Positions 1 to 32,000 of a stretch of 32,000 nt of DNA are shown one piece after another (positions within the stretch are counted from its first letter, which is position 1; every line of letters starts with the position of its first letter). The notes under the pieces are model-generated. The model was not told the origin of the DNA. It saw nothing but the letters and a program-made list of their open reading frames with translations, and searched no databases. Source of the stretch: Promethearchaeum syntrophicum (GTDB lineage: Archaea > Asgardarchaeota > Lokiarchaeia > Sigyniarchaeales > Promethearchaeaceae); contig NZ_CP042905.2 in the NCBI RefSeq assembly GCF_008000775.2, positions 390,001 to 422,000 on the forward strand, given 5' to 3'. Position numbers and translations under genes: made by a program.

Positions 1-1
1 T

Positions 2-1141
2 TTAGATAAATACCCTGAAAGAATTCGGAAATTACGTGGTTTTAACGAAGATTCTGGTCAACTTTTTCACGAAGCTTTCCTTGAAGGACTTGATTATGCA
101 ACAGCACTTGTTTCAACTTTGGTCCTTGTTAATAGTATTATCAAAGCTTATGATATAATCGCTGAATATGGAATAGGGATGGTTCATCCTGTTGAAAGTA
201 TCGGGTTTCCAATGGATATGGATGTGACGTTGGTTAGTATAATTGCTAAGGCTAGAACAAAAAAAAATTCGTTTCAAACTAGACTTTTCTTCCAAACTAT
301 GGAAGTAAATAAAGCCCTTAAAAGAAAATTACCACGAATTGGTGGATGTTTTGCAACTGCATTGGATGGATGTTTTGGAGCTTGCGATGCTGGTCTGAAT
401 GAACCATATACGAACGATTTGAATAATAAAGGAATCTTATTTTATAAAGATGAAGATGTAATTAAATTTTGCAAAGAAGCGAATAGAGCGGGTTTACAAA
501 TTGAAATGCATACTATTGGAGATGCAGCAACTCACCAGGGTATAATGGCTTTAGAAGAAGCTCTAAAAGATTACCCCAGAGAAGATCATCGACATACTAT
601 TATCCATGCATGTTTAATTTCACAAGACAATCTAAAAAAATGTGCAAAATTAGGAATTGGAATTACTCTACAACCAGGATTTTTAATTAGTTCTTTAGAG
701 CCCAAAGAATATTTAGAAAAAATCTTGGGCCCTCAACGAGTAAAAGAAAGTTCACCTTTACGGGATATAATTGATTTAGGAATACATCTTAGTAGTGGTT
801 CCGATGCACCGGTTACTCATCCAGATCCAATCGTAGGAATGTACGGTGCATGTAATCATCCATTTGATCCGAATCAATCAGTGACTATTCAAGAAGCACT
901 AAAAATGAATACTTATGAAATTGCATATACTACCTTTGATGAAAAAGAGCGCGGTAGTTTGGAACTGGGAAAAATTGCTGATTTGGTTATTCTTAATCGA
1001 AATCCTCTAGCTATGGATCCCAAAGATCTCCTTCAATTGAAAGTGGAACAATTATATCTTTCTGGAAAGAAATTTAAACCTGGAATGTCCATTTTAGGAA
1101 TGCTAGGCAAGGGTCTTTTTCAAAGCACTAAATTAATTTAA
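2..1141 (+). CDS. Metal-dependent amidohydrolase (YtcJ-like / Amidohydrolase-3 type), 5'-truncated by the window edge
   Basis: The frame is open from nt 2 (LDKYPERIRKLRGF...), so the TTG at 119 in the ORF track is internal. The C-terminal half carries amidohydrolase-fold strands HTIGDAA, DHRHTIIHA and LSSGSDAPV. The stop is TAA 1139-1141, followed by a T8 run. Confidence 0.75.
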   Translation, partial: LDKYPERIRKLRGFNEDSGQLFHEAFLEGLDYATALVSTLVLVNSIIKAYDIIAEYGIGMVHPVESIGFPMDMDVTLVSIIAKARTKKNSFQTRLFFQTMEVNKALKRKLPRIGGCFATALDGCFGACDAGLNEPYTNDLNNKGILFYKDEDVIKFCKEANRAGLQIEMHTIGDAATHQGIMALEEALKDYPREDHRHTIIHACLISQDNLKKCAKLGIGITLQPGFLISSLEPKEYLEKILGPQRVKESSPLRDIIDLGIHLSSGSDAPVTHPDPIVGMYGACNHPFDPNQSVTIQEALKMNTYEIAYTTFDEKERGSLELGKIADLVILNRNPLAMDPKDLLQLKVEQLYLSGKKFKPGMSILGMLGKGLFQSTKLI

Positions 1142-1149
1142 TTTTTTTT
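1142..1149. terminator. Oligo-T tract (T8) in the 50-nt gap between two convergent genes; candidate archaeal termination signal
   Basis: A T8 run sits directly after the amidohydrolase TAA. Archaeal RNAP terminates at oligo-T. No experimental support is available, and the background is AT-rich. Confidence 0.3.
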
Positions 1150-1191
1150 CCAGATTTTTCCTTTATTGCCTATATATTTTTAATCTAAAAT

Positions 1192-1869
1192 TCAATTTTC
1201 AATTTCAAAAAGATCAAAAGCGTGAATTTCAAATGGAATTGGATTACCTAGGCGATTATATACTCCTAAAGAAGAGACATTATAGGGATTAGCCATAATA
1301 ATATTTACAGAAAATTTCCGAAAAGTATGTAAATCTGTAGAGCTTGGGTTATTATTCTTGTTCGGGTGAGAGTGACAAGATGCTACTAAAGTATTATCAT
1401 GTCTCATTCGATGTGGTAAAAAAATTGTTGATACTTCAGATGATTCTGAACCTGGAGCAATTATAAATTCCGCTAGAGAACCATTAATTACTCGCAATAA
1501 GCAGAAAGCTTCTTTTGGATGAAAATTTTTTGATAAATAGCTTATATCTTTAATAGTTTTATCTAAGAAATGAACTTTTAATCCAGCGATCATTTCAATA
1601 CTTTGTTTTAAAGCACCTATTACTAGGGATAATAATGGTGGATTAGACTTATCCCAATTTCGGAGAAGGGGAATAAATGCTTCGAAATCTCCCAAGATTC
1701 TTTGTATTTTTTTTGGGAGTGTCATTTTAGGTTTTTTTGGATATCGATTAAGGTTAATCGTTAACGATGCTTTGGGAAAGAGTGAAATCGTTAGGTTATT
1801 TGAGTCAATTATTGTAGTTTCCGGAAATTTTTCCAAGATTTTATCAATTTGATATTTTATTGTTAGCAT
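1192..1869 (-). CDS. JAMM/MPN+ metalloprotease with an N-terminal RWD/UBC-like extension
   Basis: The JAMM signature is complete: Glu in PKEAFCLL, then H-S-H-x7-S-x2-D (HSHPNKNNNPSSTD, nt 1333-1374). The N-terminal ~100 aa contain LTINLNRYPKKPKMTL and LLRNW..NPPLLSLV. The ATG at 1869 lies 2 nt after the upstream TGA (1872-1874). The track start at 1875 is a TTG overlapping that stop. Confidence 0.85.
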   Translation of the reverse strand: MLTIKYQIDKILEKFPETTIIDSNNLTISLFPKASLTINLNRYPKKPKMTLPKKIQRILGDFEAFIPLLRNWDKSNPPLLSLVIGALKQSIEMIAGLKVHFLDKTIKDISYLSKNFHPKEAFCLLRVINGSLAEFIIAPGSESSEVSTIFLPHRMRHDNTLVASCHSHPNKNNNPSSTDLHTFRKFSVNIIMANPYNVSSLGVYNRLGNPIPFEIHAFDLFEIEN

Positions 1870-1871
1870 TT

Positions 1872-2876
1872 TCAATCATCAACATTTCTGAGTTTTGTAT
1901 TAGTTAGGATTAGTTCTTGTAACCTTTTTTTAGTTCTACAAAAAGCGCAAGTTTCCATATAAGTCCCCATTCCACATATGATGCATTTTTTTTCAGCTTT
2001 TTTTTCTTCAGAAATGGTTCCAAATAATGTCGGCTTTAATCTTTCTTGAAATTTCTTAACCATGTAAAACATTGTTCCCCGCCGAAATTCTTCGATTTTC
2101 AGCATGGATTTTTTTATATTTCCTGATGGAGAATCAGTAGCGTACTCACATTCAGTTGATAGATGATGGATTTTTGCATAATATGCATACATTACAATTT
2201 CTTGTTCATAAATAAAGTATAACGGTTTAATACGGGTTATTAATCCTTGAACTTCTGTCATTGTTGTAGGTCCCGCTCTACTCATTAATTCCATGTCGAC
2301 ATTAAAAAAATTTCCCATTAACTGAGTGGCCTCATCAGTTAAATTATGACCGGTTGCAACTTTTGTAAATTTATTGAGCACTGCAAATTTATTGATAAAA
2401 TATCTTTTGAATAACCCACAATAGGAACATTCTCCTCTAAATCTTCCCCCTTTTTTCCTATGTTTTCCTCCTTTTTGTAACAATCCTAGTTTATGAACTG
2501 TATCGATATCAAATTCAAGTTCGGTTTTAATATCTATCATATTCAAGGGGATTTCTAATTTTTCACAAAGATCTTTTGCAACTTCATACGAATCATTAGA
2601 ATAATTTTTGGGGGTAACTCCAACATTGATATATAACGCCTCAATTTGGATATCTTTGTTGTATATTTCATGAAGGATAGTTAAAAGTGTTTGAGAATCT
2701 TTTCCACCACTCAAAGCGACAAGAACCTTATCATCAGATGTAATTAGATTATATTGATTAATGGTTTTTTTAACTCGATCATGGATATAACTAATAAAAT
2801 GCATCTTACAGAGGGGCATTTGATTTAATGGGATTAAAATAACCGCTGGTTGAGAGCAGAATTTACATTTTTTCAT
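1872..2876 (-). CDS. ttuA: tRNA 2-thiouridine synthetase, PP-loop ATPase of the TtuA/NcsA/Ncs6 family
   Basis: It has the PP-loop LVALSGGKDSQ. It has an N-terminal CKFC...CKMH and a C-terminal CIICG...CAFC zinc finger. Central Fe-S-type cysteines are present (GECSYCGLFKRY, STECEY). It is tightly coupled to the downstream JAMM gene. Confidence 0.85.
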   Translation of the reverse strand: MKKCKFCSQPAVILIPLNQMPLCKMHFISYIHDRVKKTINQYNLITSDDKVLVALSGGKDSQTLLTILHEIYNKDIQIEALYINVGVTPKNYSNDSYEVAKDLCEKLEIPLNMIDIKTELEFDIDTVHKLGLLQKGGKHRKKGGRFRGECSYCGLFKRYFINKFAVLNKFTKVATGHNLTDEATQLMGNFFNVDMELMSRAGPTTMTEVQGLITRIKPLYFIYEQEIVMYAYYAKIHHLSTECEYATDSPSGNIKKSMLKIEEFRRGTMFYMVKKFQERLKPTLFGTISEEKKAEKKCIICGMGTYMETCAFCRTKKRLQELILTNTKLRNVDD

Positions 2877-2920
2877 GCAACAAAATAAATATTAATTAGT
2901 AATTATTGAAATTTTTTATT

Positions 2921-3176
2921 ATGAACGAAAAGTATTTTGAAGCAAATTTAAAAAAATGGGATGAAGTTGTTGACATCCATGCCAAATCGAAATTTTATGA
3001 TTTGGAAGGATTTAAATCAGGAAAAACATCCTTATTTCCAACCTTATTTCCATCCATATGGATTTTTCGCAAAACATCCAGATATGAAAAAAGATAATGA
3101 TGGCTTTTGGCGTTTTAATACATTAAAACAAGAAATACCTTTGATGTTTTCAATTAAAGCAAGAAAACCAGAATGA
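2921..3176 (+). pseudogene. Internally deleted relic of a class I SAM-dependent methyltransferase
   Basis: Frame 1 (2921-3097) gives MNEKYFEANLKKWDEVVDIHAKSKFYDLEGFKSGKTSL, a typical N-terminus of a widespread methyltransferase family. Frame 2 ends ...FHPYGFFAKHPDMKKDNDGFWRFNTLKQEIPLMFSIKARKPE (to 3176), a typical C-terminus of the same family. The whole SAM-binding core between them is absent and the two parts are out of frame. Confidence 0.6.
3030..3052 (+). repeat. Tandem direct duplication ccttatttcca-a-ccttatttcca (period 12 nt) at the junction of the methyltransferase relic
   Basis: Read directly: 3030-3040 equals 3042-3052 (11/11 nt), separated by a single A. Confidence 0.9.
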
Positions 3177-3196
3177 AATTTTTATTTATTCTCTAA

Positions 3197-4723
3197 TTAT
3201 TTACTTTCTTCAATTTCTACAACATCAAGTTCCACACATAGCATAGGATTACCAAAAATTTTTGAAAGAGAAGGATTGGTTCTTCCATTATCTCCATGAA
3301 TCATTTCTTTAATATACATTCCCCCTTGACTATTAATTTTGAAAAAACCATGTCGTGAATCCACATATTTGCCTGTAATTGAATGAATCTTCTTTTTTCT
3401 AGTTTTATCAGAACGTCTATGAACAACTCTTAGAGGAGTTCGTTGATTAATGATCTTGTCATTTAATATCTCTTCAGCTTTTTGTAAATTTTCTTTAAAT
3501 TCATTTTTAGAGATAGGTTGTGCGAAATATACTAGAGCATTGTAATTTTTCCTTAAATATTCAGAGGATCTTTTAATTTCTATAATATCTTTTTTAGTGG
3601 CAGATATAAGTGAGTCCACAAATATTTTAGTTTTATTATTTTTATTTATATTTTGAGCAACTTCTGTTAACTCTACTTTTCTAATTTTTGGATTCCTAAT
3701 TTCAATTATAAATGAACGCCCAGATCCTATACAGCGAGCATCAATATCTTCTCTACCCGCTCCATGAAAAAGCGCTTCTTCACCTTTGGTTACCTTTACA
3801 AATTCGTTTCCAATTAAATCTTGAATTGAACTTGGATATCTATCACCAGTTCCTCCGCATTCGGTACAAATTTTCTTAGTAAATTTATTAAATCCTTTAC
3901 CATGGCATTCAAAACAATGCCAATGAGTTTGGGGTAAATCTCTTACCCATTTTTTATATCGACCTTTAAAATATAACGGAAGTGACCTAAGATTGAAATC
4001 CATTTTTCCTTTTAATTCTAAATTAATCGTTATCATTAGTCCTGGTTGCTCATATTTTGGTTGTTTTTTCCATAGGTCCTGTAATTCTTTACCAATCAAG
4101 CGATTTAAATTCGCTTTAAACGATTCGCCATTTTTCAAATTAAATTTTGCTCGTAATTCGTCTTCTTTATCAGCCTGGACTGCATTCAAATGAGTTCCTA
4201 TTAAAAAATCAGAAAAATCATATTCACGTGTCTTAAAATTAATTGAATTACAAATTTCGCTTATATTCTTTGGCATTAGAATATTTTCACATAATTGACA
4301 ATTAAATTCCGTCGTTCCTGAAGAATTTGATAATGTTGAGAATATAAATTCTTTATCTTTGAATTGGTCGATAATTTTCCTAGCTGGAATGAAATTAGTT
4401 CTTCTAGCTAATAAGTCCAAAATTTCAATTGGATTTTGGTTATAAAACATAAACCTTTCTTGAAAAGTTGTTTTTGATAGTAACAAATGGCATTCCATTG
4501 TAATTCCTAATAATATTGCATGAGCGCGCTCAAAATTTGAAGTAGCTGTCCCTAAATATGAAAATTGACGTCCAAGGCATTCATTACATAAACAATTATA
4601 TTTGAGAAGATCGATTGTTTTCTGATAGATACTTGGAGAAAGATTTGTATAATTGATTTGAATTTCTTCTTCTTTCAGATCCTCAGATTGGGATTCTTCA
4701 TGGCTGATAGGACGATTTTCCAC
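3197..4723 (-). CDS. pus10: tRNA pseudouridine(54/55) synthase Pus10
   Basis: It has the N-terminal zinc motif CLCNECLGRQFSYLG plus CQLCEN. The catalytic-core motif is GAGREDIDARCIGSGRSFIIEI. Further Pus10-type motifs are RTPLRVVHRRSDKTRKK and YIKEMIHGDNGRTNPSLS. The only available start is the GTG at 4723. Confidence 0.85.
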   Translation of the reverse strand: MENRPISHEESQSEDLKEEEIQINYTNLSPSIYQKTIDLLKYNCLCNECLGRQFSYLGTATSNFERAHAILLGITMECHLLLSKTTFQERFMFYNQNPIEILDLLARRTNFIPARKIIDQFKDKEFIFSTLSNSSGTTEFNCQLCENILMPKNISEICNSINFKTREYDFSDFLIGTHLNAVQADKEDELRAKFNLKNGESFKANLNRLIGKELQDLWKKQPKYEQPGLMITINLELKGKMDFNLRSLPLYFKGRYKKWVRDLPQTHWHCFECHGKGFNKFTKKICTECGGTGDRYPSSIQDLIGNEFVKVTKGEEALFHGAGREDIDARCIGSGRSFIIEIRNPKIRKVELTEVAQNINKNNKTKIFVDSLISATKKDIIEIKRSSEYLRKNYNALVYFAQPISKNEFKENLQKAEEILNDKIINQRTPLRVVHRRSDKTRKKKIHSITGKYVDSRHGFFKINSQGGMYIKEMIHGDNGRTNPSLSKIFGNPMLCVELDVVEIEESK

Positions 4724-4802
4724 ATCTAAATAAATGAAAATGATTGGAAAAAATTTGCGTTTTCGATATAAAGTTAAAAATAATCATTACTAATGGAATA
4801 TT

Positions 4803-5543
4803 ATGCTAACAAGCGAAGAATTGGAAAGGTATCAACGACAAATCCTAATTATAGGAAAAAATGGTCAAGAATTACTCAAACAAAAAAAAGTGCTCCAAGT
4901 GGGCTTAGGAGGCCTGGGATCTCCCCTCTCTTTATATCTTGTATCATCGGGAATTGGTGAATTAATTGTTTTTGAAAATGATGCTCTCTCATTATCCAAT
5001 TTAGGTCGACAAATTCTCTATAATACAGAGGATGTTAATATGTCCAAAGGAGGCCTCGCTAAATCTGTTCTTTCAAAATTGAATCCAAATATAAAAATTA
5101 CAATTATTAATGAACGTTTTACAATGCAAAGTGCTGAAAAATGTCTTAAAAACGCGAAAATTGACTATCTAGTTGACGCTTCTGATAATTTTGAGACTAA
5201 ATTTCTTATTAACGATATCGGTCTAAAATACAATATCCCCTTTACTATTGCTGGAATTCAAGGATTTGATGGACAACTAATTTCGGTAAATCCTCATGAA
5301 ACCGCTTGTTATCGATGTATTTTTGGTGATATGCCAAAGAATGATAAATTAAAACCAATCCCTGTTATGTCTCCAACTTGTGGTGTAGTGGGCTCTCTTG
5401 AAGCAAACGAAGTTATCAAAGGTCTTTTAAAAAGAGGAAAAAGGATAACTGATAACTTATTAATGATTAGTCTCGATTTAGGGGATTTTACACTTATTCC
5501 GATTAAGAAAAATCCCAACTGTGAATGTCAACTTAAGAACTGA
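4803..5543 (+). CDS. E1-like adenylyltransferase of the ThiF/MoeB/UbaA family
   Basis: It has the nucleotide loop VGLGGLGSPL, followed by LGRQILY and DASDNFETKFLINDI. A Cys pair CYRC and a C-terminal CEC are present. The PTCGVVGS loop is present. At 246 aa it is a compact prokaryotic E1. Confidence 0.85.
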   Translation: MLTSEELERYQRQILIIGKNGQELLKQKKVLQVGLGGLGSPLSLYLVSSGIGELIVFENDALSLSNLGRQILYNTEDVNMSKGGLAKSVLSKLNPNIKITIINERFTMQSAEKCLKNAKIDYLVDASDNFETKFLINDIGLKYNIPFTIAGIQGFDGQLISVNPHETACYRCIFGDMPKNDKLKPIPVMSPTCGVVGSLEANEVIKGLLKRGKRITDNLLMISLDLGDFTLIPIKKNPNCECQLKN

Positions 5544-5545
5544 TA

Positions 5546-5848
5546 CTAATCTTTGTCGCTGGAAAACGGTTCTTTTAATATTTTCTCATCCATTTTAATA
5601 TCTGTTTCATTATCTACATCATCAGGGTATAATTTTTTTAATTTGTCAAGATCAGCAAAATTTCCACCATTTTCATTTGACTCAATTTCAAGATAAAAGG
5701 CACCTTCATAATCGCAATCTCGACAGCGATAAATTTCAGTTACTGCCCACCCCATGTTTCTCGCTCTATATAATGATGGTTTTTCACATTTGGGGCATAT
5801 TTTAATAGAAAAAGTTTTTTTCTTTCTTAATTTCTTCCAAAACGGCAT
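5546..5848 (-). CDS. Small zinc-ribbon protein with an acidic C-terminal tail
   Basis: It has a CPKC...CRDC four-Cys ribbon after a basic N-terminus (KKLRKKK), and a tail rich in D/E/K. The start is an ATG. It is convergent with the E1-like gene, with 2 nt between the stops. Confidence 0.6.
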   Translation of the reverse strand: MPFWKKLRKKKTFSIKICPKCEKPSLYRARNMGWAVTEIYRCRDCDYEGAFYLEIESNENGGNFADLDKLKKLYPDDVDNETDIKMDEKILKEPFSSDKD

Positions 5849-5924
5849 ATTAAATTCATTAAACTTTCTTTACCAAAAAAATTTCCTACCAAAAAGATTT
5901 AAGTTTTTAAATAAAAAATTAAAT

Positions 5925-8612
5925 GTGACTGAAATTCAATCTCTTCTGAAACAATTAGATAGCGAAGAAACAAGGCTTCTTACAATTAAGAGGTTAGGAA
6001 TGGTTTATGATCCTAACTTAGTAGATCACCTCGTAAAATATCTTTTGGATAAAAATGGTAAGATCCGAGAAGCAACAATTTTTGCATTGAGCGCTTTGGG
6101 AGAAGTAGATACTATTATAGATCCAATAATTAATTGTTTAGGGGATGAAGTAAAAGAAGTACAAATTGCTGCAATAAAGACTCTTGGTGAATTTCGTTCA
6201 ATTAGGGGAACAAAACCATTAATTAAAATGTTAAATAACTCAGATAATGATGTTAGAGCTGCAACTGTAGTTGCACTTGGTTTGATTGAGGATAAAAATA
6301 GTCTATTTCCATTGATAGATGCTCTGGAAGATAAAGATGAAGAAGTAAAGATTAATGCTATAATGGCATTGGGTCAAATTGGTGATCAACGCGCAATAGA
6401 TCCAATTATTGAATGCTTAAAAGGAAGTTTTCCAGTACAACAAATGGCAATTCTAACTTTAGGAAAATTTGGTGATAAAAAGATCATTTCTCCTCTCAAA
6501 AAACTTTTATCTTCCCCAAATCCAAAAATCAGACAATATGCGATCATGTCTCTAGGATCTTTAAAAAATTCTAAGATTATAGAATATGCTATAAGGCTTC
6601 TAGATGATGAAGATCCCTCTGTACAACGCGCTGCAGCATCATCATTAATGGGATTACATGATCAACAAATTGTAACATCATTTATAGATCGCTTGAAGGA
6701 CTCTAATCCTGAAATCCGTCAAACTGCTTGTAAGGCATTGGGGAATCTGAAGGATGAGTCTGCAGTTATGGGTTTAATTGAAACTTTAAAAGATATTGAA
6801 CCAGAAGTTCGGGAACAGGCTGCTCACTCTTTAGGGATATTGGGAGATACTTCAGCAACAAAGCCTCTTATTAGCCAACTTAAAAAAGACAATGATCCCA
6901 AAGTACGTGCAACAATTGCATTGGCCCTAGGTAAAATAGAAGGACAAGCATCTCATGGGGGATTATCTAAAAAATTTAGTGTTTCCTCCGCAATAAGACC
7001 ATTATCAAAAGCTTTATCTGATCCAGATTTAAAAGTTCGAGCCAATTCAGCAGAATCATTAGCAAAGATTTCAATTTCAGGAGGCTCGTTCAAAAAAGCA
7101 CAATCTTATTATGAAAAAGCAGCAGCAGAGTCATTAACTTGGGATTATCATCAAAGTATTTATCAAGCATGTGCAATTGGTTGTGGATTAATTGAATCGA
7201 TTTCAAAAGGAATATACAAAGACTACGTTGCAGAATTTGATTTAATATATGAGAATTTAGAATTATCTGCAAAAATGATTGGAAATCAAACATTTCTATC
7301 TTATAATTATTGGAAATTACTGCAAGTATTTAATTCAATCTTTCTAAGCAAAACTAAGGAGCAATTCATCCAATATTATAGAGATTTTGGATTGCAATTA
7401 CTACTATTAGCTAAGAAATTACCAGAAGAGAGTAGAGAAATATTAAATGAATCTCAAGATAAATTAAATGAAAAATTTACTATGATTGATAAACGAGGGC
7501 TACCTCTAGAGCAATCCATTGCAGAAATGGAAAAATTGAAAGAAGAGGTAAATGAGATTGCAAATAAAATATTGCAACTGGAACCATTAGAATTACGCAT
7601 GGAGGAAAAAACGAAGAAATCGGTCAAAGCGATTGAAAGCTTAATTTCCACAGTTGATGATATAGTTAGTGATAGTGAACCTACATTGAATGATAGTCCT
7701 ATTACAATTAGAATTACATCAAAAAAAGAACGGAATTTTAATTTAGAAGAAGTCGATTTTGGAACCAGTATATCGCTAGATCATAATAAACCCACTCCCA
7801 TAGCTTTAATACAATTACAAAAAGGGATTAAAAGAGAAAGTTATGTTCAGGAACCAAGAGATTTATGGGAGAAATCCGTACAAAGATATTACGATTATAA
7901 TATTTATCGCCATTCAAGAATTCTCCAATTTACAAAAGAATCAATTCAGATGCGTGCTAAACCTAAAATTATTGGATATCTTGATGATATGATATATGAA
8001 AGTAAAAAATTAGTAATTTTTCCTGAAAATTCTGTTCCATATTCTTATTTGGATAAATTACAGCAGTTTGCAGATCGATTTAATTTCTTCATAATTGCAG
8101 GAATCGAAACTATGGCTGAAAAAGGTTCATATTTTAATCGTGCTTATCTTATTGGGCCATTATTAGAAAGATTTTCATTTCAACAAAAAAATTCTCAAAC
8201 GGTTCTACCTCCCTCAGAGAAAAGCATTAGTGAATGGAGGGAAAATATCGAACCAACTATTCCACCTGTTTTTAAAATATTCAATTCCCCTTTTGGGAAA
8301 TTTTTGATTCTGATAGGTCAAGATATTGTTGAAAATTTGCAGTATTTACCATTTATTTTCCGTGAAAAAAGTTTGGATTTTGCGATATTATTAAACAATG
8401 GATATTTACATGATTCAACTCTAAAAGACATCCAAAATCTGGCAAATGAGACAAAGAAACCAATATTTCTTGTAAATACTGGTCAATTTGGTGGAACCGG
8501 TATTTATTTACCCAACCAAACAATGGATTCATTATTGCAGAATGAATTCACTGAAGGTATTGCTTCATATGAATTAGAAATACCTGAAGAAGAAGATCTA
8601 GAGTTATTATAA
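5925..8612 (+). CDS. HEAT-repeat protein with a central helical/coiled-coil region and a C-terminal carbon-nitrogen-hydrolase-like domain lacking the catalytic Cys
   Basis: It has at least 11 tandem ~31-aa HEAT/PBS-lyase-type repeats (D..VR..A..ALG..GD). The C-terminal ~270 aa follow CN-hydrolase topology (IALIQ, LVIFPE, FFIIAG..YFNRAYLIGP..FQQKN, FLILIGQD, FAILLNN, IFLVNTGQFGGTGIYLP). The start is uncertain. The ATG at 5754 overlaps the divergent gene by 95 nt, so I prefer the GTG at 5925; the ATG at 6000 is the alternative. Confidence 0.8.
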   Translation: MTEIQSLLKQLDSEETRLLTIKRLGMVYDPNLVDHLVKYLLDKNGKIREATIFALSALGEVDTIIDPIINCLGDEVKEVQIAAIKTLGEFRSIRGTKPLIKMLNNSDNDVRAATVVALGLIEDKNSLFPLIDALEDKDEEVKINAIMALGQIGDQRAIDPIIECLKGSFPVQQMAILTLGKFGDKKIISPLKKLLSSPNPKIRQYAIMSLGSLKNSKIIEYAIRLLDDEDPSVQRAAASSLMGLHDQQIVTSFIDRLKDSNPEIRQTACKALGNLKDESAVMGLIETLKDIEPEVREQAAHSLGILGDTSATKPLISQLKKDNDPKVRATIALALGKIEGQASHGGLSKKFSVSSAIRPLSKALSDPDLKVRANSAESLAKISISGGSFKKAQSYYEKAAAESLTWDYHQSIYQACAIGCGLIESISKGIYKDYVAEFDLIYENLELSAKMIGNQTFLSYNYWKLLQVFNSIFLSKTKEQFIQYYRDFGLQLLLLAKKLPEESREILNESQDKLNEKFTMIDKRGLPLEQSIAEMEKLKEEVNEIANKILQLEPLELRMEEKTKKSVKAIESLISTVDDIVSDSEPTLNDSPITIRITSKKERNFNLEEVDFGTSISLDHNKPTPIALIQLQKGIKRESYVQEPRDLWEKSVQRYYDYNIYRHSRILQFTKESIQMRAKPKIIGYLDDMIYESKKLVIFPENSVPYSYLDKLQQFADRFNFFIIAGIETMAEKGSYFNRAYLIGPLLERFSFQQKNSQTVLPPSEKSISEWRENIEPTIPPVFKIFNSPFGKFLILIGQDIVENLQYLPFIFREKSLDFAILLNNGYLHDSTLKDIQNLANETKKPIFLVNTGQFGGTGIYLPNQTMDSLLQNEFTEGIASYELEIPEEEDLELL
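6048..7085 (+). repeat. Intragenic array of at least 11 HEAT/PBS-lyase-like repeats (about 93 nt each, diverged at DNA level)
   Basis: The protein-level periodicity is visible in units such as NSDNDVRAATVVALGLIED, DKDEEVKINAIMALGQIGD, DSNPEIRQTACKALGNLKD, DIEPEVREQAAHSLGILGD and DNDPKVRATIALALGKIEG. Confidence 0.8.
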
Positions 8613-8668
8613 ATTAACTAAATTTCTATACACAAAAAATTAATAATTAATCTCTTTTTTCAAAATTC

Positions 8669-10666
8669 ATGATGAACGAAGAGCTATCTTTTAAACTTAA
8701 AAATTTACCAGATAATCCCGGAGTTTATCTATTTAGAGATATTGAAAATGTTATATTGTATATAGGGAAAGCAAAATCTCTAAAAAAAAGGGTTGTTTCA
8801 TACTGGAAAGAGCGAAATCCGAAAGATGATCCTATTTATAATAAAAAAATTGTAAAATTAGTCAGTTTAATCCATGATATCGACCTTTTTGTAGTAGAAA
8901 ATGAAGCCGAAGCTTTAATCTTAGAAAATGAATTGATAAAAAAGCATCAGCCTCGATTCAATGCTTTAGCCAAGGATGATAAATCATACCCATGGGTAAA
9001 GATCACTAAAGAAAAATTCCCTAGAGTCTCCATAATTCGATCTCCAGAGCGTCATGGATTACAAAATAAATTTATCGGACCTTTTGTTGATGCTGGAGAT
9101 CTTAGACATTTATTAAGATATATTCGGAAAATTTTTCCATATTGTACATGTAAAACCAAATCTTCACGTAATAGTCGGATTCGTCCATGTGTATATTATC
9201 AAATTAATTTATGTCCAGCACCATGTTGTGAGAAAATTGATGAGAAAAAATATATGGAAAATATTGAAAATATCGAGCAACTTCTTGTTGGAAACATTGA
9301 TGAAATGCAAGAAAATTTTAAAGCTAAAATGATACAAGCATCTAATGAATTAAATTTTGAAGAAGCTGCTATTTACCGCAACCATCTTAAAGAACTTGAA
9401 ATTTTTACCGTAGAACAATCAATTATTTCTTATGATCTTGAAAAAACTGCGAAGAAAGGACAGGTTACTGAAGAGGTTACTAAACCAGTGTGGAAAGACC
9501 TTGACATAGTTGCAGGTTTTTTTTCCAAGGTTAGAGCAGGAATAATAATTCTTCATGTAAGACACGGGAGGTTAATCGGTAAAACCCCTTATGTGATAGA
9601 TCTTGGGGAAAAAATAATAACAAAGTCAAATTATTTTATATCTTTATTTAAACAGCATTATCTTCGCCCAGAAATTCCCGTACCTAATGAAATTGTTTCA
9701 AAATATGAATTTCCCCAAGATATTATTGAAGGATTATCCACTTATTTTTCTAAAAATAATTTAAATTCAAAAAAAATTGTATTTCGTGTACCATCAGAAG
9801 ATGATAAAACTGCGGGACTTCAAAGGATAGCAAGGAAAAATATCGAATTATTAGTTCACCAAAAAGATTCGTTTGATGTACATAAAGGAATCACCCAAGG
9901 ACTCAAAAATCTTAAAGAAATACTAAATCTAGATGAAATTCCTTTAATCATTGAGGCGTTCGATATGTCTCATACTCAAGGAACTGATTATGTAGGATCC
10001 ATGGTCTGTTTCGTAGAAGGAAAACCCAGTAAAAGTCATTATCGGAGATATAAAGTAAGAAATACTCAAAAACCTGATGATATTGCAGCAATGAAAGAGG
10101 TAATGACCAGAAGATATACGCGCGCAATAAAAGATGATAATTTGCCTGATTTAATTGTGGTTGATGGTGGGAAGGGGCAATTAAATATGGCTCATACACT
10201 TCTAAATGATCTTGGGATTGATAACATTCCTCATATTGGTTTAAGTAAACCAGAAGGAAGAAGTGAAATAAATCAACCCCCTAAAATTATTTTACCCGAA
10301 CAGCAAGATTATATTGAGCTTCCGCTAAAATCTGAATCACTTCATATTTTACAAGCACTTAGAGATGAGTCTCATAGATTTGCAATTAATTATCATCGAT
10401 TATTAAGGAAAAAACGACAGAAAAAATCGGAACTTGATGATATTTCTGGAATTGGACCTGCTCGAAAACGGAAATTGTTAACTTTTTTTGGTTCTGTTAA
10501 GGAAATAAAAAAGGCTACAGAAGAACAAATTGCTGAAGTTGTTGGTTCATCAAATGCACAAAATATTTTCAACCATTTTGAACATAAAAGAAGCAAAGAA
10601 AAACGGTTTAAAAAGAAAACCAGTCGTAAGAAGGCAGTTTCCTCATTTTCAAAGCAACAAAAATAA
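8669..10666 (+). CDS. uvrC: Excinuclease ABC subunit C (UvrC)
   Basis: It has a GIY-YIG domain (GVYLFRD..ILYIGKAKSLKKRV..ENELIKKHQPRFN) and a Cys cluster (CTCK..PCVYYQINLCPAPCC). A UVR motif (NFEEAAIYRNHLKEL) and a C-terminal endonuclease region (EAFDMSHTQG, VVDGGKGQLN) are present. An (HhH)2 module follows (ISGIGPARKRKLLTFFGSVKEIKKAT), then a Lys-rich tail. Confidence 0.92.
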   Translation: MMNEELSFKLKNLPDNPGVYLFRDIENVILYIGKAKSLKKRVVSYWKERNPKDDPIYNKKIVKLVSLIHDIDLFVVENEAEALILENELIKKHQPRFNALAKDDKSYPWVKITKEKFPRVSIIRSPERHGLQNKFIGPFVDAGDLRHLLRYIRKIFPYCTCKTKSSRNSRIRPCVYYQINLCPAPCCEKIDEKKYMENIENIEQLLVGNIDEMQENFKAKMIQASNELNFEEAAIYRNHLKELEIFTVEQSIISYDLEKTAKKGQVTEEVTKPVWKDLDIVAGFFSKVRAGIIILHVRHGRLIGKTPYVIDLGEKIITKSNYFISLFKQHYLRPEIPVPNEIVSKYEFPQDIIEGLSTYFSKNNLNSKKIVFRVPSEDDKTAGLQRIARKNIELLVHQKDSFDVHKGITQGLKNLKEILNLDEIPLIIEAFDMSHTQGTDYVGSMVCFVEGKPSKSHYRRYKVRNTQKPDDIAAMKEVMTRRYTRAIKDDNLPDLIVVDGGKGQLNMAHTLLNDLGIDNIPHIGLSKPEGRSEINQPPKIILPEQQDYIELPLKSESLHILQALRDESHRFAINYHRLLRKKRQKKSELDDISGIGPARKRKLLTFFGSVKEIKKATEEQIAEVVGSSNAQNIFNHFEHKRSKEKRFKKKTSRKKAVSSFSKQQK

Positions 10667-10672
10667 TGATTA

Positions 10673-12223
10673 TTAATTTTCATGCTCGATTCTAAGTGCA
10701 TTTATCTGCTTTGTTGTGAATTTCTTTGATTCTCCTTGTTTAACATAATTTAAAAAAAAGATTGCAACAATTTCCCATAGAATAATATAAGGAAAGAGTG
10801 TTACGTACTGAAAACCTTCGTCACAATCGGTAATTATTTTATATAAACTGAAAACACTTCCAGCAATTAACGGACTAAAAGTTGCACTTAGCTGACTAAA
10901 TAAATAATATACTCCTGTATAGGCACCAATTTTACCTTTGGGTGCCATTTGCCATATAATAACAATTGAATTTATGATTACAAATCCAAAAAAAATCCCC
11001 ATAAAACCCATCAAAATTCTTATTAGAATTAGATTTTTCAAATAAATCATAAAAAATGAGCAAATGCTAAGTCCAATTAATCCCAAAAATATAGTTTTTT
11101 TGCGCCCAAACTTTTCGGCAATTTTACCTGCTGGAATTGCAGTAATTATCATAACTATGGGAGCAATAATTATAACTGAACTTGCTTCCCCTTCTTCTAA
11201 ACCTAAAAAACTCGTTGCATATAGGCTGTAATATGTCTCTAACGCGTTTTGGCTTAAAAACGATGTAAAAATTACAATTAACATAAATAAGGTGCTTTTT
11301 TCACTTTCTTTGAAAATAATCTTTAAAATTTCATAGGGTTTTTCTTTTTTTTCGATATTTTTCTCTTGTTCCCCTAAATAATCCAGAGTAATTGGATTAA
11401 TTGCTATGCTATATTCTCCAATTTTTAAAAATTTCTCTCCAGTCGGAGTTTCTTTTACCGTTAATAAGAATATTCCTAAGGCAATTGCAGTAGCGATACT
11501 TACAAGATAAAATCCCAAAGCTCGAGATAAATCTTTTTGATATAGTAATTGAGTACTATAAAATTTACCTGTAATAATAGGGATTACTAATCCTATTACC
11601 ATTGAAATTGCTCCTAGAGTATTTATAATTGCATTACCTGTAGATCTTACCTCAGGATCTGTCAAATCTGGTAAAACTGAAATACTGGCACTACGATAAA
11701 ATGACATTGAAAAATTGAACCAAATTATTACTGAAATTAATCCTATAAAAGGTCCAATTCCTCGTGAATCAGAGATTATTCCTAATATAGAAAAAGAAAT
11801 TACTGCGCTTATACATCCAATTATTATAAATGGTGTTCTTTTTCCTAATTTTGATTTTGCTCGATCAGAAATCGCCCCGAAATATGGAATCATAAGTACA
11901 GCAATTATATTATCAAGAACCATTATAATTCCGACATATAAATCCAGAAAATTTCCCGCATCTATATCTATAAAGAATTCTTTCAATAGTATAGGCATTA
12001 TAAAGTTATAATAAGCCCACACAATTGAAGAAGTCATAAAAGCAAGACCAATAAGAAAAGTTCTTCCATAATTTAATTTTCCTGGAGTATTAGGTGACAT
12101 TCGAGGCTTATACGAAGAATTTAAATTATCGTCATTTCCTATTGATGAGGGCATTTTTAAAATAAAATCTAATAATATTATTAAAATTTGTCCCGACATA
12201 TCGGAAAATATTAGTTTTAACAT
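10673..12223 (-). CDS. MFS transporter, glycoside-pentoside-hexuronide / sucrose-symporter-like
   Basis: It has about 12 hydrophobic segments and the loop 2-3 motif ISDRAKSKLGKRTPFIIIG. It is a paralogue of the divergent neighbour. The start is uncertain: ATG 12223, 12154 or 12100. The last gives MSPNTPGKLNYGRTF, which aligns best with the paralogue's N-terminus. Confidence 0.8.
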   Translation of the reverse strand: MLKLIFSDMSGQILIILLDFILKMPSSIGNDDNLNSSYKPRMSPNTPGKLNYGRTFLIGLAFMTSSIVWAYYNFIMPILLKEFFIDIDAGNFLDLYVGIIMVLDNIIAVLMIPYFGAISDRAKSKLGKRTPFIIIGCISAVISFSILGIISDSRGIGPFIGLISVIIWFNFSMSFYRSASISVLPDLTDPEVRSTGNAIINTLGAISMVIGLVIPIITGKFYSTQLLYQKDLSRALGFYLVSIATAIALGIFLLTVKETPTGEKFLKIGEYSIAINPITLDYLGEQEKNIEKKEKPYEILKIIFKESEKSTLFMLIVIFTSFLSQNALETYYSLYATSFLGLEEGEASSVIIIAPIVMIITAIPAGKIAEKFGRKKTIFLGLIGLSICSFFMIYLKNLILIRILMGFMGIFFGFVIINSIVIIWQMAPKGKIGAYTGVYYLFSQLSATFSPLIAGSVFSLYKIITDCDEGFQYVTLFPYIILWEIVAIFFLNYVKQGESKKFTTKQINALRIEHEN

Positions 12224-12315
12224 ATGTGAGGTTTAAGAGAATTATGAGAAAGAATTTATTTATAGAACGTAAAATTGGAAGTAAACCTTTTTTAAGGACT
12301 TCATAAAAGTAATAA

Positions 12316-13650
12316 ATGATTATAATGTCTGAAAAATCGATTATTGATCAAAGGGAACCTTGGCAAAAGAAGCCCAAATTTAATTGGGGAAAGACTCTTT
12401 TAATATCCTTTGGGTTTTTTGCCAGTTCTATAGCGTGGTCTCAATATAATTCTCAAATTCCGATTGCGTTGGATGTATTATTACCAAGTCAATATTTACT
12501 TATTGGATTCATAATGACGTTGGATAATATCATTGGAATGTTTCTTCAACCTATAATGGGAAATCTCTCGGATCGCACAAAATCTCGGTTCGGTCGAAGA
12601 ATGCCTTTTATTCTTATCGGCTTACCTATTTCTGCAGGATTATTTCTACTTCTTGCCTTAACGAAAAATACTTTATGGTTATATATAATAGTAATTTTCT
12701 TCTTTGTTACTGCAATGGCTATCTGGAGAGCTCCCGTAGTATCCATGATGCCTGACTTTGTTTCCCCTCAAAACAGGAGCAAAGGCAATGCTCTTGTAAA
12801 TATATTTGGAGGAATTGCATCAGCGGCAGCTGCCTTTGTAGGTGGGATCCTAATTGATAAGGATTATTTCATAGGTTTCGTGTTCGTGGTAGTGGCAATG
12901 ATCGTCGCATTAATAATTCTCTTTTTTGGAGTTAAAGAGCCAGATACAAGAGAATGGGACTTTTCTGAAGCTTTAAATAAAAAGAATGAAGCAGGAATAT
13001 GGAATAAAATCAAAGAATTGGTAAAAGAAGAGGAAAAATCTCCGATTTGGATGTTAATTGCAATCTGGGCTTGGTTTATGACCCATCAAGCAATTGAATC
13101 TTTATTGAGTCTATATGCTACGAAAATAATAGGAGTTTCTGATGGAGAGGCACAACAGTTATTACTTTATGTCTCTATTTCGTTTATTATTTTTGCTTTT
13201 GTGTCTTCATTTTTATCTAAAAAATTAACTAGACGTACCACCATCTTAATTGGGTTGGGTATTTGCATCCTTTCATTAGTATCAGCCATTTTCATAAAAG
13301 GTCCAGATCAATTATGGCTTCTTATCGCTATATTAATCGTATATGGAGCTGGATGGGCATTTATTAATATAAATAGTATTGCAATGATGTGGGACATGGC
13401 CACTACTCCAAAACAAATCGGAACTTACACAGGACTTTATTATTTTGCTTCATTCCTTGCAGCCGTTCTGGGACCGATAAGTTTAGGATATATTATGGAA
13501 TATGTAGCAGGTTTAGAATATCTATTGCCTGTTGGTGCAGTTTTTATGCTGATTGCCATAATTGCAATGCTCTTTGTCAAACGAGGAGAGCCAGAACTGA
13601 CCGAAGAACAGAAATCAGATTTAGAGAAAGCGAAAATCGATGCAAAATAA
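12316..13650 (+). CDS. MFS transporter, glycoside-pentoside-hexuronide / sucrose-symporter-like
   Basis: It has about 12 hydrophobic segments and the motif LSDRTKSRFGRRMPFILIG. The second half shows GIGTYTGLYYF-type conservation (PKQIGTYTGLYYFASF versus PKGKIGAYTGVYYLFSQ in the paralogue). Confidence 0.85.
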   Translation: MIIMSEKSIIDQREPWQKKPKFNWGKTLLISFGFFASSIAWSQYNSQIPIALDVLLPSQYLLIGFIMTLDNIIGMFLQPIMGNLSDRTKSRFGRRMPFILIGLPISAGLFLLLALTKNTLWLYIIVIFFFVTAMAIWRAPVVSMMPDFVSPQNRSKGNALVNIFGGIASAAAAFVGGILIDKDYFIGFVFVVVAMIVALIILFFGVKEPDTREWDFSEALNKKNEAGIWNKIKELVKEEEKSPIWMLIAIWAWFMTHQAIESLLSLYATKIIGVSDGEAQQLLLYVSISFIIFAFVSSFLSKKLTRRTTILIGLGICILSLVSAIFIKGPDQLWLLIAILIVYGAGWAFININSIAMMWDMATTPKQIGTYTGLYYFASFLAAVLGPISLGYIMEYVAGLEYLLPVGAVFMLIAIIAMLFVKRGEPELTEEQKSDLEKAKIDAK

Positions 13651-13755
13651 TACTTTTTTATTATTCTTAAATATTTCAATTTTTTTCTCTTTTTCTTTTT
13701 AAACCTTCTTTATTCTAGAAAGAAATCTTAAACGAATTTGCATTTTAAAATAAAT

Positions 13756-14895
13756 ATGAATCTATTTGAAAGAACAAAAATAATTTTAGAAAAACATGAT
13801 ATTGATGGTTGGTTAGTAATGAGTAGTGAAGGAAATGATATTCACGCACAATATTTATTAGATGTTGAAGCTCACATAATGCATTTCATATATATATCTC
13901 GAAATGAAAAAGATCATGTTGTTTCATGCGTAATGGAAGCACCTATGATCAAAAAATCTTTGGAACGGCAAGGAATTGAAGCAGAAGTATCTACATACAA
14001 ATCTTTCAAAGATATTGGATCAATTCTTGCAAAACTATTAAAAGATAAGAAAATTGCGCTAAATTTTGGAGAAGATGTATTATCTTCTAGTGGAACAGGA
14101 TATGCTGAATTCCTTCCAGTTGGATTATATAATGCTTTACTGAAATATTCACCAACTACAAAATTTGTATCTGCAGCTCCGATAATCTATGAATTACGGA
14201 GTGTGAAATCCCCTGAAGAAATTGAAGATTTAAAGCATGCAACAAAAGCCACCATTGAAATTTTGGAAGATATCCCAAATTGGGTAAAAATTGGGATGAC
14301 TGAAAAAGAAATCAAAGCCAAACTTGAATATGAATATCTGAAAATTGGGACTCTTTCATTTCCTGCAATTGTTGCAAATAATGAACATGCTGCCGATCCC
14401 CATCATAACTGTTCGGATAAAAAAGTGGAAAAAGGGGTCTTATTAATTGATTCTGGAGTAAAAACCCGTCGAATATGCTCAGACATTACTTGGACATATT
14501 GGGTGGGAGGAAACCCTCCGGAAGATTTCCTTCAAGCCTATGATGCATTATATTATTCTAAAAAAGTATCATATAAATATATTAAAGCGGGAGCACCAGC
14601 AAATATGCCCGCAATTAAATGTCGTGAAGCGTTGCAAGAACGCGGCTACGATACAGATAAATTATATTTCCATGGTCTTGCTCATCCAATAGGATTTGTG
14701 GTGCACGATATCGGACCAGGAATGAGTATGAAAACAGATCCAAGCCGCTTACTCGTTGAAAACATGGTCTATTCAAATGAACCTGGACTATATTGGGAAA
14801 ATAAATGGGGAATTCGTCTGGAAGACGATTTGGTGGTAGGAAAAGATGGGGCTATTGTTGTTTCTTATAATCCGAAGAATCCCCTCCTAATTTAA
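13756..14895 (+). CDS. M24-family metallopeptidase (Xaa-Pro aminopeptidase/dipeptidase type)
   Basis: It has the pita-bread-fold metal ligands in canonical order: LLIDSG...CSDITWTY (D, D), HGLAHPIGFVVHD (H), SNEPGLY (E), GIRLEDDLVV (E). The track start at 13738 is a TTG, so I use the ATG at 13756 (MNLFERTK). Confidence 0.85.
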   Translation: MNLFERTKIILEKHDIDGWLVMSSEGNDIHAQYLLDVEAHIMHFIYISRNEKDHVVSCVMEAPMIKKSLERQGIEAEVSTYKSFKDIGSILAKLLKDKKIALNFGEDVLSSSGTGYAEFLPVGLYNALLKYSPTTKFVSAAPIIYELRSVKSPEEIEDLKHATKATIEILEDIPNWVKIGMTEKEIKAKLEYEYLKIGTLSFPAIVANNEHAADPHHNCSDKKVEKGVLLIDSGVKTRRICSDITWTYWVGGNPPEDFLQAYDALYYSKKVSYKYIKAGAPANMPAIKCREALQERGYDTDKLYFHGLAHPIGFVVHDIGPGMSMKTDPSRLLVENMVYSNEPGLYWENKWGIRLEDDLVVGKDGAIVVSYNPKNPLLI

Positions 14896-15196
14896 TCAGA
14901 TTTTTATATTCTTCAATAATTAGATTAAATTTTTTAATATCTTCTTCATTTTTTGTATTTTTAATTAATTCCATTGTTAAATTTATTTTTTTATTTAAAA
15001 ATTCTTTAATATTCTCTTGATTTATATTATCAATCTCTAAAACTTCCAAAATTTCATAATATATTTTTGATTTTAATAAATATTCATCATACATTTGTTT
15101 AGATAAGTGAGATATTAAATTTGGATTATAATCTTCAAGTTGGCTTTCATTTTTTATTTTCAAATCGGTAATATAAAAAGAATCTCGAATATTCAT
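14852..15196 (-). CDS. Hypothetical helical protein, 114 aa
   Basis: It has an ATG start and an E/K/N/I/L-rich, helix-prone sequence with no recognisable motif. Its 3' end overlaps the convergent peptidase gene by 44 nt. It is on the same strand as, and 55 nt downstream of, the longin-V4R gene. Confidence 0.4.
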   Translation of the reverse strand: MNIRDSFYITDLKIKNESQLEDYNPNLISHLSKQMYDEYLLKSKIYYEILEVLEIDNINQENIKEFLNKKINLTMELIKNTKNEEDIKKFNLIIEEYKNLIKLGGDSSDYKKQQ

Positions 15197-15251
15197 AATA
15201 TGATATTGTCTTACGAAAAATTTAGTTATAGTAATTTCTACTTCGTTTTAT

Positions 15252-16049
15252 TTAAGTTAAATTTACCTTAAATCTGCATTGTTCATCCCCATGAGCAATG
15301 CATTGCGTTTCTTTTATTTGAATTGAATCTAAACTTATGCTTTTTTTTATATAGCCTTCAATAAAACCTTCAAGAAATTTACATGAAAACTCAGACGATT
15401 TTATACCACGGCATATAGGACACATGGGGATATCTATTTGTATTTCTTGTTCGTTTGAACTTGACACATTATTTATTGAAAATAAATTAAGTTCCTTTCG
15501 GATATGCTTCTTAAGTGATTTGAACGAAGAAACACTCGCTGCTCGTGCTAAACCTGTTTCTTCTCCAATAAGTTTAAGATATTTGGGTTCAAACTTGGAT
15601 TGAAATTTCCTAATTACTCGTATCACATGTTTTGGGAAATCTTTTTCAATAAATAATTTTGAAAAATCACCATATACGATTTCATCAATTTTCTTCCTAA
15701 ATCCTTCAAATATTGAAATTTTACCCTTCCAATTTTCAATCTCTTGGGAATAATCTTCTAAAAAACTTTCTCTAATTTTTTTAAGCGAACTTCCAATGAT
15801 TTCACTATGAGGATCCTCTTCAACCAATCCAACAAAAATTAATTTTTTATAAGAAGTAATGAACACACGTAATTCTCCAGTCTGAAAATATTTTATATCT
15901 CCAATTTCCAATTCTGAAGTAAACATGGAAAGAGCTGAAATTAATCCTGAGAAAAGGTTTCCATTTATCTCATATTTTTTTTTGGTAAAGGAATGTCTTA
16001 ATAACAGCAAAGATGACCCTTCTTGGATAATAAAAATCTCGAGTAGCAT
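15252..16049 (-). CDS. Longin/roadblock-like N-domain fused to a V4R (Bet3/TRAPP-like) C-domain
   Basis: The C-terminus carries the V4R signature CPICRG...CKFLEGFIEGYI...IKETQCIAHGDEQCRFKV, preceded by LIGEETGLARAAS helices. The N-terminal ~100 aa (LLEIFIIQEGSSLLLLRHSF..NLFSGLISALSMFTSEL..IKYFQTGELRVFITSYKKLIFVGLVEED) follow the longin/Bet5 pattern. The track start at 16058 is a GTG, so I use the ATG at 16049. Confidence 0.75.
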   Translation of the reverse strand: MLLEIFIIQEGSSLLLLRHSFTKKKYEINGNLFSGLISALSMFTSELEIGDIKYFQTGELRVFITSYKKLIFVGLVEEDPHSEIIGSSLKKIRESFLEDYSQEIENWKGKISIFEGFRKKIDEIVYGDFSKLFIEKDFPKHVIRVIRKFQSKFEPKYLKLIGEETGLARAASVSSFKSLKKHIRKELNLFSINNVSSSNEQEIQIDIPMCPICRGIKSSEFSCKFLEGFIEGYIKKSISLDSIQIKETQCIAHGDEQCRFKVNLT

Positions 16050-16122
16050 AAAATTCACTTATTCCTTTACAAATTTATTAATTATAAATACATGTTAGAA
16101 ATTAATTTGATCTTTAAAAAAA

Positions 16123-16476
16123 TTATGAATCTGAGTTTTTACCGTCTTCTCCCATTAAGAATTTTGTGAATCTAAAAAGTATCATCAGTGAAATAGCAAA
16201 AAGTAATAGACCAACTATCTGAAAAATTACTAAAGTTAATTTATAAGGTTCATAGTTATCTATCCAATAAAATTCTGTAAAGAAATCCAACCCTGCAGAA
16301 AGAGTTCCAAGAACAATCCCGCTAATTAAAACCAAGAATCCTTTGGATGCAAATATTCTATTATTTTTCTTTGCATAAAATGCCATTAACAGTACAAATA
16401 GATACGCAAATAAAGCCAATCCTTCTAAAATTGCATCAAGAATATCGATGTCTTCAAGTGGGCTAAGAAATTGCAT
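16123..16476 (-). CDS. Small integral membrane protein (3 predicted TM), paralogue of the upstream gene
   Basis: It has three long hydrophobic segments. The track start at 16539 is a TTG inside the upstream gene. The ATG at 16476 (MQFLSPLEDIDILDAILEG...) leaves a 10-nt spacer after the upstream stop. The ATG at 16515 is an alternative. Confidence 0.55.
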   Translation of the reverse strand: MQFLSPLEDIDILDAILEGLALFAYLFVLLMAFYAKKNNRIFASKGFLVLISGIVLGTLSAGLDFFTEFYWIDNYEPYKLTLVIFQIVGLLLFAISLMILFRFTKFLMGEDGKNSDS

Positions 16477-16486
16477 AAGTTCCACT

Positions 16487-16852
16487 TTATTTTCCCTCCC
16501 AAATTTTAATACCATAAAGGGCGATTCTGTAAAATGCAAATCCTATGATAAACAATCCGATAAAGGCAAAAATTGCATCTAACATGTCGAATACTGAATA
16601 AGCGAGCGCAGTTTCACCATTGATTTTTTTTGTCACCCAAGTATCTAATAAATCAAAAATAAAATGAGCAGCAAATACCCCAAAACCAATAATCATTTCA
16701 TTAAAACCCTTGCGAGTTAATTTTGGGTAGTGAATTTTTAAATAAATAATAATAATTATTACAGATAAAGCAGCGATAGCCGTAATTAATTCAATAGTAA
16801 TTGTTCCTAATTCATCATTTAATCTCAATTGGTCTATTGAATCCCACTCCAT
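16487..16852 (-). CDS. Small integral membrane protein (3 predicted TM)
   Basis: It has an ATG start and three hydrophobic segments (ELITAIAALSVIIIIIYL, MIIGFGVFAAHFIFDLL, VFDMLDAIFAFIGLFIIGFAFY). No known motif is present. Confidence 0.6.
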   Translation of the reverse strand: MEWDSIDQLRLNDELGTITIELITAIAALSVIIIIIYLKIHYPKLTRKGFNEMIIGFGVFAAHFIFDLLDTWVTKKINGETALAYSVFDMLDAIFAFIGLFIIGFAFYRIALYGIKIWEGK

Positions 16853-16985
16853 ATCTAACTATCAACCTAAGGTAATAAATAATTATTGATTAGAAATAGA
16901 ATGAAGAAAAAATTTTTTGATAAAAAGTGGTCTCTTCATTTTTAATATATGATTGATTTTAATTTAGAATAATAGTGATTAAAGA

Positions 16986-18167
16986 ATGTCAAAAAATAAA
17001 AATTTAGAAGCTCTTAAGAAAAGCTCATCCAATTTGAATAAAATTCTTTTAATTTTTATGATTATTTTCACATCTATATTTTGGGCTTTCGCATTTTATG
17101 CCCCTATAGAATATTCACGAGGAGAATATCAAATCAACAACGATAATTCCAATTATTTAAATATAACTAAAATTGAATTAAACTACAATGCAGAAAAGGC
17201 TTCAGTTAACATAAAATTTGAAGATGATATGCATTATATTCTTAATTCTAATTGGAAACAAATAACCTCTCCATCATTCCCGTATGAACCTATAGATATT
17301 CATTTTCAGGAAACTATATTAGATAATAATACTCTTGAAATCAATGTTACAAGCACTGGAGAAGGTTTTTTTGATAGTGATTGGAATTTATTTTATGATT
17401 TTGAAATAATTATTGATAATTCCTATTTAGTTGATCTTAATTCTCAAGTGACCCATTCTCAGGTAAATATTGAAGCCACAGATACTGAATTTAGTATTTT
17501 TAATCTAAATAGTGAAACTGGTAGTATACATGTGGATTTTCACAATGTTTATATCCATTCGTCAGTTAATATCTCTGAAAAATCTGGTTATACTGATTTC
17601 AATATATATAATAGTAACATCACTTCAAATATCAATTTTGAAGGAGATTCTGGATCAGTATATTTTTATTTTTATAATTCCGCTTTTGCAAATATCAATA
17701 TTCAAACCGAATCTGGATCCACATATTTGAGGGGAAATTCAAATATTTTTAAAAATGTGTCTATAGAAACTGCATCTAGTCATATAGGTATGGATGTAGA
17801 TAATTCCAACATACATAATATTAGACTTATCAGTTCTTCAGGAAGTATTCATTGTGAAATAAATGAAATCCTTTTATTAGGAAATGTTTCAATTTACAGT
17901 ACATCTGGATCATTAGATTGTGATTTTAGTGAAATTTCTTTTTATTCAGATAGAGTATTTGATTTATGGGATAATTCCGGATATATAGATTTTTATTGGG
18001 ATCAAGAAATACTTATGAATTCTTCAGCATATATCTTCATTGAAACAATTTCAAGCACTATCGATGTTGAAATCTATACTATACTAGAAAATATTGAATC
18101 AGAAAGATTTATTGTGCAAGCATCCTCTGAAACCGGGTTTTTCGATGTTGAAATATATGAGCGATAA
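16986..18167 (+). CDS. Membrane-anchored, Asn-rich beta-solenoid-like protein (DUF4097/adhesin-like repeats)
   Basis: It has an N-terminal basic stretch plus a TM segment (ILLIFMIIFTSIFWAFAFYA). About 10 repeats of 21-26 aa follow, each opening with SG[SY]/TGS (SGSIHVDF, SGYTDFNI, SGSVYFYF, SGSTYLRG, SGSIHCEI, SGSLDCDF, SGYIDFYW). It has many N-x-S/T sequons. Confidence 0.65.
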   Translation: MSKNKNLEALKKSSSNLNKILLIFMIIFTSIFWAFAFYAPIEYSRGEYQINNDNSNYLNITKIELNYNAEKASVNIKFEDDMHYILNSNWKQITSPSFPYEPIDIHFQETILDNNTLEINVTSTGEGFFDSDWNLFYDFEIIIDNSYLVDLNSQVTHSQVNIEATDTEFSIFNLNSETGSIHVDFHNVYIHSSVNISEKSGYTDFNIYNSNITSNINFEGDSGSVYFYFYNSAFANINIQTESGSTYLRGNSNIFKNVSIETASSHIGMDVDNSNIHNIRLISSSGSIHCEINEILLLGNVSIYSTSGSLDCDFSEISFYSDRVFDLWDNSGYIDFYWDQEILMNSSAYIFIETISSTIDVEIYTILENIESERFIVQASSETGFFDVEIYER

Positions 18168-18182
18168 TATATTTTATTTATT

Positions 18183-18599
18183 ATGGTCTCAGATTTAAAA
18201 CAGTTCTCAATGAAAACAGAAGTTGATCAAATAGCAAATATTACAAAATTTGTTCAAAAAGCTGCAGATGAATCTTTAATAAAAGATGGAACAGTCACAA
18301 TTTTTCTTCCTGGTAGCACTGGGGGAATAACTACATTGGAATACGAACCTGGATTGGTAAAGAAAGACGTTCCTAAAATCTTACAGAAGTTAATTCCCAA
18401 AGGTCCTGATTATGCTCATCACCAAACATGGCATGATCATAACGGACATAGCCATTTACGCAGTTTTTTCATTAAACCTTCGCTTACAGTCCCCATTCAA
18501 GAAGGAAAATTATTATTAGGGACTTGGCAGCAAATTATTTTCTGTGAATTCGATGAAAAATCCCGAAATCGAACTATTTATTGTCAGTTTGTCGGGTAA
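18183..18599 (+). CDS. YjbQ/UPF0047-family protein (secondary thiamine-phosphate synthase-like)
   Basis: The family pattern is ITKFV..GTVTIFLPGSTGGITTLEYEPG...DYAHHQTWHDHNGHSHLRSFFIKPSLTVPIQEGKLLLGTWQQIIFCEFD. It starts 15 nt after the preceding stop. Confidence 0.8.
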   Translation: MVSDLKQFSMKTEVDQIANITKFVQKAADESLIKDGTVTIFLPGSTGGITTLEYEPGLVKKDVPKILQKLIPKGPDYAHHQTWHDHNGHSHLRSFFIKPSLTVPIQEGKLLLGTWQQIIFCEFDEKSRNRTIYCQFVG

Positions 18600-18633
18600 T
18601 AAAAATTTAAAAGTTGGCATTATAAGAAAAAAA

Positions 18634-19812
18634 TTAAAATCCAGATGTCTTTGGTTCTCTGGAAAGCATTTCTTTGGCTATAGGAATCATTTCTTGTTTT
18701 TTTTCATTATGTTCTTTAATAAAATCCATAATAATTTGAACTGACTCCTTTTTACATGTTCCACAGAGCATCCCCTCTTTACATCTTAAGTAACGGTCTT
18801 GTAACTTATTATCATCAGGTTGGAAATGTATTTGAAGAAGCTTGTATATCATACATTTCTCAGGAACTCCACCTAATTTTTTTTGCTCCTCCATATTTCT
18901 CCTTCCGCCAGTAAAAGCACGCTTTAGTTTCTTTTCAATTTCAATAGGATCATCTCCTAAGTTGAAATAACTATTAGGTCTGGATTTACTCATTTTTTTT
19001 GTTACATCATCCAATCCTGGGAGTAGTTTATGATAGGTTGCTGCTGGTTTAAATAATGGACTACTAACTTCTTTTTTTGTTTTCCGATTTTTCTTTATGT
19101 ATTTAAAATGCCTTGTTAAATCTCTAACTAATCTCAAATGAGGATCTTGATCAATTCCTACAGGAACAAGAGTTGGCATTGGACCATCTTTCAATTGCGG
19201 AAGAAGAATATCCCCTACTTGAACCAAAGCTGCCATGTATAATGCAAAATCTCGTTCACCGTAAATAGCTTTCATCATATTGTTGGTGACATGACGCCCA
19301 GCCATAAAAACCATATCTTTTGGAATCTGCTCTCTAGATTGAAGATAAACATAACTTTTCGGATCTAATCCTAATGTGAGAATATCTGCAATATTATCAA
19401 CGGCATATTTATAAGCAGTGTCAAGAGGTGTGTTATTATCAGCGTAACTTTCCAAATCTGCAACTGCATAATAAATCTTACCACCCATTTTCTGAAATTC
19501 TACCATTTCAGAAGCTGTTGTTAATGTTCCTAAATGAAATTGCCCACTTGGTTTAATTCCCGATAAAATTGCCCATGGTTTTTCCTCTCGAATGGCTTTA
19601 AGGATCATCCCAAGATCTCTATGCCCATATATTATTTTACGTCGGAGGAAGCGATTTTTTTCGAATGCTGAATATGGAATTTCCAGTTCTTGAACCAGAC
19701 TTATCCCAAATTCTTCACACAAACGAATATAGTCATCATCAGCAACTAAATCATCTCCCCATGGATTCAATTGAATTGATTTCTCACCCTTATTTTCGGG
19801 ATTGTCAGACAT
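18634..19812 (-). CDS. trpS: Tryptophanyl-tRNA synthetase, archaeal/eukaryotic type
   Basis: It has the class I signatures PSGQFHLGT (HIGH-like) and KMSKS. TrpRS-specific features are the N-terminal PWG..DDDYIRLCEEFGI and the C-terminal TGGRRNMEEQKKLGGVPEKCMIYKLLQIHF..DRYLRCKEGMLCGTCKKE block. Confidence 0.88.
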   Translation of the reverse strand: MSDNPENKGEKSIQLNPWGDDLVADDDYIRLCEEFGISLVQELEIPYSAFEKNRFLRRKIIYGHRDLGMILKAIREEKPWAILSGIKPSGQFHLGTLTTASEMVEFQKMGGKIYYAVADLESYADNNTPLDTAYKYAVDNIADILTLGLDPKSYVYLQSREQIPKDMVFMAGRHVTNNMMKAIYGERDFALYMAALVQVGDILLPQLKDGPMPTLVPVGIDQDPHLRLVRDLTRHFKYIKKNRKTKKEVSSPLFKPAATYHKLLPGLDDVTKKMSKSRPNSYFNLGDDPIEIEKKLKRAFTGGRRNMEEQKKLGGVPEKCMIYKLLQIHFQPDDNKLQDRYLRCKEGMLCGTCKKESVQIIMDFIKEHNEKKQEMIPIAKEMLSREPKTSGF

Positions 19813-19930
19813 ATCAAATTAATTCTAACATTGGAATTTAATTTTTTGAATTTTAAATTAAAAAAATATTGATGTTTTTTCATGTTATTGTATGAAAAAA
19901 TTGAAAAATTATCGTGTTTTTTTTTTTCCA

Positions 19931-21445
19931 ATGACTTCAAAATTTTTGCGATTCTTTTCACCTTTTACGCGCGTCACAACAGAAATTAGAAAACCAGATA
20001 GAGAAATCTCATTCAAAGATAAAATCATCTATACCCTTGTAATTCTTGTAATTTACATTATTATGTCGAATATTCCGATCTATGGTATTGCGACAGATGC
20101 TGGAAATGACATGTATTATTGGTTGAGAGTTATCTTAGCTTCTAAGCGTGGAACATTAACAGAGATGGGTATCGGTCCAATTGTAACCGCTGGTTTGATT
20201 ATGCAATTACTTCAAGGTTCAAAACTGATTAATGTAAACATGGGAGATCCAACAGATCGTGCATTATTTACTGGAGCGCAAAAAGTAATCGCCATTGGGT
20301 TAACTATTTTCCAAAGTATAGCCTATATTGAGGGTGGTGCCTTTGGAGAAATTGAATCAACTTTGTTTAAAATATTAGTTTTCCTTCAGCTATTCCTAGC
20401 TGGACAAGTAATTATTCTGTTAGATGAAGTCTTACAAAAAGGATACGGATTAGGTTCGGGTGTGTCCTTATTTATTGCCACAGGTGTGGCCGGACAAATA
20501 TTTTGGAATGCATTTTCTTTCTTTGATGTTACAGCTGAAGGAAGTGATTTTCTTCCACGTGGGATTATAATTGCATTCTTTGCAGTCTTGTTTGGATCAC
20601 ATCAATTCCCAGAAGGACATATACAAGCTGGTGATGAAATAGGAATTGGGGATTTATTTTTAAGAAATGCTGGAGCTCCAGGTCTTCTGGGTTTGCTGAC
20701 AACTATTTTAATATTTCTCGCAGTAATTTATGTCCAAACCATGCAAGTGGAAATTCCCCTAACTTATGCTGGGCACAAAGGTTATCGTGGAAAGTATCCG
20801 ATGAAATTATTATATGTTTCGAATATACCCGTCATACTTGCTCAAGCTTTATATGCTAACTTCTTATTTTTCGGACAAATTTTATGGAACGCTAAGGTGG
20901 AAAATGGTTGGGGAGATTGGATAAACCTTATCGGAGAATTCACACAAGCGACAGAAGGGGTAGATGCATCACATTTACAACCAGTTGGAGGCTTATTATA
21001 TCTAATAACTCCGCCTCAGGGGCTGTCCTATATTCTCGATCCGGCGAATGATCAAAGTCTAAGATTATTGCTTCTTCATAGCGTCGGATATCTACTTATT
21101 TTTATTACGATTTGTATTGTATTTGGTCGTATTTGGGTCGAGGTTTCAGGTTTGGCACCCCGTGATATCGCTGGTCAAATTATTAATTCGAAAATGCAAA
21201 TACCCGGTTTTAGACGTTCTGAAAAAGTAATTGAAAAAATTCTGAAAAGATATATACCGACGTTAACAATACTGTGTGGTATAATTGTTGGACTTTTATC
21301 ATTTACTGCGGACTTTCTTGGAGCTCTCTCTTCTGGAACAGGATTACTTTTATCAGTTGGGATCATCCAAAACTATGCTGAAACGATAGGAAAAGAAGCT
21401 GCCGCCGAATCAATGCCCGGTATGGGCGGATTACTCGGTATGTAG
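19931..21445 (+). CDS. secY: Preprotein translocase subunit SecY (Sec61alpha type)
   Basis: It has 10 TM segments. Characteristic stretches are ISFKDKIIYTLVILVIYIIMSNIPIYGI, RGTLTEMGIGPIVTAGLIMQLL, GSGVSLFIATGV and LLYVSNIPVILAQAL. The ATG at 19931 (MTSKFLRF) is preferred over the upstream track start at 19892. Confidence 0.93.
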   Translation: MTSKFLRFFSPFTRVTTEIRKPDREISFKDKIIYTLVILVIYIIMSNIPIYGIATDAGNDMYYWLRVILASKRGTLTEMGIGPIVTAGLIMQLLQGSKLINVNMGDPTDRALFTGAQKVIAIGLTIFQSIAYIEGGAFGEIESTLFKILVFLQLFLAGQVIILLDEVLQKGYGLGSGVSLFIATGVAGQIFWNAFSFFDVTAEGSDFLPRGIIIAFFAVLFGSHQFPEGHIQAGDEIGIGDLFLRNAGAPGLLGLLTTILIFLAVIYVQTMQVEIPLTYAGHKGYRGKYPMKLLYVSNIPVILAQALYANFLFFGQILWNAKVENGWGDWINLIGEFTQATEGVDASHLQPVGGLLYLITPPQGLSYILDPANDQSLRLLLLHSVGYLLIFITICIVFGRIWVEVSGLAPRDIAGQIINSKMQIPGFRRSEKVIEKILKRYIPTLTILCGIIVGLLSFTADFLGALSSGTGLLLSVGIIQNYAETIGKEAAAESMPGMGGLLGM

Positions 21446-21466
21446 AGAGATTTCAAAGGTTAATAT

Positions 21467-21489
21467 AAGGAATTTTTTACTCCTTTTTT
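21467..21489 (+). terminator. Weak hairpin (aagga/tcctt) flanked by two T6 runs downstream of secY
   Basis: The sequence is aagga-attttttac-tccttttttc, 20 nt after the secY TAG. The oligo-T runs fit archaeal termination. The stem is only 5 bp. Confidence 0.25.
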
Positions 21490-21593
21490 CATTAATTATA
21501 TATAAAAATCAAAGACAATTTTTTGGCAAGTTTCTTTCATAATTTATAAATTTCAGAAATTTTTTTTTAATCCCGTTATTATATTAATATATA

Positions 21594-22256
21594 ATGATAT
21601 TAGCTTGGGCAGATTTTATTACTTGGTTGACGACGCCTCCAGTTTCAATGTGGTTTATATTCGTTGTTAGCATTCTTGTTTCCTTGTTTTCAACCTTTCT
21701 CAATAAAGTTTTAGTTGATCATGATAAAATGAACAGACAACAAGATGTTATAAATGATCATAAGAAAAGAAAAAAAGAATTATTGCAATTATCGGAAGAT
21801 AATCCAAAAAGATATGCTAAAGAATATCCAAAGTGGCAACGAAGAGATCCCAGTATTAAAAATATGGAACAAAAGATGAGCTTACAGAGATTAAAACCAA
21901 GTTGTTTTACATTTCTACCAATGATTATATTCTTCTATGTAATTCGTAATATGTTTACTCCTGAAGGTTCTCCAATTCAATTTCCTGTTGCCAGTGGTTC
22001 AATGAATCCAATGCAAGAATTTCCGACTTTACTTACAACTATGCTACAATCTGAGATGTATTCAGTGTTAGGGAATATTGTTGTAGATCATGGTTTTATC
22101 GGTTTTACTGGTTGGTATATGTTATGTAGTTTCACGAATTCAACAATAATCAACAAATTACTTAAAGTTTCAAGACCTTCGGGAGGACAAGGTATGGGAT
22201 CAATGTTCGATTCTAAGGCTCAAGAAGATTTGCCGAATCCGAAATCACTACTTTGA
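21594..22256 (+). CDS. DUF106 / EMC3-TMCO1-Get1-like (archaeal YidC-like) membrane protein
   Basis: It has an N-terminal TM (WFIFVVSILVSLFSTFL), then a basic coiled-coil hairpin (VDHDKMNRQQDVINDHKKRKKELLQLSEDNPKRYAKEYPKWQRR), then further hydrophobic segments. It lies directly downstream of secY, as DUF106 genes do in many archaea. Confidence 0.7.
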   Translation: MILAWADFITWLTTPPVSMWFIFVVSILVSLFSTFLNKVLVDHDKMNRQQDVINDHKKRKKELLQLSEDNPKRYAKEYPKWQRRDPSIKNMEQKMSLQRLKPSCFTFLPMIIFFYVIRNMFTPEGSPIQFPVASGSMNPMQEFPTLLTTMLQSEMYSVLGNIVVDHGFIGFTGWYMLCSFTNSTIINKLLKVSRPSGGQGMGSMFDSKAQEDLPNPKSLL

Positions 22257-22299
22257 AAATCCAATAATTTTTTTTAATTCAAAAATTAATAATAAATCC

Positions 22300-22857
22300 A
22301 TGGCTAAGAAGAAAATGGTTATTGGTCCGAAAGGAGAATCCCCCAAAGAAATTGTTGATAATAATGTTCAAATTATTGATGTTTCGAATTTCTTTAACTA
22401 TCAACGTGCAATAAATTCTCTTATTGATTATTTAAACCTAAGTATTGATGATATGATAGCTGGCTTTACAAGATCAGACCAGGAAAAATTCAGTACTCCA
22501 AATAAGAAATTAATTCTTAATGCAATTCTAGAATCTGGTTTTTATGAATTTACTAAATATAAATTGAAAATTATTTCAGAAAGTAAGGAATTTAGTGATG
22601 AAAAGAAATTTCTCGAGATGATGGAACGCGTTCAAGGAGAAATTGACTTATTAGCATATCTTTTAGTGTATTCCCGAATGTCCCATCGTAATTTAAATTT
22701 CGATTTGTTTTTATCACTATTAAAAGGGGGTCTTTTTGTCGATATACTTGAAACACATGAAAAAATTGTAAAGGATATGCAAAAACGGGCACAATCTTTA
22801 AATAAAGATAACATCAAAGAAAATGTTAAAGTTAATGATTCGAGTTTTTATATTTAA
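22300..22857 (+). CDS. Hypothetical protein, 185 aa
   Basis: It has an ATG start 43 nt after the DUF106 gene on the same strand. The sequence is of non-trivial complexity but I recognise no motif. Confidence 0.5.
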   Translation: MAKKKMVIGPKGESPKEIVDNNVQIIDVSNFFNYQRAINSLIDYLNLSIDDMIAGFTRSDQEKFSTPNKKLILNAILESGFYEFTKYKLKIISESKEFSDEKKFLEMMERVQGEIDLLAYLLVYSRMSHRNLNFDLFLSLLKGGLFVDILETHEKIVKDMQKRAQSLNKDNIKENVKVNDSSFYI

Positions 22858-22878
22858 ACACAAAAACTGCGTTTATGC

Positions 22879-23850
22879 TCATTTCAAATTTGTTTCAAGT
22901 GATTTAACTTTTTTAAATATTGAATTTGTAACGTTAATATATAAATCCTTCATTATTTCTTCAAATTCCAGTGGTTTTTCTACATTTGGAGCTATCCCTA
23001 AAGTATCTAATATGTCAAAATGAACTCCTGGTTTTGAAAAAGAAAAGCCTATTTCGTATGGTTCCCCTGATAGAAAGTTCTTATGGGATAAATCATGAAA
23101 ATTTAAACTCGGAACATCAAATGCATCATCATACGAATGAATTTGCTCGCGAATTTTATGAGTAGATTGAACAATAGGCCTGTTTGCACAAGATCGCGCA
23201 AGTTGCAAATCGTGTAATAAATCATCTCTAGATTTTCCTCTAAGTTTTAGAAGTAAAAATGGATCCAAATCAAGAACTCTTGCAGTATATAATATTGTGG
23301 CGGCAATATGTTTGCAAGGAACTGCTTGATCAGGACAAGAACAGCTTGCATTTAGGGTTTTTGAAGCTGGAGGGAATAATTGATAACCTGTTTCCTTGAA
23401 GATTTGATGTAAATTATCGGGAATTTTATTTTCTAATAAAGCAATTATATATTTCACTTTTTTGGCAATTTTAAGGAGAATTTCGTTCCACCCCTCCTCA
23501 GGTATGGTTTTAAAATTTATTTTTACCCTATATGGAGTTGGTGCTGTGCCTTGGACTGTTCCAAAAATTTGACCAGGACTAACTGTTAGATTTTCGATAC
23601 GGTTTTCCTCTGCATACCGCATTCCTCTTTGCATTCTATAAGGTCTTCCGAATTTTAAAATTGATTCGATCCATTGAATTCCCCACTGTGTATGAGCAAA
23701 ATTCAATAGATCGTCCATAATTTGTTGAACTTCGTGCCTTTTTTGTTGCCTTTCTTGATAGTTTTTTGGTCTAGATCCTGATAGTTTTGGATCATTGTGG
23801 GAGTTCAAAGTTCTTTTTCGATAAGAACGAGCTGATGTTTTTTTTGCCAT
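22879..23850 (-). CDS. SWIM zinc-finger protein (partner of the upstream SNF2 helicase)
   Basis: The SWIM signature is CSCPDQAVPCKHIAATILY (CxCxnCxH). It is preceded by the family-typical RGMRYAEENRIENLTVSPGQIFGTVQGTAPTPYRVKI. The ATG at 23850 overlaps the SNF2 TGA by 1 nt (TGATG). The track start at 23853 is a TTG. Confidence 0.85.
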   Translation of the reverse strand: MAKKTSARSYRKRTLNSHNDPKLSGSRPKNYQERQQKRHEVQQIMDDLLNFAHTQWGIQWIESILKFGRPYRMQRGMRYAEENRIENLTVSPGQIFGTVQGTAPTPYRVKINFKTIPEEGWNEILLKIAKKVKYIIALLENKIPDNLHQIFKETGYQLFPPASKTLNASCSCPDQAVPCKHIAATILYTARVLDLDPFLLLKLRGKSRDDLLHDLQLARSCANRPIVQSTHKIREQIHSYDDAFDVPSLNFHDLSHKNFLSGEPYEIGFSFSKPGVHFDILDTLGIAPNVEKPLEFEEIMKDLYINVTNSIFKKVKSLETNLK

Positions 23851-26800
23851 CAATTAGTCAGTCCTGGTTCATTTAATAGGAATATTTCTCGCAATTCTTC
23901 AGTAGAAAGATCAGTAATCCAATTTTCTCCAGCCGAACTTAAAATTTTATCTGCAAGATTACGTTTTTCTTCAAGCATTTTGTCAATTCTCTCTTCGATA
24001 GTTCCAAGTGCTATGAATTTGTACACATTCACATTTTTCTCTTGCCCAATTCGATATGCCCGATCAGTTGCTTGGTCCTCAACTGCAGGATTCCACCATC
24101 TATCAAAATGAAATACTGTAGATGCTTGAGTTAAATTAAGTCCTGTTCCTCCGGCTTTCAGTGATAATATCAGTATCGGCGAACTATCCAAATCTTGAGA
24201 TTGAAATTCATCTACAAGTTCCCTACGTTTCTTTTCAGGAACTCCTCCATGAAACCAACCTATATTAAACAAATATTTCTTTTCAAGAAAGTATTTTAAT
24301 AGATCTCCCATTTGTTTGAATTGAGTAAATATCAAAATTTTTTCACCATCTTCTAATATTTCATTAACCATTTCAAGTAAGCGTTCAAATTTCACAGATG
24401 ATTTAATAAAATCATCAAAATTATAATTAGGTGTACTTTCAATTTTTGATGAATTTATGTGTAGAAATTGGTAAGGATGATTGCATATTTGTTTAGTTTG
24501 TGTTAGAAGACGTAAAACTAATCCTCTTCTCTTTGATTCGTGAAATTCTAAATTTTCTATCTCTTTTAATGTAGAATTTACAGTTCTTTTGTATAATTCT
24601 GATTGTTTTTCACTCAATTCTAAGAAAATCTTGATTTCATTCTTTTCAGGCAGATCTTGAATTATTTCTTTGTCAGTTTTTAACCTCCTTAGAATGAAAG
24701 GAGAAATTATGCGTTTCAGTTTATTACTTCCTTCTTCATTGTGAAATCGTTCGATTGGTAGGATAAAATTTTTATAGAAATTTGCCTGGGTACCGAGCAA
24801 ACCAGGATTTAAAAACTCAAATAAGGTCCAAAGTTCAATTAATCGATTTTCAATCGGTGTTCCAGTCATTGCTATACGGTACATGCTTTTTAATCGAAGA
24901 ATTGCTTTTGTTTGTTGTGCTTTATAATTTTTAATATTTTGAGACTCATCCAAGATCACTCCAGTAAATGGAATTGCTTCCAATACTTCAATTTCATTAC
25001 GAACTATCCCATAGGTTGTTAAAATAATTCGATTAGGTATTGTAAATTCTGATAAAGCTTCATTCTCATCTATTCTCTTCTTTCCATGATAGATTAAAAT
25101 ATCAAGAGACGGAGCAAATTTTTGAAGTTCGCGGTGCCAATTAAATAGGACTGATGTGGGACAAACAACAAGAACACTTCCGGTTGAAATTTCGTCGTAT
25201 TTTTCTTTTCGGTGAAGTAGAAACGAAATCACTTCAATAGTTTTTCCCAGTCCCATGTCATCCGCTAAACAAATGCCAAAGTTAAATTCTGTCATATTTG
25301 CCAACCAAACAAGCCCTATTTCTTGATAAGGTCTTAATTCTCCCTTAAATAAGGTTGGTGTTGTAATTTTTTGAAAAGAATCAATTTCAGAAAATTCTGT
25401 TATATATTTCTGGAAATTTCCCTCTAATATAACTTCATAAGTATTTTTAGCATCAGATAGTTGGATATTCTTAGTAATTCCTAAATTTATTGCCTCAGAA
25501 AGCGATAATGTTCCTTTAATTTTTTGTTTTTGTTCAAAAATTGGTCTTAAAGTATTCATATCTTCTTGATCTACTAATACCCATTGATCCCGCCAGAAAA
25601 TGAGTGGTTCCTTAATTTTGGCTAATTCAAGGAATTCTGATTCCGTTAATTTTTGATTTTCTAAGCGAGCTTCCCATTCGAATTCTAAAAATGAATTAAG
25701 ATCAAATAATTTGCTAATATTTCCCCCTGCAAATCCTGATTGTTTATTTTTTTGATTAGATTTTGAATCCCTAATTACCATTCTCGCACTTAAACGTTGT
25801 TGACCTTTAAGTCTGAATTGTTCTGGTAATACAACATTGAAACCAACCTGTCTTAAAAGATATTGTGAATATCTAAGAAGATCCATGACCTCTGTTATAT
25901 CGAGTTTTATCCTATTGGGGTTTTTGACTTCTAAAATTCTTTTTAATGGAGGAAAAAGTTTAACTGCTATTCCCAAAGCTCGTAATATTTCTTCTTGTAA
26001 TCCTTCTTCATCATCACAAACATTTGCAAATTCTTCTTTTTGTGTTACATTCCCATTCCAAACTTCACTTAATGAAATAAAATAATCTAAATCATGTAAC
26101 GGTTGAATATATATTCCTAATACCCAAGCAGATTTTGGAGATTTTGGGTATTCTAATCTAAATGTAAATAACACACCTAGTGCGAAAGAAAATCCTTGAG
26201 TTTGTTGAACCCAATTTTGCAGTATTCCCGGAATTGGAGTGTCGCAAAAACGAGTTATTTCAAAAATACGATTTTTGCCAATACAAGAATTAAGAAAACG
26301 TAAATCCCATGGATTTTTTTCCTCGAGATTACAAGCATTTCCTAATTGATCAAGATCCGAGTTGTATAAGTTTGTAAATTTCTTATGAAAATTTGTACTT
26401 AAAGAATCTCTAATTAAAAAATCTGAAACTTGATTCATATAGTTAGCGAATAAATAAGACGGATGCCAAACTCCTGTTGTTTTAACTCCATTTGGTTTCA
26501 TAGAAATAAAATTTATAGGTAAATTGTAGGAACTCCATGGAGCATTGTTAAGAATTTTTTGAAATCGTTTATGATCTAGTTGAGTTTTAAATATGACATT
26601 CCACATTCCTTCATAATGTTTTAAATCAATTTTTTTAAGCGTAGGGATAAAATTCCCTCTGCTGACTAATTCTAGGGTAAATTTAGTTAAAAAAGCCCAA
26701 GTTTTGATTGAATTTGAATAAGAAATAAAATTTTGACTTCTATCTTGAAGATTTACAATCTGAAGCGGAAAAAGAACGCGTATTGCAGGAGGAATTGGTA

Positions 26801-27098
26801 TAATTTTACCATCAACTAAAGATGTTTGCAACAATGAATCAGATCTTTTATCTTGATTATTAAAATCATCCATTGATAACCTAATTTCACAGGTTAATAG
26901 TTTCTCAGCAGGAATTGAAGGAAAAACTCGATTGATCTCTTGAATTAAATCCATCTTCCTTTTTTTTTTTTCATTTTGAGAGATCCAAAATATAAAAAAC
27001 CCTACATTATTCGGTGGTTTTTTTCCTTTTGAGGTGATTTTGAATTCGGATGCTGAATTTTTCCAATATTTCGGAGAAATAAAAGTTAGTTGCAACAT
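23850..27098 (-). CDS. SNF2-family DNA-dependent ATPase with a long N-terminal helicase-associated region
   Basis: The helicase motifs are LADDMGLGKT (I), ILDESQNIKN (II), MTGTPIENRL (III), LKAGGTGLNLT (V) and FDRWWNPAVEDQATDRAYRIGQ (VI). The ~570-aa N-terminal region is as in prokaryotic SNF2 proteins that pair with SWIM proteins. Confidence 0.92.
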   Translation of the reverse strand: MLQLTFISPKYWKNSASEFKITSKGKKPPNNVGFFIFWISQNEKKKRKMDLIQEINRVFPSIPAEKLLTCEIRLSMDDFNNQDKRSDSLLQTSLVDGKIIPIPPAIRVLFPLQIVNLQDRSQNFISYSNSIKTWAFLTKFTLELVSRGNFIPTLKKIDLKHYEGMWNVIFKTQLDHKRFQKILNNAPWSSYNLPINFISMKPNGVKTTGVWHPSYLFANYMNQVSDFLIRDSLSTNFHKKFTNLYNSDLDQLGNACNLEEKNPWDLRFLNSCIGKNRIFEITRFCDTPIPGILQNWVQQTQGFSFALGVLFTFRLEYPKSPKSAWVLGIYIQPLHDLDYFISLSEVWNGNVTQKEEFANVCDDEEGLQEEILRALGIAVKLFPPLKRILEVKNPNRIKLDITEVMDLLRYSQYLLRQVGFNVVLPEQFRLKGQQRLSARMVIRDSKSNQKNKQSGFAGGNISKLFDLNSFLEFEWEARLENQKLTESEFLELAKIKEPLIFWRDQWVLVDQEDMNTLRPIFEQKQKIKGTLSLSEAINLGITKNIQLSDAKNTYEVILEGNFQKYITEFSEIDSFQKITTPTLFKGELRPYQEIGLVWLANMTEFNFGICLADDMGLGKTIEVISFLLHRKEKYDEISTGSVLVVCPTSVLFNWHRELQKFAPSLDILIYHGKKRIDENEALSEFTIPNRIILTTYGIVRNEIEVLEAIPFTGVILDESQNIKNYKAQQTKAILRLKSMYRIAMTGTPIENRLIELWTLFEFLNPGLLGTQANFYKNFILPIERFHNEEGSNKLKRIISPFILRRLKTDKEIIQDLPEKNEIKIFLELSEKQSELYKRTVNSTLKEIENLEFHESKRRGLVLRLLTQTKQICNHPYQFLHINSSKIESTPNYNFDDFIKSSVKFERLLEMVNEILEDGEKILIFTQFKQMGDLLKYFLEKKYLFNIGWFHGGVPEKKRRELVDEFQSQDLDSSPILILSLKAGGTGLNLTQASTVFHFDRWWNPAVEDQATDRAYRIGQEKNVNVYKFIALGTIEERIDKMLEEKRNLADKILSSAGENWITDLSTEELREIFLLNEPGLTN

Positions 27099-27293
27099 AA
27101 TTTACGAGATCAACAAAAATCAGTTAATAGAAATAATAATATTATAAATTAATAAACCTTCATAAAGTATCCAATTTTGGAATAAAAAAAGTGAAAAATC
27201 GTAAATTTTTCAAAAAATAATTACAAATAGTTTTATCATCATCATCTCTCTAACCTATATGAGCAACAATTAAAATTTTAAGAGGATTGACAT

Positions 27294-28209
27294 ATGAAAT
27301 TTATGACAAATAAATTTATATTCTTCTTCTTCTTTGCACTAATAAACGCTAGTATTTTTATTTCAGAAACAAAAAATGCAAGCTTTTTACTGTTTCCGAA
27401 GATATTTATGAAGAAAATGATGATTTTGTCCAAGCCCAAGGACATGAAATTTTTCCAAATTACTACCATGATCTTGTAAATAATGATACAGATATCTATA
27501 AGATTTATTTTGACAAAGGTTTTTTTTTATAGATATTTTTAATACGACCCGTCTCTGGGTTCAATTGTTTAGTGATATTTTTTCATATATCACAGATTTT
27601 ATTATCGAAGAATCTCATCTAAGCCTTGATTGGGATCTATCCTATAGTGGGGTTTATTATATATGTGTGTCTGGTCTTAATTTTGGTGATTTTTATGATA
27701 TGGATATTCGGATAGCTGGTTTACCTGATGATTGGGCTGAACCAAATGATTATTATTATGAGGCGAAGCATTTAGATCTTGGATATCATGGTGGAATGGT
27801 TCAAAATGATGATGATTTCTTTATATTTAGTCTTGCAGAAGGTTAAACTAGAACATTTTATGTTACGTGTAATCATAATATACAATTATGGTTAGATGGA
27901 ATTTCTACTGATGATGGATCTATTTATGATTCATTTTTTCCAACAGATGGGAAATTTGTATGGCGCATTCATGCAGTTATTGACATAGATATAATATTTG
28001 CTGTAAAAGACGATAATCAAGGAAATTAGTACGATTTACGATTAGAAAACAATACTCGAGAAGATAATAATGGTGGTGGTAGTAGTAATACTGATCCATT
28101 CGCTGATATTCCAGGATTTCCAATTGAGATCGTTGGTATAATATTTGGAATGTCATCAATTGCTGTAATTTTATCTGTAAATAAAAATAAAACACTAATT
28201 TACAATTAA
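27294..28209 (+). pseudogene. Decayed gene for a secreted PGF-CTERM-anchored protein with two PPC-like (pre-peptidase C-terminal) domains
   Basis: It has a signal peptide (MKFMTNKFIFFFFFALINASIF). PPC-like blocks are YEENDDFVQAQ...NNDTDIYKIYFDKG and AEPNDYYYEAKHL...NDDDFFIFSLAEG. The C-terminus has a GGGSSNT linker, then PGF (28111-28119), a TM and a basic end. The reading frame needs two -1 corrections (A6 run 27371-27376, T9 run 27520-27528). It also needs read-through of TAA 27844-27846 and TAG 28027-28029. Confidence 0.7.
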
Positions 28210-28273
28210 CCTTTAAGATTTTTATTACTTTTTTCTTGTTTTATTGCTTTTTCTCCTGTTCTTCAATATTTTC

Positions 28274-29476
28274 CTAAATTTCTTTAGAATTTTTCTTTTT
28301 CTTAGGTTTTCTTGGATTTATCACATCTTTTTGTTTCTTTTTTTCGGTTCTTTCTTTCGCTTTTAATTTCTTCTGATTAGCTTTTTCTTCTTTAAAAATA
28401 ATTTTTAAAATTCTGCTATCTTCTTGATTAATAATAAATTTTGAGCGATTTAATTCATACTTTTTTAGGAATTCATCAATATTTTTCTTATTAACCGTAT
28501 CTTCTTTGGGATTTTTTTTCCGAGGATTTTCATATTTGATATTAACTCGAATAATCCAATCCTCTAAAAATTTATAGAATTCGCGTAAATCACTGCGTAA
28601 TTGACTTGTTTTACCTTCAAACTGGGGATTATTCTTAAATTTTACATCTAAAACCTCATTGAACTTCAAAAAAGCATTACTATAATCTATAATATGGTTA
28701 AAATAAGCATTTGATTCAAATTTAAAGAGAATTTCACGAAATTCTTTAATCCAGTTTTTTAAAAGGGTTCTCTCTTCATTCAATGTTAGATCTTTTTGGA
28801 ATTTTTTCTCCTTGTTTTCAGTAACATTCTTTCTGTAATTTTTAATTTTTAATTTATTTTCTTCAAGTTTATCAGGATGAAATTTGCTTTGTGCCCATTT
28901 TTCGACTTTTTGAACAGGAGTACTAATTTTTAATCTTTCAATGTATGAATGGACATCTAAATTTAGAAAAATTTGTTTATCTTGTTTTTTATCCAATTTT
29001 ATTTTTTCTTTTTCTTCCTTTTTTTGTTGTTTAGCCAATTTTATTTCATTTTCTTCTTGTTGAAGTGATTTATATTGAGATTTCAAAGATTGGAGAATGA
29101 AATCCAAATTTTCTCCTAAAATCTCATGCTCTACTCTAAATTTCTCTGGATTGTTAAACCCATATTTTATTTTCATGCTGGTAACCAATCTACTTATTTC
29201 GCGATCTCGCATTCTAACATCTGAAAGAAAATTGAACATTTTCTTATAATCAGGGGTATTTCCAATAGAATCACATATTTTTTGAAATCTTTTACCAATA
29301 TTAATGACATTTAGCAATTGTGTAGAGTCATCAAGAGCGTGAATTTCAGCTAAAACGCTTGTTTTGACATAATTATTAAATAATTTAATTAATTCTCTTT
29401 CAATTTTTGCGGATTTTAATTCTAACTCCTTTTGCCTTACTATTCTACTTAGATTTGATTTTGTTTTTCTAAACAT
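28274..29476 (-). CDS. Hypothetical Lys/Glu-rich coiled-coil protein with a highly basic C-terminal tail
   Basis: It is a long ORF with strong K/E/N bias. It has a central KLAKQQKKEEKEKIKLDKKQDK stretch and a C-terminal KAKERTEKKKQKDVINPRKPKKKKNSKEI tail. The track start at 29494 is a TTG, so I use the ATG at 29476 (MFRKTK). Confidence 0.6.
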   Translation of the reverse strand: MFRKTKSNLSRIVRQKELELKSAKIERELIKLFNNYVKTSVLAEIHALDDSTQLLNVINIGKRFQKICDSIGNTPDYKKMFNFLSDVRMRDREISRLVTSMKIKYGFNNPEKFRVEHEILGENLDFILQSLKSQYKSLQQEENEIKLAKQQKKEEKEKIKLDKKQDKQIFLNLDVHSYIERLKISTPVQKVEKWAQSKFHPDKLEENKLKIKNYRKNVTENKEKKFQKDLTLNEERTLLKNWIKEFREILFKFESNAYFNHIIDYSNAFLKFNEVLDVKFKNNPQFEGKTSQLRSDLREFYKFLEDWIIRVNIKYENPRKKNPKEDTVNKKNIDEFLKKYELNRSKFIINQEDSRILKIIFKEEKANQKKLKAKERTEKKKQKDVINPRKPKKKKNSKEI

Positions 29477-29580
29477 TAATTTTTCAGTTCCCAAAAATCA
29501 TAGTTCATTTCTCAAAATAGATGTTATCATAAAAAGCTCTAAACGATTCTAAATAGCGGAAATTCTAAATTAAGAAATTT

Positions 29581-29633
29581 TTTACATGAAAAACGAATTA
29601 AGATAAAAAAATTTTAATTACTTTTACATGAAA
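29581..29633. promoter_or_regulatory. Two copies of tttacatgaaa spaced 42 nt apart in a divergent intergenic region
   Basis: The exact 11-mer occurs at 29581-29591 and 29623-29633, within the 306-nt spacer between the divergent coiled-coil and radical-SAM genes. Function is unknown. Confidence 0.35.
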
Positions 29634-29782
29634 TATATAAAAAATGCTTGAATCAATAAAATCACTAAAGTTAGTCTCTTTTTTTTTAATATTATAAAGT
29701 AATTTTTATTGGATGAATTACTTATTTAATCCAATTTAGCGCGACAATAATCGCTTAAAAAAAAATAGGTGTGAATCAGAAA

Positions 29783-31531
29783 ATGAACCAAGCATCTGAT
29801 ATATTACGAAAAACGACTTCTATATGCCCAGAATGTATGGAACCAATAGAAGCAGAAATATTCATTGATAAAGAAAAAAATTGGGTTATGATGCGCAAGC
29901 ATTGTGAAAAACACGGAGATTTCTTAGATAAAATCTCTGTGGATCCGGAATATTACATCTGGAAAAATCATTATGCTGAAGATCTAGATAGTGTTATGGA
30001 AACAACCCCTATTAATAGTAATTTACTGCCAATTAAAAAAGGATGTCCCTACGATTGTGGATTATGCACCCATCATCAATCTGCTGCCAACCTCATGATT
30101 ATCGACATCACAAACCGATGTAATTTAAATTGCCCCATTTGTTTTGCGAATGCTAATCGACAAGGACAAATAGTGGAATATACCTATGAAGAAGTGGTTC
30201 AAATTATGAAGCATTTCATAAAACAACGCCCTTATCATGCAGCTATTGCTCAATTTTCGGGTGGGGAACCGACACTTCATCCTCGGATTATTGATATATT
30301 GAAAGCAGCAAAAGATTTGGGATTTCCACATCGTATGCTTAATACTAACGGAATAAGAATGGCCAAAAGTCTCGATTTTTGCCGACAATTAAAAGAAGCA
30401 GATTGTGGAGCGATCTACCTTTCATATGATGGGGAGAATCCAGAAACATATAAAAAAATCCGTGGAATGGATTTATCAAAGTTAAAAAAGAAAGTAATCG
30501 AAAATTGTAGAGAAGTAGGACTTGACGGTATAATGCTCGTGTGCACGGTTGCCAAAGGAGTAAATGACAACGAAATTAAGCACATTCTAGAATTTGCACG
30601 AGACAATAATGATATTATTGCTGGTATTGTTTTTCAACCAGTTTCACTCTGCGGGCGCATTACCTTAGAGGATTTAATGAACCTTAGATATACAAGTAGT
30701 GATTTAACTATTGAGATAAGAAAAGTTACAAATGGAATTGTAGATAAATTTTATCCTCTTGCTGCTTCAAGTAAATTAACTCAATTACTTACATGGTTTT
30801 CCGATCTTCCTGGATGGGCTATATCTGCTCATAATGACTGTGGGTTTGCCACTTTAGTTCCAATTGGAAAAGATAACGAATGGCAAAATCTAGAAGATTA
30901 TGTTGATGTTGAAGAATTAATAAAATTTACAAATTCTGTTTGGGATATGATTCAAAAACGAGATATTCCTCAACCCTCAAAATTCTTCTCAAGCTTACGA
31001 GGAACGGTAGAAAAATTAGGATTCGCGAAAGCTTTTGATGTTTTAAATGAATTTAATGATAAAATATCAGATCTTGCATATAGAAATGCAATGAAAGCAT
31101 ATTATATTGCAGGAGCTGCTAAATATGTTAAAAACTTTGAACTAAAAAAGCTTGTTGAAGATCCCATTTATAAAAGTGTTACTAAATTATTATTAAATCC
31201 TAAATTAGAAAACTCAAAGAATGTTCTTCAAAACAAATTAATGTTCGTTGGTTCAATGCATTTTCAAGATGCATATGATTTAGATATCGCAAGATTGCAA
31301 AAATGTGTGGTGCATTACGGGGTTATTGATCCTGATGATCCAGAACATAAACGAGTTCTACAAATACCATTTTGCACTTTCAATACGATTCATCGGGAAG
31401 GAATTGAAAAAAAATGGGCTGAAACACACGCGAAACCTTTAGAAAAAACTCCAGACCAACATGCAAAAGATATTCGACTCCTAACTGAAAGTATATCTTT
31501 AAAGAAAAACAGCGATAGTATTGTTGAATAA
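29783..31531 (+). CDS. Radical SAM enzyme of the COG1964 / tetraether-lipid-synthase (Tes, GDGT-MAS)-like type
   Basis: It has the radical-SAM cluster motif NRCNLNCPICFANA. It has an N-terminal rubredoxin-like CPEC...CEKHG. A second Cys motif GCPYDCGLCTHHQ lies just upstream of the SAM cluster. A SAM-binding GGEPTLHP is present. The ATG at 29783 is preceded by AGGTG; the GTG at 29771 is the alternative. Confidence 0.8.
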   Translation: MNQASDILRKTTSICPECMEPIEAEIFIDKEKNWVMMRKHCEKHGDFLDKISVDPEYYIWKNHYAEDLDSVMETTPINSNLLPIKKGCPYDCGLCTHHQSAANLMIIDITNRCNLNCPICFANANRQGQIVEYTYEEVVQIMKHFIKQRPYHAAIAQFSGGEPTLHPRIIDILKAAKDLGFPHRMLNTNGIRMAKSLDFCRQLKEADCGAIYLSYDGENPETYKKIRGMDLSKLKKKVIENCREVGLDGIMLVCTVAKGVNDNEIKHILEFARDNNDIIAGIVFQPVSLCGRITLEDLMNLRYTSSDLTIEIRKVTNGIVDKFYPLAASSKLTQLLTWFSDLPGWAISAHNDCGFATLVPIGKDNEWQNLEDYVDVEELIKFTNSVWDMIQKRDIPQPSKFFSSLRGTVEKLGFAKAFDVLNEFNDKISDLAYRNAMKAYYIAGAAKYVKNFELKKLVEDPIYKSVTKLLLNPKLENSKNVLQNKLMFVGSMHFQDAYDLDIARLQKCVVHYGVIDPDDPEHKRVLQIPFCTFNTIHREGIEKKWAETHAKPLEKTPDQHAKDIRLLTESISLKKNSDSIVE

Positions 31532-31560
31532 TAATTCGTTATGAAATCAGACGGCATCTT

Positions 31561-31960
31561 GTGACCCTTTCTCACCGCATCTACTCGATTGATGCTGTCA
31601 CTAACTTATAGTGACCTTTTTTCATTTCTTCTCCGATATTTTCAGACATAATCCGATTTACTAATTAATAATGACATCCCCACGGTAAGTTGCACTACAT
31701 CACTATATACTGACTTCAAACTATAACATAGTAAAAAATTTCGACTCAATCCGTGAGTAAACGGACAATAAAAGAAATAAGACGCCACCACTGACCACCG
31801 AGGGAGGAGGGGAGCTAAATCGAGTGGACATGTTCACTCATATTGCCCTTGTTATTATAGATTGGAGGTATAAAGGAGGATTAGTGGTTTATTTTTGTGG
31901 TTATACCGTTTGAGGTGAATCCCTAAGGAATTAAGGGTCACCAGTCCCGTAGGAGGGAGG
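31561..31960. other. ORF-free block with elevated G+C and clustered GGAGG motifs; candidate structured ncRNA or element terminus, identity unknown
   Basis: There is no ORF of 60 aa or more on either strand. By hand count, sub-blocks reach 43-47% G+C against a background near 30%. GGAGG or GGGAGG occurs at least 5 times (31802-31810, 31864-31868, 31875-31879, 31952-31960). Nested long-range complementarity exists between 31561-31569 and 31933-31941, and between 31580-31590 and 31818-31828. Confidence 0.3.
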
Positions 31961-32000
31961 AATTATGATATTTTTATTTTCAGTACAAACATTTTTATAG

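Follow-up and report, generated by a model that had tools for sequence, protein, structure and literature searches.

A predicted pseudo-E2 domain fused to an AfJAMM-type protease beside a ttuA-like tRNA thiolase gene in Promethearchaeum

Minimal archaeal JAMM proteases such as AfJAMM (AF2198) and HvJAMM1 carry an E/HxH/S/D motif, and the chains of AfJAMM, 124–133 residues long, consist of a single domain. HvJAMM1 removes the ubiquitin-like protein (Ubl) SAMP2 from NcsA, a tRNA thiolase (PMC4048286). In the TtuA/TtuB/TtuC system of Thermus thermophilus, a JAMM protease influences how a TtuA-type thiolase is conjugated to Ubl, and also the levels of thiouridine: in the JAMM mutant the TtuB conjugates of TtuA and TtuC are aberrant, and thiouridine is ∼50% lower (PMC3980101). 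Non-catalytic UBC folds that work with an MPN/JAMM module are found in the eukaryotic multi-subunit complexes BRISC and BRCA1-A, where BRCC45 (BRE) has three such domains, arranged UEV-RWD-UEV, and joins BRCC36, Abraxas and MERIT40 as a separate polypeptide; its UEV-N binds an MPN domain (PMC6695476). FANCL, a eukaryotic DNA-repair E3 made up of an ELF domain, a double UBC-RWD and a RING, has no protease domain, and its ELF is a Cys-less E2 fold which binds ubiquitin non-covalently (PMC4543658). In bacterial Ubl operons, mostly proteobacterial and cyanobacterial, E2-fold proteins, some of them Cys-less, are linked, by function or physically, to JAB proteins and an E1-like enzyme (Iyer, Burroughs and Aravind, 2006; extracts of PMC1779556). 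The same extracts describe E2-E1-JAB triple-module proteins and a type (6e) with an inactive E2/RWD-like domain; most E2s in these systems are active and joined by way of the E1, and the inactive domain either stands alone or is fused to a poly-Ubl.

The locus described here differs from each of these. Within the window, the whole 32,000-nucleotide stretch of the Promethearchaeum syntrophicum genome that was analyzed, a gene directly after a ttuA-like gene encodes a protein that joins a single UBC-like domain to an AfJAMM-type JAB domain in one chain (Table 1). Compared with AfJAMM, the Lokiarchaeal protein has ∼96 extra residues ahead of the JAB domain, which starts at about residue 97. For the Thermus JAMM, compared here by description only, no N-terminal pseudo-E2 domain is mentioned in the parts of PMC3980101 that describe it, and the extracts of PMC1779556 list no operon type with a direct two-domain pseudo-E2-JAB protein beside ttuA; the Lokiarchaeal fusion, moreover, is Asgard. 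The preliminary description had placed an RWD/UBC(UEV)-like domain lacking a catalytic Cys at 1576–1875, N-terminal to the protease. The peptide quoted there is the exact minus-strand product, and its span corresponds to residues 1–100 counted from the alternative TTG start; residues are numbered here from the ATG.

Table 1. Positions of the features of the locus within the window.
Feature	Position	Strand	Basis
pseudo-E2-JAMM gene, 225 aa from ATG at 1869	1192-1869	-	
ORF from alternative TTG start at 1875, 227 aa	1192..1875	-	
Non-catalytic UBC-fold (UEV/RWD-like) domain, residues 1-96	1582..1869	-	AF2, Foldseek, hhalign
YPKKP flap of N-domain	1729-1743	-	
Invariant Trp72 codon of N-domain	1654-1656	-	
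AfJAMM-type MPN+/JAMM metalloprotease domain, residues 97-225 and stop	1192..1581	-	Pfam, AfJAMM alignment
JAMM motif codon E120	1510-1512	-	
JAMM motif codon H166	1372-1374	-	
JAMM motif codon H168	1366-1368	-	
JAMM motif codon S176	1342-1344	-	
JAMM motif codon D179	1333-1335	-	
ttuA-like tRNA 2-thiolase (PP-loop; N-terminal LIM-like and C-terminal zinc fingers)	1872..2876	-	Pfam ATP_bind_3, TtuA_LIM_N
SAM-dependent methyltransferase remnant	2921..3170	+	tblastn of L001 methyltransferase against window and loci
Pus10 tRNA pseudouridine synthase	3197..4723	-	Pfam Pus10_C 6.2e-65, Pus10_THUMP_arc; syntenic in Promethearchaeum
ThiF/MoeB/UbaA-type E1-like adenylyltransferase	4803..5543	+	Pfam ThiF 2e-59; syntenic
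100-aa zinc-ribbon protein, adjoining E1 gene	5546..5848	-	Weak zinc-ribbon matches; kept in L001, L006-L008

The protease half is the part recognized by Pfam, Prok-JAB (PF14464) being the sole match in the protein (residues 119–200; 32.7 bits, above the cut-off of 25). In a search of the PDB, residues 106–215 were aligned to residues 11–120 of AfJAMM (1oi0/1r5x) with an E value of 6.5e-14. Because AfJAMM aligns end to end with the C-terminal half only, the boundary between the two domains lies at about residue 96–97. The motif E ... H-x-H-x7-S-x2-D of the JAMM/MPN+ family is complete (E120, H166-x-H168, S176, D179) and does not vary among 22 close homologues. The JAB half is a minimal domain of the AfJAMM type, predicted from its complete motif to be a catalytically competent zinc isopeptidase. 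The fusion proposed earlier is borne out, with a separate domain of ∼96 residues preceding a Prok-JAB domain whose motif is intact. In the full-length AF2 model the JAB half is poor (pLDDT <50 at residues 129–225), and the model is therefore uninformative on the geometry and contacts between the domains.

Residues 1–100 gave no match in Pfam. The predicted secondary structure of the N-domain begins with a helix (4–14), followed by strands at 19–20, 25–31 and 34–39, the YPKKP flap (43–47) and a further strand (48–50); beyond the flap come helices at 53–70, W72 and a helix at 80–94. This is the order given in the preliminary description (helix, strands, YPxxP flap, Trp, helix). AF2 modeled the isolated domain with a pLDDT of 89.5 and a pTM of 0.81 as a helix, a β-meander, the YPKKP flap and helices, and the model has the topology of the UBC superfamily, in which an N-terminal helix precedes an antiparallel β-meander of three to five strands, a flap and C-terminal helices. 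Six of the eight top Foldseek matches are UBC-like domains of FANCL, its ELF and URD (best probability 1.00, TM 0.61–0.63), with BRCC45, UBE2L6 and Atg10 lower down. FANCL is thus the best structural match, although its sequence similarity to the N-domain is not significant. The top matches come from the UBC superfamily, as had been anticipated, but none reaches an E value below 1e-3; every E value is >0.03 and the TM scores are moderate.

Neither Cys nor HPN occurs in residues 1–106, so the active site of a catalytic E2 is lacking, and none of the Cys or His residues in 27 diverse members of the N-domain family is conserved; on the missing E2-type Cys the earlier account was right. The only invariant or near-invariant positions in these 27 members are P44, P47 and W72. 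The two prolines define a flap of register Y/F-P-x-x-P, the position +4 after P44 being Lys and not Pro. Judged by this register, YPxxP, the flap is of the E2/UEV type, as opposed to the YPxxxP that defines RWD domains (PMC6601020). The α-β4-α-α topology of canonical RWDs, without a catalytic Cys, is present in the N-domain; the flap, the Pfam results and a hhalign probability of 0.2% for RWDD1 nevertheless leave the label of canonical RWD member not supported by the sequence. Of the combined RWD/UBC(UEV) assignment made previously, it is the non-catalytic UBC/UEV-like part that stands, on the AF2, Foldseek and hhalign results.

The relation to recognized families is detectable in steps. With 27 and 29 domain sequences, the Pfam models for RWD (PF05773), UQ_con (PF00179) and UEV gave no direct match to the N-domain even at E≤10. 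By hhalign, the N-domain is linked to the middle repeats of Lokiarchaeal multi-domain proteins (99.4%, E 1.6e-21), the middle repeats to the N-terminal domain of these proteins (94.9%), and that domain to their last repeat (96.5%). The anchors of this chain score above the Pfam gathering thresholds: UQ_con with 46.2 bits (cut-off 27) in P0033, and RWD with 41.5, 36.7 and 24.8 bits in P0031, P0033 and P0036, respectively. Taken directly, the JAMM-fused N-domain reaches 68% with the N-terminal domain of the multi-domain proteins and only 10.6% with their RWD-positive last repeat. Homology to recognized UBC members is thus transitive, apart from a direct hhalign match of 83% to the UEV-N of BRCC45, obtained with the profile of N-domain plus middle repeats; with the N-domain alone the value is 48%. 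The score of 34.8 for this match compares with a mean of 11.1 for shuffles (sd 2.0, maximum 19.2; z about 11.6), whereas UBE2D2, UBE2N and RWDD1 score at background (10–15), with probabilities of at most 1.2% for UBE2D2 and UBE2N. All four comparator sequences were verified against the PDB. A transitive link to UQ_con- and RWD-positive domains was therefore found by profile–profile comparison, as suggested beforehand, but direct similarity to E2s or to RWDD1 was not.

Searched against all PDB sequences, the combined profile has BRCC45 as its best natural match, at an E value of 0.22–0.34 that is marginal database-wide, and Pfam BRE (PF06113) matched two of the 29 domain sequences weakly (best E 0.04); no other family recurred. 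Profile searches of the PDB with the close family, the diverse family and the set including middle repeats returned nothing significant. Matches to Nup192 and to designed helices covered short helical stretches only and were discarded. The Foldseek E values, the empty Pfam results and the insignificant PDB searches would be expected if the resemblance were superficial and the N-domain an unrelated small α/β domain. We consider this very improbable: the top Foldseek matches are consistently from the UBC superfamily, with the best TM above 0.6, the hhalign chain of 95%–99% ends in domains above the UQ_con and RWD thresholds, the BRCC45 score far exceeds those of shuffles, and the YPxxP flap and the Trp are conserved where expected. 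Structure prediction with Foldseek, the profile chain and the BRCC45 UEV-N match together support the assignment of residues 1–96 as a pseudo-E2, that is, a UBC-superfamily fold with a YPxxP flap and a post-flap Trp and without HPN or a catalytic Cys.

The N-domain is kept in the 22 close homologues (63%–86% identity), and a search of 1.84 billion representatives with an HMM built from it retrieved 30 clusters (E≤1e-3); both results indicate that it is more than a chance extension. All clusters whose source names the organism are Asgard (Lokiarchaeia-type), and the pseudo-E2-JAMM fusion is rare and lineage-specific. Tandem copies of the same type of domain are present in Lokiarchaeal proteins alongside UQ_con-like domains, RWD-like domains and a RING-like finger rich in Cys, a layout resembling FANCL in that tandem UBC-like domains are followed by the finger. 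This co-occurrence places the domain type in a context of ubiquitin-type signaling. The neighborhoods of the multi-domain RING-like relatives hold no ubiquitin operon. One relative, P0040, combines an AN1 zinc finger, TPRs, the pseudo-E2 domain and JAB, an architecture that would be compatible with a role in ubiquitin or proteostasis pathways. In the searchable literature, an Asgard "RWD-like domain" is mentioned once (PMC6601020), and the family is a poorly documented addition to the Asgard ubiquitin toolkit, recurring as it does in multi-domain proteins that resemble FANCL/BRE and have RING-like fingers.

Between the ttuA stop codon and the ATG of the JAMM gene downstream there are 2 nt, and the stop codon overlaps the alternative TTG start. 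The best NCBIfam match of the ttuA-like gene is the Pyrococcus-type TtuA (215.6 bits), followed by NcsA (138.2), both below the equivalog cut-offs. Five Promethearchaeum loci (L001, L002 and L006–L008) keep the adjacency: the two genes overlap or have no more than ∼15 nt between them, and ThiF and Pus10 are close by. The pairing with ttuA is absent from Harpocratesius and from homologues further removed, whose neighbors are unrelated. The neighborhood noted in the preliminary description is thus accurate for the genus Promethearchaeum but does not extend beyond it. Since the tight pairing with Pus10 and the E1 is seen only there, a link of the protease to tRNA thiolation is plausible as a lineage-specific trait of this genus.

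On balance, and with moderate confidence, we lean toward a Ubl-deconjugating or -processing protease whose pseudo-E2 domain serves in targeting and which in Promethearchaeum acts on a TtuA-linked sulfur-carrier Ubl. The pseudo-E2 domain would supply targeting to an otherwise minimal JAMM protease, perhaps by holding a Ubl non-covalently, as UEV domains and the ELF of FANCL do (for the latter, PMC4543658), and/or by docking onto an MPN or other partner in the manner of BRE UEV-N. In Promethearchaeum, the JAMM gene would share a transcript with ttuA, probably with coupled translation, within a cluster that includes Pus10 and the ThiF/UbaA-type E1. The protease would then most likely strip a SAMP2/TtuB/Urm1-like Ubl from TtuA and related proteins, or mature the Ubl, and in this way tune tRNA thiolation. 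No Ubl gene (an ORF of at least 40 aa ending in GG) was found in the window, Pfam scans of 20 other ORFs in it revealed no ThiS, MoaD, Urm1 or ubiquitin, and the syntenic Promethearchaeum loci likewise contain no Ubl gene. How a minimal archaeal JAMM protease selects its substrates is not obvious, and a fused pseudo-E2 would be a concrete and testable candidate for this role. The genus Promethearchaeum includes a cultured member, and its ttuA operon would give experiments direct access to any control of tRNA thiolation by Ubls.

The company kept by the relatives and the loss of the ttuA pairing in Harpocratesius and all more distant homologues would also suit a different enzyme, a deubiquitinase that belongs to the true ubiquitin system of Asgard archaea, with its ubiquitin, E1, E2 and RING, and beside whose gene ttuA had come to lie by a genus-specific accident. 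This is possible, if doubtful. The domain does sit with UQ_con-like, RWD-like and RING-like modules, and in one case with an AN1 finger. Accident is less readily reconciled with the tightness of the pairing in Promethearchaeum, kept at 63%–86% identity and with a ThiF-type E1, and with the precedent for JAMM control of TtuA/NcsA conjugates (PMC3980101; PMC4048286). In the PDB search with the JAB half, moreover, chains of Rpn11, BRCC36 and AMSH were absent and AfJAMM was resembled instead.

The E1-like gene bears on another proposal, in which the pseudo-E2 domain binds the neighboring ThiF/UbaA-type E1 and brings the protease to the site of Ubl activation. The preliminary description had suggested that the module could dock the Ubl-E1, or else a Ubl-modified TtuA, onto the protease. 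The gene is conserved ∼3 kb away in Promethearchaeum, and the fold predicted for the N-domain is that of the E2 superfamily. Eukaryotic E1s recruit E2s through a C-terminal ubiquitin-fold domain; in the 246-aa E1-like protein a single ThiF adenylation domain spans residues 10–242 and leaves no space for one. The linkage is also limited to one genus, and docking of this kind seems improbable. The NCBIfam models for MoeB, ThiF and UbaA score 158–191 bits with this protein, each below its equivalog cut-off.

The targeting role that we favor for the pseudo-E2 domain has to be weighed, finally, against a purely structural one. As the nearest sequence match is BRE UEV-N, an MPN binder (PMC6695476), the N-domain might be a scaffold or dimerization module acting on its own or a partner MPN, in which case its task would be to govern how the protease is assembled or activated, and not to bind a Ubl; analogies are the docking of BRE UEV-N on ABRAXAS and the pairing of kinetochore RWDs. 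Four distant paralogues of the same architecture (P0028, P0030, P0045 and P0047) have degenerate JAMM motifs and are, from these motifs, candidate MPN− partners. We regard such a role as rather unlikely, given the marginal database-wide standing of the BRE match and a full-length AF2 model that is uninformative on the JAB half. BRCC45 UEV-N and the Lokiarchaeal N-domain do have a common signature, YP-x-x-P ... L-x-x-W-[ND]-x-x-x-P-x-x-[LIV]. If this similarity reflects descent, eukaryotic BRCC36 complexes would have an archaeal antecedent for their pairing of pseudo-E2 and MPN. It is an unlikely but far-reaching thought that the Lokiarchaeal YPxxP...W family represents the archaeal stock behind the UEV/ELF scaffolds of the BRE/BRCC45 and FANCL types in eukaryotes, with the Promethearchaeum protein as a single-chain forerunner of UEV-N:MPN; Asgard archaea would then already have joined pseudo-E2 scaffolds to JAMM deconjugases and RING-like ligases.

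Two further observations concern the window itself. An anti-phage defense system (CBASS Cap2/Cap3 or Bil-like) was considered and rejected, as PADLOC reported a generic E1 and a weak JAB without system architecture, and the 100-aa protein next to the E1 gene was rejected as a Ubl, its only matches being weak ones to zinc ribbons. The methyltransferase remnant between ttuA and Pus10 keeps only residues 1–41 and 230–273 of the 274-aa protein of its relatives.

The peptide quoted in the preliminary description proved to be the exact translation of a minus-strand reading frame with two possible starts. Prok-JAB is the sole Pfam domain in the protein; it scores 32.7 bits over residues 119-200 (cut-off 25), whereas the first 100 residues have no Pfam match. 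A profile of 22 close homologues (63-86% identity, each about 225-238 aa) aligns end to end with AfJAMM/AF2198, a standalone protease of 124 residues (E 6.5e-14, with residues 106-215 of the query paired with 11-120 of the chain). The protease domain therefore begins near residue 97, and residues 1-96, the N-domain, are an additional domain. The JAMM motif (E120, H166-x-H168, S176 and D179) is complete and invariant in the 22 homologues; given this motif, the predicted enzyme should be active.

Features of the pseudo-E2-JAMM gene and its surroundings (positions in the window)
Feature	Position	Strand	Remarks
Pseudo-E2-JAMM gene, 225 aa	1192-1869	-	ATG start; residue numbering counts from this ATG
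Pseudo-E2-JAMM gene, alternative start	1192-1875	-	TTG start
N-domain, residues 1-96	1582-1869	-	Extra domain ahead of protease domain
TtuA-type tRNA thiolase gene	1872-2876	-	Pfam PP-loop and TtuA_LIM_N
Methyltransferase remnant	2921-3170	+	Between ttuA and pus10
Pus10 gene	3197-4723	-	
ThiF/MoeB/UbaA-type E1 gene	4803-5543	+	
HEAT-repeat protein gene, 952 aa	5754-8612	+	
SecY, then EMC3/TMCO1-like gene	19892-22256	+	Oxa1-superfamily membrane insertase
SWIM zinc-finger protein gene (324 aa) and 1082-aa ORF	22879-27098	-	SWIM gene overlaps end of the ORF; range covers both

Judged by its alignments, the N-domain is real and conserved. Among 27 diverse members, only P44 and P47 of the Y-P-x-x-P flap and W72 are (near-)invariant, and no Cys or His is conserved. 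Residues 1-106 hold no Cys at all, in keeping with the earlier claim that a catalytic Cys is missing. A full HMMER search of 1.84 billion cluster representatives with an HMM of the N-domain alone returned only 30 clusters at E<=1e-3; those whose source names the organism come from Promethearchaeota, Promethearchaeum, Ca. Harpocratesius, Helarchaeota or the Loki's Castle sediment metagenome. The family is therefore small, and its range seems limited to Lokiarchaeia-type Asgard archaea.

With the N-domain as query, neither Pfam nor the PDB sequences gave a significant direct match. Its distant relatives include proteins of 360-690 aa with two or three copies of this domain type. In these, the N-terminal domain clears the UQ_con threshold of Pfam (in P0033, 46.2 bits where 27 are needed), the last repeat passes RWD (41.5, 36.7 and 24.8 bits against 22.8), and a C-terminal Cys-rich RING/PHD-like finger weakly matches zf-rbx1 and FANCL_C. 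Local hhalign comparisons link the N-domain to the middle repeats (99.4%, E 1.6e-21), these to the UQ_con-like domain (94.9%), and that in turn to the RWD-like repeat (96.5%); the N-domain compared straight to the UQ_con-like domain gave 68%. By this transitive chain the N-domain is placed, at the level of sequence, in the UBC superfamily, and the anticipated profile similarity to UQ_con/RWD/UEV is reached through the middle repeats.

When N-domains plus middle repeats were searched as a profile against all PDB sequences, the best natural match was the N-terminal UEV domain of BRCC45/BRE (E 0.22-0.34, in five sequence variants), with an alignment spanning YP-x-x-P ... L-x-x-W-[ND]-x-x-x-P and the next helix. 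Against BRCC45 residues 1-165 (sequence identical to PDB 9smn_C), hhalign gave this profile 83% probability (score 34.8) and the N-domains alone 48%. The controls UBE2D2, UBE2N and RWDD1, verified against PDB, reached 0.1-1.2% (scores 10-15), and none of 150 shuffled BRCC45 sequences exceeded 19.2 (11.1 +/- 2.0). Among Pfam families, BRE alone is matched, weakly, by more than one N-domain-type sequence. By these comparisons the N-domain is UEV-like and BRE-like rather than canonical RWD, and the flap register, YPxxP and not YPxxxP, agrees; database-wide, the link to BRCC45 is marginal.

An AlphaFold2 model of residues 1-106 (27-sequence alignment; mean pLDDT 89.5, pTM 0.81) comprises helix 4-14, strands 19-20, 25-31 and 34-39, the YPKKP flap, strand 48-50, helices 53-70, the W72 loop and helix 80-94. 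In a full-length model the N-domain is unchanged and the JAB half poor. Foldseek placed FANCL E2-like/RWD domains on top (9a0j_l, with prob 1.00 and TM 0.61/0.63; 3zqs, 7kzp_L and M, 3k1l), also with the full-length model as query, and lower in the list BRCC45 (6gvw_C, TMq 0.50), Mediator Med15 (0.49), UBE2L6 (0.49) and Atg10. Since no PDB match reached E<1e-3, the model taken alone is suggestive of a UBC-type fold, consistent with it but not decisive. Of the original "RWD/UBC(UEV)-like" assignment, the UBC superfamily part is borne out by the hhalign chain and the modelled fold, whereas canonical RWD is not supported by the RWDD1 control or the flap.

The reported adjacency to a tRNA thiolase holds: the ttuA stop codon lies 2 nt upstream of the JAMM-gene ATG, or overlaps the TTG start. 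The best NCBIfam match of the thiolase is Pyrococcus-type TtuA (215.6 bits, against 138.2 for NcsA), both under the equivalog cut-offs. Five Promethearchaeum loci share the gene order E1, Pus10, (methyltransferase), TtuA, JAMM, with the last two genes overlapping or separated by no more than ~15 nt; a conserved zinc-ribbon protein gene lies beyond Pus10 and E1. In Ca. Harpocratesius (53% identity) and more distant homologues the order is not kept and neighbours are unrelated. PADLOC found no defence-system architecture. Related Promethearchaeum genomes have a 274-aa SAM-dependent methyltransferase gene between ttuA and pus10; in the window residues 1-41 and 230-273 are left (86-90% identity), a remnant after internal loss of about 188 codons. 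In Promethearchaeum the HEAT-repeat gene is conserved beside the zinc-ribbon and E1 genes; the long array fills the first half of its product, and the C-terminal ~450 residues have no Pfam match.

The gene encodes an active-looking AfJAMM-type protease bearing a Cys-less UBC-fold domain. HvJAMM1 takes SAMP2 off the thiolase NcsA (PMC4048286), and in Thermus without the JAMM homologue, TtuB conjugates of TtuA and TtuC are perturbed and thiouridine is halved (PMC3980101). The Promethearchaeum enzyme would most likely edit Ubl conjugates on the thiolation machinery, or mature a Ubl, and the N-domain would recognize a Ubl or partner for the protease. Among Cys-less E2 folds, the FANCL ELF binds ubiquitin (PMC4543658), and BRE UEV-N docks on the MPN domain of ABRAXAS (PMC6695476); the N-domain could instead be purely scaffolding or dimerising. 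Pseudo-E2 linked to JAB is already a known prokaryotic theme, and bacterial operons have inactive E2/RWD-like domains alongside JAB and E1 (PMC1779556). Docking on the E1 is another alternative. ORF and Pfam scans found no Ubl gene within the 32,000-nt window. The enzyme might instead serve the Asgard ubiquitin system proper. These three alternatives differ chiefly by binding partner. In the searchable literature, an Asgard "RWD-like domain" is mentioned once (PMC6601020), and we found no description of the pseudo-E2-JAMM architecture, its family or its pairing with ttuA. That N-domain plus JAMM is an archaeal antecedent of BRE UEV-N:MPN and FANCL-type scaffolds seems rather unlikely.

The multi-domain relatives (P0031, P0033-P0036, P0038, P0041, P0042 and P0049; loci L014-L016) are from Promethearchaeota. 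They run from a UQ_con-like domain through two or three N-domain-type copies to the RWD-positive domain; full-length members end in the Cys-rich finger, and some add an N-terminal RING. This architecture resembles FANCL/BRE, and no ubiquitin operon surrounds the genes at their loci. Within the window, ORFs 14852-15196, 16123-16852, 22300-22857, 27565-27846 and 28274-29494 have no Pfam match. The relative P0040 (481 aa, with P0056 as cluster member) has, in one chain, an AN1 zinc finger and TPR repeats together with a pseudo-E2 and a JAB domain, a mix that suggests a link to ubiquitin/proteasome-type proteostasis. Four distant pseudo-E2-JAB paralogues (P0028, P0030, P0045 and P0047) have degenerate JAMM motifs (His lost, or Glu, Ser and Asp lost) and are candidate MPN- pseudo-proteases that might pair with active ones. 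At locus L005, a second, larger Prok-JAB protein (372 aa; 7309-8427, minus strand) is encoded ~4 kb from a distant pseudo-E2-JAB homologue and adjoins a 142-aa ORF with no Pfam match on record.

Follow-up and report, generated by a model that had tools for sequence, protein, structure and literature searches.

The HEAT-nitrilase gene and its start codon

The window analyzed here is a stretch of 32,000 nucleotides from Promethearchaeum syntrophicum (GCF_008000775.2, NZ_CP042905.2, positions 390,001 to 422,000 of the forward strand), and all coordinates refer to it. The gene under study encodes a protein in which an array of HEAT repeats (residues 1 to 385), a helical domain (residues 388 to 556), a linker, and a nitrilase-fold domain (residues 606 to 885) follow one another. 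The following features were assigned.

5898..5912, + strand: AT-rich TATA-like element, 12 to 27 nt upstream of the GTG (sequence comparison)
5925..8612, + strand: whole gene, 895 codons plus stop, GTG start, product identical to an 895-aa database protein
5925..7079, + strand: HEAT/PBS-lyase-type repeat array, residues 1 to 385 (Pfam, AlphaFold, Foldseek)
7086..7592, + strand: orphan all-helical middle domain, residues 388 to 556, eight helices with pLDDT of about 70 to 90 (AlphaFold)
7593..7739, + strand: mostly disordered linker, residues 557 to 605, pLDDT of 27 to 52 (AlphaFold)
7740..8579, + strand: domain of the nitrilase-superfamily (CN-hydrolase) fold without its nucleophile, residues 606 to 885 (Foldseek, profile-PDB comparison, PADLOC)
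7824..7955, + strand: clade-specific insert of about 45 residues, residues 634 to 677, between strand 1 and helix 1 (alignments, model)

The longest open reading frame in this frame spans 5754..8612 (+). The ATG at 5754 was excluded as the coding start, as the reading frame of the ortholog at locus L001 is interrupted by a stop 10 codons before the same GTG, and the 895-aa length of the database protein from the same genome fits a start at the GTG at 5925. The TATA-like element is conserved in three Promethearchaeum genomes and may possibly serve as the promoter.

The HEAT array, the middle domain, and the linker

The first-pass annotation had proposed at least 11 HEAT/PBS-lyase repeats, and this was borne out by both sequence and structure comparisons. 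Pfam HEAT_2 scored 257.8 bits (E = 5.5e-78), far above its cut-off of 27.7, with HEAT at 152.3 and HEAT_PBS at 105.7 bits, and the AlphaFold model of residues 1 to 385 contained 12 helix pairs with pLDDT mostly between 85 and 94. In Foldseek searches the array resembled alphaRep, karyopherin, and PP2A-A solenoids. The alphaRep designs were derived from PBS-lyase-type HEAT repeats, and their structures were 33 to 38% identical to the array. CpcE/CpcF and NblB have the same repeat type, but the CpcE/NblB models reached 114 bits against a curated cut-off of 330, indicating a shared repeat type rather than orthology; like alphaRep, these proteins are short solenoids without a nitrilase domain. The array also passed the Pfam threshold for Adaptin_N (44 bits against a cut-off of 37), but the matching span consists of generic HEAT repeats, the adaptin structure 4p6z ranked only 24th in Foldseek, and prokaryotic PBS-type repeats matched far better. 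Counts of eukaryotic signature proteins should be read with care, given that a prokaryotic HEAT protein of the PBS type passes this threshold.

The array had been described as being followed by about 300 aa of helical sequence. The helical character was confirmed but the length was not, since this region resolves into a helical domain of 169 aa and a disordered linker of about 50 aa. The middle domain is confined to HEAT-fused homologs; a profile built from 10 sequences found nothing significant in the PDB (best E = 0.09), and Pfam searches with the individual members found nothing significant either. It is the most constrained part of the protein within the genus (dN/dS of 0.03 to 0.04). The linker is poorly conserved, with 16 to 35% identity between genera and a dN/dS of 0.12 to 0.28. 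When the full-length model was submitted to Foldseek, HEAT solenoids alone were returned and no match to the whole architecture was found, and literature searches for HEAT and nitrilase in Asgard archaea yielded nothing on the 895-aa protein.

Fold and family of the C-terminal domain

Single-sequence searches were uninformative for the C-terminal domain, and profiles and structure prediction were needed. Alone, the sequence scored 12.7 bits against Pfam CN_hydrolase (PF00795; E = 0.078), below the gathering cut-off of 23.2, while Cys-keeping relatives scored about 20 to 28 bits on the same model; phmmer against the PDB returned chance matches to sorting nexin 11 only, and NCBIfam a weak match to Lnt only. 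A profile from 11 homologs matched the NAD synthetase glutaminase domain, pantetheinase, Nit2, and the DRT1 nitrilase domain in the PDB. The AlphaFold model of residues 614 to 895 (pLDDT 71.8, pTM 0.74), which is predicted to form the four-layer alpha-beta-beta-alpha sandwich, gave 116 Foldseek matches in the PDB at E <= 1e-3 (best E = 9e-13), of which the best 50 were all nitrilase-superfamily enzymes (amidases, Nit2, Lnt, vanin-1, carbamoylases, and formamidases). The proposal of a CN-hydrolase-like domain was thus upheld by agreement between profile and structure comparisons, with its start placed near nt 7740 rather than at about 7791 as first annotated.

The canonical amidases (PH0642 of Pyrococcus horikoshii, 1j31/6ypa; Nit2, 2w1v; Cj1056c, 9wpn) were the best structural matches among the best 50 of the 116, with E values of 9e-13 to 5e-11, TM scores of 0.54 to 0.60, and 12 to 17% identity. 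They share the sandwich and the positions of the Glu, the Lys, and, presumably, the second Glu. Unlike the domain studied here, they stand alone, have a Cys nucleophile, and lack the insert of about 45 residues after strand 1. This insert is in part common to an LRR-fused sister clade and is highly conserved in sequence, with the motifs RYYDY and RILQFTxESIQMR, at a pLDDT below 50.

A glycine occupies the nucleophile position

CN-hydrolases use a Glu-Lys-Cys triad or, counting a second Glu, a Glu-Lys-Glu-Cys tetrad. The corresponding codons in the gene are listed below.

8025..8027, + strand: GAA, Glu701, first catalytic Glu, in the motif IFPE, invariant in alignments
8187..8189, + strand: AAA, Lys755, catalytic Lys, in the motif QQK (homolog alignments)
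8241..8243, + strand: GAA, Glu773, aligned with the second Glu of the superfamily (NAD synthetase alignment)
8316..8318, + strand: GGT, Gly798, at the position of the nucleophile Cys (alignments)
8322..8324, + strand: GAT, Asp800, acidic residue at nucleophile +2 (C-x-D/E motif), invariant

The alignments confirmed the annotated Glu and Lys as Glu701 and Lys755. Of 21 full-length orthologs, 20 retain the Lys, as do 30 of the 31 HEAT-fused sequences, and one ortholog has Glu in its place. Glu773 does not vary in either the HEAT-fused or the sister clade, and its counterpart in the alignment with the NAD synthetase 5kha is the Glu of a DE motif, suggesting that Glu773 is the second catalytic Glu of the tetrad. 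Gly798 aligns with the catalytic Cys of 5kha, with that of pantetheinase in the profile, and with the Cys of the homologs at L009 and L010, so that the register on which the replacement of Cys by Gly had been proposed holds.

The loss of the Cys was found to be conserved. Among the 31 HEAT-fused sequences the site is Gly in 29 and Cys in none, whereas 139 of 143 other relatives have Cys; one divergent ortholog, P0029, has Ser. The complete E-K-G-D pattern was present in 28 of the 31, and the position of Asp800 is D in a fraction of 0.97 to 1.00 of all three clades. An alternative Cys nucleophile was sought across the domain, but no Cys is conserved among the orthologs, and in the protein itself residues 626 to 895 contain no Cys, as had been noted for its last 270 or so residues.

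Probable descent from defense-type nitrilases

PADLOC models matched the domain with E values of 3.3e-11 (RTasNitrilase), 1.5e-7 (RT_UG5-nitrilase), and 1.9e-5 (Drt1a), compared with 0.078 for Pfam CN_hydrolase. By these scores the domain is nearer to defense-type nitrilases than to the generic CN-hydrolase model. Prokaryotic conflict systems employ members of this nitrilase clade as effector domains, in fusion or association with reverse transcriptases, CARF (in the name of a PADLOC model), STAND NTPases, OLD/ABC-type ATPases, and LRR arrays, and the relatives retrieved by the profile search carry nSTAND3, AAA_21/AAA_15 (OLD/Gabija-like), and LRR modules. The best family-level sequence match was to the reverse transcriptase-associated nitrilase domains of the defense reverse transcriptase (DRT) systems DRT1/UG5 (PDB 9yfd; the DRT1 chain was matched by the profile), in which the fold, the Glu, the Lys, and the C-x-D-type motif context are the same. 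However, DRT1 is reported to keep its catalytic Cys, C1116, and to need the nitrilase domain as its effector (PMC13275509), where Gly is found here, and no reverse transcriptase is fused or adjacent to the present gene, which lies in a stable housekeeping neighborhood.

The nearest sister clade comprises LRR-nitrilase fusions of Promethearchaeota (such as L010 at 5086-7152, L017, L018, and P0033). These share the N-terminal extension and the insert of the domain, as well as the overall layout, with a repeat array on the N-terminal side of the nitrilase. They differ in keeping the Cys (IICKDF), in carrying LRR instead of HEAT, and in having no orphan middle domain; they often carry a DUF2240/HTH tail. 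In the tree the HEAT-fused sequences group together in a single clade (SH-aLRT 97), with Cys-keeping proteins fused to LRR or ATPase modules as the sister group, which argues for one loss of the Cys. By parsimony, the change from Cys to Gly would have occurred on the stem of the HEAT-fused lineage, and the domain would descend from an active, defense-type nitrilase clade.

The gene is vertically inherited. The protein is conserved in Lokiarchaeia, and among the sampled genomes full-score orthologs are limited to one family. The gene was not recovered from two genomes (91% and 76% complete) that belong to a sister genus within this family, so that either its role is dispensable there or the assemblies are incomplete. 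Between genera, conservation is highest in the CN domain, at 56 to 60% identity versus 50 to 55% for the HEAT array, and the domain's dN/dS of about 0.09 indicates strong purifying selection. The active sister clade has 85 conserved positions, and 28 of them are identical here, including the catalytic Glu, the Lys, the second Glu, and the Asp. Purifying selection together with retention of the other catalytic residues fits a domain that is maintained without catalysis and not one that is decaying.

A predicted non-catalytic module on a HEAT scaffold

To our knowledge, every characterized member of the nitrilase superfamily forms a thioacyl intermediate through its Cys thiol. Since no thiol means no such intermediate, hydrolysis has most likely been lost, and the domain would no longer hydrolyze anything. 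The first-pass annotation had read the domain as a pseudoenzyme used as a binding module, and we likewise consider it probable that it acts as a non-catalytic binding or oligomerization module on a HEAT scaffold: the Cys nucleophile is gone in all 31 HEAT-fused homologs, the dN/dS is 0.09, and the other catalytic residues are kept. We propose that the protein is a cytoplasmic scaffold in which the HEAT solenoid and the orphan helical domain are tethered by the flexible linker to the nitrilase fold. After Cys gave way to Gly on the stem of the HEAT lineage, the fold and the pocket of Glu701, Lys755, Glu773, and Asp800 would have been kept under strong selection. The HEAT array would hold protein partners, and the nitrilase-fold domain probably binds, without turnover, an amide-type ligand once cleaved by its ancestors, or drives homo-oligomerization, or both. 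Homo-oligomerization is general among nitrilase folds. In DRT1 the nitrilase domains alone are described as forming the tetramer core (PMC13275509), which by analogy would provide a precedent for such a role here.

The gene documents what appears to be a nitrilase-superfamily member that has been cleanly inactivated and is nevertheless strongly maintained, and our literature search found no paper pairing "nitrilase superfamily" with "pseudoenzyme." As a conserved, single-copy protein of 895 residues in the cultured Asgard archaea Promethearchaeum and Lokiarchaeum, it is a defined target for interaction studies, and the strongly constrained orphan domain adds to its value as such. The DRT1 nitrilase is an effector domain activated by DNA synthesis, and the substrate of the defense-type nitrilases is described as still unknown (PMC13275509). 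A relative without the nucleophile, whose pocket appears otherwise preserved in the alignments, is a candidate tool for finding their ligand.

A more specific role would be that of a natural substrate trap, in which the Cys-less domain still recognizes the target molecule of the active defense-type nitrilases (DRT1/UG5, CARF-nitrilase, STAND-fused, and LRR-fused) and was domesticated by Lokiarchaeia as a cytoplasmic sensor coupled to HEAT repeats. We regard this as unlikely. If the trap is real, the protein could be used to fish out the long-sought substrate of the immune nitrilases, and the closest cultured relatives of eukaryotes would have turned an immune effector into a receptor with a housekeeping role.

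Some observations count against a binding or oligomerization module. The kept Glu, Lys, Glu, and Asp would also be expected if some chemistry survives, simple inactivation leaves unexplained why the replacement is strictly Gly and not Ala or Ser, and the gene was missing from the two sister-genus assemblies. The domain might still be an enzyme with altered chemistry, serving as a HEAT-targeted hydrolase or transferase. The Gly could open space for Glu701 and Glu773 to activate water directly, or a thioester substrate or a partner protein could provide the thiol in trans. The near-invariance of three of the four tetrad residues and Asp800, the fixation of Gly itself rather than of any small residue in 29 of 31 sequences, a dN/dS as low as in a working enzyme, and the Ser of P0029 as a possible nucleophile would all be consistent with this. 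On the other hand, we know of no characterized member of the superfamily that works without the Cys. No conserved Cys is available elsewhere in the domain, one ortholog has replaced even the catalytic Lys by Glu, and crystallographic studies use Cys-to-Ala or Cys-to-Ser variants when an inactive protein is needed (titles of 6ypa, 5ny7, and 5h8k). Altered chemistry therefore seems to us rather improbable.

Gene neighborhood and the remaining alternatives

Gene order was the same in eight orthologous loci, and the neighbors, Pus10, ThiF, UvrC, and MFS, form a stable, housekeeping-type set that is conserved across genera. Defense genes are usually variable, and this setting bears on whether the protein is part of an immune (conflict) system, in which the HEAT array would detect invaders and the inactive nitrilase domain would be a decoy, an inhibitor, or an assembly partner of active effectors. 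The defense-type nitrilases are the nearest families, relatives are fused to LRR, AAA_21/AAA_15, and nSTAND3, and Asgard genomes contain many Cys-keeping paralogs, sometimes in tandem. In the genome of the window, however, the gene is single copy and no further copy of the nitrilase domain was found, leaving no active nitrilase of the same clade to regulate. In addition to its vertical inheritance in a stable neighborhood, dN/dS is low in all structured parts, and nothing in the repeat array points to diversifying selection. The sensor, NTPase, or reverse transcriptase module, the variable defense-island context, and the intact catalytic center of defense-type effectors are all missing here. 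A role in immunity is thus distinctly improbable, and a non-catalytic module on a HEAT scaffold remains the preferred reading.

It is very unlikely that the protein acts with its neighbors, whether as a DNA-repair accessory coexpressed with UvrC or within the upstream ThiF/JAMM ubiquitin-like sulfur-relay set: wherever the orthologous loci are long enough to show it, the gene is preceded by ThiF and directly followed by UvrC, both on its own strand, but divergent orthologs have unrelated neighbors (His_Phos_1 and PIG-L in one, an ECF transporter component and NadA in another), and in the sister genus, where the HEAT-nitrilase gene was not found, UvrC follows AlaRS. A functional link to UvrC or ThiF was down-weighted on these grounds, since synteny shared by close relatives only says little about function. 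In favor of a link, the gene and UvrC are separated by 56 nt in this genome and their open reading frames overlap by 4 nt in L001. Against it, the gap holds a T-run and an AT-rich box before UvrC, which would be compatible with a separate transcription unit.

Gene model and domain architecture

The longest open reading frame called for the HEAT-nitrilase gene spans 5754 to 8612 (+ strand). Coding starts at GTG 5925, the database protein of the same genome has 895 residues, and all orthologues start at the equivalent position. The 57-codon upstream extension (5754-5924) was rejected as coding sequence because the orthologue in the closest relative (L001) has an in-frame stop there, 10 codons 5' of the equivalent GTG. 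A TATA-like TTTAAGTTTTTAAAT box at 5898-5912, 12 to 27 nt 5' of the GTG, is kept in three Promethearchaeum genomes. A 100-codon minus-strand frame (5546-5848) within the 382-nt gap between the ThiF and HEAT-nitrilase genes overlaps the non-coding extension and is probably spurious, AT-rich spacer; the window as a whole is AT-rich (about 30% GC).

The full-length AlphaFold model, built with 21 homologues as input (mean pLDDT 78.6), comprised four parts.

Parts of the HEAT-nitrilase protein in the AlphaFold model
Up to residue 385: HEAT array, 12 helix pairs
Residues 389-552: compact middle domain, eight helices
Residues 556-602: disordered linker
Residues 606-885: alpha/beta (nitrilase-fold) domain

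The first-pass annotation had counted at least 11 HEAT/PBS-lyase repeats, in agreement with the 12 helix pairs and with strong Pfam matches to HEAT_2, HEAT and HEAT_PBS over residues 1-385. What it had described as about 300 residues of helical, partly coiled-coil sequence was resolved into a 169-residue orphan domain, which is indeed helical, and a flexible linker of about 50 residues. Neither a profile run on PDB sequences nor Pfam applied to member sequences detected any relative of this middle domain, and it is restricted to proteins of the HEAT-nitrilase architecture. Within the genus, no part of the protein is under tighter constraint than this domain, encoded at 7086-7592 (dN/dS 0.03-0.04). 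The array (5925-7079) is of the prokaryotic PBS type and passes the Pfam Adaptin_N gathering threshold (44 versus 37 bits); such matches could inflate the number of eukaryotic signature proteins scored as "adaptin N HEAT repeat" in Asgard genomes.

A nitrilase fold without its nucleophile

The fold of the C-terminal domain is that of the nitrilase superfamily, as had been proposed from the sequence. As a single sequence it barely matched Pfam CN_hydrolase (E=0.078); an 11-sequence profile matched the NAD synthetase glutaminase domain (5kha, E=6e-4) and also pantetheinase, Nit2 and the DRT1 nitrilase domain. Residues 614-895, modelled by AlphaFold (pLDDT 71.8, pTM 0.74), gave 116 Foldseek matches at E<=1e-3, the best 50 of which were nitrilase-superfamily enzymes, with the PH0642 amidase (E=9e-13) at the top, followed by Cj1056c, Nit2, Lnt and vanin-1 (TM 0.54-0.60). 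About 45 residues inserted after the first strand of the fold and before its first helix (7824-7955) hardly vary in sequence (RYYDY, RILQFTxESIQMR), yet their AlphaFold pLDDT stays below 50; they may form a lid, or an interface ordered only in a complex.

In printed profile alignments, "VLICED" from NAD synthetase and "FTCFD" from pantetheinase align with the family's "iligqD", which places Gly798 (GGT, 8316-8318; codon checked) at the catalytic Cys position. Two distant genome-derived relatives have Cys in this column, and their FPE Glu and Lys align as well: an LRR fusion from another Promethearchaeota genome (L010, "VIICKDF") and a nitrilase-HAD fusion from Rhizomicrobium (L009, "VLVCADF"). 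The Gly-for-Cys register and the retained Glu and Lys of the first-pass annotation were thereby borne out, as was its Cys-free C-terminal region: the window's nitrilase domain contains no Cys, and no alternative conserved Cys was found elsewhere in the domain among orthologues.

Searched with a profile, 1.84 billion representatives yielded 1,404 relatives at E<=1e-3, the best 150 of which were aligned with the orthologues. The nucleophile Cys was present in 0/31 HEAT-fused sequences versus 139/143 others, so that the loss is conserved, a point the first pass had left to a homologue survey. The catalytic positions read E-K-G-D in 28 of the 31 (the remaining three being E-E-G-D, E-K-S-E and E-K-K-D). 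Glu701, Lys755, Glu773 and Asp800 (codons checked) were invariant or nearly so; Glu773 lines up with the second Glu of the superfamily and presumably has its role.

Evolution of the Cys-less domain

A maximum-likelihood tree of 82 domain sequences grouped the HEAT-fused proteins in a single clade (SH-aLRT 97). Its sister clade keeps the Cys in an "ICKDF" motif, and those of its members that were sampled carry fused LRR arrays or AAA_21/AAA_15 ATPases. Both were set apart (SH-aLRT 95) from a clade with the motif "VLIC[AS]DY", some of whose members are nSTAND3-PUA proteins that match PADLOC's CARF-nitrilase model. Because all outgroups keep the Cys, it was most parsimoniously lost once, on the stem of the HEAT-fused clade.

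Judged from substitution patterns, the Cys-less domain is not decaying. Between genera it is the best-conserved part of the protein (56-60% identity, versus 50-55% for HEAT and 16-35% for the linker), and dN/dS within Promethearchaeum ran from 0.03-0.04 in the middle domain through 0.09 (nitrilase domain) and 0.10 (HEAT) to 0.12-0.28 in the linker. The active sister clade has 85 conserved columns; the HEAT-fused clade conserves 28 of them with the identical residue, the retained catalytic residues among them, and another 19 with a different residue.

Possible function

The fold, pocket residues and strong constraint are kept but any thiol is absent, and for this reason we favor, with moderate confidence, a non-catalytic module. 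The HEAT solenoid would bind protein, and the attached domain would bind and/or oligomerise without catalysis. The same pocket residues could instead serve an altered chemistry, which we consider unlikely; to our knowledge, every characterised superfamily member acts via a thioacyl intermediate on Cys. The top family-level matches of the domain were defence-type nitrilases (PADLOC RTasNitrilase, E=3.3e-11; RT_UG5-nitrilase, 1.5e-7; Drt1a, 1.9e-5), and the DRT1 nitrilase domain is reported to be the effector, with an as yet unidentified substrate, and to form the oligomer core (PMC13275509). That the HEAT-nitrilase protein is an immune regulator or decoy nevertheless appears quite improbable beside a binding module.

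A literature search found no paper on the HEAT-nitrilase protein, its conserved Cys loss or its kinship with defence nitrilases. The Lokiarchaeum ossiferum orthologue is labelled a "CN hydrolase domain" protein in UniRef; automated annotation therefore recognises the domain. The sequence of this orthologue (L003) is part of the profile alignment and agrees with the Cys-less reading.

Distribution and gene neighbourhood

Genes flanking the HEAT-nitrilase gene (Pfam)
3197-4723, - strand: Pus10
4803-5543, + strand: ThiF-type E1
8669-10666, + strand: UvrC
10673-12223, - strand: MFS transporter

This order was found, whole or partial, in all eight orthologous loci, and related loci come from Promethearchaeum, Lokiarchaeum ossiferum and Harpocratesius. 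Such an order would fit joint action with UvrC or ThiF, which we consider very doubtful: divergent metagenome orthologues have unrelated neighbours, and in one sister genus within the family (G165; L046, 2291-7894) alanyl-tRNA synthetase takes the place of the HEAT-nitrilase gene ahead of uvrC, and the rest of that genome (91% complete) did not yield the HEAT-nitrilase gene either. We therefore attribute the synteny to inheritance of gene order and do not take it as a sign of shared function.

In a sample of 301 genomes from the phylum, orthologues with full scores (E about 1e-131 to 1e-139) occurred only in the window's own family, in five of seven other genomes; neither the nitrilase nor the middle domain was found in two genomes from a single sister genus (completeness 91% and 76%). 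The window's genome has one copy of the nitrilase domain. Many other Asgard genomes have several paralogues that keep the Cys (850-1,290 residues), in one case as a tandem array of four (L043, 1289-17097; G192, contig C1). These four head-to-tail genes each encode about 1,280 residues with a C-terminal Cys-keeping nitrilase domain and, outside it, only a faint TPR signal. The Rhizomicrobium protein (L009, 5869-7455; 528 residues) joins an N-terminal Cys-keeping nitrilase domain of the same divergent clade to a HAD-IB phosphoserine-phosphatase-like domain. The LRR fusion (L010, 5086-7152; 688 residues) consists of an LRR array, a sister-clade Cys-keeping nitrilase domain and a C-terminal tail, which in related proteins is of DUF2240/HTH type; directly 3' of its gene lies a DDE-transposase-like frame (7158-7712, minus strand).

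Follow-up and report, generated by a model that had tools for sequence, protein, structure and literature searches.

Among the building blocks of GEFs in eukaryotic trafficking are the longin and Bet3/V4R folds. A minus-strand open reading frame of Promethearchaeum syntrophicum appeared to carry both folds, and the original prediction read its product as a covalent pair of a TRAPPC1-like longin domain and a Bet3-like V4R domain, that is, as a minimal TRAPP-core-like unit in an archaeon. The questions raised by this locus are whether one polypeptide does combine the two folds, whether its longin half resembles those of TRAPP, and what such a protein might do. Here, we address these questions by structure prediction, profile comparison, and comparison of gene neighborhoods. 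The whole stretch of 32,000 nucleotides that was analyzed is referred to as the window, and all coordinates are positions within it.

A longin and a V4R domain in one archaeal polypeptide

The open reading frame occupies positions 15252–16058 of the minus strand and encodes 268 residues when counted from a GTG codon. Since the N-terminal sequence M1-L2-L3-E4 shows no variation across 22 orthologues and the copies in databases have 265 residues, translation almost certainly starts at the ATG at 16049 and probably not at the GTG at 16058. This gives a coding sequence at 15255–16049 (minus strand, 265 residues) with the stop codon at 15252–15254. The product is 100% identical to QEE15089.1/WP_147662013.1 of P. 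syntrophicum MK-D1, which is annotated as “V4R domain-containing protein” and nothing more; a literature search with its accession and locus tag gave no mention. An AlphaFold2 (AF2) model of the whole fusion had a pLDDT of 83.5 and a pTM of 0.77, the latter of which suggests that the two halves are held in a fixed mutual arrangement. Based on AF2 topology, Foldseek, and Pfam, the longin core comprises residues 1–110 (15720–16049, minus strand). It is followed in the model by an interdomain helix (residues 112–134; 15648–15716, minus strand) and by a V4R/Bet3-superfamily domain (residues 138–265; 15255–15638, minus strand) that was delimited using Pfam V4R, Foldseek, and GxxxG pairs.

The N-terminal half of the model contains β1 (residues 2–9), β2 (14–20), α1 (30–46), β3 (54–57), β4 (60–67), β5 (70–77), and α2 (82–105). 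Counting the helix at 112–134, the order is β-β-α-β-β-β-α-α, with a five-stranded sheet and a strand at the start, which is the longin topology. The best Foldseek matches of the N-terminal model were Sec22b (1ifq_A, TM 0.70/0.75 across 124 columns), VAMP7 (4b93_A, TM 0.68), and AP-1 σ3 (9ddt_B, 0.66/0.73); Fuzzy (7q3d_C) scored 0.63, and the TRAPP longin chains ranked 12th to 43rd, with TM values of 0.49–0.61 (the match 3cue_A is a longin-fold TRAPP chain, Bet5 being chain C of 3CUE). Judged by the topology of the model and by Foldseek, the N-terminal half is a genuine longin. A roadblock/MglB fold was considered and rejected, in agreement with the original assignment, because a strand opens at residue 2, the N-terminal helix is absent, roadblock/LAMTOR/MglB structures cover just 77–110 columns (TMq 0.36–0.57), and the Robl_LC7 profile gave no match. 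We also considered a GAP-type longin. In members of this class (FLCN/SMCR8/NPRL2), the loop between β1 and β2 contains a GP motif (Traffic 2025, PMC12290439); in the fusion family, the loop reads QEGSS or variants, and GP occurs within the first 25 residues in 0 of 43 members.

The longin half was also compared with sequence profiles. Among the 43 fusion-family sequences used for all family-wide Pfam and residue-conservation counts, Fuz_longin_1 matched 26 (best E = 3e-5) and Longin matched 12 (best E = 2.7e-6), while the sole longin model touched by the window protein was Fuz_longin_1, at E = 0.088 and thus under the gathering cut-off. The same model was matched by 36 of the 150 best relatives of the N-domain (E < 2e-8), with a best E of 1.5e-9. 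Members of this longin family occur joined to Ras/Arf/Rag GTPases in other proteins. The window protein showed no Pfam match to Sybindin (PF04099; TRAPPC1/C4) or Sedlin_N (PF04628; TRAPPC2/2L), and neither figures in the list of 25 families reported for these 43 sequences (E ≤ 1), which entails that each matches at most one of the 43. The three strings on which the TRAPPC1-like assignment had been built are literal substrings of the protein (at residues 5, 34, and 55 of the 268-residue frame), and they fall on strands β1–β2, helix α1, and strands β3–β5 of the AF2 model. However, when the N-domain profile was compared with a validated TRAPPC1 sequence, hhalign returned a probability of 0.1% (E = 0.42) and did not recover the alignment around “FQT”; comparison with Sec22b (PDB-validated sequence) gave nothing. 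The resemblance to TRAPPC1 seen by eye thus does not amount to a sequence signal. Searches of all PDB sequences with the N-domain and whole-family profiles yielded no longin, TRAPP, or roadblock chain. By fold ranking, Pfam, and the TRAPPC1 comparison, this is a longin without preference for TRAPP longins, an outcome that the original prediction had itself named as counting against it, and the predicted TRAPPC1-likeness is not supported.

In the C-terminal half, Pfam V4R (PF02830) scores 34.3 bits on the window protein (cut-off 31, E = 2.5e-8), and the profile matches 43 of 43 family members (best E = 4.9e-11). The AF2 model of this half has helices at 140–149, 155–169, 176–188, and 224–237 (plus 112–134) and strands at 194–199, 202–207, 243–249, and 258–264. 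Two GxxxG pairs are found, G162xxxG166 in helix 155–169 and G228xxxG232 in helix 224–237; G162, G228, and G232 are invariant in the family, and G166 is kept in at least 90% of the members. Such paired glycines, in helices α2 and α5, are a hallmark of the Bet3/V4R fold (Podar 2008). Ranked by Foldseek E-value, the top structural matches are TRAPPC3/Bet3 chains, including Thor-TRAPPC3 (7yh3, TMt 0.61); MJ1460 (2oso, E = 1.2e-4), BcsD, and H-NOX were also retrieved. The sequence relatives are the MsvR C-terminal region (E = 9e-9), MJ1460 (E = 0.0017), and MopR (E = 0.004). The Pfam TRAPP/Bet3 family (PF04051) had no match in the window protein and weakly matched 2 of the 43 members (best E = 0.02), and the family profile retrieved no Bet3 or Thor-TRAPPC3 chain from the PDB sequences. 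The C-terminal half is a bona fide V4R/Bet3-superfamily domain that, by sequence, is a prokaryotic V4R and not a Pfam TRAPP/Bet3 domain.

The cysteine pattern that had been taken as the V4R signature is present in the order given, the spacings having been schematic; the actual motif is C-x2-C-x-G-x7-C-x-F-x-EG-x3-G-x14-ET-x-C-x3-GD-x2-C-x-F. It contains a cluster formed by C210-P-x-C213, C223, E247, C250, and C258 (15276–15422, minus strand), of which the five cysteines and E247 are invariant across the 43 sequences. C223, E247, C250, and C258 line up with C155, E178, C181, and C189 of MopR, which we take to be Zn ligands. The cysteine spacing of 27 and 8 compares with 26 and 8 for three conserved, redox-relevant cysteines in the V4R domain of MsvR. 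Judging from these alignments, the cluster is a probable Zn and/or redox site. The Zn site of Thor-TRAPPC3 has been argued to be purely structural (Tran et al. 2024, Commun Biol 7:273), and by analogy a Zn site in the fusion may be so as well.

The helix at 112–134 could be α3 of the longin or α1 of the V4R/Bet3 fold. Longin matches in Foldseek span 124–131 columns of the 137-residue N-terminal model, and Bet3 matches span 156–173 columns, with just 128 residues following residue 137. From these alignment lengths, the helix seems to be claimed by longin and Bet3 matches alike.

The fusion family consists of approximately 49 clusters from Loki/Hel-type archaea, with conservation over the full length at 25–85% identity, which far exceeds chance resemblance. 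The two-domain architecture, 254–286 residues long, recurs with both halves kept in one complete genome and dozens of independent assemblies, and the fusion is encoded by both cultured Loki-class species, P. syntrophicum and Lokiarchaeum ossiferum. That the protein is not a true two-domain protein, but the product of gene calling, misassembly, or chance, is barely conceivable given this recurrence and the confidence of AF2 over both halves; all that was found in favor of this idea is that the N-terminal half of the window protein, by itself, has no above-threshold Pfam match. The core of the original prediction, a single polypeptide with a longin-fold domain and a V4R/Bet3-superfamily domain in an archaeon (of the Asgard group), is borne out by AF2, Foldseek, and Pfam, and the distribution is not that of a widespread euryarchaeal architecture.

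The fusion gene and its two membrane-protein neighbors

On the same strand, the fusion gene adjoins two genes for small membrane proteins with three transmembrane (TM) segments each, here called TM-A and TM-B, both annotated as “hypothetical protein”. TM-B (approximately 117–120 residues; 16126–16485, minus strand) starts at GTG 16485 or ATG 16476 and has its stop codon at 16123–16125. TM-A (DSAG12_00914; 121 residues; 16490–16852, minus strand) has its stop codon at 16487–16489, and a GGAGG sequence at 16495–16499, within the 3′ end of TM-A, lies 9 nucleotides ahead of the TM-B GTG. An AT-rich intergenic stretch 5′ of TM-A (16853–16985, minus strand), divergent from a DUF4097 gene, is presumed to be the promoter region of the cassette; the scans of the window for promoters and terminators were of the bacterial type and are uninformative for archaea.

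TM-A and TM-B are paralogous (hhalign probability 96.3%, E = 1.8e-9, 101 columns), and neither has a credible match among Pfam families or PDB sequences. The invariant residues are E21, G49, G56, H63, D67, D70, T71, D89, D92, L100, G114, and W118 in TM-A, and D14, E18, G46, G57, D64, E68, and K79 in TM-B (numbered from the ATG). In both proteins, invariant acidic and His residues are located in or near the TM segments. The orthologues of TM-A and TM-B alike have an acidic N-terminal tail and a K/R-rich loop 1. An antiparallel (dual-topology) pair was considered and rejected because this charge bias is the same in both paralogues.

The fusion, TM-A, and TM-B genes adjoin on one strand in 15 of 15 separate loci whose flanks are intact (16 sequences, namely the window, L001–L009, L014, L015, L018, L019, L020, and L022), among which the identity of the fusion falls to approximately 25%. 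The three genes are separated by short gaps or overlap by 1–4 nucleotides, and all neighbors other than the cassette vary outside the genus. The order is TM-A, TM-B, fusion in Loki-type loci and fusion, TM-A, TM-B in Hel-type loci; since the order differs and the linkage is kept, the adjacency has outlasted a rearrangement. The TM-A family, with 66 clusters, has a taxonomic range equal to that of the fusion family (49 clusters), and its locus tags are consecutive with those of the fusion. One locus (L021) has a lone, divergent TM-A-like gene without the fusion. The strict linkage of a longin–V4R fusion to a pair of three-TM proteins is new, and the Loki/Hel fusion family itself was previously undescribed.

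Linkage of the cassette to small GTPase genes was assessed by tblastn over all loci and the window. Genes for Ras-type GTPases, in the same orientation as the cassette, come immediately before it in two Helarchaeota loci (L018 and L022; at 2855–3814 and 4212–4901 in L018); L018 also carries a stand-alone homologue of the fusion longin (E = 4e-12), and in L015 a Ras gene is approximately 3 kb off. L018 and L022 are syntenic and are therefore not independent observations. No small GTPase was found in the 32-kb window or within approximately 6 kb of the cassette in Loki-type loci. Because it is found in Helarchaeota only, GTPase linkage is not a conserved feature of the cassette. Small GTPases are very common in Asgard genomes, so that chance alone would be expected to place some of them next to the cassette.

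Possible roles of the three-gene module

Because the fusion gene always adjoins two small membrane-protein genes, its product has the appearance of a membrane-docked sensor/adaptor. The reading that we favor, with a probability of about 0.4, is that the fusion, TM-A, and TM-B constitute such a module, and not a proven mini-TRAPP. The fusion would be the cytoplasmic, soluble member of this conserved module of Loki-/Hel-type Asgard archaea, with the longin packed rigidly on the C-terminal V4R domain, which belongs to the prokaryotic branch of the Bet3/TRAPPC3 superfamily and bears the Cys5/Glu cluster. TM-A and TM-B would pair in parallel as a heterodimer in the cell membrane. Their topology, assigned solely by the positive-inside rule, would turn the invariant Glu, His, and Asp residues towards the outer face, where they may form a cation- or ligand-binding site, and would leave the basic, conserved “KGF” loop and the C-terminal tail in the cytoplasm, where we infer that they dock the longin–V4R protein. 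V4R domains are ligand or redox sensors; in the fusion, this half could sense through a hydrophobic small-molecule pocket or, in the manner of MsvR, PoxR, and MopR, through a Zn-thiolate/redox switch. The N-terminal longin would act as a protein–protein platform that probably dimerizes, its most plausible partner being a small GTPase, of which Asgard archaea have many. The Helarchaeota loci and the longin–GTPase fusions hint at such a partner; against this reading speak the absence of small GTPase genes around the Loki-type cassettes and the lone TM-A-like gene of L021.

The strict three-gene linkage without a conserved GTPase would also suit a small transporter or channel, in which TM-A and TM-B, with six TM segments together, transport or bind metal ions or other cations via His/Asp/Glu motifs (H-x3-D, D-x3-E) and the fusion serves as a regulatory subunit. 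The Cys-rich V4R domain would then respond to metal or to the redox state in the cytoplasm and gate the TM pair accordingly, the longin would be used for dimerization or docking only, and GTPases would not be involved. Such a function is consistent with the invariant charged residues that both paralogues have in their TM segments, with the match of the invariant Cys5/Glu cluster to Zn-binding or redox-sensitive V4R sites, and with the similarity to MetOD1 and MsvR-type proteins, which places the C-terminal half among regulatory V4R domains. We nevertheless consider it doubtful, given that TM-A and TM-B resemble no transporter family or structure in Pfam or among PDB sequences and that, in the putative topology, the charged residues gather near one face and offer no path through the membrane. 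This clustering suits binding better than transport. A further argument against a transporter is that, to our knowledge, longins are protein–protein or GTPase platforms in every known context. Association with membrane proteins is likewise accommodated by a lipid-handling module, in which the V4R/Bet3-like pocket binds a membrane lipid or isoprenoid that is exchanged with TM-A/TM-B, the role being membrane remodelling or lipid transfer and not signaling. Known ligands are palmitate for Bet3 and phenols for PoxR, and the interior of Thor-TRAPPC3 contains cavities; moreover, the two Loki species in culture bear elaborate membrane protrusions, and ligand binding or transport has been proposed for Asgard TRAPPC3/V4R proteins (Tran et al. 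2024, Commun Biol 7:273). However, TM-A and TM-B are unlike any lipid scramblase or transporter (Pfam, PDB sequences), and the invariant Cys cluster and the longin would be left without a role, which makes lipid handling quite improbable.

The original prediction leads to yet another reading, namely a minimal TRAPP-core-like exchange factor for which TM-A/TM-B would be the membrane receptor; a Bet3-longin-longin-Bet3 homodimer would resemble the TRAPPC3-C1-C4-C3 tetramer and catalyze exchange on an Asgard Rab/Arf-like GTPase. A single chain does hold both fold types of the TRAPP core, the best Foldseek E-values of the C-terminal half belong to TRAPPC3/Bet3, including Thor-TRAPPC3, a homodimer has been predicted for a Heimdall longin–TRAPPC3 fusion (Tran et al. 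2024), and in two Helarchaeota genomes the cassette comes right after genes for Ras-type GTPases. Against this stand the lack of TRAPP preference in the longin (fold ranking, Pfam, and TRAPPC1 comparison), the V4R/MsvR-like sequence of the C-terminal half (Pfam TRAPP weak, in 2 of 43), and the absence of a linked GTPase from Loki-type genomes and from the window; in addition, the best longin affinity, to the first longin domain (LD1) of Fuz/Mon1, equally indicates tri-longin GEFs. We therefore regard this exchange factor as unlikely. The reading as a TRAPPC1-like minimal TRAPP core is only partly supported, the “minimal TRAPP-core-like unit” stays an analogy of architecture, and the idea is not new, since Tran et al. 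(2024) showed the Heimdall fusion. The module is analogous in architecture to a Bet3–longin pair, its longin is by descent not of the TRAPPC1/C4 type, and it is not a demonstrated TRAPP. There is a small chance that it represents a pre-eukaryotic membrane-anchored GTPase regulator, that is, a Bet3-longin-longin-Bet3 homodimer that sits on a cation- or ligand-sensing TM-A/TM-B pair and switches a Rab/Arf-like GTPase; if so, it would provide a working, ancestor-like model of how the two folds first came to be recruited to membranes.

Returning to the membrane-docked sensor/adaptor, the family unites longin and Bet3/V4R folds in one Asgard chain, and the strictly linked membrane-protein pair provides the first concrete, testable route of membrane recruitment for such a protein. 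Should the analogy with TRAPP not hold, the cassette still establishes two membrane-protein families that are new, as well as the longin as a new output partner for V4R sensor domains.

Comparison with known systems

One of the closest known systems is the Heimdall longin–TRAPPC3 fusion MBD3190748.1 (Tran, Akil, Senju & Robinson 2024, Commun Biol 7:273, Fig. 9g / Suppl. Fig. 10g). Like the window fusion, it is an Asgard protein with an N-terminal longin, a C-terminal TRAPPC3/V4R fold, and a Cys-based Zn site (putative in the window fusion); for the Heimdall protein, AF2 predicted a homodimer (Tran et al. 2024). It differs in being a single example from a Heimdall-labelled MAG, adjacent membrane-protein genes are unmentioned by Tran et al. 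(2024), and it was not found among the fusion-family accessions listed. For MK-D1, the same study modelled the V4R/TRAPPC3 proteins WP_147663132.1 and WP_147661794.1, whereas WP_147662013.1 and the Loki/Hel family are unnamed.

The eukaryotic TRAPP core (TRAPPC3/Bet3 with TRAPPC1/Bet5 and TRAPPC4/Trs23; 2J3T, 3CUE) likewise pairs Bet3 and longin folds, and GxxxG pairs in two helices are common to both. In TRAPP, the folds reside in separate subunits, whereas the fusion is one chain with a longin that is not of the Sybindin/Sedlin type. Its C-terminal half retains the prokaryotic Cys/Zn site (putative), which Bet3 has lost (Tran et al. 2024), and it has two small integral membrane partners, by gene linkage, whereas TRAPP has none. 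The nearest sequence relatives of the C-terminal half are MsvR (a methanogen redox regulator), the phenol sensors PoxR/MopR/DmpR, and MJ1460. In these proteins, V4R either occurs alone or is coupled to an output domain of the DNA-binding or AAA+ type. In the fusion, by contrast, a longin is attached, a DNA-binding domain is absent, and the genomic partners are membrane proteins.

On the longin side, the tri-longin GEFs (Mon1-Ccz1, Fuzzy-Inturned, and HPS1-HPS4) are related in that their first longin (Fuz_longin_1/Intu_longin_1) is the commonest Pfam affinity of the fusion longin, and Mon1, Ccz1, and Fuzzy chains are among the top Foldseek matches of the full fusion model. These GEFs have three longins versus one in the fusion, and every score of the fusion longin against these models lies under the gathering cut-off. 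Finally, the Ragulator/LAMTOR and MglB platforms offer a functional analogy, in that a small α/β domain tethered at a membrane positions a small GTPase. They are roadblock folds with a lipidated anchor, whereas the fusion carries a longin, and its proposed anchor would consist of two integral membrane proteins.

The longin–V4R fusion protein

The window ORF encoding the fusion protein (15252..16058, minus strand) counts 268 aa from a GTG. The true start is almost certainly the ATG at 16049, giving a product of 265 aa, because all orthologues are 265–274 aa long and share an invariant M-L-L-E start; residues are numbered from this ATG. The ORF is matched by 30 database proteins, one at 100% identity (QEE15089.1/WP_147662013.1), which is annotated as “V4R domain-containing protein” of Promethearchaeum syntrophicum MK-D1, a cultured Asgard archaeon of the Loki class. 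The original prediction described a TRAPPC1-like longin domain and a V4R/Bet3 domain within a single chain. The presence of both domains in one chain is confirmed, the three sequence strings quoted in support are literal substrings of the ORF, and the cysteine pattern occurs in the stated order, its dot counts being only schematic.

The V4R assignment of the C-terminal half was likewise borne out by the Pfam V4R model, which scored 34.3 bits (cut-off 31, E = 2.5e-8) and matched 43/43 full-length family members; the eukaryotic TRAPP/Bet3 model was touched weakly by two of the 43. Weaker MetOD1 and ATC_hydrolase matches overlap the V4R match, and among NCBIfam models the V4R region at the C-terminus of MsvR scores best (E = 9e-9). 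When compared with all PDB sequences, the 43-sequence family profile found MJ1460 (E = 0.0017), MopR (0.004), and PoxR (0.45), and found neither Bet3 nor Thor-TRAPPC3. C210, C213, C223, C250, and C258 are invariant across the family, as is E247, and C223/E247/C250/C258 align one-to-one with MopR C155/E178/C181/C189, the zinc ligands of MopR. On sequence grounds, this half belongs with the prokaryotic V4R domains of the sensor type.

An AlphaFold model of the fusion, based on a 22-sequence alignment (pLDDT 83.5, pTM 0.77), shows helices and a four-stranded sheet in the C-terminal half, in the order predicted by the V4R/Bet3 fold. Foldseek matches of this half, with E-values of 7e-6 to 1e-4, include TRAPPC3/Bet3 (Naegleria, human, mouse, and yeast), Thor-TRAPPC3 (7yh3), BcsD, MJ1460, and H-NOX, and the modelled fold is about equally close to Bet3/TRAPPC3 and archaeal V4R. 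A glycine pair of the GxxxG type in each of helices α2 and α5 is the hallmark by which Podar et al. 2008 united Bet3 and V4R. The corresponding pairs in the fusion are G162/G166 and G228/G232, of which G162, G228, and G232 are invariant across the family and G166 is kept in at least 90% of members.

The modelled N-terminal half has the element order of a longin, namely β(2–9) β(14–20) α(30–46) β(54–57) β(60–67) β(70–77) α(82–105) α(112–134). A roadblock fold, whose order begins with a helix rather than a strand, was ruled out. A GAP-type longin, of which a GP motif is the mark (PMC12290439), was also rejected, the motif being present in 0/43 family members. Residues 1–137 were modelled separately (pLDDT 79.8) and searched against the PDB. 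The top whole-domain matches were Sec22b (1ifq_A, TM 0.70/0.75 over 124 columns), VAMP7 (0.68), AP-1 σ3 (0.66/0.73), and Fuzzy (0.63). TRAPP longin-fold chains came further down the list (12th, TMq 0.49; 41st and 43rd, TMq ~0.60), and roadblock, LAMTOR, MglB, and Rag C-terminal domains matched only over a core of 77–110 columns. In the full-length model, the N-terminal half also matched Mon1/Ccz1, Fuzzy/Inturned, and AP μ/σ, with no TRAPP longin among the top 50 Foldseek matches.

The sole longin Pfam model touched by the window protein was Fuz_longin_1 (E = 0.088); among the 43 family members, Fuz_longin_1 was touched by 26 (best 3e-5), Longin by 12 (best 2.7e-6), and Intu_longin_1 by four, and the 25 Pfam families listed for these members include neither Sybindin, Sedlin_N, nor Robl_LC7. 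A search of 1.84 billion representative proteins with the N-domain profile returned 1,010 relatives at E ≤ 1e-3. Among the best 150 of these, the matches were Fuz_longin_1 (36), Longin (11), Sybindin (6), Intu_longin_1 (5), and Clat_adaptor_s (5), and the partner domains included Ras/Arf/Roc (10), Gtr1_RagA (6), TrmB (7), TRASH, and V4R (only 4). With hhalign, the N-domain profile matched TRAPPC1 at a probability of 0.1% and Sec22b at 0.4%, the two sequences having first been validated against 2j3t_C and 3egd_C. The N-terminal half is a genuine longin of a large Asgard longin family, and this part of the prediction stands on topology and Foldseek matches. Its TRAPPC1-like character does not, since the domain has no preference for TRAPP longins in structural rank, Pfam, or hhalign, the outcome that the original prediction itself named as refuting this point; the “FQT” likeness to TRAPPC1 reflects equivalent strands of a common fold, and homology to the TRAPP subfamily is not detectable.

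The full-chain pTM suggests a defined arrangement of the two domains. Alignment lengths suggest that the Bet3 and longin matches both take in helix 112–134, the former as the opening helix of their fold and the latter as longin α3.

A strictly linked three-gene cassette

Scanning one genome for each GTDB species with a sequence pattern gave nine full-length fusion loci, all in Promethearchaeota (Promethearchaeum spp., Lokiarchaeum ossiferum, Harpocratesius repetitus, and MAGs). A profile search including distant members gave 49 fusion clusters at 90% identity, comprising a Loki type (40–85% identity), one Hodarchaeota-labelled MAG, and a Helarchaeota type (25–30% identity). Neither survey found a euryarchaeal member, let alone a widespread euryarchaeal architecture; the family is of modest size and confined to one lineage. 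One Helarchaeota-type member bears the bacterial label “Candidatus Deferrimicrobium”. Besides the Asgard cassette, its contig (L015/L016; P0039, HUY01133.1) encodes FTR, HTH_10, and an Arf/Ras GTPase; its nearest relatives are Helarchaeota proteins, and it is probably archaeal and mis-binned, since it carries archaeal genes.

Two small membrane proteins, TM-A (16490–16852, 121 aa) and TM-B (16126–16485/16476, ~117–120 aa), are encoded upstream of the fusion on the same minus strand, TM-B directly so. Both genes adjoin the fusion gene in 9/9 genome loci, and all other neighbours are kept only within a genus. The linkage also holds at a distant fusion of 27% identity (L014), in the Hod-labelled MAG (L019), and in four Helarchaeota-type contexts (L015/L016, L018, L020, and L022), where the fusion gene comes first, ahead of TM-A and TM-B, rather than last, and where TM-B has an N-terminal extension with about two additional hydrophobic segments. 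An HMM scan of all ORFs of all loci found one fusion, one TM-A, and one TM-B at each locus with intact flanks. The TM-A family comprises 66 clusters, with taxa identical to those of the fusion and locus tags consecutive with its own. The linkage of the three genes is strict and has outlasted a change in gene order. TM-A and TM-B abut or overlap by 1–4 nt, and the fusion lies 9–80 nt downstream; in the window, a GGAGG lies within the 3' end of TM-A, 9 nt ahead of the TM-B GTG.

The two membrane proteins are paralogous to each other, aligning collinearly across 101 columns (hhalign probability 96.3%, E = 1.8e-9), and have three hydrophobic segments each; neither matches any Pfam family or PDB sequence. 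Invariant residues are E21, H63, D67, D70, T71, D89, and D92 in TM-A and D14, E18, D64, E68, and K79 in TM-B. All orthologues of both have an acidic N-tail and a K/R-rich loop 1, and the positive-inside rule predicts an N-out, loop1-in topology, in which the conserved “KGF” loop and the C-tail would be cytoplasmic and the acidic/His cluster would lie nearer the outer face.

A lone TM-A-like gene, divergent yet matching the TM-A profile at E = 1e-25, occurs in a Promethearchaeota MAG (P0265, L021 4001–4381) upstream of an HxlR-type regulator gene, with neither fusion nor TM-B nearby; members of the membrane-protein family can therefore occur apart from the fusion.

Asgard genomes are very rich in small GTPases. 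Three Asgard GTPase sequences, used as tblastn queries, gave no match in the 32-kb window or at any Loki-type locus. At the Helarchaeota loci L018 and L022, which are not independent because they are syntenic over a larger region, the cassette is immediately preceded by Ras-type GTPase genes in its own orientation, and an Arf-like GTPase is encoded on the opposite strand; L018 also has a stand-alone longin homologous to that of the fusion (E = 4e-12), and at L015/L016 a Ras gene lies ~3 kb off. The GTPase link to the cassette is a hint, not a conserved feature. The same-strand runs of small proteins and Ras-type GTPases just before the cassette span L018 1826–4901 and L022 2270–4024. The L018 run encodes a possible winged-helix protein (131 aa), the stand-alone longin (143 aa), a 319-aa protein that joins an unassigned 180-aa N-terminal region to a Ras domain, and a Ras-like GTPase of 229 aa. 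An HTH_5 regulator accompanies the Arf-like GTPase on the opposite strand.

Other genes in the window

The other window genes are housekeeping genes, and the window contains no tRNAs or Rfam matches. Directly downstream of the fusion, a 114-aa Lys/Glu-rich ORF (14852–15196, minus strand), which has no Pfam match, overlaps the 3' end of a convergent M24 peptidase gene by ~44 nt; it lies outside the conserved cassette because it is kept (68–75% identity) only at three Promethearchaeum genus loci. The cluster at 1192–5543 resembles a gene set for tRNA thiolation with a ubiquitin-like sulfur carrier, encoding a Prok-JAB deubiquitinase-like protein (1192–1875), a TtuA-like PP-loop 2-thiouridine synthetase (1872–2876), Pus10 (3197–4723), and a ThiF/E1-like protein (4803–5543). 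A 952-aa HEAT-repeat protein (5754–8612, plus strand), for which Adaptin_N also exceeds its Pfam cut-off (43.8 versus 37 bits, E = 1.8e-11), could represent an adaptin- or importin-like solenoid of Asgard archaea. Two adjacent membrane-protein biogenesis genes (19892–22256, plus strand), encoding SecY (19892–21445) and an EMC3/TMCO1-like insertase of the Oxa1 superfamily (21594–22256), lie ~4 kb from the cassette. At 22879–27098 (minus strand), a SWIM zinc-finger gene (324 aa) lies directly downstream of, and overlaps by 4 nt, a gene for a 1082-aa SNF2-family helicase with DUF3670, a conserved-looking pair. The segment 27099–28273, flanked by the SNF2 gene and by a Lys-rich ORF of 406 aa that has no Pfam match, is ORF-poor and very AT-rich (GC ~0.26–0.28), with no Rfam match and no tRNA.

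Possible function and relation to known systems

The longin–V4R chain is conserved and strictly linked with two paralogous membrane proteins, which could together form a membrane-docked sensor/adaptor, a tentative reading to which we give a probability of roughly 40%. The TM-A/TM-B pair would dock the soluble fusion through its cytoplasmic loops, the V4R half would sense a hydrophobic ligand or a redox/metal state, and the longin half would offer a surface for dimerisation and partner binding, most plausibly for a small GTPase. The GTPase-free Loki-type loci would also suit a transporter or channel whose regulatory subunit carries the V4R domain and which involves no GTPase, a reading that we consider unlikely.

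The minimal TRAPP core of the original prediction, acting as a GEF, would draw on the structural closeness of the C-terminal half to Bet3; given the sensor-type V4R sequence and the low ranks of TRAPP longins, it appears weakened and is now improbable. A lipid-handling module would be compatible with the membrane partners and would leave the invariant Cys cluster and the longin without a role; it seems slightly less probable still. That the fusion is an artefact is scarcely credible for a chain recurring in 43 full-length proteins. Compared with the membrane-docked sensor/adaptor, none of these readings is preferred. The findings would overturn nothing, and offer a concrete starting point for experiments, available in both cultured Loki species, on the ways in which longin and Bet3-like folds and membranes come together in Asgard archaea.

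In the literature search, V4R, longin, and Asgard came together only in Tran et al. 2024 (Commun Biol 7:273), who solved Thor-TRAPPC3 structures and modelled one MK-D1 “TRAPPC1-like” longin and two other MK-D1 V4R/TRAPPC3 proteins (WP_147663132.1 and WP_147661794.1). They also reported that MK-D1 GTPase genes generally lie outside operons with roadblock, longin, or TRAPPC3 genes, and a 2026 review, citing their work, describes longin and TRAPPC3 proteins of Asgard archaea as forming dimers. The fusion is unnamed in the text and supplement of that study, and the search found no paper that mentions the L. ossiferum orthologue or gives the fusion's accession or locus tags. The longin–V4R architecture has one published example, a Heimdall longin–TRAPPC3 fusion shown by Tran et al.; no description exists of the fusion family, of the 5-Cys, MsvR-like subtype of its V4R, or, most notably, of the obligate association with two new families of membrane proteins. 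MsvR itself, whose redox control is abolished by mutation of C206, has three conserved V4R cysteines, C206/C232/C240, with a spacing of 26 and 8, and the matching spacing of C223/C250/C258 in the fusion is 27 and 8.
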